A stretch of DNA of 64,000 nt, from NCBI GenBank assembly GCA_010093815.1, contig ML996569.1; one strand, given 5' to 3'. This document shows, piece by piece, positions 1 through 64,000 of the stretch. The first letter of the stretch is position 1, and each line of letters begins with the position of its first letter. The translations under genes and the position numbers were made by a program. The notes under the pieces were generated by a model, which worked only from the letters and a program-made list of their open reading frames with translations, was not told the DNA's origin and ran no database searches. Source of the DNA: Pseudovirgaria hyperparasitica. Its lineage: Eukaryota.

Positions 1-182
1 GGTTTTGTTTTTGAAACAGAGCAAGTGGACAAAGACTAGAAACACGATTTACTTGTAGACATCTGAAGGAGGCGAAGTATTCGCAGGCATCTTTCAGCTC
101 TCACCTAAAAGTGATACGAAATTACATGAGACAACCCAGGTCGAGGCTGAGCAGGGGGGGCTTTGAGGGATCTAGATCGTGA

Positions 183-266
183 TGCCTCAGGCATGAGTAT
201 TAGAGCTTCCCGACGCGTGCCGAGCTAAGCTCCATCGACGCGACTTTATGATGATGTAACGCGCGT
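183..266. promoter_or_regulatory. Promoter elements: TGCCTCAGGCA palindrome plus three ACGCG (MCB-like) boxes
   Basis: TGCCTCAGGCA at 183-193; ACGCGT at 213-218; ACGCGA at 238-243; ACGCGCGT at 259-266. All lie 90-170 bp upstream of the ATG at 355. Confidence 0.45.
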
Positions 267-354
267 CTTACAACCTTTGAACCTTCCTCTAACGAGCATA
301 AACACTCCACCTCTTCCACAGGACATTCTACATCCCTATTCACTCCAGACAAGT

Positions 355-1119
355 ATGTTGGCGACACAGTTGATGTTCATGCCGCAATCTTTTGCACCCG
401 CCCGCTCGTCACCACTCTCGGAACGATCCTCCAATGCGTGCCCGCGGCGGTATAATTCTGCTATCATGTCGCAAGCACAAGACGCGAAGCAGCAGGTCCC
501 CTACTCGAAGCGCTCCATTAAGCAAGCTCCTATAAATCGTGGCCGAGAGGAGGTTCGCGATAAGAGACGCGATTTATTCTTGAAAAAAGTGAAAGAGGGC
601 CGGGAGGACCGGAACTGGGAGGCGAAGGGCGAACAGGTAAGAAATATAGCCATACTCCTGCAACTGTCGATGCTGACCATTCACTAGATCCTGAGGATGG
701 ACTTCATGAAAGAGCAGAAGAAATGGGAGACCGAGAAGGCGCGCTCCGCGCCAAAGTTTGATGAATTCGCCGAAGACGACGAACCACAGGATGAGATCAT
801 GCTTAGCAGCCAGCCATACCAAACACATCCATCATTTCAAACGTCAAGTTTAAATTCGGCCCTGGCTTCACATCACGAAGAAGCTGAGGCTGAGGCCCTT
901 CTCCGGCAAGAACAGGAAGAGCTTGACGCAATGCTGGCCGCTATAGAGGACCAAGAAAATATAGAGCAAGCATACCAACTTCCTTCACATTTTGGTAGTG
1001 ATGATGAAGATTATGACAGCTTATTCATGGACTATCTCTCCACCCAAGAGGATCAACACGGCATCTTACGAGAGCCCGAGCTATCGAAACCTGTGGATGA
1101 CGAGATGGACACGTCGTAG
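355..1119 (+). CDS. Hypothetical protein with basic N-terminal helix and acidic C-terminus (2 exons)
   Basis: ATG at 355. Intron 637-687 (GTAAGA...GCTGAC...TAG) joins ORFs 277..687 and 697..1119 in frame (...RRDLFLKKVKEGREDRNWEAKGEQ|ILRMDFMKEQKKWE...). Confidence 0.6.
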
Positions 1120-1213
1120 CATCCGACTTCCATCATATTCAAGCGGGCAGGGAATGGGGGAGTTAGAAAATGGTCATGTGGCGTTAATGGATTGTACAAA
1201 TTTATATGAATTG

Positions 1214-2247
1214 TTACTGCTGCGGACAGCCCTCGTCCATACCAGCAAGAGCTTCGGCGGCGGCATTTGTGTCCCCGACCAAGTCTGGTGGCGGTGCGCC
1301 TACAGACTGCATCTGTAACGATATTAGCAAGAAATTTTGCATGGATAGGAGTTTTGCTAACTTTCTGCATTCTCTCAACAATATATTCCCTGGCCTTCGG
1401 CTCCTTGTCACTGTAGTTCTTCTCCTCGAACTTAGCTGTGATCTCCCCGACGAGCACTTGCTGCTGCTCATATCGTTTTAAATCCTCCTTCGAGACCTTG
1501 TCCTTGTTTTGTATCATCCAATCCGGGAACTTGTCACTTAACTCTTTCATAGGCTCGTACAGGACGTCCTTGTTTGTGAGCTCTTCCATCATATCCGTCA
1601 GCAGTTTAGCGAAGCCCTCCTCACCACCCCCTCCCTCCTTCGCCATCTCTGCGAGTAGCTGCGCCATCATGTCATCCCCAAGATCAGCACTGCTAGATGC
1701 TTCCGCACTAGCTTGGTCCCCAGATTGCTGCATCCGCTCCATAGTCTTACGTATCGTCTCTTGGAACGAAGCTTCAGTAGCCTTGGATGACGCGGATGGG
1801 TCTCCTGCATTTGACGATCCAGGAACAGCTGTATCTTCACTTCCTCCATCAGCTGATGTGGCAGCTGCATCCCCAAGCTCCTTCATGAGGGTCTCGAATT
1901 GTTTTTTCATATCTGGAGAGTCCTTGAACTCCCCTAGCAGATCTGCCATACCCTTCTGCAGCTCTTTCTGAAAGTCATCGTCCGCGAAATGGAATGGTGA
2001 ATCTTCCGTCGGAGCAGTCGTGGCTGTGGTTTCGGCAGGTCTCCCAGGCCCAGAAGCCTGTGGGACCTCCGCTTTCGAATCTATTTTCGTGTGCGCAAAC
2101 TCGTCGAGTACGTCTGCGTCGCCTTGATTAGCTTCCCCTTCCCCTGGCATGTGATCCTCTGTTCGTACCGTCCAGGTCATCTAAATCGTCCTCATCAGGG
2201 TCAGGCGCCGTCTCGATGAGTGTTTGCTCTGGTTTTTTCTCGGCCAT
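1214..2247 (-). CDS. PEX19: Peroxisomal membrane protein import receptor Pex19 (3 exons)
   Basis: N-terminal DPDEDDLDDLD|DVLDEF motif, core MMEELTNKDVLYEPMKEL...FPDW, MQKMQSVGAPPPDLVG, and C-terminal CaaX box CPQQ*. Introns 2168-2114 and 1361-1313. Confidence 0.93.
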
Positions 2248-2697
2248 GCTGGGCTGACGGTTTTATGCTGAAGACGTGTAAAGCTGCGCTCCGTGAAGTC
2301 ATGCCTCAAGTCTCGGTTACCAGCTGAATTCGACAGCCCGAGGCCGACCACGAACTACAGAATAGCGGGGACTCTGAAGCTTGGACTGATGGCGGGGGAG
2401 GGATGCTCGATGCGCAGATCCCTTCCACTTTTGGGCTAGGTGGGCACCGCGTGGACCCTGTGCCTGGAACTTCTTGCCTACCATCTGTACTATCGAAGTT
2501 CACTCCACGACCTATATCTCACCTGCAGAGACAGATACGTTGTTCACCTCCGTTCGCCTACGCGCTCTGTATATTCACCGCCACTCGTGTCTTATAGTGT
2601 CTGATCTTCTTTCCATTCTCCTTCCAACCGCTGTCTACACACACGAAAGAATCAAGATCCAGCCTTGCGCCAGCAGCAGTGCAACCTAGATCTCAAC

Positions 2698-3280
2698 ATG
2701 TCGCTGTGCCAGAATCGCCTCACCGAGGAGAGGTAAGACTTGCACGACCACGCTCAGCAAGAACAATATCTGATACCACGTATAGGAAGCAATGGCGCAA
2801 AGACCATCCTTTCGGATTCTACGCCCGACCCACGCGCACCAGTCAAGGCATCCTCGATCTCAGGAAATGGGAATGCGGCGTGCCAGGCAAGGACAAAACA
2901 CTCTGGGAAGGCGGCCTGTTCAAGCTAGAAGTGACTTTTCCCGAAGGTACACACCTATTAACTTTCATCATCCCAGGGATCATGACTGATTCATTCGTAT
3001 AGAATACCCGACGAAGCCGCCCAAGTGCAAATTTGTGCCACCGTTGTTCCACCCGAACGTTTACCCGTCTGGTACCGTGTGTCTTTCGATTCTCAATGAA
3101 GAAGAAGGCTGGAAACCGGCTATTACATGTAAGGAGATCCTGTTAGGGATCCAGTCGCTACTGGACGAGCCAAACCCCGAGAGCCCGGCGCAGGCAGATG
3201 CATACAATCTGTTCAAGAAGGACCGTGTGGCATATGACAAAAAGATCAAGCAAGTAGTCAAAGAGAATCCAGCACCATGA
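2698..3280 (+). CDS. UBC9: SUMO-conjugating enzyme E2 Ubc9 (3 exons)
   Basis: [23 protein letters not shown]...WEGGLFKL...|[31 protein letters not shown] with catalytic Cys. Introns 2733-2785 and 2947-3002. Confidence 0.97.
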
Positions 3281-3623
3281 TTGATATGAACGCAAGCGGG
3301 TGCAGCAATGTGACTTGGCCGCGCAGGCGGACTAGGGGTGACACAGTTGATGATTTGCAGGAGACGCTTGCAATTTGTTGGCGATACGGCGATGCGGCAT
3401 GGACTGGTTCACGATTTGTAAAAATTAGGATAACGGGCAGTGAAGAATTTAGCGGAACACATGAGGTTTGGCAAGATGATTATGGAGAAGAAGAAGACCT
3501 ATTCTAGTATACAATAAACGATGCCAGGTCCGTTCGAGAGTAATAGCAGTCTCCGAATCCGACCAAGTAAGAGGCAACTAAATCATTTCCATGTCAACGC
3601 CTCAACCCGTTGCGCAAAGTGAA

Positions 3624-4765
3624 CTAGTATGGTGCATAGCCACGTCCTCGTGGTCGATAGCCACCGCGGTACCTGTGTATTATTTAGTATTGTCTGTGCG
3701 CCTTTGGCGGAAGTGAAATGAAAGGATTGAAAGGGATGGAGCGGCGATATGTGGCACGAACTCAGAAATAATGGTGAGGAAATAGAGTGACCTACCCTCC
3801 ACCACGACCACCTCCGTATCCACGGTCACCACCATAGCCACCTCGTCCACCATATCCTCCTCTTCCGCCTCGTGGCCCACCGCGTCCACTACCTCTTCCA
3901 CCTCTCGTCATGCCTGGAAGATTAGTGCGCTTGGGAACAACCTTCACTATGATCAGTACATACCAAATAAACAGGACTTTTACACTAACCTTGAGTTGTC
4001 GGCCCCGAAAGTTGCTATCGTTGAGGACTAGGGCCTGAGCTACAAGACTGGGCTCAGTGAACTCCACATACGCATACCTGCATACGCTCATTAGCGCTCC
4101 ATCTCTTACTGCCAATCTCTTGCCAGGTAGCGAAGATTTTTCTGGGGCATGAAGAGAAGAAGTAAGATACAATCTTCGGCGCATGGGAAACGCAAACATA
4201 GCACGACCTCGCACTGAGTGTTCTCAGGCGCTGTAGCCCTGTCCATGCGAAGCAAAGAATGCAAAAAGCCAGCATAAGTAAATGTGTTTTCAAGGGAATG
4301 CCCAGCTCTTGGATGTTACTGACCCCTTCGGTTGTCCGGTGAACTTATCCAGCAAGATAGTCACTCTGTTGATGCTGCCACAAGTCTGGAAATGCGACTG
4401 GATCTCCTCGGGCGAGGCGCCATAGTCGACATTACCAACAAATATGCTCCGTGCGTCGATGTCTTCTCTGTTCTCACGGAGGTCTTCGGTGCGCTGATCG
4501 AGAGACTGTTGCATCTCACGGAGCTTCGCCGCTTCGGCTTCCATCTCCTGGACGCGCTTTTTCATCGCGAGAATTTCCTCCTATTGAAATTTAGCTCTTC
4601 TGTTTGTAAGTAAAGCGCGCGCTGGGTGTGGGGTTTGCGCCGCGTGCCGTGGTCGCGTAGGGATAACCGTGGCGTCGTCAAGGACGGCTGTTGGAGTCGT
4701 ACCTCTTCATCTGCATTGTCAGCAGTGTTGTGCTCGTCGGCACGGCGGTCTTCGATGTCGGCCAT
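3624..4765 (-). CDS. PAB2: Nuclear poly(A)-binding protein 2 (PABPN1/Pab2-like; coiled coil, RRM, RGG tail; multi-exon)
   Basis: [19 protein letters not shown] coiled coil; [68 protein letters not shown] repeats; ends RGRGYAPY*. Confidence 0.93.
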
Positions 4766-6644
4766 GATGTTTGTATGTGAACGGTGTCTGAGGATGTTGA
4801 TTAGCAAGATGAGCGAGGTAGCTGACAGGTTAAGAGCAAAACAGGTAGATTGTATGACTTGCACGTACCAAGTTTTAGTTCTATAGGTTTAGCAGAGCAG
4901 ACTCCAGACCGCCTGCAGATATCTTATGTATCTGCGATCTGTGAAGGTACTGTGTGGGTCAATGAGCGCTGGTGAAGCCGCGAAAGTTGACATTAACAGG
5001 AAAGGCAATGATGGAAGGGACATCCGGCCGCCTGGAGAAGCCTCCTAAAACGATCTAACCATATTACTCTTAGCGTCTTTTTCGCAACCTGGAAGCTCGA
5101 TTATTAACTTATCCAGTATTTATCTAACAAGTGCTCCAACAATTCTAGTGCACAACTCGCAGTGTAAGGGGCACCATGTTATTATGACGAGGCCCAGCTG
5201 AACATGCACATCCAAGAGCCATCGCCTCACTCTGTATATGCACAGCCGCAGCCACTTTGCCAAACAACTTACGGCCCAAAATCCCTTCCAGTCACAGCAT
5301 GCTCAATACAATATGTTTCCATTGTCTGCCTAGGCCGACAGGATAGACTTGCATTCCTGGATCAGTGACAGTAGTCTCTATGTTGCCCTCGCTGAACTCT
5401 TCCCGGCTGCGCGGGATCAGCGACCTGTACGTTTAATGAATAGTAAGACACGGACTCTACCATTCGCCATCATCGCACTGCATAACTGGAAATGGCTTAC
5501 CGTTACACTTTCTACGTCGTTGGTTTGACAAGGTTCGACCTCATAACCCTGTTTGCTAGTACCCACGCTATAGCAGACACATGGTTGGCGGATACGAGGG
5601 TCATGATACTGATTGGGGCTTGCTAGGGCATCAATCAAAACAGAGGCTGGTCGAGCTGGACTGTATGACTTGTTTAGTCCACCGTTTGAAATCCTTTAGC
5701 TGTCCAACATAGTGAAAAGTCCTGACTTGTTCCAGGAGCAGACCTTTGGACGAGACTGGTCAGTTCGAAATTTCTCTCGTAGGGTTTCTCTTCCGATCCT
5801 AACGTCCCCAATTAGGCTGAAGCGAAGATGTATTCGTCATGATCCACTTCTTTGGTTGAAGTCTAGATAGTAGGCGGGATTTTGCCCAATATAGATTTCC
5901 AGGACGAGATCGCATATCCCTCAGGAGTAGTATCGCTTCGGGGTCGTTGTTTTAGGGGATATCGTACCACAGCAACTGGCCGAACATCGAAGCTCACAGT
6001 ATTATCATCTCCTGCCTCCATTTCTGGGCGTCTTCTTTGTGTCCATGATGGGTGTTAGCCAATTCGAGCTCGTAACCCACTCGCCCTTTCTCGCATCTAT
6101 TACAACAAGGACATTCTAGAAACTTGACGGACGCTCCGTCCGTCATGAAGCCTTCTCCTTGAGACTATGACACTCATCCACCGAAGTACCCGTGCATATC
6201 ATAGCGAATTCACTATACTCCGGCCTCTGCGTATGTCCGTATCCTGAACGGCAGCATGTACTTCTGGCACCCGAGGCGCTGGCTGCAGTTCGATTGGGGT
6301 GTCAAGCCTGGTGGCTTATAATTCTTGGTATAAGTGCTTAAACACTAGAAGTCATATCTATGCTTACAGAGTTATGTGTACTGATTATAACCATACTGAA
6401 TCTCTCGAAAGCTGTATTAGCTATATGAGAATTTTCCCTAGTGATAAGTGATTGAACCAAATCCGACTCATTATTCAATGTCAATATGGATGTACAAGAC
6501 AAGCTGCTCCAACGGTACTGAGACAGATCATGTTCACAAAACAAAAACATATTTCAAGCCTCGGACGAAAGATTTGCATGCAGGTTTTTGATACACTGTG
6601 GACCACTGTTGTTTTATTACTATCTTATTATTCTGTTTGGTCAC

Positions 6645-8222
6645 CTAGCGTGCGTAGCGGGATGCATCCAAACCACCTCCGAGAACACCGCTTCTTCCTG
6701 TAGGCGCCTTCTGGGAGGCGCGGGCCTGGGATACAAGAGCTAAGGCAATGTCAGTGTTGACGAGCAATATTAAGGAGCATAGGGTGATACTGGGACCCTC
6801 ACTGAGGAGCTTACATGCTTTAGCAATTTTCTCCTCGATACCAACACTCATCTGCTTGTGGACTTTCGCGAGCGCAATGCGATAGTGTGCCTGGATTTGG
6901 CACGGCACTTTCTCGAAGGGGCAATTGGTGAGACGGCAATCGATATGGTAGTTGACACCATGGGTTAGCATCTCCTTGATGTCTGCAGTGTCTCGAACGA
7001 TACCAAACCAGTCATTGACGTGCTCAGCGCTCAGAGGAACAACTTCCGAGGCAGTAGCGTCCAATGCCTTGTTGAGCGCCTCAATTTCAGCGATAGGTTT
7101 CTTTACAGGGGCAAGCGGAGCTGGAGCATTAGGGTCCTTGGGGTCAATCGGTTCTAGCTTCTCATACCTCACACCTTCGTCCTTGGAGATACTGCTGTTG
7201 GTTACGGCGGGCAGCGGCTTATCCGTGACGCCGTCAGAGACATAACGATCGACACCATAAGCGATAGGCCGGGCGCCATGGTCGGGAAAATTCGTCTGAA
7301 CTGTCTTGCGGTCGGAGGCGTAAGGATGTGACATACGAGTCGTTGGGCGAGCGGTAGGATCAACAACGTAGCTGATGGAAGCACTGGGAGGTATCGACTT
7401 ACGGCTGCTAGACGAAGCACTGAGAGGCATTGACTTGCGGCTGCTAGACGAAGCACCGCCGCGCGAAGATGGGTCAGACGGTCCCTTGGGACGGTGAGGT
7501 AAAGCTGCTTGGTGAGCGGAGTGGAGCGAAGGTCCAGATTTAGTTTTCAGCATCTCCATGGCTCGCTCAGGGTTGAACAATTTAGGTCCTTGAGGTGTCT
7601 GAGTGGCCACTGTGCTAGATGCAGTGCGCGCAGGTTGATGCACTGGTGAAGCACGTGCCAGATCAATGTTTCTATGATGGACTGGAGGACCTTTGTTCGT
7701 ATTCGATGCGATGGGACGAGAAGCATTCGGCGGTAAACTGCGAGGCTCAGTGTAGCCATCACGTCTGATGCGATGCAACTGACCACCATGGATGACACCA
7801 AGCGACTCAGCTGTATGATCACGTTCCTCATCAGCTGGGACGTACGCTATCACAAGATCAGCAACTGAAATGAGGAGAAGACAATGACAAATGCGTACTG
7901 TTCCACTCCGTAACTCCCTGGTTTACGGCTCGATCGACTCTCTTCGCACGCCCACCTCGAATTGCACTAGAGGCACGACCTACACACTGGGTCAGTCAAG
8001 GCAGAGTCAGTTTGCTCCGTTGATGCTCACTAGGAACGAATCCAACGGAAGGGTCGTTCACGTAGCGGTGATCGTAGTCTCTGGCGATTGTATTTTCCCG
8101 GCGATCGGCACAAAGGTCGTCCTAAAAGCTCAAGTCAACAACGTGTTCTGCTCATGTCTTCTTGCAGAGATAGCTACATATTCAAAGCGATCGTCTCCTT
8201 CGGTTGAGTTAGGGTTGGCCAT
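6645..8222 (-). CDS. Orphan low-complexity protein (multi-exon, Ser/Pro-rich middle, Cys/His-containing C-terminal part)
   Basis: 402-codon ORF 6645..7853 can be extended upstream through three plausible GT-AG introns to an ATG at 8222 (MANPNSTEGDDRFEY...). No family recognised. Confidence 0.5.
7381..7455 (-). repeat. In-frame 36-bp tandem duplication inside the orphan gene
   Basis: Encodes ASSSSRKSMPLS / ASSSSRKSIPPS; cggctgctagacgaagcac is repeated on the + strand at 36-nt spacing. Confidence 0.8.
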
Positions 8223-10804
8223 CTCCCCGGCGCACCCTGTAGTGCTGGTGGCAGTTGTAGCTGCAAAAGAAGGTGAGGTAACTGGTAAAGGGAAGGTAAC
8301 TTGCAGTGGCAGGTGAAAACAATGAACAGAGTCACAAGATTGGAGCCTAATCCGGGGGGCGGAGCTAATGTTTCTCCGAGTCGGTGAAAGTGAGCCAGCT
8401 TGGATAGCACATTAATAAAGGTGTGTTGAAATGAGACAGCCGAAGCAAAACAAATGAGGTGAAGTGAATTAAGAAGCGCGCCTGTATCTCTGCACAACAA
8501 CGCAAATGTGAGCTTTGCCAATACCAATCACTCAGATTGCATAGAGACAAAGGATGGTAGAATGGCCCATCTTTGGCTGGTAGGTGTGAAGTAGTAAGGT
8601 CGTTGATGCGCTGCTGCCTTCCCTGTCTGCTCCTCTCGCGCTCCATTCCGTGCTCCTTTTTGTGTAGGTCTATGAGTGTTGTAATTTTCATATCATAAAT
8701 TCCCTGGTGCTCTGTACCATACGCTACATTCGTGTCTAGCTGGTCATATCCCTTGTATCAGCAATGTTTTGCAGCATGAATCAGTTGCTGGGACAGCCAG
8801 TTATCGTCGTGTAACCGGTTCCATAGGACAGATAGCAATATACCTTGTGCACCTATGACAGAAACCTTAAAAATCTTTCTCTTCAAGAACTTCCCTGCAA
8901 TGCATTGCAGTAGGCGACTGGACAAGTCCATGATTTCATTGCCGACTAGCAGGTTGTTGTGTATGTGACCAAGCTCTTGAGAGCGATCTCATAGGCATCA
9001 CGCTACAGTAAGAGGGACTACTCACTTCATCAGATGACTATTTTGCGACAACCTTGAGTTGGTTGTGACTTGTTGGAATGAGTAGTGTCCCATGTTGAGG
9101 TTTGGTAGGTAGCCCCCAGTTGTTGCCAGTAGATGAATCATGATTAGTCAGCGAAGGAATATTCATTTTCCGTGCTGACTTCTACTTTCCACTAGCCCAA
9201 TGCTAGGTAGATCAATGTCTTTCTCTGTCTCCATATAATGAGCACTTGTCTTTTAGGCGTAGCGATCGAGGGATCATCTATTAGCTCCTCCAAGTCACTC
9301 CTCAATCGCGTGCTAATGCTTACATTCGCAGATGACTGGAGCTAAGTTGCGGACTTGATATTTCCTCTCATTGCTGATATTCACAGGAGCCGTGCTCGAT
9401 GAGAAGATCACAAGAGCTCTGCTACACATTGCAGTATTTGAATTCACGCAGGACTCCAGCATTAGCGTAAATAGTCTGTCTTGGCTCAAAAGGTGTCATA
9501 TCGATTTTAGGCACTCTCTATGCTTTTCTCTCCAAAGCCTCCCCAGCGTCACTCCAAATATTCATCTTGTACAATCAAGCTCACATCTTCCTCGTTGGTG
9601 CTCTAGGCGACTAGACTTGTCCGTGGTCGATGTGAATGATCGGTACGACGCTGTGCCCCTAGGATGAGTGTGTTTCCGATGGACCATCATCTCCGTGTAC
9701 TAGAGGTCCGAAATCTGGATGATCCAAGGGAAGGAAGCGTGCGCTTGCTATTTTTGATAGCCGATAAATGCGTGTATCCTCAGTGTGAAGGATGGCTTTA
9801 AGGATAACGGAAGTGTGTGTCTTGTCTGAGTGTTAATCGACTTTACAGGACCCCTGACTAGGGATTCGTAACTATTCGTGTAGTATGTTACCCGATTGAA
9901 ACTTTTCAGCTTGTGAAATAAGCCCCAAGGAATGACTTTCCGCAGTATCCATATACTTGTGGGCAAACATGGGTATTCTTCGATGTTGGTATTCATACAA
10001 CTCCTCAGAGCTACGTTCACGAAGTCGTGATCCACTACAATGAATGCCATCTTGATCTGGGCGCATTTCCAAAGAAAAGAGGAGCTTAGCTTCACTCATG
10101 ACTGTGTCGCTTTCCTACCTCTACCACCCCAGCGTGCGCTGGAAAGTTCCGCCAGGTCTATCCGAGCTTTTTTCCAATTCTTTTTGTTATTGATAACGAT
10201 ACTCATGCCACCACAAGGTTCGCAAGTTCGCTGAGCTGACTATCGGATATGTTTTATTGTACTATTTTTAACACGAAATAAAAGAACCGTCTTCTACCGA
10301 CGCCAAAACGAGGGGCATCAAAACGGCTGGTGATGATAGTAATTATCGCCAGCGGTGTCAAAACTTGTTTGATCGCGCATTTACAGGGTTTGCCAGATGG
10401 AACGTAGGCAGGAAATTTTTCCTTGATGCTGAAAGGCTGGTAGACCATGTGAACGACATACACTTTTCGTTGGCGCTCTAAGAGAGGATGTGAGTGTATC
10501 AAGGACATATCAGTCGCTGGTGTCATAATGTTCTGATATGGTAAGGTACTGCAGAGTTAGACATTACTACATCGGTAGGGAAGTCGACTTCGGAGTGAGC
10601 ATTATGGATCCTCTCGAAGCTCTGACTGCCGCAAGACTTTATCAATGCCATATGTTTGTAGATCAGAGTAGTACGAAAGATGTTAAGTTCGAAAACTGTT
10701 TATATGTGGCGCTTGCATAATCGAAACTCGTGAACCGAGTGACTTGATACGCCGTGGAGCAAAGTAGCTCCAGTACATAACTTGACCAAAAATATAGTGA
10801 TTCC

Positions 10805-12580
10805 TCACGAATGGAGTCTGGGCGTCAATTTGAGTAGGACATCCTCGCCGTCCAGCGGACCCATGAGTCCCGCTACTGGAGTTCCCAAATCCGCTTGCGG
10901 AAAGCCTTTGTCATCGATCTTTTCGATGTCGTACAAGCTTAAAAGTCTTGTAATCAAGATCAATACCTCTGCTTTAGCTAAGAATCTTCCTGGGCAATAC
11001 GTATGTCCCCCTCCAAAGGGTCTCAAGCTCGTACTGGAGAGCATCTTCGGGTTCCGTTCGAAACGCTCTGCATCAAAGACTTGAGAATCTCCCCATACAA
11101 CATCATGCATGTGCATCTGTCGATAAGGTACCATCACTCGAGCATTAACCGGGATCATTTTCTGACCTATTTTTGTAGGTGCTGTTGCAATACGTACTGA
11201 GTGAGAATTCGTGTATACACGCAATGACTCCGCGAATAGCGAAGTCAGTAACGGACAAGAATCTGCGAGAAATTGCAGGTATTCAGACTCATCAAGCTTT
11301 GCAGCTGCTGCAACTTCCCCTGAGCGGAGCCGCTGCAACAGCTGTGGATCTTCAACAAGATGAGCTAGAGCCCAGAAGGCTGCCTTGTACGTGTTTGTGT
11401 TTGTCCTCATCTAATGTCAGCTACGAGTCTCGAACCGCGCTGGGTAGAGATTACTTACGCGAAGATAACGATTGACATCATCTCAGCAATGTCTTTCTCT
11501 GGAAAATGGACCGCTCTTTCGGTGACAATCAATCGCTTGACTAAATCACAAGCTCCTTCACGTCTCTCCTCCGGAAGGCTGAGCCAAGTCTGCGTTGTTT
11601 CTAATAATCTTTGTTTCGCCTGTAACATACTCCTAGCCCCCGCCACCTTGTACCAAAGCTTCCAGCTTTCTTTGTCGAATTGCATCGAGTCATCAATTAC
11701 ATTTGGATTGAGCTCCATAAGTGAGTCTCCGAAAAATGCTCTCAAGACCGCATCGATGAGAACCTCTCGGGTAAGTTCCAATAGAGAAACGATCTTCGAA
11801 CCATCCTTCTCAGTCGATCTAGTGTACCGTCCTGATAGTTTGTGAACTTGAGAAGATATCGACGCAGACACCTTTGCCAACATTTCGTTGTATCTGGGAC
11901 CAGGCACGAGCTGTTCTTTCCAAAAGATCATATTAAGGTGCGCAAGTGGTTTCAAGTCAGCGTTATTCATATCAATGGCTTGTGCTGCAAGATCCGCATC
12001 CCTCGATTCAGGAGCCTCGTAGAACTTGTCGCAAGAAGCTTTGGACACTCCGAAGATATTAGTCACATCGTATACGACTTTATCAACAGAGAGCGTTGCT
12101 GAGTTTCTGTATAGGGCCACTGTATCGTCGGGAGAGGATACAAAGTACAACTTCTGCCCCCCGACAGTGAGAGCGAATGGTTCACGTTGATTTTTGAAAT
12201 ATTTTCTAGTGTAAGGTCAGTTGGGTGTATTGGAAGCTTATGGTCTTAGTTGCAACATACTGGGCTCTTGTAATGACGCCATCTCCATTCTTGACGAACT
12301 CAAGGGCGTGGCCTTTAGATGGTCAGCAGGGTCTCGTATAAGCTGTTTTATATCGCCCTACCTAGAACTTATGAACGTCAGTCGCAAGAAGGCGGTGAAA
12401 TCAGAGACATATCTCACTAGGTATCCAATACGGCAGTTCTTTTGGCTCGTTTGGGTTTAAAATTGGCTTAATAGTGAAAGCCCAAAGCCGAAACGAGATG
12501 AGAAACACTAATAAGCAGGTTGGAATCGCAGCAAATGGACCACCATAGAGCACTAGTGCCAGAACTGTTGACAAAATCAT
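10805..12580 (-). CDS. Cytochrome P450, CYP7/CYP8-like type (5 exons including a 6-nt microexon)
   Basis: N-terminal TM MILSTVLALVLYGGPFAAIPTCLLVFLISF; EPKELPYWIP-IL-GHA; I-helix FATNTNTYKAAFW; ExxR (ESLR); FDAERF; heme motif PFGGGHTYCPGRFLA. Confidence 0.9.
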
Positions 12581-13691
12581 GACTGGCAGGTTTGCTGTTG
12601 AGAAGGCTCATTCTAGAGAACTGATGAAGTGTACTTGAAGCAGTGAACAGAGTTGGGCAAACGCTGACTGTGCCGCACATTCACGCTCTATTTGCCGTCT
12701 CATTTCTAAGCCGTGACCGATGATGAAATGCTCAAGGACTACCCATTGAGGCAAACACTATTTTTGGGACAAAGGTTTCTCACGCCGCAAACACCATAAC
12801 GTTTGCAGGCCTGCCCGACTAGTGCACTTCTGCCATATGCGTGTTATATCAGCTGCCTTGCTCTACATGGTACTGCAAAATGGCGGGGCACTTGAAGGCG
12901 ATGATCAATCTAATTACCTGGATGGCCCCCGTAAAGAGTGAAGCATCATCCTTACTTTGTGCTTGGCCAGTGGCGCCTATTACACCTATTATGCGACATT
13001 TCCCGGGATATTGATGACATAAAGTCAAATACGAACACGACGGATCCCAGTACCTACTGAACGATCGCACCTATGCCAGAGCAGGAACACTACCCTTGCA
13101 AGTCAGTATCACAACCCAATCCGTAGTACCTGATCCCTGGTTGACCCTGTATTCTTCGCTTATTAGTGCCGAACAAGACAATCTAACAACACACTACTGG
13201 TGTGGGCAGCTGGTGATTGGCATGGGTTTACCATATTGCCTTATCGCATATGCTTTTCATCACCGATCACACATAGCACAGCAAGTGAGACATCCAACAA
13301 AAGCTCCATGGTCGATGGGAGGATCATAACTCTTTGAGGTGCGACCAGTTCGGGCCGACAAGGGGTTCAGGGATTTGGGCAATCCTAGAACAAAAACTGT
13401 TCATGCATGCAGCATACTTGCAGGACGCAAAAAAGACGATAATAATCAGGTGTTCAGGTGGTATAGTTTGTGCCGTGTGCGTACGAGCCACCGACCATAA
13501 TCACAGCTGGCCTTGTAGCATCTGTAAGGCTCAACGTCGTAGCAAGCTCTTTATGAGCCGAAAAATAACGGCCATGAATAGCTTGGGAATTGAGAAATTT
13601 TCATAGCTTGTAATAAGCATCTGTTTCATGTTGCGAGTACAATAGAGTATAACAGAACTTTACGAGATGTGAATGCAATAAATGGTACCCA

Positions 13692-15577
13692 TCAAGTCTT
13701 CCTTCGAATACGGAACGGCGTTGGATTTTTTGGACGAAGAATGCCAAGTCCATAAACCGACCAGTCCAGCTCTATGTGCTTTTCAGGAGTCACAATCTCG
13801 ATCTCGTAACGACTCAGTAGAGTCGCGGTTATCCATAGGTTCATGCGGTGAGCCAAGTGTCTTCCGGGGCACATCCTGATACCTCCTGCAATCGTTAGTC
13901 TCTTCTTATATTTTGGGTATTCTCTAGAGTTACAGTACCTCCAAATGGCAAGAAAGATCCTTTAAGACCGTTGATTGAGTAGATGGGCTCTGCTCGCTTG
14001 GTAGCAGATGTGATAAAGTCTGTAGACTGGTCTTTACAAGGTCCCGTGGCATCGTCGTCAGGCCATACAAGAAATCTTTCGGCCCAGAATTCGTCAAGTG
14101 GATGCTGACCACCTTTGGTGTTCCATACAGAAGAAGCAGAATCATGATGCGATACATATGTATTGAGTATCATCACACTTCTTTTTGGTAATATCCATTC
14201 ATACACATGTAGATCGCGATCAGGAGCACAACGCGTAATGAAAGTCGCAAGATAAGTTCGAAGGACTTCGGAGAATAGCGATCGGAGACGCGGACTCTTT
14301 TCGAGATTCTTTATGTCAAACGATGTGCCATTAGACCGATATTCGAGTTCTTGACGCAATTGCGACGTCAGGTTTGGGTCACTATAGGTATGTATGAAGC
14401 TCATCGTAGCTGTCGGTATCATAGTCGTGAAAGCCCTAAAGATGTTAGCTTCTTGAACTGGTTTCAATTGGAAGATCATACGCAAACATGAGGCCGAGAT
14501 CAGCAGAAGCCACTGAGTCATGATCCAGATTTTCCACCCCAAGAAGGATCTTCTGCCGTTCTCTGATCATCTCACAACCCCAGTATGGATCTCCGTTTCC
14601 ATCGGGGTCAATACATCGTTCTGAGAACATTCGCCGCGCCTGTCTGTGCCAGCGCTTCACGTTTTCCAATATCTTATCACGAGCTCTATATGCAGAGAAG
14701 ATTGGTATCGAAGGTAGTCCTTTGAGGAGCGTCAGAGTTCTCGCTGAGCTGTCGAAGTCGCTAAGATCGCGGATCATGTTCGGGTTCGCGGACAACAGTG
14801 TTGGACCAAATATGCTCTCCAATAAAGCCGGCCCAACAGTGTCCTGAATGAATTGAAACACGTCATGATACTCTAACCATTCTGTCGTTACACTTAGATG
14901 AGCAAGCTGTTTATCGAATAGCTTTGTGAATCTATCGAAAGCAGGATCCAGACCGGGTCCTGTAAGACCCTTGACCAAGTTCTCATGAGTGAGGTACTCG
15001 ATTCGGTTTTGAGGCTTGACGTTACTGTTGGCTTCCGCCTTCGCATATGGTCCTGAATTGTCGGCAATGTACATTTGTACCGATTGAGAAGACATGCCAA
15101 AGAGCTGTTTGAGCAGAGTGGTATGTATGAAGACTGCGTTCATAAAGGCAGGCTCTTTGAAGATGGCTGTAATATTCTTTGCGCCATGGAAAAAGAACAG
15201 TCGTGTGAAAGGTAACTTGACCATGTACGGAGACTGTTTGTTCCATCTCACTCTGCGCAAAGAGCGTTAATTGCTTGAGTTCTGCCATGTTTAAACAGCT
15301 GGGGACTCGAGACTTACGCAGCGGTTCGAGTGAACCCTACAGGGTTTAGAAACAATTGCAAAGCATTACCGAAGAACGCTATGCCGTGTGGAGCTACTGG
15401 AGGTATTTTCCCGTATCTATTGGTGCTTCTACCTTGCCAAAGTTTATAGACAATGCTCACAGACATTATCACTGTCAGTAGTAGTATTGGTGGTATAGTA
15501 CACCGTGTTGTCGCTTGTCTCACCAGCGAGTCTAGTGACTCATATTGCCGTGTAATTCGAACCATCTCCAGACACAT
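13692..15577 (-). CDS. Cytochrome P450, CYP7/CYP8-like type (4 exons)
   Basis: TM ILLLTVIMSVSIVYKLW; PPVAPHGIAFFGNA; EVLR; FWAERF; heme motif PFG|GGIRMCPGRHLA joined across an intron near 13.9 kb. Start Met uncertain (15577 or 15565). Confidence 0.88.
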
Positions 15578-16072
15578 ACGCTTTAGGTGTGGGAGGACGA
15601 GTACTCAAAGGTAGTCCAGGACTCCCAATTTGCTTTAGGCGTATCAAGAATTCAAACAAGACAGCTGTGAAGTATAGTCCCGGTCGAGAACCAGACTAAA
15701 GAATAATGGATACCGTAATTGAAACAAGAGGGCCTCGTATATTATATGTAGAACTGATGAGTATGAGTCATATCGAAGCCTTCTTTCTCTGATCAGTGCA
15801 TGATATGGACAGTTTAATTGTCATAAACCTAAGCTGTCCCTCCAGCGTACTGAAATATTGTCAATGAGACACACAGGAGAGCCCATGGATCAAGCGTAGA
15901 TCTATTGGGCTACGATTTACTAAGAAAGGCAAGTAATGATGCGGACCGCCGGTCATTGTTCTACAGTCAATGCGACCCGGCGACCAATTTGGTCCTCAGC
16001 TGCGCGCTCGGACATGTGTGAATGAGCCGTGACCCATAAGGCTGGGTGTCCGAAGCCGGATGGCCATCACCT

Positions 16073-16141
16073 GTTGGGTTTTGGGAGACAACGGTTGGGT
16101 TTTGGAGACAACAGTTGGTTTTGGGAGACAACATGTTGGTT
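16073..16141. repeat. Minisatellite, about 3.4 copies of a 20-21 bp unit GTTGG(G)TTTTGG(G)AGACAACR
   Basis: Units at 16073-16093, 16094-16113 and 16114-16133, plus a partial copy at 16135-16141. Confidence 0.85.
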
Positions 16142-16754
16142 AAGGATAAGACTGCAGAGTGCATTAGTGCCGCTGTAAGAAACACACTAACGATGCATTT
16201 ATCGGGGTTATCGTGCCTGGGTAGTTGCTCATCATGTATCAACAGTGGAACACTTCCAATCACAGAAGTACATCATCAGGAGGTGGCATAAAACAGTGCT
16301 TGCTGAACGATTTGCCTGTGGAGCTTGCACCTCATCCTAGTATCCACAGCGATCGCGTATTGATTCGGTCTCAGAACGGCACTTGTGAATGAATACGATT
16401 GGAAGCTTGAAGTGCCCTGCTGCCCTGCTGTACCAGACTTTCAGGTACGTATAGAGAAAGCAGACAGTGTATTATTGTTGCTAGACTTTTGTAGACTCGT
16501 TTGTATTTTGATACCAATGCATTCGTACTTCTACAAGATCTCTTGTCTTGTAGAAGCGGCCCTTTAAGCTACAATAAGCATGAGTTGTGTATTCATGCTC
16601 TCTATCACGCAGGAGCAATTTCCTTGGAGACTTCATATCGTGTAATATTATCATCTAAGTACTCTGCTCCATTCAATCGAGCAGCTTTCTCGGTGATTTT
16701 GATGCTCCCTGAGTTCATCATCCTTCAATTGGGAGCAGGTGAACTAAGGTCTAT

Positions 16755-18071
16755 TCAGACCCAGTTGGTTCTTTCGAGCTCAGGTATGTCTTCCAAAGAC
16801 TGGCATTGTTGTGAATGGTGGAACAAGGGGATATTCGTGCAACTATAACCTTGAGATAATTTCAGGCCTTGTTCTTCCGCCCACGACTGATCTTGGGTCT
16901 GCCCTGCAGCGTAGATAACTGTCGAGTTATGTCCTCTGGCAATATTGATAGAGCTGTTCAGTCGAGCGCGTGACAGTTTCGCAGGAAGCTCATAGTCCTT
17001 TGTGGTATTGGGAGTGAGACGCTCAGATTTCCATCGCCAGGTAGACCGGCTGCCGATTCTCGATACCCAGCTAGACGATCGATCTTGTGTCGTACGAGTG
17101 CGACCTGGCCATCTCAATGCTTTAGGATGTGAGACTGCAACAAAGAAGGTTCGGAATGCGGTCGCTGAGGTCATGAAAAGCCCAATCTGTGCGCATACCA
17201 AAAGCCAGTAGGTCTGCCAGATGATATCAATCATACCTTTTGCTTCCAGTCCACTACCACGTATGATGGTCGCAATTATTACAAATATGAGAAGACATAA
17301 CGATAAGCCTAGTCCCACTTTCTGGGTCCACTTGATTCGAACTTTCCATATCAATTTCACTGGGATAGCGAGTACTTGGGTGAGTTAGCAATGTCTGAGT
17401 TGATGTATTTGCGAGTTTACTTACTAAGGACATCACTGAAGATTTCAAATACGGTGCTACCTATTGATAATGCTGCAACAATCGACTGTCGGGACCCTCC
17501 ACCATTACACGATACTTTCTCAGGTCAAACAATCTTCAATCAGGGGGAACTTCATGTACTTACGCGCTCTGAAGTCTCCGAAGTAAGGGCAAGTATAGTA
17601 GTATTGCGCACCGCCAGCAATAAGAAGCGCAAAACAGAACGATGAAACGCACCACCAATAGATTTTACAAAATCTTAGACGATCGACAAGACGCCGGAAT
17701 AAACAAAGAAAACTGAATTTGACAAACATGACTGATGTCCAAGTCAAGCCCAGCATAATCGCATTCCATCTCTGGAAAGAGAATACGCGCTGGAGAGTGT
17801 TCGGTGGGAGTACAAGCCATGGCTCTCGAAGCAGTAGTGCTTGTGCAAAGTACATGTCGTCAATTAATTTAGCAAACAGTATGACTAGAGAAGCGATTAA
17901 TGTGCTGAGAGATACAAGAATGCAGACATCATCGGCAGCGAATCGCTCGGAGATCAATCGCTTGATGCAGAACCTGACAGCAATGATGATAATATTGAGA
18001 CCAAGAAGGACAGCGTGAGAAATGATGAACGCATGCTTAGGAACCCGTCCAACTGTATCGTAGAGGGACAT
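16755..18071 (-). CDS. PTH11-type (fungal rhodopsin-domain) integral membrane protein, no CFEM domain
   Basis: Hydrophobic helices with family motifs AVRF...FAADDVCI, WTSVMFVKFSFLCLFRRLV, PVKLIWKVRIKWTQKVGL, IIWQTYW. ORFs 17520..18107 and 16755..17360 are joined through introns. Confidence 0.85.
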
Positions 18072-18563
18072 GATGATTTGAAACTCGAATTTGGCTAATG
18101 ATATCACAACGCTTTTGCTCAGATGTGCGACAAGTTAACTTTATATCTGACAGGCTAATAGTGCTTCATTCCAACAATAATTTGTGAACCTCAATGGGTT
18201 TTGAGCCATCGTTACAAATGAGCATTGCTAAAGCGGGCTACTAAGGCTCTACCTATTCCATCACTGCCGCCCGCTGCTACACAAGGGTAACCTTGCAATC
18301 CAAAATGTTGGGTGATCAGCGATTGCAATGGAATCCCTTGCAGCATCATGGCGTAGTGAAAAACTAATATGTGTTTAGCGGCGTCGAGGTGTCGTTTTGT
18401 TCACATTCCCGATGCGACAGCCTTGAGTGTCTTCCAGCTTCCTGCTCAAACCCGTGCCCCTTCATAGGTTCCCTCACTTCAGTCTTTCTAATTTATCTAC
18501 TCCACCGAGCGACAAGAAGTCGTTATCAGATAGAATTCTAGGTGAAATCTTGTTGCAGGTAAG

Positions 18564-21500
18564 ATGACCGAGAAGCTCCAAGAAGACATCGAATTGTATG
18601 CGAGATATCGAGGGAGATTCCACCGCGACGAAGCTTGCCACGTCGGGTTTCGCGATTTGACTGTCAATGGCCGCAATTACAACTCAGACTACCAGCGGAC
18701 TTGTGGCAACTACCCATTTTCTATACTCCAGCAGCTTCTATACCGGAGACCTAGCATTATTCCGATCCTAAGACAGTTTGATGGGCTTATCGAACCAGGA
18801 GAGACTGTACTCGTACTTGGTCGACCGGGAAGCGGTTGCTCTACTTTTCTCAAAACACTGTCCGGTCAACATGACGGTCTCACCATCACGAGTGACAGCA
18901 AAATCAGATACAACGGTACCCATTCCATTTAATGATAAAGTACATTGCTACCGCACTAATGAAGTAAATAGGCCTTGAGAATCAGGAGCGTCACGGAGAA
19001 TTAGTATACCACGCCGAAACCGATCACCATTTCCCGGAACTGACAGTCCATGACACTCTCAAGTATGCTGCTTCCGCGAAGGTCCCCTTATACGATTCGG
19101 CCAATTCCTGTCGGAGCGAAAGATTGCAGTCTGTCACTGACTGTATTCTGAAGTTGTTCAGCCTTGAGAGTAGTGCTCGGACTAGAGTCGGAGATGACCT
19201 GATTCGTGGGGTCAGCGGCGGTGAAAGACAACGCATCAGCATATCAGAAGCATATGTATGCAATGGCAAGGTACACTGCTGGGATCAGAGTACTCGAGGC
19301 CTAGACAGTGCCACAGCTTTGAATATTGTGAAGCTTATCAAGGAGTCTTCCCGCTCATTCGGAACTGTAAGCCTGATGAGCTTATACCAAGCGTCTCAAG
19401 ACATGTACGAGGTATTTGTTACCAACCCAAGAACTGCATTGACTCATATACTTACTTACCAGACATTTGATAAAGTCTGCCTCCTCTACGAAGGAAGACA
19501 GATATACTTTGGGGCAGCCAGTGAGGCCAAGGAATATTTCACTAGCCTTGGATTTGTCTGTGAGGAACGAATGACTACTGCAGACTTTTTGACATCCTTA
19601 ACAAATCCTGAGGAGCACGTAGTCACGGAAGGTTTTCACAAAAAGGTTCCACGCTCGGCTGAAGATTTTGAAGTAATTTGGAAGGCAAGTACAAAAAGGA
19701 AAGAGCTAATTGCTCAGATTGAAAAGATGGTCTCTGTCGAAGTACGCGGTGAAATGGAATCTCAAGATCAAGATGCTCACCTGGTGCAAAAGAAAAGGTA
19801 ATATCCTTATATCGTATATTGAGCTTCAACTCATAACGTTTCAGGCCCAGCTCATACGTCCTGCCCTTCCACTACCAAGTTGCGCTCTGCAACGCGAGGG
19901 CACTTCAGAGGATGAAGAGCAACATGGCAGTGCCGGTTTCAGGCATACTCGCACAAGGCGTGCTTGGAATCCTTACAGGTAGTATGTTCTATAATCTGCA
20001 CTCGGACACGGCAAGTTTTTACAGTCGAGGGGCTCTTGTATTCTTTGCATCGCTACTCAACGCAACCGCGAGTGGATTTGAGGTATTAGAGCTATCTTTT
20101 ATACCACCGCTGCCTGTGATTGACGTGCTCACTCCATGTATAGGTTGGGACTATATGGGCACAGCGCCCTATTGTCGAGAAGCATCATCGCTATGCACTC
20201 TATCATCCTTGTACCGAGGCTATCGCGGCCATGATATGCGATATCCCAGCCAAAATTCTCTCATCCTTACTCCTCAACTTTGCTGTATATTTCATGAGCA
20301 ACCTCCGAAGAACCCCGGGCGCTTTCTTTACATACCTTGTCTTCGCATTTTCTCTCCATCTTACCATGTCGATGTTCTACCGTATGGTGGGCTATCTTTC
20401 ACGCACCTTAGCACATTCTATGGCTCCTGTGTCTGTTTGGATACTTAATTGGATAATATCCACAGGTTTCATTGTTCCTACGCGTGAGATGAGGCCCTGG
20501 GTGCGATGGATCGGATACATCAATCCGATTGCCTATGCGTTCGAAAGCATGATGTTGAATGAAGTAGGTTCGCTTCTTGTGGCCGTAGGAGGGCGCTAAT
20601 CTACGACACAGTTTGACGGCCAGAGGTTTCCATGTACCACTATCATTCCAAAAGGGCCGCCTTATGATAGTATGGAGGAACGAATGATGACGTGCTCTAC
20701 TGTCGGGTCAATTCCCGGAGAGACGTATGTTGAAGGCAATCGTTATGTCTCGGAGAGCTTTGGATTTGAGCGAAGCCACCTCTGGAGGAATTTGGGCATT
20801 CTTTGGGCCTTTTTGATAGTGTTCATGATTGTGTTGATTCTCGGAGCTGAATTTGCATCTGCAGAGAAGCCACGCGGAGACATACTGATATTTAGACGTC
20901 CAAGCAGTTCGAAGAGTCCAATCACCACGGGGCACAAGACCGTGGCGAAAGAGGCACCAGCAAGGCTGAGTGGTATGGCGAATATCCAGAGCCATAATTC
21001 TGTTCTCCACTGGAACGATTTATGCTACGACATCAAGTCTGGGTCTGCCATGAAACGTATCCTAGACCAAGTAGAGGGTTGGGTGAGACCGGGTCAGCTC
21101 ACTGTGCTCATGGGTGCGACAGGAGCTGGTAAGACAACTTTGCTAGACGTGCTGGCCAATCGCACTCGACTTGGAGTCATCTCAGGAAACATAGCCGTTG
21201 ATGGGAGGCCACGTCTACCGGCGTTTCAACGTCAGACTGGCTACGTACAGCAGACAGACATTCATATACCAGAACTGACTGTGAGAGAGTCTCTTATGTT
21301 TAGTGCATCACTTCGACAGCCTGCCGATATCATGGCAGAAGACAAAGCTGCCTATGTCGAGCAGGTGATGGAAACCCTCGAGATGAAGTCTTACGCAGAC
21401 GCCGTAGTTGGTATACCTGGGAATGGTATTGCTCTCTTCATCACGCTTTTATACATACTTACAAAAACCAGGTCTAAACATCGAACAACGCCGACGACTT

Positions 21501-23042
21501 TCAATTGCGACGGAACTGGCGGCGAAGCCAGCTTTGTTGTTATTTCTTGACGAGCCGACATCGGGACTCGACAGCGAGACAGCTTGGCTGATTTGTAGAT
21601 TGCTTCGCAAACTGGCAGATGGGGGTCAAGCTATTCTGTGTACTATCCACCAACCGTCGTCGCACATCTTCAACACATTCGACAGACTCCTGCTTCTTGA
21701 TCGCGGCGGACGGTCTATTTATTTCGGCGATATTGGCCACCACGGAGCTATCATGAAGAACTATTTCACTTCGCATGGTGCTCGTGACTTTACAGAGCAC
21801 GAAAATCCGGCGGAGTGGCTTCTGGAGATGGGTTCGTCCTCAAAATCCGACGACACAATTGATTGGGTCAGTGTCTGGAGGAATTCGCAACAGCGCCGGG
21901 ATGTACAAGAACAGATAACAAAGCTCTCGGAGAGGCAGTCGCCTGCGGTGTCTATATACGACTCGAGCGAATTTGCGGTGCGGTTTCCTACGCAATTATA
22001 TACCGTTCTCCTAAGGGCACTGCAACAGGACTGGCGCGTACCCTCCTATCTATACTCCAAGGTATTACTGAGCTTTGGAATGGTATGTGGTTTCCCTCCA
22101 CGTCCCAACTCAAGACGCTAACAATCTCGAGGCCTTTTCTATAGGAGTGTCATTTTGGGCAGCACCTTCCACCATCCAGGGCACACAAGGACAAGTGTTT
22201 GCCGTCTTCCTCCTCCTGACACTGTTCAGCAATATGATGCAGCTGTTGATATGGCGATTTGCATATAGCCGCGCAATCTTTGAAGCTCGTGAACGGCCAT
22301 CCAAAATTTTCTCATGGAAGACTTTTATGTGCTCAACCATGATTGCAGAGGTGCCATCTCAGACATTCATTGCGGTCGTTGTATATGTTTGTTTCTACTA
22401 CCCAGTAGGCATGTACCGCCACATGGGCTCAGCTGTGCGTGAGAGGAGCGGATTGATGTTTATGCTCATCTGGGCATATCTGATGTTCACGTCGTCTTTT
22501 GCTCACATGATGGCCATCATGATACCCGAGCCGGCGACGGCGATTAACATATCCCAGCTGCTCTACATGCTATGCCTCCTTTTCTGCGGGTAAGCACCTT
22601 GATATTCATCATTTTGGAGTTCGCTGACATTGCTGTCAGTGTTTTGGTACCTTCCAACAGCTTTCCGAGATTCTGGATCTTCATGTATCGGGTCACACCG
22701 ATCACGTACCTGGTCGAAGGTCTGTCAACGACCGGGCTTGGACGGAGAGCGATCGAATGTGCACGACAAGAAGTCCTCGTTCTCCAAGGTCCCACAAATG
22801 TCACTTGTGAGATCTATCTTGGACCTTATGTCTCCGCCAACGGGGGACGCATCTTAAATCCTGACAGCATGGGATCATGCAGATTTTGCCCCGTTGCAGA
22901 TACAGATAGCTTTCTTGGTGTGTTGACCATGTCGTATTCGCGAAGATGGCTTGACCTTGGCTTGATGTTTGTGTACATTGCTTTCAATGTATCGGCAGCA
23001 TTGGGCGTGTACTGGCTTATAAACAGGCGGCAGAGGCGTTAG
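18564..23042 (+). CDS. Full-length PDR-type ABCG transporter (NBD-TMD)2, multi-exon
   Basis: NBD1 GRPGSGCST, VSGGERQRISI, CWDQSTRGLDSATA; NBD2 GATGAGKTTLLD, LNIEQRRRLSIATELAAKP, FLDEPTSGLDS; PDR loops INPIAYAFESMMLNE and FPRFWIFMYRVTPITYLV. Confidence 0.93.
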
Positions 23043-23411
23043 CCGAAGACTGCGGCCCACCATGATGTCTACTCGATAATATGGGTAATTCCTAGTCATA
23101 TCCATGGTCAAGTTATATTAGGTAACAATATCAACACCCCACGTAATGTTATACATGCTCAAAACAGACGGCTAGTCTGTGCTGGCTCCGGACGAAGCTT
23201 TCGACGTAAGACTCATATGATCAAATGACTATGAAGGATGATACGAAAGAAATGAAGAAATACAGTGGCGGACCCTGGACCGAGGTGGAGAGCGGGATAG
23301 AGAGCTTTAAACAGAATCCAACCCCTGCAAGCTCGTCGGCTCGTCCCGCATGTCAGCCTTACGGGGATCTCTAGCCTGTTTCAGCATTTGGGGCGCCACT
23401 AGCGCGAAACA

Positions 23412-23439
23412 ACTTGCTCATTCGTGCTCAGTGGGCAAA
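23412..23439 (+). promoter_or_regulatory. Tandem TGCTCA (Mac1/CuRE-like) element upstream of the metalloreductase
   Basis: ACTTGCTCATTCGTGCTCA at 23412-23430, followed by TGGGCAAA (reverse TTTGCCCA) at 23432-23439; about 330 bp upstream of the ATG. Confidence 0.5.
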
Positions 23440-23755
23440 ACCTTCTCAGCCGACGCCGCAGATGGACCGTGATGGACCTCTCGACGTCTTCACATTATTA
23501 AAACCCTTTACATTCTGTACCTATACCACGTTTCCTCGCATATTCTCCGTCTGGTTATGTTCGTCGGGATCTAGGTAATAGCGATTCCACTAATGCACCT
23601 GGGCCCACGTTGTGCTCTCTTCGTCTTCGTCTTCTTTTCGTCCCTCTCTACTACCTTTGTCGTCACCTGAGATCGGCCACCACGCCAGAGCACTACGCGA
23701 CAGAATCACCACATCGCCCTTGACGACGCCGTCTAGGAGAGACGCGCATTTCAAG

Positions 23756-26247
23756 ATGGCCATGTCGAAGCTGGTCAGCGCGCTGCACGTTCTCGCACTG
23801 ATAACTGTACCGACGGCCTCCGCGAGTGGAATCATCGGCTTTGGTATCTCATTGTATCAGGACCTTTGCTGCCAATCATGCCACGACTCGCTTTCCAAAC
23901 TGTACCTCAACTGTACAACATTTCCAGAGGGCATGGATGCTGAATCGGCTTCGAGTATGTCCATGGACATGGGAATGGACATGTCTATGATGCCCGAGAC
24001 CAGCGAGGAATGCTACGCGTCGAATACTCCTTGGCTGCAAACTATGGCATACTGCATCCAGAAGAACTGCAATGCCGATGGATATCCCACCTCTAAGCAA
24101 GCAGAGTGTTTCAGCAAGCAAGCACTTGGCGGCGCAACAGAGCCGACCTTCCAGGACAGCTTGCCATCATCTGCCCCTACGGAAGAACTGGCGGCTGATG
24201 CGCTCTGGCTCAACTCGACCAGCCTTGTCAACGGAGACACATACTACTCGACCCATGGTACTCTGGGCGAATTCGCCAGATCGGAGTATATCCACACGCG
24301 ATACTCGTAGGTTTTGGATGCTATGCCTATCTGACGGAGACTAACTCGTTTGCAGTTTAATACTTTATCTGATTGTCATTGGCTTCATCCTAGCCTGTGG
24401 TCTCTTCGTCCAGACACAGCGAATTCTACCTGGATTTCAAAAACAGCTGCAGACGTCTACGCTATGGGCCAAATGTCAGCAAGCGGTCTTCCTACCCGCT
24501 CTGTTCAGAAGTCGACGCCTTGAACCTTTGCCAGCCAATGCTGGGTATGTTCCTGGTAGGGCTTTGACCATCTCAATTGCTGTATATGTCATCATCAACA
24601 TCATACTGTGCTCTGTGTCCTATCGCAGCTTTCAACCGAACATATATTTCCTGTCGAAAGGCTTCGAACTGTGCGAATACGTAGGAAACCGCACTGGAAC
24701 CATCAGCATAGTCAACATGAGTATAGCCATCTTGTTTGCGGGGCGCAACAACATTCTCATGACAATTACTGGCTGGAGTCAAACCACTTTCATGACTCTA
24801 CACCGCTGGACAGCACGCGTGGCCACGTTGCAAGCCGTTGTCCACTCCATTGTCTACACAATGGCTTACTGGGAGCAAGGGTACGAAGGCGCCTCTGCAT
24901 ACGCTGCAAAGGCTGCAGAGCCATTCTACGTAAGTTCAAACACAAGGCGTTCTGCAGAGTGATTCTAACATTATATGATAGTATTGGGGAATCATCGCGA
25001 CCATTGCAATGTGCTTGATCCTCCCATTCGCCCTCCTGGCATTCCGCATCAAGTTCTACGAGACATTCCTAGTTATCCACATTGCCCTGGTCATCCTCAC
25101 ATTAGCTGCAACATGGTACCACATTGTTCCCCACTTTGGTTACGTATATGGCTACCAGACCTGGCTGTACCTCTGCTTCGCTTTTTGGGTCTTCGACCGA
25201 GTGGCCAGAGTTGCGCGCGTTGGCTTCTACAGCCATCTTGGCAGCTCCAAGGCCATCGTTGAACGGGTCCCGGGATGCGACGTCATGCATGTCACGGTGT
25301 ATCCTCGCACTACCATAGGTTTCGGTGTTGGGCAACACACCTTTCTGTACTTTCCCTATATTGGCGTAGGGAAGTTCTGGGAAAGCCATCCTTTCAGTGT
25401 AGTTAGCTGGGGAAGGCAGCGACGATTGCAACCAAGTAATTCTAGCTCGGCGTCCTCCTCGGCGGAGAAGAGAACTGCCGACGACGAGATCAACGTTGTT
25501 GGTGCGAAGCATGGCTTGAGCACACATTCGCGAGCCATTACCAAGGACTCGTCCTCACCGCTCTTAGGCGAGATGGATGAACGGCCTTCGATATCATTCA
25601 TGATGCGGGCCCACACTGGCTTCACAAGAACCTTACTTCGAGATCTCTTCACCTCTGACACTCGGCCTGCAGAAATTGCAGTCTATACGGAAGGACCATA
25701 TGGGGGACACGGTGCGACCCTGCAGCCGCTCGTCAACGCGGACACCGTCATCTGTCTCGTTGGCGGTATTGGTATCACCAACATTCTCGGTTTGGTTCAG
25801 GAGTACACCAGCGGAAAGTTCACCGGTGGTGAGAGTCAGAGTAAGACACGGGGTCTGATGAAGAAAGCTAAGAGACTAGTGCTTCTCTGGTCTGCAAGGG
25901 AGATGGCCTTGATCGACTTCGTAAAGGATAGGTTCCTTTCATTCGACGTGGAGGTTGAAGGAATCGAGTGCGCGTTCTGGTGCACAGGAAACTCCAAGAA
26001 CACTGAGCAGGACTCGGATACTGAAAGCCAGAAGGCAAGCGGAGTCAAGACAGGACAATCCGCTGTCGCAACGAGAGGACGAATGATGATGGGAACGGAG
26101 CTAAGGTCTCACTTGGAAAAAGGCCAGCAGACAACTATTGTCGTATGCGGACCTAGCCAGATGACGGACGAAGCCACCAGAGAAGTGGTCGGCTGTATCA
26201 AGGAGGGTTATAGAGTGGACCTTGTTGAGGAGGCTTTCAGCTGGTAA
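23756..26247 (+). CDS. Ferric/cupric reductase (FRE family) with signal peptide and Cys-rich, Met-rich extracellular N-terminus (3 exons)
   Basis: Signal peptide; GIIGFGISLYQDLCCQSC; MSMDMGMDMSMMP; heme-ligand His in LHRWTAR...VVHS and YETFLVIHIAL...WYH; FAD motif WESHPFS; EGPYG; NADPH motif GGIGIT; C-terminal VCGP...EEAFSW. Confidence 0.93.
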
Positions 26248-26538
26248 TTGGCATATGAGCGTCTTGATATCCAACCATTCGATTCCATACCGCCTAGTTC
26301 AAATCCTTCCGAGCTGATGTACAAGCTGGATTACTGTGTCCTGCGAGCCAAGATAAGCAGAACCGTGATGTCCAGCACCGTTGATGTCCCAGCGCTCCAA
26401 GGTAATAATAGCACAATGCTATATACACTAGCACCACCGCCGTTCACCTTAAATAGCCCGTTTCCGCAAGCCACGTGCTACATATGCGTGGGGACCTTGT
26501 CCGCTAACCAGGATCGACTGCTACACCACGTTTCTGCT

Positions 26539-26557
26539 ACTTGCTCGAACATGCTCA
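26539..26557 (+). promoter_or_regulatory. Tandem TGCTCR (CuRE-like) element upstream of the opine dehydrogenase
   Basis: ACTTGCTCGAACATGCTCA; 15/19 identical to the 23412-23430 element, with the same 10-bp spacing. Confidence 0.5.
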
Positions 26558-26738
26558 TCTCCAGACGATGATCCCTCTCCGCTCGGCCGACCAACACGAA
26601 CACACTTGTTTTCTTGCCAGGATGCTGCAGATATATATGCAGAAGCAAACCCAAACAGACGATCTTCGCATACAAGCATATTCTCAACGACATAGCACCG
26701 TCTTACACATACATAGTCCTCGTTAGAACGACGCTATA

Positions 26739-27906
26739 ATGCTTCAACCGAGAGTTGCCATTGTCGGCGCAGGACCTGCTGGATATGGTATGTGACGCTC
26801 CTTGTTTCACCCAACATAAAATTGCTAAACATACCACAGCCCTCGCCGCGGACCTTCACGCCCATCACAACTCAGTCCTCATCTACTCACATCCCTCGCA
26901 CACCTCCCACACCGACGCCGTCATACGCAAAGGCGTCCTCCGCTCCAATGGTCTCATCGTCTCCGCCATCACTCCTCGCACGACGACCGACATGGCCGAC
27001 GTCGTGGCCTTCGCAAAGACCGTCGTCATCACAGTGCCGAGTACAGGCCAGGAAACCGTGTGGGAGGAACTACGCAGATTCGACCTGAGTGCGCACACCA
27101 TCGTCGCAGTACCAGGCAATCTGTTCGGCCTAGTAGTGCAGAGAGAACTGCGCGACGTCAAAGTCAGAGCCATCCTCGAGACAAATCTCTCCCCATACTC
27201 CTGTCGCATGAGCGAGGGCGCCCTCGTCGTCCTCGGCAAGAAAAGCAGCTTCCACATCGCCCGCCTCGACGATCCCCCTTCCCTCACAAACCCAATCCAC
27301 CACCCCCCAGACGATGACGCCGACGTGCGACTCCGCCTCACAGCCCTATTCCCCCTGCACCTGCACTGGTGCGCCAACATCGTCGAAGTCTGCCTCTCCA
27401 ACATCAACGGCGTCTTCCACCCGCTGATGGTGCTGCTGAACGCCGGCCGCATCGAGTCCACCTCCGGCGCCTTCTTCTTCTACCGCGACGGCCTCACACG
27501 CTCCGTCGCCAACGCCCTCGTCGCCGTCGACACCTGCCGCATCGCCGTCGGTGCAGCGCTCGGCATGTCTCTGCCCAGCGTCATCCAGGTCAGCAACGAG
27601 TGCTACGGACACACCTTCACCGACCTCGTGCAGCTGGCGCGTGAGAGCGAGCCGCATCGCGACTTGCGTGCGCCGCAGGGCGTCGAGAGTAGGAATATTG
27701 CTGAGGATGTGGGCGATTTGCTGGTTGCGTGGTATGCGCTTGCGCGGGTGCTGGGGGTGGAGTGTGCGCCGTTGTATGCGGTTATTGTGATGGCTGGTAT
27801 GTGTACTGGGGTGGATTATCTGGTTGAGGGTAGGGGGCTGGCGAGGTTGGGACTCGAGGGCGTGGGGAGGGAGGAGTTGATTGCGCGGTTTGGGGTGAGG
27901 CGGTGA
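26739..27906 (+). CDS. NAD(P)-dependent opine dehydrogenase (octopine/nopaline dehydrogenase family), 2 exons
   Basis: Exon 1 MLQPRVAIVGAGPAGY (Rossmann GxGxxG); intron 26788-26839; ETNLSPYSCR; C-domain SNINGVFHP (catalytic His), LLNAGRIE, FFFYRDG, AVD..R.AVG.ALG, RNIAEDV (catalytic Asp), GRGLARLGL. Confidence 0.88.
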
Positions 27907-28042
27907 TGGATGGAGGGTTGTTTAGGGAGCGGGTTGCATATGTACATACATACATTCATACATACATGTATATTCATAATCGTGTACACACCAGCTATAC
28001 ACACTAATTAGCTATACCACACCACACCACGCCCCTCCCCTC

Positions 28043-28849
28043 CTACTCCCCCTTCACCGCAACAACAACCAACAACTCCATCCCCATCCGAATCCACCCA
28101 TCCGCCTCCCTCTCCGCCTCCCACTCCACCCTCATCTCCTCCCTACACCTCTCCCTCAACTCCCCAGGCGGCACCCCACCATACGTCTGCCCCGAACTAC
28201 TCGTATCCAACCACTCCACCATCTCCCCGGGGCCCTCCCTCTCCACCACAATCCGATTAACCCACATCTCCCTCCCACCCGTAAACCCGCCCCCATCCAA
28301 CAACCCATTCATCTCCCCGCGCGTCAGAAAATGCGGGCCCCCAACCTCCTCAAACGCCGCATACGGCGCACGCGCAAGAACCCGCGCCTTGATCCGCTCA
28401 TGCGCAGCCTCGAAGTCGCCGCTTCCGCCGCTGACGCCCAGCCGCCCGCCCGGCTTCAGGACGCGGGCGAACTCGCGGATCGCGCGCGCCTGGTCGGCGA
28501 CCCAGTGGAGGGTGCTGTTGACGAAGACGATGTCGAAGGCGGCGTCGGGGAAGCGGGAGAGGTCTTCTGCGATGCCGACGTGGAAGGTTAGGAGGGGGTT
28601 GTGGGCGTGGGTTTGGGTGGCGAGGGCGATGCGGTCGGTGGAGGGGTCGATGCCGGTGACGTGGGCGGGCGGGCTGGTGAGGGTGGAGATGTGGGCGGCG
28701 AGGTTGCCTGGGCCGCAGCCGATGTCGAGGACGGTGGCGGCGGGCGGGATGGGCAGGTGGGAGAGGAGGAAGAGGGCGGCGTTGAACTGGGTGGTGTTGC
28801 GGGTTGTGTAGCCGGATGCGAGGGCTGGGGTGTCGTTGCGGGTTGTCAT
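28043..28849 (-). CDS. Class I SAM-dependent methyltransferase-fold enzyme (intronless)
   Basis: Motif I VLDIGCGPG; VTGIDPS; AEDL; FDIVFVNSTLHWV; RVLKPGGRL. 268 aa. Confidence 0.92.
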   Translation of the reverse strand: MTTRNDTPALASGYTTRNTTQFNAALFLLSHLPIPPAATVLDIGCGPGNLAAHISTLTSPPAHVTGIDPSTDRIALATQTHAHNPLLTFHVGIAEDLSRFPDAAFDIVFVNSTLHWVADQARAIREFARVLKPGGRLGVSGGSGDFEAAHERIKARVLARAPYAAFEEVGGPHFLTRGEMNGLLDGGGFTGGREMWVNRIVVEREGPGEMVEWLDTSSSGQTYGGVPPGELRERCREEMRVEWEAEREADGWIRMGMELLVVVAVKGE

Positions 28850-29050
28850 TTTTTTTGGGTTTGTCGGGGGGTTTTGTGTGTGCTGGGGGGAGGTGGATGT
28901 ATATGATTGTGTCGGGGGGATGGAAAATTGGGAAGTGAAATGTGTTTGTTTTGAAGGTGAGGAGAAATGTTGTACATGGGATGGACTGGAGCACGTGGGT
29001 ATTAGAGAGCTTTTGGCATGAGTGAGAATGTTTCAAGGGTATCGGTCAGA

Positions 29051-29069
29051 GGAGTAAGTTTGAGCAGGT
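29051..29069 (-). promoter_or_regulatory. Degenerate third copy of the tandem TGCTC element, upstream of the methyltransferase
   Basis: Minus strand reads ACCTGCTCAAACTTACTCC (14/19 identical to the 26539 element), about 200 bp upstream of the ATG at 28849. Confidence 0.4.
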
Positions 29070-29456
29070 TGTGTGACACACAAGGTCAGTTTAAGGGCGG
29101 GGGGTGGAGTGGGGCGTGTACCGTGGGCGCAAGGCGTCCGGACTGAGGTGGTGCTCAGGGGAGTGTAGTCCGACAATGGCTTGTTTGTTATGTTTTCCAG
29201 TGTATTATTTTCCCATGCCCCAACGTTGGATTTTCTTTCTCGTGCTTCCTATTGGCCAATTGTCTATTTACATGACTTCTGCAGATGTATGCGGCCAGGG
29301 GGAGCAGCCCGGGATGCGTGCATAGGCCCTTGCAGCCATCTCGGCCGAAAACGGAATCCCGGTTGTAATATGCTTATCCGGGATCGGCGAATGCTTATAT
29401 CTCCGACACGTCCCTGACATCGCATTTTCTTCGCTATATTGATTAGGTGACAAAGC

Positions 29457-31102
29457 ATGTATACAGATGCCCTCCTTCAGTCTCCAGCAGCAGTGCTCGG
29501 CATAACATCAGTGGCGCTTGTAAGAGCGTCTTCGTCTGCCTTATGCAGTGCTAACGGCGGCAGCTGATCGGATACATCCTTACGCAAGCGATACAACGTC
29601 GATTCTTCCACCCGTTCAGTCATGTACCAGGCCCGTGGCTCAATAGCATTTCAGAAATACCAGCTGCATTCCACCTCGTCAACGGAGAGCAGCATCTTTA
29701 CTATCGGTCTCTGCACGAGAAATATGGCCCTGTGGTTCGCGTCTCGCCTGACGAGCTGAGTTTTGTCAGCGTAGAGGCGCGGGACGAGATATATGGCCAC
29801 CGAGTATGACCATGTTCCATCGTCATACCAAGTCATGCACACTGACCTCTAATACAGAAGGCAGGTCTAATGGAGAAGAGTCCCATCTTTCTTGGCGCGG
29901 TGGGACAAGTCAACGGAGAGACCGGTGTGAGTCTTGCACTGAACGCAGAACACACCAGACAGCGTCGGGCAATAGGGTACATCTTCACAAACAGCGCCCT
30001 ACTCCAGCACGAGAGCATAGTACGGCGCCATATACACAAATGGATCAATGTACTGCGTGATGCGGCTAATGGAGCCCGCCCCCTCGACTTCTCTGACTGG
30101 TACACATACCTCGCCTTCGACATCATGGGCGACCTCTGCTTCGCCGAGCCCTTTGGCTGCCTCGACCAAGCCTCCGCAACATCCTGGTCCACATCCGTCA
30201 TCAAGGTCTTCGTCGCAGCAACCTGGACCCAAGCCATCCGCCGCATCACGGGCGTCGGCACCACGCTCGAGACAATCCTCACAAAGCTCCTCATCCCTCG
30301 CAGAGCAGCCGAATGGCGGCTCACGCACCTCGCAAACTCCAAGGAGAAAACCCTGCGTCGTCTCGCCGACCCAGACCGCGACCATCCGGACTTCACATAC
30401 CAAATCCTGCACAGCGAGTCGAAGAAAAGCCTCTCGCACACCGAAGTAATCCTTAACATGGGCCTTTTCATCAGCGCGGGCACAGACACCACGGCGACGG
30501 CATTGGCCGGCTGGACGTATTTCGTATGCACACATCCAGACGTGTACGCGCGCTTGACGGGTGAGATCAGAAGCGCGCTCGCCGATGAAACGGCGATCAT
30601 ATGGACGAATGTGCGCCATCTGCGCTATCTCGAAGCCACCATCAAAGAGGCACTCCGGCTATTCCCTCCCTCGGGCGCGAGTCAGCAGCGGATTGTGCCG
30701 GTAGGCGGAGCGGTGATCGACGGCTACCACATCCCCGCGGGGAAGACAGTCGCCGTATCGCCCTGGGCATCGACTCGTTCCTCTCTCAATTTCCACGAGC
30801 CAGACGCTTTTATGCCGGAGAGGTGGCTGGGCACACACGAGAGGTTTGCCAATGACCGACTTGCTGCGTCGGTGCCGTTTGGGAACGGGCCGAGGGTCTG
30901 CGTGGGCAAGAATTTGGCGTACATGGAGATGCAGCTTGTGGTGGCGCACCTGTTGTGGAATTTTGATATTGAGCTTGATAGGGGACTGTTTGTGGATCGG
31001 AATCGTGTCTGGGGGTTGGATGGCGTGTTGAAGCCGCCCAAGGTGTTTCATTCTACGATGAAGCCTGAGTTGTGGGTGGCTTTGAAGGATATACGGCGCT
31101 GA
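29457..31102 (+). CDS. Cytochrome P450, CYP65/Tri11-like type (3 exons)
   Basis: FFHPFSHVPGP; LHEKYGPVVRVSPDELSF; FDIMGDLCFAEPFGCL; I-helix AGTDTT; EALR; FMPERW; heme motif PFGNGPRVCVG. Confidence 0.93.
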
Positions 31103-31305
31103 GTAGTTATCTTACCCATGAGTTGCGTCAAGTCTTCTCGAGCTAGCATCGTCGTGTTGTGAAACAGCTCGTACATAGGTACAGCTGGACATAGCTTCAG
31201 TAAGCCGAGTACATGCACCCGCTTTAACGGCATAAAATGAACATCCTAGGGGTGCGGTCACCTGCTAACGGGCTAGCATATGCCCGATGCAAAGACTTTC
31301 ATAAT

Positions 31306-33687
31306 TCAGTTGAGATAGCCCAGCGTGTCATCCTCGAGCAGCCCCATCATATACTGGTTTCCATTCCACCAGTCGCCAATACTGTTGTTCATCACGACGT
31401 TGCTGTCTACACTTGGGCCTCCTGCGAACCCCATGGTGTTCAAGTATGGATTTAGTGCGCTCCACGCTTGAGAACTAATGTTTACGGCCTGGTCTGGGGC
31501 CGATGATGGCGTGTTGGACTGGGAGTGACCCTCGACATATAGATTGGCGACTTGGTGTAAGGTTGAGCACAGTGCATGCATCTTTCGTGATCCTTCCGTA
31601 GTCTGGCCCATCGCAAGTGTTTGAACAAACTTCTCCATGCGCTGGAGGTCACCTGCATCTTGGGTGCTGAGAACATTCCCGAATAGGACGATGAAGGGCA
31701 CGAAGGGGGCTTGAAGGATGGTCCTGTGGCAAATGGATTTAGCTCATGCAAGAGTGATATCCGATCATTGAACATACCAGTGGATGTAAAGGGACCAGGA
31801 GTCTTCTCCAATGTCAACATAACTGTCAGCAGCCTTCTGGTGGAGTGCGAGTGCAGCTCTGGCATAGCCTAAGCAATCCGGACTCAGACCAGCATCACTG
31901 GAGCTTCGAGCAATCATGCAGCACACCACATTGACTACTACCTCGTCAGAGATACAAAGAAGCTTCACCGCACGTATGCCTGCAATTGTGTCGGGCAGGT
32001 TCAGACTCTCGTGGTGCTGATACAGCTGTGGAATCTTAGATTTAGCTCATCAATTTTGTCAGCGGAACTCACTTGAGGGATTTCCTCCCGTACTGTCTCA
32101 ATCTCATGCAGGAGTAACTTCGCATGGTTCTTTTGTACCTCTCTGCTTTGTTTGAGCGCAGCAGGACTGTACAATTGCTCGTATACCCGGCCTTGAACAC
32201 GGGCAGTACGAATCCATAAGCATACAACTTTGGTACTGTATTGAGCCACAGGCGAGCTGCCATAGTCTGGCAGGTCGACATCAATGTCATAATCCTGCAG
32301 AATCGCTGCTCTCCCAAACCGTAGCGAGATCGACCTGTCCATGACATAGATGTACCAGAAGATCTGTGCTTTGCGTCGCCTCTGCTGGTCAGTGTCATCT
32401 TCGGACATTCTATGCCAGCCCATTGAGAGCGCAGCACTAGCTGCGGCCGCTGTCAACTTCCAACTCATGGTCGGTCTACAGGTCTCGATGGCGTAACATG
32501 CTCCGAAGAGAAGAGCCGATATGAGATTCTCGTTTCCGGGAGACAGTACCTCGAGGTTGGACAGCGCGATCTCCAAGTTGTCTTTGCACAGAGAACTCTG
32601 TGGCCCCCGCTCAATATCGTAGCCCAGCCTCCCCCCAGAAGAGTCGCATCCGAGCCAGTAGAGATGACCGAAAACCAGTATTGCTGTTGACGTGGGATAG
32701 TTATCGAGGCAGAAAAAGACATCCTTACACAGTTCTGTAAGCTGGTCGATATCCAAGACGGCGAAGGGATCCAAGAAAGTAAGAGTCGGGGATACTAAAG
32801 TCGGACATGTCAGGCAGGTATCAGAAGCTTGTATGATGGCATAATTGTACTTTTGGCTTGCCGTAGTAGATTCAACACCACATCCGTCGGTGGCAATTTT
32901 AGTCGCCGATAGTCAAATCGAGAGTCGCCCCCTAGTCTCGCAGGTGGAACTGTACCCGGTGTGGGCTCATGACGGCTTGAGAGTTGTCGCAGATGTGCCA
33001 AGGCTGAAGACATGGCTGGGCTACTTGCAGCAAAGGGATCTTCTTGAACTGCTTTCTCGAGCAGGTCACGAGCATATGCAGAGTGAGCACGCATCGATGT
33101 TTCGCCTTCATAGGCCTGTCTCTCTTCTTTGGTGAGGTCATCAGCTGACAAAGGGGATGCATACGCGGCTCGGGATACGGCACGCGGAGACGTCTTGGGT
33201 ACTTGTGTCAAAGAAGAAGATGAAGATGGTGCAGGGTATCTGGTGTTCTCGCCAGAGTGGAAGACATGATCGAGGTCTGCTAGCCTCTCCTGGATGAAAT
33301 CGATTTTTCTCTCACTGCGCCTATCAGTCAACCCTGCTTGAGACACACAGGAGTCACCACCAACTATTCTTCAGTTACATGGAGTCGTTTTCGGGGAGCT
33401 TTGGGCTCGGGATTACTGGTTTTACATGGGATGTTCGACGCTTTACATGACGAACATGGTGATGCTTTGTCGCAGCGTACCTGAGTAGTTATATGGTTAA
33501 TGATGACTCCTCGCTTCACGAGGAGACGCCCACCTTTCTTGCTCTGCAGGCATTGCACTATAGCTGATATGTCAGCATATATGTGTCACCATGGTAGCAC
33601 AGGCATGAAGCCAAAAACACTTACCGCTCGTTTGAAAAATGGCGACGGGCTTGTAGCGACCCGATTGCCCGCGTCTTGTGCTGGCAT
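31306..33687 (-). CDS. Zn(II)2Cys6 transcription factor with fungal-specific middle homology region (multi-exon)
   Basis: Spliced N-terminus KRA|CNACRARK|VRCDKASPCSSCKASNIPC; middle region MGWHR...RRRKAQIFWYIYVMDRSISLRFGRAAILQDYDID. Confidence 0.9.
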
Positions 33688-34395
33688 GGAGAGCGTTCAG
33701 AGCAGAAACTAGAGCAAGGTGAAATGAAAATGATTGGGAATTGATTATCCCGGTATTGAAATTTGCTGGAGGCTGAAGAGGAGTAGGCGAATCCATTGCT
33801 CTAAGAGATTTCGGAGTCCTCGGGATCCGTGGAACCCTGATGACTCAGCAGTTACGCCTCCTTCTTCCATATGGCCAGAGCATTAGTTTACAAAGACACT
33901 GCAGTCTCGAATCATGATATTACGGCCATCTAGGGTTTACTTACAGGACGGTTGAGCCGGAGATGGTGCGAGATGGAGATGATAATGGTTCCTGCAGCAC
34001 ATACGGAAGGAGTGAACGCCAAGGAAATGTAGGACGTCATGGCTCCGAATCGAAACAACCTCCTTTGACGCTCAATATGTTGTTCTCGGTGTCCACGGCC
34101 GCCGTTCAATCTGTATTTCTAAGTCCTCCTCGATGTATGATGTAGGTGCTTGTGTCGTAAGTCCAGCCAGGCCGATCTTGTCAGCGACCTCTTTGGCCCG
34201 TCTGGAAGGGCTGCTGCTTTGAAGCATAAGGTCGCGCACCATGGCTATAAGATCTACTCTGAAGACCCATAACCCAGCGCCTCTCCGTTCTGTACGCAGG
34301 AACATTCAACTTCTATCTCTACCCTCGACAATTTCACCTGTCTTTCTGGGTATATTGTCATCAATCGAAAGCACGCGGGATTGAGAGCAGCAAAC

Positions 34396-37300
34396 ATGGT
34401 TTCGACTGAGAAGTCATCGAGTGTAGCTCGAAGCTCGTCGGATATATCCGAGATATCGTCCGATGATGGAGCTGCGGGTTTCAAATCTTACCTAGTGAGT
34501 AACATCGTGATGTATTGTCCACTGTTCAGCTGTTTACATAGATATCAGCGCGTTTTTTCCTACGCAGATGGATTCAGCTGGTTCTTGAACGTACTAGGCA
34601 CCTTTGCTGCCATAGGTTCAGGCAGTGTTCTACCTTTGATGGACCTCATCTTTGGCAAAACTGTCACAACATTCAACGATTTCGGCATAGGTGCAATCAG
34701 CCCTGCAGAGTTTCGATCGAGGTCCGTCGACTGGACACTCTACTTCATCTACCTCTTCATTGCCAAGTTTGTCCTTACCTATGTCTGGAGCCTCTGTTTC
34801 AACCTTGCGGCCCTTCGAACAACCAAAGCACTCCGCATCCACTTCCTCCAGCAAACTCTACGGCAAGACATTGCATTCTTCGACGAGGAAGGCAATGGCT
34901 CCATTTCAATTCAGGTCACAACCAACGGCAATCTCATCAATACTGGTATATCAGAGAAAGTTGGTCTCATCATCCAGGGGGTCGCCACCTTCGTCGCTGC
35001 TTTTGTTATCGCCTTCGTTGTGGATGCAACCTTGACCGGCATCACGTTGGCTGTTGTACCCACTATTGTCATATCAATGGTCGTCGGCGTCATAGTCGAG
35101 ACGATCCAGGAAGGGCGAATCCTAGCGTTCTACTCCTCCGCCGGCCAAGTGGCCGAGGAGATTGTAGCAAGTATGCGAACCGTTCATGCATTTTGGGCAC
35201 ACCCAGCACTTGGTGGGAGATACAATTCGCTGCTAGACAGCGCCAGAAAAGAAGGAATGAAGAAGTCTCTGAATATCGCCTGTTACTACTGCGTCGAATT
35301 CTTCTGCATATACGCAGGCTATGGACTCGCCTTTTGGCAAGGGATCAGGCGCTACGCTCGTGGAGAGACGTCACAACCAGGCAGCATAGTAACGTATGTT
35401 CAGTCCTCTCAGACCTCCCAAGACATTTCTGACGGCCAACAGTGTCATTTTTGCAGTAATACTAGCGGCAACGGCCATAACCCAAGTTGCTCCCCAGCTG
35501 ATGCATCTTTCCAAAGCGGCTTCTGCGGCGGGTGCGTTGTTCAAAGTCATCGACCGAAAGCCATCCATAGATGCATTATCCAATTCAGGTAAAAGACCAG
35601 CAAAATGTGACGGTACAATTGATATCAAAGGGCTTAAATTTGCCTATCCCAGCCGCCCTAATGTTCACGTTCTCCAGGGGATGGACCTCACGCTACCTGC
35701 TGGGAAGACTACTGCATTAGTTGGAGCAAGTGGTTCGGGAAAAAGCACTATCATTGGATTGATCGAGCGATGGTATAATCCAATCGAAGGGTCAATAAGT
35801 CTTGATGGGTGTCGCATCGAAGAGCTGGACATTGAGTGGCTTCGCACAAACATCAGGCTTGTACAACAAGTACGTCTCCGGACAGACCATGCGTCCAAGT
35901 CTTTGACTAACAGGCTGCAGGAACCTGTATTGTTCAATGTGACGATTTTCGAGAACGTGTGCTATGGGTTGGTTGGTACTGAATGGTATAAAGCCTCTGA
36001 GGAAAAGCAGATGGAGCTTGTCCAGAGTGCCTGCAAAGCCGCATTCGCTCATGACTTTATTGAAACGCTCCCAGAGGTAGTCCCCCGCAAGAACTTCTCG
36101 AAATCTCCCCACTGACCCTTTCAGGGATACCATACCCATGTTGGCGAGAGGGCTGGTAGACTCTCTGGTGGACAGAAGCAACGCATAGCCATCGCTAGAA
36201 GCATCATATCCAATCCAACCGTGCTACTACTGGATGAGGCTACTTCTGCGCTCGATCCGAAGGCGGAATCGGTCGTACAGGACGCACTTGACAACGTGTC
36301 CGCTCAAAGAACCACCTTGATCATTGCCCATAAGCTCTCCACAGTCCGAAAGGCAGACAATATTGCTGTGATGTCTGCGGGAGTGATCATCGAACAAGGC
36401 ACGCATGACCAGCTTTTGGAGATCCCTGATGGCGCATATGCTCGTCTGGTCAAAGCACAAGACCTCGGCAAAAAACATGACGGTGGACTCATTACTGATG
36501 ACGAAGAAATCCGCCGCGGCGAAGAGAACATGCAGCTGCTCCGAACCAAGACTACAGAAGTCCAAGTCGAAAGTTTTTCCGATGATCCGTCAACGCCGAA
36601 AAGGAGTATGGGGTATGGACTGCTAAAATGCATTTACTTAATCATCAAGCAGCAGAGATCTTTGTGGCTGTTATTCTTCCTCGTTCTTATTGATGGTACA
36701 CTCGGTGGTAAGCACAAGCCATCTTCGTAAGGCAGATCGTACCTGATGTGTACTTTAGGTCTCGCGTACCCGGCGCTAGCCATACTGTTTGCTAGGAGCA
36801 TAACTGCTTTCACTTTACCGCCAGATGAAATGGTCGACCAGGGCGACTTTTACGCACTGATGTTCTTCATTGTCGCCATAGTAATTCTGCTGGCTTACTT
36901 CAGCATGGGTTGGTGGACAAATCAAATTTCCCAGGTGAGTAATCCGGATTCCGCTGCAAGAAGTTGTTCTTAACGATCGTTGAAAGATTCTCACATACAA
37001 TTATCGTTCACAAATGTTTCATGATACAATCAGACAGGACATGAGTTTCTTTGACAAGCCAGAAAACACCGTGGGTGCAATCGTGTCACGGCTGTCAAGC
37101 CAACCAACACATGTTCAAGAGCTGCTCTCCATGAATGTCGGGATTATCATAGTGGCTATGGTCAATGTTGTATCCAGTAGCATCCTTGCCATAGCTATCG
37201 CTTGGAGACTTGGACTCGTCGTTGTGTTCGGTGCGCTCCCCGCACTTTGTTTCTTTGGCTACCTTCGGATTCGACTGGAGTTCGCCCTTGACGATGCAAT

Positions 37301-38498
37301 CACACAACGGTTTGCAGACAGTGCTGCTTTGGCTGCTGAGTCTGTATCTGCTATCCGAACTGTGGCATCACTTGCCCTCGAGCGCACAATTCTGGACAGA
37401 TACCGAGATAGCCTTGCTTCTATCGAGCAGCGCTCCGCAAAATTCCTGCTCTGGACCATGTTCTGGTTCTCCTTATCTCAGGCAGTCAATCTTCTCGCCA
37501 TGGCACTAGGCTTCTGGTATGGATCCAGACTTATCTCCTTCGGGGAATATGACCTCCAGCAGTTCTATATTGCATTCCTCTCTGTGCTCTTCTCAGGCGA
37601 AGCAGCAGCACAATTCTTCTCATACTCCACCAGTATTACAAAGGCCGTTACCTCGGCCAACTATATCTTCTGGCTCAACGCCCAGGTTCCAAATGTCCGC
37701 GAAATAGGTCCTAACTACGGGCCAACAGACTCCGATACCACCGATGAGTGCAGAGGCGCATCCATCCAGGCTCAAGATATCCAATTTGCATACCCCGAAC
37801 GTCCCAACATCCCCGTACTCCGGGGCGTCTCTGCAACTGCAAGACCCTCTCAATCAATTGCTTTCGTTGGCCCCTCGGGCTGTGGCAAGACGACCATGAT
37901 CGCCCTTCTCGAACGCTTCTACGACCCTGCCTCCGGCCGCTTCCTCTTCAACAAGCAGGACATCAGCACACTATGTCCGCGTGCATACCGCACTAACATC
38001 GCGCTCGTACAGCAAGAGCCCACATTGTACGGCATGTCGATCGCGGACAACATAGCACTCGGCAGCCATGGCACCGCAACAGAGGTTGAAATCGAAGACG
38101 CGTGTCGCAAGGCGAATATCTACGACTTCGCGGCCTCACTTCCGGACGGACTGCGTACGTTGTGTGGAAAGAGTGGCACGCAGCTGTCTGGCGGACAGAG
38201 ACAGCGTATTGCGATCGCGCGAGCGTTGATACGTAAGCCGAAGCTGTTGTTGCTGGACGAGGCGACAAGTGCGCTTGACACGGAGAGCGAAAAGATTGTC
38301 CAGGATGCGTTGGAGAAGGGCAGTGAAGGCTGTACCAAGGTCGCGGTTGCGCATCGTTTGAGTACGGTCAAGGGGTGTGACTGTATATTTGTGTTTGCCA
38401 AGGGCAAGGTTGTTGAAAGGGGAACACATGAGGAGCTGATTCGGCGGAGGGGGGTTTATTTTGAAATGTGTCTTGGGCAGGGGCTTGATTCGGCGTAG
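34396..38498 (+). CDS. Full-length MDR-type ABCB transporter (TMD-NBD)2, multi-exon
   Basis: [12 protein letters not shown]1 [36 protein letters not shown]2 [30 protein letters not shown]. Divergent from the Zn2Cys6 gene. Confidence 0.95.
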
Positions 38499-38952
38499 GT
38501 GGACGATGTTGTCCGTCAAGCGGGTCTTTCTCACGTCATGTATAGAGTATAGACGTTGTGCGTTCAGTAATACTATACAAAGTCAAGAACGCGTCTTTAA
38601 AGCAGCCCTTCCAGCACTTTCCCACCTTGAATCTGTTACAGCCCGCTTCACTGCCAAACAAGCCCACCGTATCTCGGGTCCCTCTTTCAAGATCCTATGC
38701 AGCCTCATATACGCCCTGATATAATACGACTAACCAGCAATCATAGTTTCAAGTAATTACAGCTTCGGCACGGAGCATCAGGTAGCGATCGATGTATAGA
38801 GAATCACATAGCATCCAAAATACATGTTGTTCGAATTCACGACGTGTTCGTTATGACATCCCTGCTGAGAAATCTTGTAATTGAGATATATCTATGTTCC
38901 ATTCATAAGAGGGGGAACCACGATTAACCCCCAAAAATGCTAATCAAATAGT

Positions 38953-40566
38953 TCACGGGAATGGATCATATTCACGTACTCCCGCACACACTCCATCCAC
39001 CTCAATACCATCGATATGCTGCACAGCCTTGCCATTGGCACCAAAGCGCAGCATATCACCGCCATTCGGCTCACTCACAACTTGAGGCCGCCAGCCAAAG
39101 GCTTTCTGGGGCCCATTGTATGGGTCCTTGACGAAACTCATGATATGGTCCTGTATCGACTGGCTGACTTCAACCTGGAAGTCTGTGGTATTAGCTACAT
39201 GGTCCAGAAGTCCGTATGTGCCAAACACCATTGGCGTTTCGCTATTATGGTACGCGCCAAGCCAGTCATACACATTCAAGTTGGGAAAGACGCCGGCGTA
39301 TTGGAATCGAAAGACTGGTGCATCGGGAAGCTGGTTCCGACGTGTTGTTGCGTTTAACATCGTACACACCGCGGCAATATCTCTGCTTGTGACGGCAGCC
39401 TGCCACGGGCCCTCGGTCAGATTATCTTTTGGCCACGGCGCCAATGAGGAGAACTCGTTGGCTGTGAAGGATATCATGCTTGGTCGACGTGCAAGCTTAC
39501 CTGCCTTGGCTCGCGCTTCGTAGTCGCGGAACACGATCCGGTCATCGGGAACAACGCTAAACGAGAGCGCAGGCTGCTCCGCCCGGTCGCCATACCGGCC
39601 GATGAAGTTCGAGATCTGAGCGGACGAGACCAGACGCATGCAGTCCAGCTCTGCGGCACCGTCTTCGTCCTCACATGCAGCGCCACAGGGCGCTGCGCAG
39701 CCAACATGTCGCGCTACGAAGCTAAAGTTTGAGTGCGTGGGGTCCTCCGCCAGACCGGAAGAAACGGTGCCGGACTCGAGATAGTAGGATTGCGCGATTG
39801 GGTCTGCGTGGTAGGCATAGGCGTGGATGTCGGCGCTGATGGAACCTGCCGAGCGGCCCCAGTGCATGATGCGCGTTGGATTGCCTCCGAACGCGGCGAT
39901 GTTGTCGCGGATCCATTCGAGAGCGAGGCGTTGGTCGAGGATGCCGAGGTTTTGATCATTGCTGGCTAGGCCACGCGCGTTGGGGAAGCCGAAGATGTTG
40001 ACGCGGTAGTTGATGGTGACGATGATGGAAGACTGAGACCGCTCGGCCCACGTCGTTGGGATCTGCCATGGGAGCTCGATGCCGCCTATTACGAAGCCGC
40101 CTCCGGTCATGAAGAATTGGACTGGAAAGCCGTTCTTAGGTGGCGCCTTTGTCGGTGCCCATACTGCGAGATATAGGCAATCTTCGGACGTTGCCTCGCC
40201 GACGAGCCCGGATGTATCGTTCTGGGCGCCATTGTATATCAAGTTACCTTTGGTCAGGGGCAGGTTCCACATTGACTCCACTGCGGTCACGAATTGCGGA
40301 CAGGATGGCGGGAACTTTGTGGAGTAGCGATGTATGCTTGGCGATGGGGGGAGTTTCTGCGGACGAAGCCAGCGGCGGGATGCGACAGGAGGCTCTGCAA
40401 ATGGTATTGCTCGCCATTGTCGTGTATTGGGATATTCGGAGTCGATAAGACCAGTGAAGGTGCCCGTCGATGTCCGCACAGTAAGCTTGCTATGGGCGTC
40501 TGAGCAGTTACTCGTTGCCGTCGCTGGCAGAGCGAGGAGAGCCAGCGAGAGAGCGGAGAGCCGCAT
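38953..40566 (-). CDS. Secreted type-B carboxylesterase/lipase (intronless)
   Basis: Signal peptide; IPFAEPP; SEDCLYL; oxyanion GGGF; NYRVNIFGF; nucleophile elbow GRSAG; NEF; GAYHNSE. Confidence 0.92.
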   Translation of the reverse strand: MRLSALSLALLALPATATSNCSDAHSKLTVRTSTGTFTGLIDSEYPNTRQWRAIPFAEPPVASRRWLRPQKLPPSPSIHRYSTKFPPSCPQFVTAVESMWNLPLTKGNLIYNGAQNDTSGLVGEATSEDCLYLAVWAPTKAPPKNGFPVQFFMTGGGFVIGGIELPWQIPTTWAERSQSSIIVTINYRVNIFGFPNARGLASNDQNLGILDQRLALEWIRDNIAAFGGNPTRIMHWGRSAGSISADIHAYAYHADPIAQSYYLESGTVSSGLAEDPTHSNFSFVARHVGCAAPCGAACEDEDGAAELDCMRLVSSAQISNFIGRYGDRAEQPALSFSVVPDDRIVFRDYEARAKAGKLARRPSMISFTANEFSSLAPWPKDNLTEGPWQAAVTSRDIAAVCTMLNATTRRNQLPDAPVFRFQYAGVFPNLNVYDWLGAYHNSETPMVFGTYGLLDHVANTTDFQVEVSQSIQDHIMSFVKDPYNGPQKAFGWRPQVVSEPNGGDMLRFGANGKAVQHIDGIEVDGVCAGVREYDPFP

Positions 40567-41992
40567 ATTAGACAGAACTGCCTTGTTTGACTCTCAGAGC
40601 ACTTGAAGTTCTTGGTTCAAGGAGAAATATCGATTCTTGCTTATATACTGGCTAACAAAGGCCGTTTCCAGCAGGTAAACTCGTTTAATCCCACGTGATG
40701 CGGATCCTGCAGGTAAGGATCACTGGCGTCTTAGTATTGCTCGGCGTATCGTAATCTTTGGGTACTTGAGGTCCTCCCGTAATACATACTGATGGTACGA
40801 ATAGAGTCCCATGTAAGTGACGTCTGAGGCTGACCTACCTGTTCTAAGGTCGTCCATGTCGAGAAAGGGGCTGGAGGCATTGAATCGCACATATACTGGA
40901 GATGTAAGATTAGATCACGCACGAGACCACCGGGGAATTCGCTTTGCAGAAATGACTCCACATGTATCATGGTTGGGAAGCGATGAATATCTCGAAGGCG
41001 ATGATGGAGTGTGAAGCGTTGCTTCACGAATGACATGTAAAGGGGGTTCGCTGTGCGCTAGGCCGAAAACACCGAGTTTGCCATGCAGGGATTTATGTTT
41101 GCCATGGATTGTAGATGTGTACACTACATAACACGCTTCACCGTATCTTTGAATTTCTCCTTGCTCATCCTTACTTCCGTCAGTCTGCCAACGCGGAGGC
41201 TCTCGGTGAGGACTGAGTCATTCGAAACCGTTATGGCACCCGTGCTTGGACGTGGCTGATAAGGCGGATCGAGCATTAGCATGTCAGGCATTGTGATATC
41301 GGATGAACCTCGTGGATATATGTTGCAATTACTTACTCCTGCCGTTCCACATATATGGTTAATCACAGGTTGCTCCAAATACGAGCAGATTTTGAAGAGA
41401 CCGATTTTCGCTTCAGTGACAATCTGTACGATAATAGCTTTCACAGCGCTACCAACGTCGAGTGAATGATAACAGCGAGCACATCATTCTGGTTAGAGGA
41501 TGTGAGATCGATATAATTGATAGTTTTGCTTCGTTCATGGCGCAACGTTAATAGTCCACAACGAGAGAAGGTCGTGATAGGGGAAGAAGGAAAGACAAGG
41601 GTTCTAAACATAAGGCGGTGGTCAGTTCTGTACATTGAATAGCATAGTTGAGTCAAAATCAAACATGGAGCTCAGGGTGGCTTGGAATCAACGATCAAGA
41701 GTGATGTGTGAATCAGGGGAGTCGTTGGACCCTGGAGTATCGTGACGGGATTGGTGCCTGAGGCAACCAAAACGTGGGGATGCGAGGGGCAGCTCTGAAA
41801 ATGGCCGACCGGAGTTTGACTCACGATCTTGACTCACGAAACAGCCGAAGTTGTCAGACTCACTTACCGTGCACGCGACCTGCGCATTCCCTGGGCACAC
41901 GACAGAGAAATATATAATCTTCGTTCCTTCAATTCACCCTATTCCAGTCCATATCTCACATCTCCGTTCCAGCCTCTGAGCTTCATCGCGCC

Positions 41993-43992
41993 ATGGCGGC
42001 GACCGAGCAAAAGATCCTACCTCAACCAGGGAAGAGGAATATCCTTATCACGAGCGCTCTTCCCTACGTGAACAACACGCCTCACCTGGGAAACATCATT
42101 GGAAGTGTATTATCGGCCGATGTCTTCTCCAGGTCAGTTCACAATCCGAAGCTTCCCACGCCTGGCAAAGCTGAAGTTACCACAGATACTGCAAAGCCCG
42201 CGGCTGGCCGACCCTCTACGTATGCGGAACGGATCAATACGGTACTGCGACCGAAACAAAGGCGATTGAAGAGGGGGTTACTCCGGCAGAGCTGTGTGCC
42301 AAGTTCCACAAGATACATTCTGAGGTCTACCAATGGTTCAATATTGCCTTTGACATCTTCGGCAAGACCCCGACCAAGCAGCACACAGAGATTTCTCAGG
42401 CCATGTTCTTAACGCTAAGGGATAAAGGTTACCTAGAAGAGAAGGTCACTATACAACCGTACTGTGAAAAGCATGAATCGTTCTTGGCAGATCGGTTCGT
42501 AGAAGGAGAGTGCCCGCTTTGTCACTACGCAGATGCTAGGGGAGATCAGTGCGATAAGTGTGGTAAGCTTCTAGATCCACTAGAACTAATCAAACCTCGG
42601 TGCAAACTGGACGGAGCAAGCCCTGTGCCGAGAGAGACAACACACGTGTTCCTGTTACTGGACAAGCTACAACCAATGATCGATGAGTGGTCCCAGAAAG
42701 CATCGAAAGACGGCGCATGGTCAGCAAATGGATGGAGTATCACGAAGAAATGGCTAGATGAGGGCTTGAAACCAAGAGGTATCACGCGTGATTTGAAATG
42801 GGGAGTACCAGTGCCGGTTGCGGGTTTGGAAAACAAGGTCCTGTATGTGTGGTTCGAAGCTTGCATTGGGTACCCGAGTATCACTGCGAACTATACCGAC
42901 GAGTGGGAGAAATGGTGGAGAAATCCGGACGACGTCCGCCTATATCAGTTCCTAGGAAAAGACAACGTTCCATTTCACTCCGTCATCTTTCCCGGATGTC
43001 AATTAGGAACGGGCGAGACATGGACAAAGCTCCATCATCTTTCCACCACCGAGTATCTCAACTACGAAGGAGGAAAATTCTCCAAGAGTCGTGGTATCGG
43101 CGTCTTCGGCAACAACGTTCAGGAAACTGGTGTTTCAAGCGATGTCTGGCGTTACTACCTCCTTTCCCGTCGTCCAGAGACCGGCGACACTGAATTCGAG
43201 TGGACCGCCTTTATTGCAAGCAACAATAACGAGCTCCTCAAGAACCTCGGTAACTTCGTCAACCGCATCATCAAGTTTGTAAACTCAAAGATCTACAACT
43301 CGAAGATTCCCGACTACGCTGACTACGCCGCTCTTGGCGACTACTATACCGAGCACCTTCGTGCTGCGAATGCCATTCTCACACAGTATAATGAAGAAAT
43401 GACGGCAGTGAAGCTACGCGCAGGTCTCGTTACTGCTCTACATTTCTCGGATCTTGGCAACAAGTTACTCCAGGATAACCGCATCGACAACAAACTTGCC
43501 GAGAACGAGCCAGAGAAATGTGCCGCTGTCGCGGGATTGGCCATCAACCATGTCCATCTCCTTGCCAGCCTCATCGAGCCATATATGCCCGGTACAACAG
43601 CCTCCGTGCTCTCGCAATTACAGTCCACGCTCCAAATCATCCCGGACACATGGACGCCAAATACTATACCCGCTGGCCACACCATTGGCAAAGCAGCATA
43701 CTTATTCAGTCAGATCAAGCCCGAGAAGGAGAAGGAGTGGCGCGAGATGTTTGGCGGTACTGCCGCGCTCGAAGCAAAACGCGAGGCTGCAGAGAAAGCA
43801 GCAAAGAAGAAGGCGGACAAGGAGAGGAAGAAGGCGAAGAAGGCAGAGCAGCAAAAAGCTGCCCAGGAAGCCGGTGTGGAGCCAAGTGTCGAGGCCACGG
43901 AGAAGGGTACGGACCAGGGCGTCGGAAGTGACAAGACGGCTGTCGAGGAGGTCACAGAGGGCGTAAAGCAAGCGGTGTTGCAGAGCTCTTGA
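41993..43992 (+). CDS. MES1: Cytosolic methionyl-tRNA synthetase (2 exons)
   Basis: [19 protein letters not shown] (HIGH-type motif); intron 42133-42185; Zn knuckle CPLC...[26 protein letters not shown]; Lys-rich C-terminal extension. Confidence 0.95.
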
Positions 43993-45394
43993 ATGTAATT
44001 GTGGAGTCAGAGGGCGTGGCGCGGCATGGCGTGGCGTAGAAGGTAGGCGGTAGGCGGTAGTGGATTCTGGATGCATGGCGTGGATGTTGAGATGACATGT
44101 ATGACGATCGTCTTCTTCGCATGTTTGGGTTTCGATGGTCGAATGCATTTGCAAGGGATGTTTGGTTCGATCAATGTAGTTGAGGAAAAGTCTCATCTGT
44201 ACGTATGGAGTTAAAGACCCAGCATGATATGGTTCAACCGACTTGGGCATGGTCTTCGTATCAATGAAGCGTTTTTGGAATGAACTGAGAGCCTGGACTG
44301 ATTCACTGATGAGAGGACTGTGGTGTCGGTTACATATGAAGCCTGGATTCAGCCCTGTAGAGTCTTAGATATCAGACAAGACCTGGGCTTCTTAGCTCGT
44401 CGTGCGTAGAGGATTCACAGGTAATTCTGACGCTGAATCTTGTGCCTAGGGAGGTGAGATGAGATGACATCTTGAGAGTCTGGTATCCTAGGACATATAA
44501 CATGTTTTACTAGACTATTCAATAGCTAACATTATTCGACTATATGAACAGTTATCAGCACTTGCCCTAACCTCTCAACATCGAGCTTTCAGACGGGGGG
44601 CACTCAGCTAAGGAATCTAGTACTCACTTGTTACGTCAAGTCAGCGGCATTATGGACACAAGTTCTCTCCTGTGGATCAGAGTTCGACTCCAGAAGAGGC
44701 TTGTACATCAATAATCCGCAGCTTAGCATATGTCCCACTCAGAAATAAGGGAAATTCATAAAGCAGTAACTCGGAATCAGGTAACACAACGAAAAGGTCA
44801 GAATGTGACGTCAATAAGCTGGAGCAGCATCTTTGCTTGACTAGAAATTGAAAGTTTGATGGTCACTTGCGCATTAGGAGGAATGGGCTGCTGGCGAGGT
44901 CTGTTTTGTTGTTTTCGTTGTTCACTGGGGCGTTGTTCACTCGCGGATTGTTCACTGTGCTGAGGTGATGTACTGAGGAGACAGTGATCTGTCCGGGGCT
45001 TGAGGAGGTCAAGTTCTTAAGTTAGTATGGGTGTCTCCGGTGTCCCATGACGGTGATTACCTGACCGGCGAGACTTAAGAAGCTTTGTTAATGGTACACG
45101 CAACTTCCGGAAACATTGGCTGACTGTATCATGCGAGTACCGCTTGGTTGTGATATTCCCGCCAAGGAATTGCCGGCAACACTGTTCACTATGGCGGATG
45201 GTGTTTTCACGTGCAGTAGTGAAGTATATAAACATTCTTTGGAAAAACTCAAACCTAGATGACTCGTTTGACGTCAAGTACCCATTTGCAAGGTCCAATA
45301 TTCTTCTTCGCTCATACAATCCCGGCGAAAGCCCTCAGATGCGCTCTATCAACTGCTGGAAAAGCAGTTTCTTAATCCCATACCCCCTGAGAAC

Positions 45395-46306
45395 ATGCCG
45401 AACCACAGAGGCCAAGATGAGGCCATCAGCCCAGCCCCAAGATCATCCAAGTATTCTCTCTGGCAGCGCACTCCAAAGTATCAAACGCCCCCTCCACGCG
45501 CACCATACCCTCCGTCGCATCCCAACTTATTCGGACCTTACCCAGCCACGTCCAAACCAGACCAAGGCGCCATCCACATCCACGCACCCACACAGCAGAA
45601 CCCAGCCTACGCCTTCACATTTGACCTCCAACCTCACGACGGACTGACTCGCGGCACCCACCTACAGCTCCAATATGCCCTCACAGCCGACGGCCACGGC
45701 ATCAACCTCTCCACTCAACCCCGTCCTTGGAAAAGCTTCAAGATCCAAAACACCGGCGCCGCACACCCCTGCGACTTTGTCTACACCACAAACATCATCG
45801 ACAACGTAGCCTTCATCCTCATCACGATCTGCTACGCCGGCGACGCGCCCCCGCCACCGCACGACCAGAAGATCTACTCCGAGGACCTCTACTTCCACGG
45901 CCTCGTCTGGGGCGAGGATAAGGAGGGAACAGGCAACGCGCCATTTCGCGCCGTGTACATGGTGTACGACGGGATCATGAACAATGTGATTGCGGACGCG
46001 ATGAAGGATGCGTATGATCTGGCGAGCCGGTTCTACGGCGTGGACGGGCATCTGATATGGTGTGAGAAGCGCGGGGATACGGGGTATGACGAGGCGATGG
46101 AGGCGGCGAGTGCGAAGGTGCTGGGGACGACGTTTGGACGGGCGGCGGTGCGGATGGTGGAGAAGTTTGGGGCGAGGGCGGAGATGAAGGGGTTGGGGGT
46201 GCGGTCGGTGAGGGTTGGGGTGGAGCGGATGTGTCCGACGCCGGATCGGTTTATGATTGTTACGTTGATGGAGAAGGGCTCGAGTCGGGTGGAGAGGGTG
46301 GGTTGA
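45395..46306 (+). CDS. Hypothetical protein, 303 aa, intronless
   Basis: Long ORF with strong third-position C then G bias; Pro-rich N-terminus and globular-looking C-terminus; no named family. Confidence 0.65.
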   Translation: MPNHRGQDEAISPAPRSSKYSLWQRTPKYQTPPPRAPYPPSHPNLFGPYPATSKPDQGAIHIHAPTQQNPAYAFTFDLQPHDGLTRGTHLQLQYALTADGHGINLSTQPRPWKSFKIQNTGAAHPCDFVYTTNIIDNVAFILITICYAGDAPPPPHDQKIYSEDLYFHGLVWGEDKEGTGNAPFRAVYMVYDGIMNNVIADAMKDAYDLASRFYGVDGHLIWCEKRGDTGYDEAMEAASAKVLGTTFGRAAVRMVEKFGARAEMKGLGVRSVRVGVERMCPTPDRFMIVTLMEKGSSRVERVG

Positions 46307-47061
46307 TTCTAGGGGTTCTGTGGCTAGCTTCTTGTGTTTATAGTTTCGGTGAGACAGGTGTCGAGGTGGTCTAGATGCATGGGTCTAGGGTTGACATGCC
46401 TCGAGATTCCTGATCTGGATCTCATTGATACAGCTTCTATAAAGGTTGACATGGTTGGACTGTGCTTGGTGATGTCGACAACGGAGACCTCGGGATTAAG
46501 ATTGGACAGAATCGCATGATAGTGTTCCATGACATGAAGAGAGCAGAGTAGTGGGCATGGTGTGGTTCGCGAGCACGTTGGAAGGTGGAAGAAGGACGAG
46601 CGAGTAAGATTCTCTTGGCCGAGACAATCGTTGAGGAATCTTCCGTTGGGATCTCTTTGGTTTAGGGGGTATCACTGGATGGCGTTTCGTCAGCGGTTCT
46701 AAGCTTTGTTAGGAGACCAGAGAGGTGTAAGAAAGCTCGTGAACCGTTGAATATAGAGGGAGGTACGTGTCGAGGTCTCATATATAGGGTCTTGGGAGTT
46801 GATCATGAGTCTTGTCTATCTATGCCGTATCGAGCCGTCGCAATTGGTATGTGTTAAGGTCGCATGTAATACCCAGAAACTTTGCTCTACCGATACGCCT
46901 GCCAGGTAGCACGTATCTTCAATTTAGCGAAGGACAGAAGTAGGGTCGGACGACATATGTGACGCGTTTTCGGGATTATTGATTTCTAGAATGAAATGAT
47001 CCTTGGTTACAGATATTCATTTTCGAGAATTCGATCCTAGACGTGACGTTTTGATTGATCA

Positions 47062-48543
47062 TCACTCCCCTTCATCATCGCTCATTTCGACTTCTTCTGC
47101 TTCACTACCCAGCTCTTCAGCTATGATATCAGCGCCTTCACCATCTTCGTCCCCTCCCGCATTTTCATCATAATCTTCTTCCTCAGATGATGATCCACTT
47201 CCATCACTGTCACCTTCCGATCCAGGATCGTAGTCTTCCTCTTCTTCGTCCTCCAAGTCTTGGAGCTCCGCTTCAGCCTTTGCCAACTCGGTGGCACCGT
47301 CCTCCTGCACTTCGGTCTCTTCCCCTCCTTTCGGTGGGCCGTTGATGTTCAATTTCTTGGCCTTGCGTGTGGCTGCCAGACTCGTGTCCTGCAAACTGTG
47401 CTTTTGGACATATTCATTGATTCCCGAGAAATCTGCTTGGTCAAGCATAGCAAACTCGATCTCTTGCTCCTGTTCGCCAGCTGTAACTCCGATGTTCAAG
47501 TTGAATGTCCTCTGGAGTACAGATGTGTATGACACAGATGTGATCATATCAAATGGAAAGAATGCCAGCGGTTTTTTGAAACCAAAGAGTATTCCAACAG
47601 AAGTAAAATACAGATAGCCTGTACGAGTCAGTAGTTGCTTCGAGTCTCAAGTCAAATAACGCTCACCCTCTTTGCTACCCCTGAAAGCTTTCACATGGTA
47701 TGCCTTCTCTCCTTTCCTGTGCGGCTGGGGTATACTGCTCGAGAACTCTTTATCTGTTGGGTATATGACTTGCTTTTTGTATAGGCCCAAATGCTGATCG
47801 ATGGCTCTCGACGTCGTCCCAGGGCCTGGATCCTCGCCCTCCTTGATGTCCTTACCAGTCGGTTCAACATACGTCCATACAATAGGTTCTGGCGCGGCCG
47901 CCCCCTCTGCTGCTGGCGTTATACCATCTGCACCGCGCGGTAGGACTACGAAGTTGTGTTGCTTTTTGGCCTTTTCTGGCACAGGAAGGCAGAAAACTTG
48001 ATCTATGCAGCTATTAGATCTTTATAAGCTACTGCCCAGTATCTTGACTATCATCTTACCAATTTCGCCCCAATTGGCCCCGAACTCAACCGTGTTGCTT
48101 GCTGCATTTACTCCCCGTATGCCTCCCTTCTTCACTCCAGCTTTCGAGTCTTTCTTGACAATCTCGACGTGCAGCTTCTTTCTCTGTGGTATGGAGAAGC
48201 TTACATCTGCCATTTTCCAGCTGGGAGCCACGTTGATATCGGCCCAAGTGCCTTCAGCTGCCTTCGTGTCACCATTCGCCGCATCGCTCGATATATCCAG
48301 TTTGCGTTTCTTTAGAGGTGGCTTCTCAACCTGGATTTCGCTTTGTAATGCATATATATATGCGCACAGGTCCTCGAAGAGAGGTCTCAAGGCTGAGTTC
48401 TTTTCTACAATGAAAAAGGGTCAGCATAGTCTAAAGCGCTAAGGGGATCTGTGAGATAGTCTACCAATTGCTGCATCGACTCGCAGGAACAGATCGTAAT
48501 GCGAGGTCACGAGTGCATCTTCTATGACTGTATGGCGCGACAT
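47062..48543 (-). CDS. RTT106: Histone chaperone Rtt106 (double PH domain, acidic tail; 4 exons)
   Basis: [43 protein letters not shown]...[39 protein letters not shown]; very acidic C-terminus. Confidence 0.9.
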
Positions 48544-48969
48544 AGTTAGTATATATGCGGAAGTGAATAAATATGTTGGTTGTCCAGATGGCATATCACA
48601 ATGGATTCCAGAAGACGCAGTTCGTGCTCTATACTGCGCATCATGATGCAGTCTACCACACTAAAACTGTGGGGGCACATGTGGATCGCTCTGCTAACGC
48701 GTGGGCATCACTTGGCCAACCGTCGAAATCGATAGGGGCCAACAACACTAATAACTAATATCGTCAGGCACCCGCAAATTACTAAACATTTCTGATCTCT
48801 ATAAGCTGTTTATAGGACTTCAACCTTCTGATCAACGCAAGACCTGCTTCGACCCGACACTCATTCTTCAGAGCCGTCAAACAATTAGCTACAAGCTGAA
48901 TCGCTCGTTCCAATTCGTGCACTTCATCCACAACCCTTCGCGCATGTCGTGCTTAAGTCTGCTGCACAC

Positions 48970-51450
48970 ATGAACACTCTTCGGCTCGCCAAACGAAAGG
49001 GCCAATCCTACCAGAAGGTCTCGGCGCATGATATCGATGATGCTTGGAACGACCTCGAGAAACGCCCATTAGTTGACGATAACGACTCCAACGACTCTCC
49101 TCCCTCGTGCGCAGTTTCATCTCGTGTCTCCTCCGCCTCACACCAGCCAATGCTTAGACCATCAAGATTCCAGAAGCCTCGATGGCGGTCAGGAGCATGG
49201 CGGATACGTTCCCCGCGCGCCTTTACAAGATGCTTCTCGCTGGTTCTCGGTGGTCTTATAATTCTGTTCATCATAACATTGACCAAGCTAGGCGCGGCGT
49301 CGTCAAGAGCAGTATCGCTAGGTCTATCAAAACCGAAACCACAACCCATAGTCTGGGAAGCCTTCCCATTCTTGAAGAGATATCATGGTGGAATTCGTAC
49401 ATTGGTACAGAGGTCAGAGAATGAGCCAGAGTATCCTGGTGAAGGCAAGAACATTCCGGACGTTTATGCTGGAAAGAAGAGGATTGAACAACGCGACAAT
49501 GTCGAGGATAAGACCTGGGACTTCACGAAATATGGTTCCAAGTTTAATCCTTACCCGGACTACTCGTCTGACGCGTATGTTGCCGAATGGGGCCCAGTCA
49601 AACAATGTTATCTTGATGCAGAAAACACTGTCAAGATCCCACAGCTATACGCTTACAGTGGCGTGGTCAAAGGAACTCCAGACAATGTCATTGGCTCGTA
49701 CGACGTTCTTGGTCTCAACAAAGACGTCTGTTTTGAGCGTTATGGCAGACTTGGTCCTTATGGCTACGGTTACAGCAAAAAGCTTGGAGGTAGTGGCTCA
49801 GGAATGGCAGGAGATAGGGAGGGCATTGAAGAGGTGTGGAAACAAGATTCTGAAGTCGACTATCGGAACATTGACTGGGCGGATGTTCAGGATCGATGCT
49901 TAGCAGCCAATCGTAATCGATTCGCAGAGATGTCTCAAAGTAAAAACCACTTCTACTACAACATGGGTTCTGGAGGGCCACACCGAGAGACCATGGGTAA
50001 AGAAACTGGCGAACAGACGGTAGAAGAGATCAAAACTCAAAAGACTCACGCATCTGAAGAGAATGTTGAAAAACGTCTTGCGAAGAATAAGAAGATTACC
50101 CGTAATGCCGTCATAATCCGCACCTGGTGGGACTACAATTACGACGATGAAGATATATGGTACCTGCGAGCCGTCATCTCCGAACTCGCCATCCAGACAG
50201 GTGGTGAATATACTGTCCATTTTCTAGTCCATGTCAAAGACGACAACTTGCCTATCTGGTCGGATGACCAGACTTACCAGCGTGTTCTCAACGAATCTCT
50301 CCCTGAAGAGTTCCGCGGCATGGGCACGCTCTGGACTGAAAGACAGATGGGCTTGCTTTATGGTGGTCTGGCAGAAAGTTTCTACAGAGACCTTCCCGTC
50401 CACGGTGTATACCGCAGTACTTTCATGCCATTCCAGTACTTCGCGCACCAGCATCCAGAGTATGACTTCTTCTGGCAATGGGAAATGGATCTCCGCTACA
50501 CCGGTCACTTCTATCATCTCCTCGATAAAGTCGGTGCGTGGGCTCGTCAGCAACCCAGGAAGCTTCTCTGGGAGCGATCGTCCCGCTTTTATGTGCCTTC
50601 CGAACACGGTTCATGGGATGACTTCAACACGCTTGTCAAATATCAGACAGAGCATGGAACGGGATCCAAAGGCAACATGTACCAGAAGCTGCGCGAATAT
50701 CACCCAAACCTACCAGCCAATGCTCAGGCTCCAGGGAAAGCCGAGGATCCAATCTGGGGTCCCCTACCTCCCCTTGACGATGAATTAGAGACTGACAATG
50801 ACGTCAATCCACCTGAAGGAGTCACTTTCAAGAGTGATAAGTACGAATGGGGCGTAGGTGAAGATGCTGATCTCATCACTTTCAATCCTATTTTCGACCC
50901 TGATGGCACAAACTGGATTCTTGCAGACGATGTCACAGGCTACAACACTACCCGTGGGATGCCTCCACGCCGTACCGCTATCATCACATTTGGCCGCCTG
51001 AGCAAGCGCCTACTAAACACCATGCACCGAGAGTCCTCACTTAAGAGACATACTATGTTCTCTGAGATGTGGCCTGCGTCGACCGCGCTTCATCATGGTC
51101 TAAAGGCTGTCTATGCCCCACACCCAGTTTACATTGACCGCAGATGGCCCACGGATTATCTTGCGGCCATCTTCAACGGAGGACGTAATGGCGCTGCTGG
51201 TGGCGCAAGACTGTCTGTTTTCAGCGATGAGAGACAGCACAATTTCAGGGGCACTACGTGGTACTACGATGCTGGTTTTGCGCCCAATCTATGGAAGAGA
51301 TGGATGGGCTACAAGGTTGACAATGACGGAGGCGAGCAAGAAGAATTAGAAGGTGAGGGCAGAATGTGCTTGCCTGCGATGCTAGTGCATCCTGTCAAGC
51401 AAGTTGACTTGGTGTTCGAGGAGAGTGATCGGGCGGATGGTGAGCAGTAA
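48970..51450 (+). CDS. DUF3405-family type II membrane protein (intronless)
   Basis: Single TM FSLVLGGLIILFIITL; motifs CFERYGRLGPYG, YDFFWQWEMDLRYTGH, ADLITFNPIFDP, PPRRTAIITFGRLSKRLL, SEMWPASTALHHGLKAVYAPHPVY. Confidence 0.8.
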   Translation: MNTLRLAKRKGQSYQKVSAHDIDDAWNDLEKRPLVDDNDSNDSPPSCAVSSRVSSASHQPMLRPSRFQKPRWRSGAWRIRSPRAFTRCFSLVLGGLIILFIITLTKLGAASSRAVSLGLSKPKPQPIVWEAFPFLKRYHGGIRTLVQRSENEPEYPGEGKNIPDVYAGKKRIEQRDNVEDKTWDFTKYGSKFNPYPDYSSDAYVAEWGPVKQCYLDAENTVKIPQLYAYSGVVKGTPDNVIGSYDVLGLNKDVCFERYGRLGPYGYGYSKKLGGSGSGMAGDREGIEEVWKQDSEVDYRNIDWADVQDRCLAANRNRFAEMSQSKNHFYYNMGSGGPHRETMGKETGEQTVEEIKTQKTHASEENVEKRLAKNKKITRNAVIIRTWWDYNYDDEDIWYLRAVISELAIQTGGEYTVHFLVHVKDDNLPIWSDDQTYQRVLNESLPEEFRGMGTLWTERQMGLLYGGLAESFYRDLPVHGVYRSTFMPFQYFAHQHPEYDFFWQWEMDLRYTGHFYHLLDKVGAWARQQPRKLLWERSSRFYVPSEHGSWDDFNTLVKYQTEHGTGSKGNMYQKLREYHPNLPANAQAPGKAEDPIWGPLPPLDDELETDNDVNPPEGVTFKSDKYEWGVGEDADLITFNPIFDPDGTNWILADDVTGYNTTRGMPPRRTAIITFGRLSKRLLNTMHRESSLKRHTMFSEMWPASTALHHGLKAVYAPHPVYIDRRWPTDYLAAIFNGGRNGAAGGARLSVFSDERQHNFRGTTWYYDAGFAPNLWKRWMGYKVDNDGGEQEELEGEGRMCLPAMLVHPVKQVDLVFEESDRADGEQ

Positions 51451-51825
51451 GACTGCTCTGTAATTTTCCCTTTTATGTCAATGAGAGACGAAGAAACGAG
51501 TGTCGCTTCGTGGGCATGATTATTGGCGGGCGTTTTGTGAGGGTCCAATGAGAGACCAACTGGAGCATACATAATCGGTACTTCTTCACACATCCATAGC
51601 GACAGCGCATGGTGAGACTTGGTACTCCTAAGAACATCACAGGACATGTTTGCAATTTCAATATTCTTTATCAACACGTTGGTGGCTCATGTTGATGCGC
51701 CGGTCACTTCGTCCGAGAGATACCCGAGCCTTGCATGGCAGCCTGGTGGCATCTCATTGTCACGTCCTACTTCAAACCGTCATCGTTGGATTATGAAGTT
51801 GTACTGACCTGGTTTTGAGGTCAAC

Positions 51826-53636
51826 ATGAGACTGCTCAACACATTTACGCTCGAGATTCGAGAGTTCATAGTCCAGAACACTCCGCCGTATGCTATCCTT
51901 TCGCACACGTGGGGCGTAGGCGAAATTACCTTCGAGGACCTGATCAAAGAAGACAAAACCCAGGCCAGACAGAAGAATGGCTTCCTTAAACTCAACGGTT
52001 TTTGTGAGAAAGCAAAAGAAGTTGGGTTTGAGTGGGTGTGGATGGACACTTGCTGGTGAGCAATCCTTCCTTTCTTTCCCGCCCAGAAGAAGCTAAAAGA
52101 GCCTGGGTCAGTATCGACAAGAAAAGTAGCGCGGAATTGGGTGAGGCTATAAATTCGATGTTTGCCTGGTATCAGAAGGCGAATGTCTGCTATGCCTACC
52201 TCGACGATTTCAAGTATCCGCCGAACTGCACTGAACCTGACTACATGGACTCGCCAAACGCTTATGTAGACTCCCTCAAAAAGTGCCGTTGGTTCACACG
52301 CGGTTGGACGCTTCAAGAACTGCTCGCTCCAGGCAGCATTGAGATGTACGCTCCAGACTGGAGTGAAATTGGGACCAAGGCCACTTTGGCATCTCAAATA
52401 TCATCAATAACTGGAATCCAACTGAATATCATCCGCGGGTACGGAGTGGAATTGAACGTGGCTCAAAAGTTGTCCTGGGCTGCGGGTCGATCCACAACAA
52501 AAATCGAAGACATTGCGTATTGTCTGCTGGGTATCTTCAATATAAACATGCCCTTGTTGTATGGAGAAGGGACGAAGGCGTTCCGCCGACTGCAGGAGGA
52601 GATACTGAGAACCACCGATGATTACACCTTATTCATATGGAACATCTTGGACTTCAGGACAAACCGAAGAAGCTCGTCCGGCCCATTTGCCGATTCTCCT
52701 GACGCGTTTGGATACAATAGTACAGGACAGGAGTCTCTAAGCTACGCCGATGTATCGAGCACAGATATCCAATTCCCGGAAGTAGTGGAAACTTTATCTA
52801 CAATGCCGCCAAAAATGACCAATCGTGGACTCAAGATACGTCTGCCTGTATTAAAAGTGCCCGACTTTGCGTACTATAACGGTGGGTTGCTCGTTCACTT
52901 CCCGCTGTCTGCGACCAAAGAGCTGACGACTGCGGTATGGATCCATCGTCAGAGAGTATATGGAGACAGAGTCTTTGACATGATTTTTCATCTCGAAAAA
53001 GTCCTATTGGAGAAAGACGAAGACGAGATTGAAGAACACGTAGATATAGACCTGGTTCCCCCGCATACAGGGCACCACATATGTCTCTGGCTGGAAAGCG
53101 ATGGAGATCAGTGGTGTCGTCTTCGAGGCCTCGACATTGTCTTCATTCGTGATGAAGATCTTGCCAAATTTGAGTACCAGACTGTGTATATCCAAGAGCG
53201 TGAAGAGGCCATTACGTGTTACGTACGTAGACTCGGGAGGGTCTCGAGCTTCATAATACAGGATGCCAACGGTGCCCTACAGCCGCAGTTTCAAAAAAGC
53301 TGGATAGAGCACCCCGATGATGATGGTTGGGGTGGGGTCATACACTCAGCACGATTCCGAACGACGAACAACGACTTGTTCTTCGCTCACTTTAGTATCA
53401 GTTGGTGCGAGCTAGTGGTCATCGCAGATATCAGCTCCGCACATCCATGGCTGCTCGCTGAACCTGTTGACTGGTACAAAGTCCATTACTTGGCGCGTCA
53501 AATGAGCAAATCTGCATATTTTGGGCCTGTGGTGCTTGACAGGGCAGTCGCGCGTCTACAATCGGGCATTATGGTCAGATTGTGCGTCCGACGGACCGTT
53601 GCAGCTGGGGCGACCGTAACCTTGACACTTACTTGA
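51826..53636 (+). CDS. HET-domain (heterokaryon incompatibility, HET-E N-terminal type) protein (2 exons)
   Basis: MRLLNT; PPYAILSHTW; WMDTC|CIDKKSSAEL.EAINSMFAWY (intron 52056-52111); RWFTRGWTLQELLAP; EDIAYCLLGIFNINMPLLYGEG. Confidence 0.92.
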
Positions 53637-55092
53637 GTTCTCCACAGGACAGTTCTTCTCATCATCAATCCTGCTTTCTGCGTCAGCCTAGCAACAAAGC
53701 ATGTCTGAGTGTATTTCCACAGTGACGCATCATGACGTTGTCGTATAGAGATCAATCCCCCTAATTATACGCCGGCTATCGTATCGTGAGAAACTCGCCC
53801 CAATCTTCATAACATTAGACTATAACTCAGCCGGTAACACCTGGCTGCCATCGTACCATGCAATTGTTCACATAAGTCCTTCACCTTGATGAGTCTGAAT
53901 ATCACTGAGCAAGAATAGTCAAATTCCTGGCTGCTTGTATACGAACACGGTGGCATAGGACGACGTCTTGTTCATGCATCACCAGTAGCAATCGATTCGT
54001 TCAGAGATCGTGAGAGTTGCAAACACAAAATGTCTTGCTCATCAAGGACTGTTACGCGAAATCAAAGGCGAACCGTAAAGAATACCAAAAACCGCACGAT
54101 ACTCCTAAACCCCTAAAGAAAGCTTCCATATTACATAAAACATATACAATTACAACTCACCACGATGTACCAAGATATAATACACCAACGTTCTTACTAC
54201 CTAAACACTGCACAGAGAAATGCGCCGCGTTGTGTACTTGAGCTGCAAACATAGATCTCGTCAATCATCTCCTGTCCCCTTCCAAACAATCCCAGTTCCA
54301 GACCTAATGCTAAACCCCCTTTCTAATTTCCCTCGACTCTACTCGCCCCAGACACACAACATCTCCGAAAAACATCACATCAAACATACTCAGATGCACA
54401 GTAGCTTCCATGTTCTCAAACATACACGAATCCAAAAATAAATACCCTTTCCACCACAAATATCCGAACTCCTAAATTTCCCATGGTTTCAAAAATACCC
54501 TTTCCATAAATACACGAATGTGTAAATACCCCAGCCACATCCCACATCCCTCCCAAACCTTTCCAAAACACCGCACCAGCCACCAATCACCGCCACACAT
54601 ATCCTCCCAAATCCTCTCAAACGTCTTCCGTCTCACATCCTCCTACACAGCCACGGCCGGCACCGCCACCACCACTTCCTCCGACAAAGCCTTCGACTCT
54701 GTTTCAAGCAAAGATTGATTGAACGCCATCCTTTTGTTCACTTTGAAGGAGTATTATAGGCTTGTCAGAAATCAAATAGTACGCCACAACACGCCACGAC
54801 GAGTCATGCCAAGCCATGTTAGCGAGAATAGCTCATTATTCTATCATCATCACTCACAAGCTCACATACTCACGTGCTCACATACACGATAAAGTATCTG
54901 AGCCCATACACAGTCATGCCAGACAGGGGGCTCGAGATTGAATTGAACGAACGGGGTGAAAAGCGAGCGGGGATGCACGAAACGAGAACGAACGACCTGA
55001 ACTAGCGAGGCGAACGAACGGGTGGACTGAGCTTTTGTGATTTGAATTTTTTTTTCGGTTTCGGTCCGGTTGGCGTTGGGGTTGGGGGTGGA

Positions 55093-55237
55093 GAGAGTCA
55101 TCGGGTTTGAGAGTCAGGTTTGAGAGAGCGTCTGAGAGTCAAGTGTTGAGAACGGTTTTGTGAGAGTCAGTGTTGGGGGGGTCCGGGCTTGAGCAGGTTT
55201 GGAGAGTCATGGCTGGAATGGAATCGGCTAAGAGTCA
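55093..55237. repeat. Cluster of six (G/A)AGAGTCA motifs
   Basis: GAGAGTCA at 55093, 55109, 55134, 55162 and 55202; AAGAGTCA at 55230. Confidence 0.75.
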
Positions 55238-57809
55238 GGACTGACGGATTTAGTGGTTGGGGAGGTTTGGGGGTATGGGGGTTGGGCAGGTAGGTATGTC
55301 GTGTGTGTATGTTTATTTATTAGAAGTAGGGATGAGGATGCCGAAGTCAGAGCGAGACGGATGTGTGGAGGAATGGTGCCTGGGTAATCAGCTCATGTTC
55401 ACATCGAGTTGTGTTGCATTGTCGTCTTGATACATTCCAAGTCGATCTGTTCAGGTCCTATTCCACTCCTCGCACTACACGTCCCAGCCGGGCATCACCT
55501 CCCAGTCACCAGGAACTCAAATCTACCCATCCATATGCGCATGCACATTCAACCACAAACCTCGCACACGCAGACCCGAATCCGAATACTCACTTTCTAT
55601 CAACAACACACGACGATCATCCCGCACCGCACTGCACCTCCGTACCCTAACACCACACGAAAAACCGAAAATGCTACGCTACGCTGCAGTACCATCGTGT
55701 CGACCTCCTACAACAAACTATCCCTCTACGTCAAACGTCGAATACAGCCACTAACTGCCATCTCAAGTCTATTCTTGAACCTATTTCTTCGCACTATCTC
55801 GGCCGCTGCTGATTAGGCTCCCTCTACCATTTAATACCCTTGCCCATCCATCTCATCTAGCCCCCCTGCTCCCTGCCCCCTGCCCTTCCTTCCTACCCCG
55901 TGCCCCCCCCATCCCTAGCGCTCATCACTTTGGCCCTTTCCAAAACATCCCTTTCTAGAGCATGGCTTGCTTATACATACTGTACACATGCCGGGTGTAA
56001 ATCAGTAGCCTCGGCTGCTCTATCCTTGTCCTATCTTGTGTCAACCCCCTGTCCATCTATCCTGCCATCCCTCCATCTATCAATCCCGTCCATCCTTACC
56101 ATCCATCTATTCACCAGCATGTATATATATATATAAATAGTATATAAATAGCCCACACCCTCAAAGAGCCCGCACCCGCACCGCACCGTGCGCACGCCCA
56201 CACACACGCACACCCCGGACCCACGTCCGCAGCAGCACGCCCCATGCTAACAAGCCTACATGCATGCATGCATTATGTCGCACATTAGCCCCACCAGAGA
56301 CTGACTCGGGCCTACTTCAACGGCGGTGGTATAGAACCGGGGAAAGGCAGGATGCCCGGGCGGGCACGGGCGCGGGGGGCCTTGCAACGTGCCGGATGCC
56401 GGTGTGGTGTGTGGTGTGGTGTGGGTGTACGGCGAGATCGTTCTTTGGGTTGGGGGGACGTGGCGTGGGCGCGGTGCGGGAAGGATGTTTTGACAGCGGG
56501 CTGGCTGTGTTTGTGTGAGTGGGGTTTGGGGTTTGTGTGTTGTATGGAGTTGGAGTCGGGATTTGTGTGTGTATGTGTGGTGGTGGTTGTACATTTTGAC
56601 GAAGATGGGTAAGGATGCAGACTTGCGGCTGGATTGGGGAGTATGTGTTGTTGCTTCAGTGAGTTTGTGCAGAGGTGTAGGGTAGGGAGTGCTGGAAATG
56701 CGTGTGCCAATTGACCTTCACTTCAGTCTACCTCTGGCAATCAACAATCCGGCTTCCTCGTCTCTCAAAGGCCCGAGAGAATCGGATACGGACAAGGTGG
56801 AGTCGACACGAGTCAGCGATCAATATGGTCGGTCTCTGTAGCGACCTAGACTGTAGGTGAGAGAGTTGCACAAAGTGAGCAATGGAAAGGTGCAAAAGTC
56901 TGCGGTGGCACGCGCTCAACGGTCGCTAGGGCAGGACCGGGATATGCATGGGTGAATGGTCGTTTCGGGGTTGGTTGATTAGGTGTGTACCACGCGATGA
57001 GTGGGAACTGTGTTTGTGGACGGGACAGGGCAAGATGGGGCAGGGAGATGATCTGCGTGGTGGCTATTTCATGATGATGGCGTGCATCAGCCTTGCTTAC
57101 ATGCTTGAGGTACGAGTACCCGGGATAGAAGCAGACAACATACCAAGTCTGGCGACGACGTTGAATGAGGAGGAGGAAAGAGGAAGAAGAGGAAGAGGAG
57201 GATGAACCCAGCACAGGGACAAGGCAGCCTCCATGTTAATCCTAACCAACAACGTGACACCCCAGCGGCACAGAACAAGCAAGCAAATGCCCGCGGCCGC
57301 GCTGAAGAAAGTGAAAAGGGGCGTCTGCATCTTCGCTGATCCGAAGATGAGCCCCCTTGCTACATCACATTACATACAAGGACTGCCCTATGCATTTTTG
57401 CGATTGAGTGCCTTACAGACCAGGCTCTCTCTCTCGACGGAGCGCCCTCCGAACGCACATGCGGATGGAGGCTGAACAGGCACGATCGGACGCTGCATCT
57501 CACCTCTTCTATCCGTTCTACTCTATATCTCTTACCACTAATGCATGCATGCAGACCACACTCTCCACACACCCAAAGCAAACCTTCACAGGAACTACAA
57601 CCCATCGTCCCCACACATACACACATGACAGCAACGCCGAAAAGCCGTAGATCGGATATTCGTTCGTCAGCGTATTGACATACCAGTCAGTCCCAGCCGT
57701 CCTGGAAAGGAAAGGAACGAAACGCGCATATCCCCAACCCCCGTCCCCGAGCTGCGCAACGGCTGCGGAACACTGCACTCCACGACAGCAGCCGGGGGCA
57801 CAGCAGTGC

Positions 57810-59625
57810 CTGACTGACTGACTGACTGACAGACTGACAGCGGGTGATGGCGTACGTGCGACGTTGAACGGGCTGCTGTGTCTTGTCTTGTCTAGTCTAG
57901 TCCTGTCTTCCTCGCTCAGTCGGGAAGTGGCTACGTAGGTACGGTATGTACGGTAGGTACTAACGAACGGCACACACACTCCACGAAGCCGGCGGGCGTG
58001 GTAATTAGTAAACTCGCAACGAGGCACTCTGCACAGAACATAGACCCGTATATCCGATTTGTGTACACTACCAATATGTGCTCGATCGCTCGATGCAAAA
58101 ACATCAGAGGCGACGATGGACGACAAATTAGCGCCGATGTTCACCCCCTTACCCCCCTGATCCCTGGGCCTCCTGGACCCCTGACCCCTGAATCCTTGAA
58201 CTTCCTCCTTGCCTGCCTGCCTGCCACACAGCCACGCAATCCCTGCGAGAATAGAGCAGATCAGACCAGGAACTCCAGCCTTGTAATAGATGGATGCGTC
58301 GTCGGTCGTGCCCCCCGCACGAAGCTCATCGTGCGGGGGGCGTGATGCAATGTCTGCTTGTTGTTTGTGAGATCGACGCGTAAAGAGGACTATTTCGTTT
58401 TGCTGTGTTGCAGGGCTGTTGGGATGGAAATGGCAATAGAGATCGATGATCGTACTGTGCTGTGTGCTGTGCTGTAAACTGTACTCTGGGCGGGGATAGG
58501 ATCAGCGCAAGCAAGAATTCACGCCCGTTCGTTCGTCGCCAAAAGTATCCATCCATCCATTCGTCTCCCTGCTCACGAATATAGTACCAGACTCAGCGAA
58601 CGAGCCATGCTAATGCCAATGCGGCGTGTACAGTCTTGTCTTGTCTTGTCTCGTCTTGTCTTGTCTCGTCTTGTCTGGCCCGGGCGTGTATGGATGGGCT
58701 GTCTGGCTGTGTAGCTAGCTTCTTACCTAGATCCTTCTACACTCCGTTCCACACTCCCTCCAAAGCCGATGTAGGAAATTATAGTAGACAAAAATAACAA
58801 TAAGAATAAACCAAATTACGCATACAAACATAAGCGCGTGTATCATGGTCATTGTCATTGCCGTTCTGGTGTTACCTGCTGCTACTCCTCCGCAATATAA
58901 CATACATATCCATATCCTTAAACATCCCCGGTCAGCCAGTCAGTGCGTGCAGGAGACGGGAGAGGTGGAAGCGTGGTATGCTCCGACTGCCGTGTGCGTG
59001 GATGTCTGTCTGTCTGTCTGTCTGTCACGTTCGTTCGTCATCAACCATCCGTCATTACTACGCAGTCCGACCCCATAACATTATAACGTAGCATCAAATA
59101 CATTTTAGCACATCGCTATAGAAGAACACCGCTATAATGGATCAGCAGTACCTAGCTAGCTAGCTAGGTCCGCGCCTCAACCGGGGGCATGGATCCCGCT
59201 TCCGTATATCCAAATCCAAACCCCCCATCATAATCTATCTGCTCCGCTCTGTTCCCCGAAAGGAGTGTGGAAAGTAATAAATTAAAGGAAGTAAAAAAAA
59301 AAGAAAATTCCGACGATTCCACATACCCGCGCTCTTTTCTTTTGAAGGGGGGAAAGTGAATGATTATATGTTTCGCAGCGCAGAATGTGTGTGAGTGAGA
59401 GAGAGAGAGAGAGACAGACAAGAACAGGGAATTATATTAGTATGTAAACAAACAATATGAAACCAGTGTGTGCTAGCCACCCCACCCACCCACCCACTCT
59501 CTCCCTCCCGGTGACAGGAAACGTATTCTAACCGCCGAGTCTTAAAACGCCGGAAACCGCCTCCTCCCCCTAAAGATATGGAATGTTTGTTGTTGTTGTT
59601 GTAGTTGTAGTTGTAGTTGTAGTTG
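57810..59625. repeat. Microsatellite-rich non-coding tract
   Basis: (CTGA)n near 57810-57838; (GTCTT)n near 58632-58675; (CTGT)n near 59005-59025; (GA)n near 59397-59413; (CCCA)n near 59480; (TTG)n and (TAGTTG)n near 59587-59625. Confidence 0.8.
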
Positions 59626-59941
59626 TAGAGATTTGCTTGCGATTTTACCCGTGTGGTTTGTGATGATGTGATATTGAGAGCCGGAATGGGGCGATGACGG
59701 TGTTTGGCCCCCCCCCCAAAGAAAAAGCGAATTACAATGATGATGATGATAATGATGATGGTAGAGCCGTTCGTATGATAGGCACGTATGTGAAACCCGA
59801 GCGCGAAGAAGAAGAAGTAGAACCAAAAGAAGAAAGAAGAAGCAGAATAGACAACGCCAACAAGAAAGAAACCAGTAAATCATACACCCAAACAAACCCC
59901 AAGCGCAGAACCACGCATAAAACCCAACCCACCAAACCCCC

Positions 59942-61058
59942 TCACCCCATCTCCGGCGGCAACTGCAAAAAATGCAACGCATGCTCCGGCGACGGCGTAG
60001 CCTCCGGCGTATTAGTCGAGTAAAACCCAACCCTACCCTCTCCCAAGCCCACGCCCAACCCGCCCTTCCCATCCAACACGGCCTCCACCCCCGCACGCAA
60101 CTCGCCCAACCCCTCAAACCGCGGCACCGCATCCAAGCCAACCAACACCCCCCGAACCGCCTCCCGCAGCCGCGCAATCTCCGCCTTCCGAGCCTCATGC
60201 AGCCGAAACGAGAGATGGAGCACCTCCTCCTTCTTGCAGGGGATGCGCGCGACGTCGCTGTTGTGCTTGTTGAGGCGGGTGACGGGGGCGTAGGCGGGGC
60301 CGGCGTCGAGGAGCTCGTTGTAGTGCTTTTCCATTTGGGCGCGGATGTCCTCGCGGGCGGTGCGCTCTTTGCCTGCTTTGCGGTTGGTGTCGGGGCGGGG
60401 GTCGACGAGGGAGGAGGGGGAGGGGGAGGGGGCGCTGGAGAGGGNNNNNNNNNNNNNNNNNNNNNNNNNNNNNNNNNNNNNNNNNNNNNNNNNNNNNNNN
60501 NNNNNNNNNNNNNNNNNNNNNNNNNNNNNNNGTGGTGGTGGTGGTGGTGGTGGTGGTGGGTTTTTTGATACGGCTGGCTTGTACGCTGGTGTAGCGGGCG
60601 TGGAGAGATGTGTTTGTGGTTGTGCGTGTGCTTTCACGTGTGCTGGTTGGGCTTTGGCTGAGTACCGGTCCGCATAGAGGGCTTCGGGGAGCGGGAGGCT
60701 CGTAGACGGGCGCGATTGGGCGTGCTGGGGCGTAGTTTGCGGTGGATAGATATGTAATCTTCTGATCGATCGGTGGGGCAGGCGACCGCGGGGCAGGTGA
60801 GCGTCCGTTGAAGGCATGAGCTTGGAGTGATGGCGATGTAGCCATTGTGATAGAGGGTAGGGTCAGAGATGGAAGTGATGCTCTCGCGTGAGGGTGCTGG
60901 TCCATGGCGGATGTCGATTGTGTGTGCCATGAATTGCTGCTATCTGGCGACGTTCTACCACTCTGGAGATTGACACTCTCTGGTAATGAGTTTGATCGCA
61001 TACCAGAGGTATACCGGTGAAGATCACTGGTACTGTCAAGATCTGGAAGGCGTACCAT
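59942..61058 (-). CDS. Putative divergent bHLH(-zipper) transcription factor interrupted by an assembly gap
   Basis: Ser/Pro-rich ORF from MVRLP (ATG 61058) runs into the N gap. After the gap, another frame reads RKAGKERTAREDIRAQMEKHYNELL...KKEEVLHLSFRLHEARKAEIARLRE, which fits basic-helix1/loop/helix2 spacing. Confidence 0.55.
60445..60531. other. Assembly gap (87 N) flanked by (GGT)n and G-rich low-complexity sequence
   Basis: Run of N characters in the sequence. Confidence 1.
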
Positions 61059-63179
61059 CTTGGGACTTGCAGAGGGTACAGGCTTTTCCAAGTAAAGAGC
61101 TGTAGGAATTGGGGGGAAAGAGGGCATAAGAACAATGACTTGGGGAAGATAGACAGAAGAGTCGGACTATGTAATGTTGAGAGCAAAAGATGAAAAGAAT
61201 GCGAATTGGGAGATTATAGACTTGAGCCAAAGGTCTGTGTGTATATGTGTGTGTGTGTGCGTGTGCGTGTGCGTGTGTATTTGGGTATTTCACCAGCAGG
61301 TCCCCAATTAGCATCCGAACTGAGAGAGAGAGAGAGAGGAGCGCCATGCCATAAACACGGCCGTGTTGCAGGGCCGTTGGGGTATCCCAGGTCTACAACG
61401 GTCCCAGAATGCGAGGAACATCACAGGTAGTACGACGGTCCCCAAAGAGGAAGACAAAGGGAACTTTAGACTGAGTGGAGCGACAGGGCAAGGCGAGTGA
61501 AGACGAGTAGGTAGCAGTCAGGCGCCCTTGCGTGAAGTTGCTGTGTGTGTGTGTGTGGTCAATGGCCACCAAGTTTGTTTGCGGCGCGCAGGGTCTCCGG
61601 AAGGCTCCATGAGTATCCGCGGCGGGATCAACCTGGGATGAAGTGGGAACTCAGCTTGCACTGCATCCAGCGTGCTGTGAAGCTCTCTATGTATGGCATT
61701 CAGTCCGGTGTCGTGTGGAGTCGAGTCGAGCGGGAGAGAGACAGAGATAGAGAGCGGATGGAGAGCAATGCGGTGCAGGTTTCAACGGTTACTACTACCC
61801 ATCTACGTTTCGTGGCTTAGCGGTAGCCGGTGGAGACATCTATTTCTCGCAGTTCTCTCTCCTCCTACGTATAATATAGCCTATAGAAAAGACTGGCTGT
61901 GCAGGATATTCGTTGAGCGGGTCTCCATTATCGCCGCAAAAAGAGTCAAAAAAGTGACGACGTCTCGGAATCCAAAGTGATGATCCTCAAATAGCACACG
62001 CAAGCAACCATGTAGCCAGGTCGCAGATTGGGTCTGTCTTCTGTCTGGCTGTCTGTCTGGCCTGACTGTCTGTCTGGCAAGCAACATGAGAAGTGACGAT
62101 AATAGTAGTAGTGTTTGCACGCTCTACACGAACATACAGCCAGCCTTGTGGGTGAACCGAGGCTCCATGTGCTTTGCTCTCTGTTTAGATTGCACGTTGT
62201 GCGAGTTGATAGGCAGTCAGCCAGTTATTGCGATGCGAATGACTCTTGACGTGCCGATTCCTGTGTGACGAGGACGTCGTCTTCCTACCAAACATGTCCT
62301 GGAAGTGCGCACAAAGTACAAGGATGCGAGGAGCGTGATGGTGGCCTGCTCTCTCTGAGAGAGCAAGGCCTAGGTTGCGCAGGCCCCACAGCCGTTGGAG
62401 CGCAAGATTGCTTCAGACTCGTGCTCGTCGCAGAAAAGTGATGAACCGCATCTTCTCCCGTCCAATGCGGCACGATGCATGCTGGGCGGCGATTGATGAG
62501 GAATGAGTGGGGTGATGGAATAAATAGGCGAGCGGAGGGAGATGGGAAGACGAGGATGCATGGAAGATGGGCCATGCATGGAAGACGAGCATGGATGCAG
62601 GGATGATGGATGCTTTCAACGGCGAGACGACTCATCCAGCCACTATACACGAGTCAGGTATCATGTTCTTGAGGGCCTCCTTCAGACAGGCAGAACGCGT
62701 CTGTTAGGCGGATAGTGATATTGACCACGCACTCAATAAACAACTCGGATACACTTGTCAGTGGATGATCAAAAAAGGAAAACGACTCATGTTGCTCAAT
62801 CTGGACTAAGGCATATAGACATGGAACAAAAGGCGACGGCCAGAGAACTTCCCAGCAGACTTTCAAAGGAAACCATAACATCACCTGCCGCCACAGCTGT
62901 CGCGGCGAGATTCCCTTTGCCTGTTCGTTCTCTGGTCGTTTGATTAAAAGTATTCCCCAAAAGAGCCCGCCATAAAGCACGATGCTTTTCATGTGTTGAG
63001 ACACACACCACCAGCGGGCGAACCGGTGGCACATCTCAAACGTCACGTCCGCTCTCCAAGCACAATGGGAATAAACACTTAGATGTTGCCCTCGTCGTTG
63101 TGCTAGAAACACCTCCATACCCGCCGTATTCGTATTAGTCTATGCATATGATGATGGATGCGGTAGTGCCAGCGTTTGT

Positions 63180-64000
63180 TTATAGCAGTGTGAACATGGC
63201 AAGGCCCGTCAGGCCCAGGAAGGCAGACATGCCGAGCTTGATAGCACCACTGCCTTCGTCAGAGTTGGAGGGGTTGCCGTTCAGGTTCTGCGGGTCGTCC
63301 TGGCTACCAGCGCAAGTGATTCCTCCGCGAAGAGGCTTGCCGTCACCAGTCAGACCGTCATAGTAGTCACAGACGTCGGTGATGTTCTCTGAGCTCTGGA
63401 GGTTGAACTTGCCGTTAACCTTGTTCAACTTGGGGAGTGTGACACTGCGCCATTGTAAGCAATTGTCCTTGGATTTCGACTTGGGTCCAACTTACTTGGT
63501 GAAGTTTCCGGCAAGATCGACAGCAGCCTCGACATCGGTCAATTCCGGGAAGTCAAGTTCCTTGAGTTCGGAGTTGCCACCAGCTGCAAGGTCTTCGCCC
63601 ACCTTCTCGAGCAGAGGAAATGAGACATTGTTAAGCTTCTTGTTCTCAGTGAAGGATAGCGAACCAACAGTCGTCAAGTTGGGGCAAGCCAGATTCTCGA
63701 AAAGACTGTTTGTGAAGCCAAGTCCGCCCTCTACTTCAACCAGAGATGAGAGATCGACCATCGAGACGGCAGTAAGCTGGAGCTTCTTGGCAGACAAAAG
63801 GTTACCAAACTGGGCCGAGGTTTCAGCGTTGTTATCCTGGACGGTAAGCTCAGTGGAGACGTTGGTGACCTTGATGGCAATCTCCTTGAGGTATGGGTTC
63901 TGGGCGATGATCAGAGTATCGACAGTCTCAATGTTGATGCCTTCGAGGGTATTAAGCTGGGTGTTGCTGATGGTGATTGATTTGGCGTGGGTCAATTCCG
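63180..64000 (-). CDS. ECM33: GPI-anchored cell wall protein, Ecm33/Sps2 family (3' part; 5' end outside window)
   Basis: Receptor-L-like repeats (ISNTQLNTLEGI, CPNLTTVG, SFPLLEKVG, FPELTDV, LPKLNKVNG); intron 63495-63445; C-terminal GPI signal GSGAIKLGMSAFLGLTGLAMFTLL*. Confidence 0.88.

Follow-up and report, generated by a model that had tools for sequence, protein, structure and literature searches.

The ferric/cupric reductase (FRE), opine dehydrogenase (ODH) and methyltransferase promoters of a Pseudovirgaria hyperparasitica gene cluster share a non-random element in which two half-sites with GCTC cores are set one helical turn (10 bp) from each other, with the extended consensus AAAC(T/C)TGCTCA(A/C); orthologous clusters keep its sequence, its strand and the class of promoter that holds it. 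The element fits published Mac1 sites, and we consider it likely, with a probability of roughly 0.7, that the three elements are Mac1 (MacA/GRISEA)-type upstream activating sites, which would switch on the module at low copper. We regard the orthologous promoters as the decisive support for the element.

The gene cluster and its paired elements

The window, by which we mean the whole 64 kb stretch of DNA that was analysed, contains a cluster of FRE, ODH, methyltransferase and cytochrome P450 genes (Table 1), in which the methyltransferase and P450 genes are divergent and have one intergenic region in common; a PDR-type ABC gene precedes the FRE upstream region. The locus is present as spliced contigs in two sequencing runs (X1 and X2), and in contigs of both runs the two FRE introns (24307-24355 and 24930-24981, with GT..AG ends) are spliced out and the ODH intron at about 26787-26838 is absent; the joints of the P450 introns (29520-29563 and 29804-29857) are likewise seen in spliced contigs. 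As an orthologue set we retrieved 23 metagenome loci that carry this cluster, and the order FRE(+), ODH(+), [MFS(-)], methyltransferase(-), P450(+) is found again in all of them as far as the contigs extend, with the methyltransferase keeping its place and orientation. A Ctr copper-transporter gene (PF04145) adjoins the cluster in two of these loci, L003 and L006, and PWM sites are present upstream of it.

Table 1. Cluster genes, paired elements and single matches in the window.
Feature	Coordinates	Strand	Details
Ferric/cupric reductase (FRE)	23757..26247	+	Pfam Ferric_reduct, FAD_binding_8, NAD_binding_6
Opine (octopine/nopaline) dehydrogenase family (ODH)	26739..27906	+	Pfam Octopine_DH, 1.5e-40; 100% identity to a protein named for Pseudovirgaria hyperparasitica
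Class I SAM-dependent methyltransferase	28043..28849	-	Pfam Methyltransf_11/25/31
Cytochrome P450	29457..31102	+	Pfam p450, 7.4e-65; synteny in orthologous loci
Fungal_trans-domain transcription factor (Zn-cluster TF)	32001-33370	-	Pfam; 900 bp past P450
FRE-promoter pair ACTTGCTCATTCGTGCTCA	23412-23430	+	-327 to -345 from ATG 23757
ODH-promoter pair ACTTGCTCGAACATGCTCA	26539-26557	+	-182 to -200 from ATG 26739
Methyltransferase-promoter pair ACCTGCTCAAACTTACTCC	29069-29051	-	-202 to -220 from ATG 28849 (minus strand)
Single GTGCTCA	29151..29157	+	-300 to -306 from P450 ATG
PWM match, FRE site	23410-23423	+	13.8 bits, rank 2
PWM match, methyltransferase site	29058-29071	-	13.6 bits, rank 3
Extra single PWM match ATACATGCTCAAAA	23151..23164	+	11.6 bits, rank 5; ~600 bp upstream of FRE ATG
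PWM match, ODH site	26547-26560	+	11.5 bits, rank 6

The initial annotation had placed three 19-mers and a single GTGCTCA in this region, and all four were recovered at their coordinates by a string and regular-expression check; the 19-mers had been put at 180-330 bp upstream of the ATG, and the measured range of -182 to -345 is consistent with this for all three genes. Two half-sites stand 10 bp apart in each of the three promoters. They are ACTTGCTCA / TCGTGCTCA in the FRE promoter and ACTTGCTCG / ACATGCTCA in the ODH promoter, both direct pairs, and ACCTGCTCA / ACTTACTCC, the second degenerate, in the methyltransferase promoter, inside the divergent intergenic region; the half-sites listed for the window are CTTGCTCA, CGTGCTCA, CTTGCTCG, CATGCTCA and CCTGCTCA. 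In a comparison of the tandem with background, TGCTCN5TGCTC has two matches on both strands of the 64 kb, against a mean of 0.21 in 100 dinucleotide shuffles, and both copies are in promoters of neighbouring cluster genes. The pattern ACYTGCTCN5TRCTC, which was composed post hoc, has three matches in the window with 0.00 expected. Lone TGCTCA hexamers do occur elsewhere, as had been cautioned, with 49 copies in the window (29 on the plus and 20 on the minus strand). The flanks of the three sites have nothing in common outside the element, which therefore is not a dispersed repeat.

Conservation in orthologous promoters

Motif discovery covered 38 promoters; their 17 sources are non-redundant, near-duplicates (7 of the 23 loci) having been removed. 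Unbiased 8-mer enrichment and an EM model from which the window was withheld each yield AAAC(T/C)TGCTCA(A/C), and the extended motif emerges de novo as the dominant one in FRE, ODH and methyltransferase promoters. The 8-mer ACTTGCTC is present in 17 of the 38 promoters (0.92 expected) and CTTGCTCA in 16, and all of the top 8-mers overlap a single motif, while the best 8-mer unrelated to it reaches 5 promoters; these counts include related loci and are not independent events, representing about 8-9 lineages by best ODH match. From random seeds, EM on the 35 promoters other than those of the window converged on AGAGCAAACTTGCTCA, and the PWM consensus from the orthologues is AAACTTGCTCA. The density of AAC.TGCTCA is 58-fold greater within promoters (24 matches in 21,420 nt of sense strand, in 22 of the 38) than outside them (11 matches in 567,884 nt), and of the 11 outside matches at least 5 are likewise intergenic and within or next to the cluster: 3 lie in the region upstream of MFS, 1 precedes a Ctr gene and 1 is in the FRE-ODH spacer. 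The orthologues span three classes of Pezizomycotina, as judged by the best named ODH match. Sites of at least 12 bits in the orthologous promoters number 34 on the sense strand and none on the antisense strand. A classical upstream activating sequence is orientation-independent and needs no strict sense bias, and we count this against the activating-site reading.

When the window was scanned with the PWM trained without it, the three sites of the initial annotation ranked second, third and sixth (Table 1), and four of the six best matches (ranks 2, 3, 5 and 6) are sense-strand matches within these three promoters (binomial P = 6.9e-7). Over the window as a whole, the number of matches was not above that in Markov simulations (4 vs 3.1 at 12 bits). 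The extra single match at rank 5 lies directly past the PDR-type ABC gene and under a spliced-run contig ending at 23236-23269. The top-scoring match, at 55187-55200 (15.8 bits), is in a gene-poor stretch without a recognised gene.

The window and the orthologues repeatedly show two GCTC cores at a 10-bp distance, in either direct or inverted orientation. Orthologous FRE promoters carry GAAACTTGCTCAAT, with one strong site (the best sense site scores at least 13.8 bits in 8 of 9) and a weak NNCTC at +10, and orthologous methyltransferase promoters carry (A/T)A(A/T)(C/T)NTGCTCAAA, for example TGTGCTCAAAAGAGCTC, and 8 of the 11 sites scored there are followed by N[GA]CTC at +10; over the two classes together, 11 of 19 orthologous sites have such a +10 core. 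In orthologous ODH promoters the pair is inverted, GAGCAAACTTGCTCA, with its cores again 10 bp apart. The inverted second core is present in 11 of 17 ODH promoters (the window counted), all 11 from orthologous loci, and 5 of the 17 have no good site within the 700 bp or less that was examined (179 bp in L017). The second half-site of the window ODH promoter aligns with the conserved AAACTTGCTCACC of those 11 promoters, and its first half-site stands where the orthologues have the inverted GAGCA half, such that the 10-bp register is kept. The exact direct tandem was not found in orthologous FRE or ODH promoters; the proposal of a tandem element common to three promoters thus holds within the window, but among the orthologues the exact direct form is conserved solely in methyltransferase promoters.

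The single GTGCTCA upstream of the P450 gene, also noted in the initial annotation, is present but is not conserved; of the 12 orthologous intergenic regions, just one has a P450-sense site above 10 bits. In the window intergenic region the P450-sense PWM scores reach 2.4 bits at best, and this GTGCTCA is probably not a functional site in its own right.

Comparison with published Mac1 sites

The yeast Mac1 CuRE has the degenerate form TTTGC(T/G)C(A/G), and its targets include CTR1, CTR3, FRE1 and FRE7. The element described here resembles yeast CuREs in its GCTC(A) core, the T-rich position 5' to it, the presence of more than one copy per promoter and a metalloreductase target; it differs in that CTTGCTCA, after a conserved AAA, is the most frequent form here, in the fixed 10-bp distance between cores, and in having biosynthetic targets (the opine dehydrogenase and methyltransferase) besides the reductase. 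The yeast/Candida Mac1 site is quoted as TTTGCTCA (PMC11563359), and exact copies of it are present in the L006 methyltransferase promoter and the L012 ODH promoter. In the available text of the same paper, the Fusarium oxysporum Mac1 ChIP-seq consensus is DHNTGCTCANNN, with core TGCTCA and several sites per promoter; binding takes place solely under copper limitation, and among the targets are fre and ctr genes as well as the whole of a biosynthetic cluster, crm (isocyanide). The TGCTCA core is identical to ours and the flank ACT fits DHN, whereas the tabulated F. oxysporum targets do not include an opine dehydrogenase, and the main text contains neither of the words methyltransferase and P450 and reports no fixed site spacing (PMC11563359). 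The Aspergillus fumigatus MacA site, which a review gives as TGTGCTCA in the ctrA1, ctrA2 and ctrC promoters (PMC6514546, available text), is matched exactly, between -179 and -289, in four orthologous methyltransferase promoters (L001, L003, L005 and L012), and the second half-site of the window FRE promoter is CGTGCTCA. The opine dehydrogenase is described as having no homologue in Aspergilli (PMC12855858, available text), which places the cluster outside the described A. fumigatus regulon.

The initial annotation's description of the element as Mac1/CuRE-like is supported by this fit to the F. oxysporum, A. fumigatus and yeast/Candida sites. A GCTC(A/G) core follows T-rich bases in agreement with TTTGCTCA, TGTGCTCA or DHNTGCTCA; half-sites are paired in 3/3 window promoters, and for Histoplasma CTR3 several CuREs are reported to be required (Histoplasma paper, available text); and the sites precede copper-acquisition genes, strong sense sites being present in 8/9 FRE promoters and PWM sites upstream of the Ctr gene that adjoins the cluster in L003 and in L006. 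The AAAC 5' flank is absent from the published Mac1 consensus sequences compared, as these are given in the available texts.

The shared conserved motif and its match to Mac1 sites suggest that a shortage of copper probably turns the cluster on. Under scarce copper the copper-fist activator Mac1 would shed its bound Cu(I) and bind the sites, possibly sitting on the paired half-sites as a dimer; bound Mac1 would then jointly activate the reductase, opine dehydrogenase and methyltransferase genes, and possibly the P450 gene too through the divergent promoter that it has in common with the methyltransferase. With replete copper, Mac1 would be off the DNA and the module silent. We infer both the binding protein, acting as a dimer, and the copper regulation of the module in P. 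hyperparasitica.

Homologous clusters in other fungi

In Pseudogymnoascus destructans, a cluster named Copper-Responsive gene Cluster (CRC; VC83_01834-01838) comprises a reductase, MFS, opine dehydrogenase, SAM enzyme and P450, and responds at both transcript and protein level, increasing under the copper chelator BCS and decreasing under copper overload, the SAM enzyme rising more than 70-fold and the ODH 20-fold as proteins (PMC12113139 and PMC13208438, available text). This published response supports the initial annotation's reading of the module as co-induced by copper starvation. The reductase, opine dehydrogenase, SAM-using enzyme and P450 families are common to the two clusters, and the window cluster differs in having no MFS transporter; the copper regulation of the CRC is experimental, and the window cluster is compared with it by gene families. 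The word motif is absent from the available text of both CRC papers, and that of the proteome paper makes no mention of Mac1; PMC12113139 was the one paper in the literature searched to mention both opine dehydrogenase and Mac1, and its available text names Mac1 as general background. The literature searched contained no joint mention of the terms PCA cluster and Mac1, or of octopine, Mac1 and copper.

The Plant Communication Associated (PCA) cluster of Trichoderma harzianum is homologous, consisting of pca1 (reductase), pca2 (Ctr), pca3 (transferase), pca4 (opine dehydrogenase), pca5 (MFS), pca6 (methyltransferase) and pca7 (P450), and carries in its intergenic regions a palindromic 16-mer, the PCA motif, YGHGSAADHTTSCDCR, that its authors term novel and leave unassigned, linking the cluster to plant recognition and not to copper (PMC12855858, available text). 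There is an exact match between GAGCAAACTTGCTCA and the published motif over positions 2-16 of the latter, and we equate the PCA motif with the element found here. These 15 positions have 9 matches in 589 kb, all in ODH promoters and from 9 of 17 sources; the full 16-mer, with first base Y, has none in the 589 kb, orthologous ODH promoters included. In the window, where the repeats are direct in contrast to the T. harzianum palindrome, there are no PCA-motif matches with or without the first base.

Alternative explanations

That short GC-containing words recur by chance in three promoters is barely credible. TGCTCA is indeed frequent in the window, PWM matches over its whole length are as numerous as in simulations, and 1 of the 100 shuffles also reached two TGCTCN5TGCTC matches, but the extended motif is kept in the same three promoter classes and on the same strand across three fungal classes (by best ODH match), and the model trained without the window picks the previously named sites (P as above); the 8-mer enrichment, window ranks, density and orientation results all contradict chance. 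Binding by a pathway-specific regulator of the cluster itself, the Zn-cluster factor encoded 900 bp past the P450 gene, is highly improbable, even though another, unrelated Fungal_trans gene stands about 5 kb past the P450 of L006. Neither this gene nor the ABC gene has a homologue across the 23 loci (tblastn, E <= 1e-8), which retain the motif, so the regulator is presumably encoded elsewhere in the genome; the region upstream of the factor gene has no PWM match above 8 bits, no such gene is described in the P. destructans (PMC12113139) or T. harzianum (PMC12855858) cluster in the available texts, and the authors of the latter state that the plant-regulated genes included no transcription factor gene. 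An iron-responsive promoter of the SreA/GATA type is also rejected, with a single ATCWGATAA match in the 38 promoters.

Unlikely, yet of more than passing weight, is that a real conserved cis-element is read by another factor, either a second copper-fist protein (AceA/CufA type) or some dimeric factor on the palindrome GAGCAA-N2-TTGCTC, in which case a plant cue, nitrogen or iron might provide the signal in place of low copper working through Mac1. The conserved AAAC flank and strict orientation, which are not among known Mac1 features, point this way, as do reports that the T. harzianum cluster, which bears this motif, was discovered as plant-induced and that its motif has no JASPAR transcription factor match according to its authors (PMC12855858), that TCTGCTC[A/G] occurs in Mac1-independent copper-regulated genes of Histoplasma, with AceI suggested (Histoplasma paper), and that A. 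fumigatus has three copper-fist factors, the role of CufA being unclear (PMC6514546), all as given in the available texts. Against it, the near absence of SreA-type sites leaves iron with little in its favour, the TGCTCA core is the same as the ChIP-seq-defined Mac1 core (PMC11563359, available text), and the rise of the P. destructans CRC at copper withholding and its fall at overload (PMC12113139 and PMC13208438, available text) is the pattern of Mac1. In T. harzianum, the rise of the cluster was accompanied by that of an unlinked copper transporter (30.8-fold) and of a ferric reductase (21.2-fold) (PMC12855858, available text), which resembles a response to copper limitation.

A paired element upstream of three adjacent genes

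A tandem TGCTC element had been described in the initial annotation upstream of the reductase, opine dehydrogenase and methyltransferase genes, and a string check of the window places its three 19-mers, together with a single GTGCTCA upstream of the P450 gene, exactly at the positions then reported (see the table). Each 19-mer is on the sense strand of its gene, and the DNA flanking the three sites is unrelated from one to another, so the sites do not represent repeat copies. The pattern TGCTC-N5-TGCTC has two matches on both strands of the 64-kb window, both at these sites, compared to a mean of 0.21 in dinucleotide shuffles, where two matches were reached in 1 of 100; ACYTGCTCN5TRCTC, a pattern generalised post hoc, has three window matches and none in 100 shuffles. 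Single TGCTCA hexamers are frequent, as had been cautioned, with 49 copies in the window. Taken alone, the window is suggestive of a shared element and not compelling.

Genes and sites of the module, with related features of the window and of orthologous loci (L001-L023)
Feature	Position	Strand	Basis or remark
Ferric/cupric reductase	23757-26247	+	Pfam
Octopine/nopaline-dehydrogenase family protein	26739-27906	+	Pfam
Class I methyltransferase	28043-28849	-	Pfam
P450	29457-31102	+	Pfam
19-mer, reductase promoter	23412-23430	+	327-345 bp upstream of start codon
19-mer, dehydrogenase promoter	26539-26557	+	182-200 bp upstream of start codon
19-mer, methyltransferase promoter	29069-29051	-	202-220 bp upstream of start codon
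GTGCTCA upstream of P450	29151-29157	+	
Top PWM match of whole window	55187-55200	-	AAACCTGCTCAAGC, 15.8 bits
PDR-type ABC transporter, upstream of reductase	18546-23040	+	
Ctr-family gene, L006	16266-17140	-	PF04145, E about 1e-24; PWM matches upstream
Ctr-family gene, L003	6888-7705	-	PF04145, E about 1e-24; PWM matches upstream
Exact tandem, L001/L002	8257	-	GTTTGCTCTATTCTGCTCA

Conservation in orthologous promoters

A single search of metagenome contigs, queried with aligned opine dehydrogenase homologues, recovered 23 loci with a homologous cluster. The order and orientation of the reductase (+), dehydrogenase (+), methyltransferase (-) and P450 (+) genes are kept wherever the contig is long enough, as seen by tblastn with the window proteins. 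By best named dehydrogenase match there are Leotiomycetes-like loci (Phialocephala 95%, Cadophora 91%, Halenospora 80%), Sordariomycetes-like loci (Chaetomiaceae 72-85%, Coniochaeta 78%; the truncated L022, 62%) and Dothideomycetes-like loci (Lentithecium 74-78%), besides two more divergent forms. The window dehydrogenase is 100% identical to a protein recorded for P. hyperparasitica, which itself belongs to the Dothideomycetes, order Acrospermales. Seven near-duplicates were left out (L002, L004, L010, L018, L020, L021 and L022), and the 16 retained loci plus the window provide 38 promoters.

In a screen of all 8-mers across these promoters the leading words all overlap one motif: ACTTGCTC is present in 17 of the 38 against 0.92 expected, and CTTGCTCA in 16, counts that are not independent events because some of the loci are related to one another. 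The best 8-mer unrelated to the motif, TATCTGAA, occurs in five of the 38 and has no conserved context. De novo EM on the 35 promoters that remain without the window, started from unrelated random seeds, converged on AGAGCAAACTTGCTCA, and the resulting motif model (PWM) reads AAAC(T)TGCTCA(A/C). When the window is scanned with this PWM, the reductase, methyltransferase and dehydrogenase sites take ranks 2, 3 and 6, and an additional site upstream of the reductase gene takes rank 5, with P = 6.9e-7 for four of the six best matches falling within 1,888 of 128,000 strand positions. The window-wide number of PWM matches equals the random expectation. The top match lies in a gene-poor segment with strong GC skew (about 53.7-56.7 kb), with no ORF of a recognisable family downstream of it.

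The density of AAC.TGCTCA is 58-fold higher in these promoters than in the rest of all sources, and at least five of its 11 matches outside the promoters fall between genes elsewhere in the cluster or next to it. Strong sites (12 bits) number 34 in the sense and 0 in the antisense orientation, and lie 167-642 bp from the start codons. The GTGCTCA upstream of the P450 gene is present but scores poorly with the PWM, and P450-sense sites are not conserved in the orthologues.

Architecture by promoter class

The shared tandem as originally proposed stands in part: the extended motif is conserved in the orthologous promoters, but those of the reductase and dehydrogenase genes do not keep the exact direct tandem. 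As the conserved form, it was replaced by an extended single site with a second core at +10. The pattern ..[TC]TGCTC-N5-TGCTC. has no match in the scanned reductase, dehydrogenase and methyltransferase promoters of orthologous loci, and is found outside the window only at one L001 site (the same in its duplicate L002) and one L023 site; the methyltransferase tandem of L008 is missed by this strict pattern because a G precedes its first core. The L001/L002 tandem is located in a 2.4-kb spacer between the reductase and dehydrogenase genes, in which the only ORF of at least 110 aa (8097-8546, minus strand) has no Pfam match. The dehydrogenase promoter of this locus is without the usual site.

The reductase promoters contain GAAACTTGCTCAAT in eight of nine cases, often with NNCTC at +10. 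Those of the methyltransferase genes contain NTGCTCAAA; N[GA]CTC follows at +10 for eight of the 11 sites, as in TGTGCTCAAAAGAGCTC, and it is this arrangement that had been recognised as a tandem. The dehydrogenase promoters carry an island, AAATNGAGCAAACTTGCTCACC, amid otherwise divergent sequence; among 17 such promoters (window included) the site is present in 12 and absent in five from the sequence examined, and 11, all from orthologous loci, have an inverted left half. Here too a distance of 10 bp separates the two GCTC cores, which are in inverted orientation. The downstream half-site of the window dehydrogenase promoter aligns with the conserved one, and its upstream half is direct in the same register. 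Because the upstream half may be direct or inverted in one register, what stays constant is the spacing of two cores by one helical turn, rather than the direct repeat itself.

Relationship to Mac1 sites and to published homologous clusters

That the element exists, is conserved and matches Mac1 sites is established. Mac1 ChIP-seq in F. oxysporum (PMC11563359) gives DHNTGCTCANNN, with TGCTCA as the core and multiple sites in a promoter; Mac1 is bound only when copper is absent, and among its targets are fre and ctr genes as well as a biosynthetic cluster. In 12 of the 17 supplementary files of this paper TGCTCA occurs only in a figure legend. The A. fumigatus MacA site is given as TGTGCTCA (PMC6514546), and several Mac1-type copper-response elements (CuREs) are described as required at Histoplasma CTR3 (PMC9040751). 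A literature search on the arrangement of yeast CuREs as repeats returned nothing relevant.

The copper response of homologous clusters is taken from the literature. The P. destructans Copper-Responsive gene Cluster (CRC, VC83_01834-01838) has the gene families of the window cluster and is up on copper withholding and down on overload, with increases at the protein level of more than 70-fold for the SAM enzyme and 20-fold for the dehydrogenase; no motif is mentioned in either report (PMC12113139, PMC13208438). The T. harzianum Plant Communication Associated (PCA) cluster is described in PMC12855858 as containing reductase, Ctr transporter, transferase, opine dehydrogenase, MFS transporter, methyltransferase and P450 genes and as plant-induced with a thousand-fold response; the unlinked genes Triha1_83588, for a copper transporter, and Triha1_76871, for a ferric reductase, rose with it, and a "novel" palindromic motif, YGHGSAADHTTSCDCR, is assigned no factor by the authors. 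Positions 2-16 of this motif have nine matches in the 589 kb of sequence compared here, each of them in a dehydrogenase promoter. Nothing on this cluster is reported in the Podospora grisea transcriptome paper.

On the simplest reading the sites belong to the Mac1-type copper-response elements: Mac1 would bind the paired half-sites when copper is low, and the module would be co-activated. For P. hyperparasitica we infer Mac1 binding, dimer occupancy and copper regulation.

The element may instead be read by a different copper-fist protein or by an unknown dimeric factor, as neither the AAAC flank nor the strict orientation is known from Mac1 and a similar motif is reported in Mac1-independent genes of Histoplasma (PMC9040751). 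Binding by a cluster-specific regulator is unlikely because no regulator gene is conserved together with the motif in the 23 loci; tblastn finds no counterpart of the transcription factor and ABC genes of the window in any of them. SreA-type iron control has no support, with such sites in only one of the 38 promoters, and chance recurrence of words is excluded by the comparative data.

The Mac1 reading can be widened as follows, and to this wider reading we give a probability of 0.5. The paired CuRE, with GCTC cores 10 bp apart, direct or inverted, would mark a Mac1-controlled regulon for small-molecule copper acquisition that is widespread in the Pezizomycotina and whose members are the reductase, opine dehydrogenase, MFS transporter, methyltransferase and P450 genes. 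The T. harzianum PCA motif and the motif-less CRC of P. destructans would form one regulatory unit, and the thousand-fold "plant recognition" response of Trichoderma would be a response to copper limitation. The swap of inverted and direct halves between the orthologues and the window dehydrogenase promoter, in the 10-bp register, would reflect a Mac1 dimer that tolerates orientation turnover.

The shared element connects three lines of published work, the Mac1 sites of model fungi, the P. destructans cluster and the Trichoderma motif; the copper-regulated opine-type cluster of P. destructans, a bat pathogen, was published without a cis-element. This kind of element, copper regulation of a homologous cluster and an unassigned version of the motif are already in print, and the link between them, a paired Mac1-type CuRE common to cluster promoters across many fungi, was not found in a search of open-access papers and bioRxiv. 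Should the element prove to be a Mac1 site, the cluster would belong directly to the copper-starvation regulon in many ascomycetes, which would strengthen the idea that it makes or handles a copper-scavenging small molecule and would give a simple, testable reason for the activity of the Trichoderma cluster near roots. With AAAC(T/C)TGCTCA and a second core at +10, the copper regulon can also be searched for more sharply in fungal genomes that lack annotation.

Gene content and gene models

A Ctr copper-transporter gene adjoins the P450 gene in two Helotiales-like loci, L003 and L006, and ties the cluster physically to copper uptake, as does pca2 in the T. harzianum PCA cluster. An MFS transporter gene is located between the dehydrogenase and methyltransferase genes in most loci, 11 of them non-redundant (L001, L007-L009, L011-L013, L015, L017, L019 and L023). 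It is absent from the window, where these two genes are convergent with ends only 137 bp apart (27906-28043) and the module has ABC transporter genes on both sides. In eight of the 11 MFS upstream regions (L001, L007, L009, L011, L013, L015, L017 and L019), which extend from the MFS 5' end to the methyltransferase 3' end, there is a PWM match of at least 9 bits, and the transporter is thus probably in the same regulon; the best match per region is antisense to the MFS gene.

The neighbours of the window module encode a PDR-type ABC transporter, a Fungal_trans-domain protein, an MDR-type ABC transporter and a carboxylesterase. Contigs of two public runs of unrecorded kind (X1 and X2) skip each of the five predicted introns, with GT..AG at the ends, and this fixes the gene models. 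Contig cover is little or none over the motif-bearing segments at ~23274-23537 and 29028-29301, an absence that is not evidence, and the contig ends near 23538/23568, 28863/28928 and 29451 cannot show transcript starts. One X1 contig and no X2 contig has an extra T at 28848, in a T-run beside the methyltransferase start codon, which may reflect either a difference in homopolymer length or a mistake of the assembly. The PDR-type ABC transporter gene consists of many short ORFs in different frames, which may mean that it is rich in introns or degraded; its 3' end (23000-23269) is reached by contigs of the spliced runs.

Follow-up and report, generated by a model that had tools for sequence, protein, structure and literature searches.

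A recurrent fungal gene module comprising a metalloreductase, an opine dehydrogenase, a methyltransferase and a cytochrome P450 in Pseudovirgaria hyperparasitica, with a possible link to copper

Described systems related to the locus

The bacterial staphylopine, pseudopaline and yersinopine (cnt) systems consist of CntL plus CntM. N-(1-D-carboxyethyl)-L-norvaline dehydrogenase (CENDH) of Arthrobacter sp. 1C (PDB 1BG6) is a bacterial enzyme that, to our knowledge, stands alone and has no known link to metals, a setting unlike that of the fungal dehydrogenase described below.

Among fungi, a cluster of Cu-responsive genes (the CRC, VC83_01834-01838) of Pseudogymnoascus destructans has been described in two reports (PMC12113139, PMC13208438). 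The CRC genes are up-regulated under copper withholding and down-regulated under copper overload (PMC12113139); in the proteome under copper withholding the SAM enzyme increases more than 70-fold, being found among the most abundant proteins, and the dehydrogenase 20-fold (PMC13208438), with induction by copper withholding reported at both the RNA and the protein level (PMC12113139, PMC13208438). The plant communication associated (PCA) cluster of Trichoderma harzianum, pca1-7, is presented as plant-induced and not as copper-regulated; deletion of pca1 (encoding a reductase) or pca5 (encoding an MFS protein) abolishes root colonisation, and a cblaster search in the same report found the dehydrogenase, MFS and methyltransferase genes to be the commonest core (PMC12855858).

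The idea of an opine metallophore, which the CRC authors put forward as did the first-pass annotation of the present locus, has appeared in print twice, in both cases without a compound (PMC12113139/PMC13208438; PMC12855858). The first-pass annotation knew of no characterised fungal cluster of this composition, which is true in the chemical sense, since neither published cluster has a product, but not with regard to gene content and hypothesis, for which two precedents exist. In the literature searched, no copy of the module has a reported chemical product, and this is counted against the best explanation given below.

Gene content of the locus and its recurrence in fungi

The window analysed is a stretch of 64,000 nucleotides, which at positions 23756-31102 carries four intact, closely spaced genes coding for, in order, a reductase, a dehydrogenase, a methyltransferase and a P450, with intergenic gaps of 491, 136 and 607 bp. 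The directly upstream neighbour is an ABCG/PDR transporter gene (18546..23039, plus strand; ABC_tran, ABC2_membrane and PDR_CDR domains), and on the other side are found genes for a fungal-specific transcription factor (31309..33370, minus strand; Fungal_trans, E 1.1e-14), which has a CDKASPCSSCKASNIPC stretch and only part of the Zn2Cys6 motif, and for an ABCB transporter (34273..38495, plus strand; ABC_membrane and ABC_tran, each twice). The four packed genes and the three flanking ones named in the first-pass annotation were thus all recovered, the former by Pfam matches and translations. Its statement that no canonical backbone enzyme is present in the window was likewise borne out, as no PKS, NRPS, terpene cyclase or DMATS domains were detected in a Pfam scan of 89 stop-to-stop ORFs (out of 123 window ORFs of at least 110 aa, the omitted ones being overlapping alternative frames). 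The window copy has neither an MFS orthologue (at E below 1e-5) nor a Ctr gene, and both absences are counted against the best explanation.

The first gene (23756..26247, plus strand, three exons) encodes an FRE-type NAD(P)H metalloreductase, in which the three exon ORFs match Ferric_reduct (E 7.6e-18), FAD_binding_8 (4.3e-10) and NAD_binding_6 (1.3e-6), i.e. all three FRE/NOX-type domains. Its translation reveals a signal-like N-terminus, two His-x13-His pairs, the HPFS, GPYG and CGP motifs, and the Met-rich stretch SMSMDMGMDMSMM that had been recognized in the first reading of the sequence; the three short motifs are presumably those for FAD and NADPH.

Related loci were sought among fungal metagenome contigs fetched via the dehydrogenase, and the 23 obtained were reduced to 17 distinct loci by merging 6 near-duplicates. 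In all 14 distinct loci in which this could be assessed, the methyltransferase gene adjoins that of the dehydrogenase. Upstream of the latter, a reductase orthologue (42-73% identity per exon) is found in 12 of 15 assessable loci and is absent from 3, and the P450 gene is present in 7 of 11 and missing from 4. Only the dehydrogenase and the methyltransferase are, therefore, constant, which is a further point against the best explanation. Of the 9 distinct loci with the first exon aligned over the Met-rich stretch, 7 have it at the equivalent position, and it is missing from the reductases of L019 and L020. Gene order and orientation are unchanged across the distinct loci, with the full four-gene arrangement also found in L001, L005, L006 and L013 and partial versions in others, while the outer flanks are unrelated between loci (BEACH, phytochrome, GH18, asparaginase, HET and ankyrin genes). 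In L006, a gene for an unrelated Fungal_trans factor is found 5 kb beyond the P450.

With regard to transport, 13 of 16 assessable loci have an MFS gene within the module and 3 do not; it is the module's usual transporter, missing from the window. L003 and L006, out of 17 loci, have a Ctr copper-transporter gene adjoining the module. No relatives of the window ABCG, ABCB and transcription factor genes are present beside any of the 23 related loci, and these genes are therefore counted as neighbours of the module, against the initial proposal of an ABC exporter and a Zn2Cys6 factor as cluster parts.

Two module genes are also linked, by locus tags 1 to 3 apart, in nine named genomes spanning three classes (e.g. 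Oculimacula 6514/6516, Phialocephala PAC_17075/17077 and Diaporthe eres 9882/9883). The adjacency of the four genes is more than chance, because their order and orientation recur in unrelated fungal contigs, and the view that they form one conserved unit is supported; homologous modules are indeed co-located across fungi (17 distinct loci and 9 named genomes), a check that had been suggested at the outset. That the four genes are, instead, chance neighbours with unrelated functions is exceedingly unlikely: no evidence favouring such a reading was found, the synteny counts already contradict it, given unrelated flanks in the 17 distinct loci and the spread over three classes, and the P. destructans genes are co-regulated.

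The dehydrogenase, the methyltransferase and the P450

The dehydrogenase gene (26739..27906, plus strand) consists of exon 1 (26739-26787), an intron (26788-26839) and exon 2 (26840-27906), with a spliced length equal to that of the 371-aa NCBI protein P0001, to which the long exon is 100% identical. The product matches the C-terminal helical Octopine_DH domain (PF02317; E 1.5e-40, 139 bits versus a cut-off of 30). The GxGxxG motif of its N-terminal Rossmann domain, GAGPAG, is encoded in exon 1 and is unchanged in all 16 aligned homologues, and H210, R301 and D306, likewise invariant, line up with the catalytic His, Arg and Asp of CENDH (1BG6); the intact GxGxxG and His/Asp residues of the first-pass annotation are, thus, in place. 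A family-profile search retrieves 1BG6 over the full length (E 6.2e-39), and 1BG6 is also the best Foldseek match (TM 0.77/0.82) of the predicted structure (pLDDT 82.6). CENDH, with only 25% identity, is the closest solved relative, and no close relative was found in a scan of prokaryote genomes. The protein is, by its sequence, a CENDH-type member of the opine dehydrogenase superfamily, for which an NAD(P)H-dependent condensation of an amino acid with a 2-oxo acid is predicted, and is nearest to the Arthrobacter enzyme rather than to CntM. Indeed, a single-sequence search gave no CntM-class match at E 0.001 or better, and with the family profile the yersinopine dehydrogenase was reached at E 0.08 and over residues 6-100 only (the Rossmann end), so that membership of the CntM type was rejected; in fold, the CntM enzymes score lower than CENDH (TM about 0.6, 10-15% identity).

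The SAM enzyme is encoded by a single exon on the minus strand (28046..28849, stop codon at 28043-28045). The protein of 268 aa has the motif I LDIGCGPG and matches Methyltransf_11 (E 4.8e-25) among 13 Pfam families at E 0.01 or better, all of them methyltransferase families and none of them NAS (PF03059); similarly, the 60 matches listed in a PDB profile search are methyltransferases or methyltransferase-fold proteins. The predicted model (pLDDT 93.3) aligns with Z 18.4-22.7 to the 50 entries listed, nearly all methyltransferases, with no NAS or CntL entry among the rows listed in the fold searches. The best full-length, low-rmsd matches among these entries are trans-aconitate methyltransferase (Tam, 2P35; Z 22.0, 2.7 A, 237 aligned residues) and juvenile hormone acid methyltransferase (JHAMT, 7EC0; Z 21.8, 2.8 A, 239 aligned residues), at 18-20% identity. 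Both of these enzymes methylate carboxyl groups on small acids. As other methyltransferases lie within one Z unit, the Tam/JHAMT-type assignment is a lead only; the SAM enzyme appears to be a true class I methyltransferase of the seven-stranded fold, closest to these carboxyl methyltransferases. The fold neighbours also include MccD (Z 19.4), a methyltransferase-fold enzyme transferring an aminocarboxypropyl group, and the fold alone is, therefore, compatible with this type of transfer.

These results weigh on a full staphylopine-like model, in which the SAM enzyme would be CntL-like and transfer aminobutyrate, the dehydrogenase would be CntM-like, and the flanking ABC and Zn2Cys6 genes would belong to the cluster. 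The opine dehydrogenase fold shared with CntM enzymes and the MccD similarity speak for it, and the very high abundance of the SAM enzyme in P. destructans would fit a slow scaffold-former; the CntM search results, the absence of NAS from the Pfam matches, the methyltransferase or methyltransferase-fold nature of the PDB profile matches listed and the lack of relatives of the flanking genes at the 23 related loci speak against it, and make it very unlikely. The CntL/CntM parallel drawn in the first-pass annotation is accordingly not sustained, and the proposed pathway does not reproduce that of the bacterial cnt systems, since it has no evident step of the nicotianamine synthase kind.

The P450 gene (29457..31102, plus strand; exons 29457-29519, 29564-29803 and 29858-31102) encodes a protein of 515 aa, the length of NCBI protein P0241, with the FGNGPRVCVG, AGTDTT and EALR motifs (Pfam p450, E 7.4e-65) and orthologues at 65-74% identity, including those of Pseudogymnoascus, Trichoderma and Metarhizium. 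This gene and that of the methyltransferase are divergently transcribed and have a promoter region in common (28850..29456, from the sequence). No Mac1-type CuRE is found in the module promoters of the window, the shared one included, which is counted against the best explanation; the whole window has 7 matches versus 8.85 expected, with 0 in the module. Among the 7 distinct loci having both genes, 3 carry a CuRE in the shared promoter.

Proposed function and comparison with known systems

The best explanation is that of a recurrent Pezizomycotina module, made of an FRE reductase, a CENDH-like opine dehydrogenase, a class I methyltransferase and a P450, for a copper-linked modified opine, a proposal that we regard as evenly poised. 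The dehydrogenase would reductively couple an amino acid and a 2-oxo acid to yield an N-(carboxyalkyl) amino acid, which the methyltransferase would methylate, probably on a carboxyl group rather than on the amine because its nearest structural relatives are of the Tam/JHAMT type, and which the P450 may then oxidise. The opine product would be released and aid copper gain under copper scarcity, with the Met-rich reductase possibly converting surface Cu(II), free or ligand-bound, to the reduced form for uptake. That the module makes a modified opine is rather probable; that such a product serves copper acquisition is a tentative proposal, falling somewhat short of even chances. What stands of the first-pass annotation is, thus, the metal-linked, dehydrogenase-centred pathway, as the leading reading, on the basis of co-location, the Met-rich reductases, the Ctr genes in 2 of 17 loci and CRC induction by copper withholding; the CntL/CntM parallel and the membership of the flanking ABC and Zn2Cys6 genes are not supported. 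Against the best explanation are also counted the assignment of the dehydrogenase outside the CntM class, the few donor atoms that a ligand would have without an aminobutyrate-adding enzyme, and the still weaker chelation that would result from carboxyl methylation.

Another reading is that the modified opine made under copper starvation is not an extracellular copper carrier, and could instead be a metabolite within the cell, an ionophore that crosses membranes, or a signal (e.g. the plant-communication compound proposed for T. harzianum). An esterified opine, as expected from a fold closest to Tam and JHAMT, would be a poorer chelator, the T. harzianum cluster is plant-induced and needed for colonisation (PMC12855858), and the MFS gene is lacking in 3 of 16 assessable loci and in the window; however, copper uptake is indicated by the Met-rich reductase and by the Ctr genes, an MFS gene is inside most module copies, and copper regulation has been reported for P. 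destructans. We consider this reading rather unlikely, although not negligible.

A catabolic module, importing and degrading an opine-like compound or an N-methylated amine from the environment or host, with the dehydrogenase working in the oxidative direction, is improbable. Opine dehydrogenases are reversible and the MFS protein could serve as an importer, but the SAM methyltransferase has no obvious catabolic role, and copper-dependent regulation and the linkage with reductase and Ctr genes are left unexplained. Fungal growth on crown-gall opines, cited in PMC12855858, also favours catabolism, whereas the very high protein level that the SAM enzyme of P. destructans reaches when copper is withheld, among the highest in the proteome, disfavours it.

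Returning to the copper-linked modified opine, the module resembles the cnt systems in combining a member of the opine dehydrogenase superfamily with an enzyme that uses SAM, beside metal-uptake genes, and, if the CRC is representative, in being induced by metal limitation. It differs from them in that its dehydrogenase is not of the CntM type and its SAM enzyme gives no NAS/CntL match in Pfam; in that the cnt metals are zinc or nickel while the fungal link would be, by analogy, to copper; and in having a P450 and a surface reductase in place of the ABC importer. The staphylopine analogy is, therefore, weak.

Of the fungal clusters, the CRC likewise has the FRE metalloreductase, opine dehydrogenase, SAM enzyme and P450 side by side, with Pseudogymnoascus P450s 68-70% identical to that of the window, and differs by its MFS gene (VC83_01835); copper regulation is demonstrated in P. 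destructans, and the window would be copper-linked by analogy with it. The PCA cluster shares the reductase (PCA1), opine dehydrogenase (PCA4), class I methyltransferase (PCA6) and P450 (PCA7), as well as the lack of a PKS or NRPS core, the Trichoderma and Metarhizium P450s being 65-67% identical to that of the window, and has in addition a Ctr transporter, a Tri101-like acyltransferase and an MFS protein, none of which is in the window. Judging from the described gene contents and from P450 relatives that are 65-70% identical, the window very probably holds the same module as the CRC and PCA clusters, and the locus is the P. hyperparasitica member of this described, chemically unsolved module.

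The four-gene module and its surroundings

Pseudovirgaria hyperparasitica is a Dothideomycete of the order Acrospermales, and the window is fungal. Pfam domains and gene models confirm at 23756-31102 the set of reductase, opine dehydrogenase, methyltransferase and P450 genes that had been recognized there in the first-pass annotation. The FRE-type reductase (23756-26247, + strand) is made up of three exon ORFs with Ferric_reduct, FAD_binding_8 and NAD_binding_6 domains (Pfam), and in its translation two His-x13-His pairs accompany a stretch rich in Met, along with the FAD and NADPH motifs. The dehydrogenase (26739-27906, + strand; Octopine_DH, E 1.5e-40) has one 52-bp intron and GAGPAG in exon 1, and its long exon is 100% identical to P0001, an NCBI protein of 371 aa from the same species. 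A single-exon class I methyltransferase lies in reverse orientation (28046-28849, - strand; Methyltransf_11, E 4.8e-25), followed by the P450 (29457-31102, + strand; Pfam and gene model), the three exons of which sum to 515 aa, the length of the database protein P0241. The spacers between the four genes are, in order, 491, 136 and 607 bp long. In NCBIfam the dehydrogenase, methyltransferase and P450 all score below every family cut-off. The G+C content is 0.55-0.58 across these three genes (26001-32000), 0.46-0.51 in the 18 kb upstream of that interval and 0.49-0.50 downstream.

The module is neighboured by an ABCG transporter gene (18546-23039), a Fungal_trans factor with a partial Zn2Cys6 motif (31309-33370) and an ABCB transporter gene (34273-38495), all as first described. 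They had also been proposed as parts of the cluster; since tblastn detected relatives of the three at none of the related loci, they do not qualify as demonstrated members of the module and are probably bystanders. Upstream of the ABCG gene are found two more P450 genes (10808-12216 and 13898-15266, both - strand) and a gene for a Fung_rhodopsin membrane protein (16758-18134, - strand), with no homologue near the related loci; together with the ABCG transporter they may form a separate group. Past the ABCB gene lie a carboxylesterase gene (38956-40593, - strand) and then a methionyl-tRNA synthetase gene (41918-43989, + strand). In one related locus (L008), too, about 6 kb separate the module from a carboxylesterase with 38% identity to that of the window, the proximity in both cases being probably due to chance. 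An assembly gap of 87 N is located at 60445-60531.

The Pfam scan covered 89 of the 123 stop-to-stop ORFs of at least 110 aa, the remainder being overlapping alternative frames, and no PKS, NRPS, terpene cyclase or prenyltransferase domain was found in these 89, in agreement with the initial statement that the window holds no canonical backbone enzyme. An ORF of 425 aa (6648-7922, - strand), with no match in Pfam or Atlas, was considered as a hidden core enzyme and discarded, being 16 kb outside the conserved module.

Recurrence of the module among fungi

Sixteen dehydrogenase homologues were aligned, and the alignment was used to scan metagenome contigs, leading to 23 loci; six of them are near-duplicates (at least 97% nucleotide identity), so that 17 are distinct. 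Their gene content was established by tblastn with the proteins of the window, complemented by Pfam on the gaps. A methyltransferase is found near the dehydrogenase in 14 of the 17 loci, and the three other contigs end within about 1 kb (i.e. 14/14 assessable loci). The reductase is present in 12 of 17, with two not assessable (12/15), and is absent from L008, L011 and L012 despite at least 9 kb of upstream DNA; the P450 is present in 7 of 17, with six not assessable (7/11), and is absent from L008, L009, L019 and L023 despite at least 4 kb beyond the methyltransferase. The dehydrogenase and methyltransferase always occur together; the reductase and P450 are frequent, yet dispensable.

The related loci keep the order and orientation of the window, with the reductase ahead of the dehydrogenase, then the methyltransferase in reverse and the P450 last, and have nothing in common outside the module; furthermore, in nine species of Leotiomycetes/Sordariomycetes two module genes are linked by locus tags one to three apart. 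Because co-location, order and orientation recur across loci and named genomes, the four genes are a conserved unit, and the co-location in other fungi that had been put forward as a check of the original proposal is borne out by the counts. Two layouts can be distinguished: in one (13 distinct loci, of 16 assessable) an MFS transporter gene is placed between dehydrogenase and methyltransferase; the other, found in L003, L005, L006 and the window, is MFS-less. A Ctr copper transporter gene lies just past the P450 in 2 of the 17 loci, which are two of the three MFS-less ones (L003 and L006). No MFS or Ctr orthologue was found in the window, the copy of which, with four genes, is the smallest form among the loci examined.

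A search for prokaryote relatives with informative context returned 601 pattern matches in prokaryote genome contigs, none encoding a relative. The named methyltransferase matches are all from Pezizomycotina except the top one (P0122, with 61% identity), which is annotated as Rhizophlyctis rosea, a chytrid, on a 17.7-kb contig; this annotation could be the result of contamination or of gene transfer.

Comparison with the staphylopine pathway

The first-pass annotation had modelled the chemistry of the module on bacterial CntL and CntM, the enzymes of staphylopine-type pathways, a parallel that is weakened on both sides. In a single-sequence search the sole solved relative of the dehydrogenase is N-(1-D-carboxyethyl)-L-norvaline dehydrogenase of Arthrobacter (CENDH, PDB 1BG6; E 1.5e-23). 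The family profile matches CENDH over its full length (E 6.2e-39), scallop octopine dehydrogenase partially (1e-4) and yersinopine dehydrogenase at the Rossmann end only (0.08). The predicted structure (pLDDT 82.6) also has CENDH as its top match (TM 0.77/0.82, 25% identity), and the CntM enzymes come after it (TM about 0.6, 10-15% identity). A 12-residue Pro/His-rich insertion, PPSLTNPIHHPP, at residues about 160-180 (window 27230-27300), is missing from most of the 16 aligned homologues and is of low confidence in the model. The fungal 'tryptopine' opine synthases (PMC12536604) were set aside, belonging to a different family, PF18631.

The SAM enzyme matches 13 Pfam methyltransferase families, with nicotianamine synthase (NAS) absent among the matches, and the best 60 listed in a PDB profile search are methyltransferases or methyltransferase-fold proteins, phosphoethanolamine N-methyltransferase being the first. 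For its model (pLDDT 93.3), the best full-length alignments among the matches listed are with the putative methyltransferase 3CCF, with trans-aconitate methyltransferase (Tam; 237 residues at 2.7 A, Z 22.0) and with juvenile hormone acid methyltransferase (239 residues at 2.8 A, Z 21.8), and no NAS or CntL entry is among the listed fold-search matches. The latter two enzymes named methylate carboxyl groups, a likeness to be taken as a lead only because matches within one Z unit are tied. MccD, which has a methyltransferase fold and transfers an aminocarboxypropyl group, is also found (Z 19.4), so that the fold alone is compatible with CntL-like chemistry. As judged from sequence comparison and models, the bacterial staphylopine pathway appears to be a poor template for the chemistry of the module.

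In the proposed pathway, which contains no NAS step, the CENDH-like dehydrogenase would yield an iminodiacid, to be tailored by a Tam-like methyltransferase and the P450, and the Met-rich reductase would unload copper at the surface. A more daring version, with N-hydroxylation of the secondary amine by the P450 to an N-hydroxy-iminodiacid similar to the vanadium ligand of amavadin, is very improbable; no paper on amavadin biosynthesis emerged from the literature search.

The proposed copper link and the published clusters

Among the nine distinct loci in which the first exon of the reductase aligns at this position, seven have the Met-rich stretch in the same place, and it is lost from L019 and L020, the most divergent pair; its retention and the Ctr genes adjoining the module in two loci speak in favour of a link with copper at the sequence level. 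TTTGCKCR, the consensus of the Mac1-type copper response element, has seven matches in the window versus 8.85 expected and none in the module promoters, so that copper regulation of this copy is unsupported by motifs; among the related loci, only L006, L010/L011 and L012 have it between the methyltransferase and P450 genes. A search for k-mers common to five promoter regions of the window gave two 8-mers in three regions, about what is estimated by chance.

The initial view that no such fungal cluster was known no longer holds for the gene set, the same reading being already in print for Pseudogymnoascus destructans and Trichoderma harzianum. VC83_01834-01838 of P. destructans encode a metalloreductase, an MFS transporter, an opine dehydrogenase, a SAM enzyme and a P450, and are up-regulated by copper withholding and down-regulated by copper overload (PMC12113139); in the proteome the SAM enzyme increases >70-fold and the dehydrogenase 20-fold (PMC13208438). 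In the plant communication associated (PCA) cluster of T. harzianum, reductase, opine dehydrogenase, class I methyltransferase and P450 genes are joined by those for a Ctr, a Tri101-like acyltransferase and an MFS transporter. Its induction in the vicinity of a plant is up to 1000-fold, deletion of its reductase or MFS gene stops root colonization, and, by cblaster, dehydrogenase, MFS and methyltransferase are all that many fungi retain (PMC12855858). That an opine metallophore is made has been put forward by both groups, neither of which gives a compound (PMC12113139, PMC13208438, PMC12855858); our literature search found no paper naming the product.

A palindromic PCA motif, 5'-YGHGSAADHTTSCDCR-3', is described as uncharacterized, and co-induction extends to a further reductase gene and a further Ctr gene located elsewhere than in the cluster (PMC12855858). 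In the window, with up to two mismatches, this motif has six matches versus 10.25 expected, none convincing. By sequence, YGHGSAADHTTSCDCR would fit two Mac1 elements, TTTGC(T/G)C(A/G), in inverted arrangement; taken together, this likeness and the co-induced genes point to copper starvation as part of what T. harzianum responds to in its 'plant recognition' response.

The best available reading, and the core of the initial interpretation, is a small-molecule module that is centred on the dehydrogenase, linked to metals and devoid of PKS or NRPS; the CntL/CntM parallel is weak, and the ABC transporters and regulator are probably bystanders. To our knowledge, opine metallophores are confined to bacteria so far, and we know of no fungal small-molecule copper carriers except isocyanides. 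The whole reading, in which the module would be the first pathway to an opine-type copper carrier in eukaryotes and would differ in construction from the bacterial one, is possible but doubtful; if the metallophore reading were true, the module would give compact access to eukaryotic metallophores of a new class.

The P450 of the window is 65-70% identical to Pseudogymnoascus, Trichoderma and Metarhizium proteins, which fits orthology. The single supplement file of PMC12855858 available contains no mention of Pseudovirgaria, Pseudogymnoascus or Dothideomycetes. The module is a further representative of the described gene set, and this set is widespread in Pezizomycotina, copper-regulated in a bat pathogen and needed for root colonization by a biocontrol fungus. 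To these known systems the window adds the copy of a Dothideomycete mycoparasite, in the smallest form seen, along with counts of the constant and dispensable genes and evidence against the bacterial staphylopine pathway as the chemical template.
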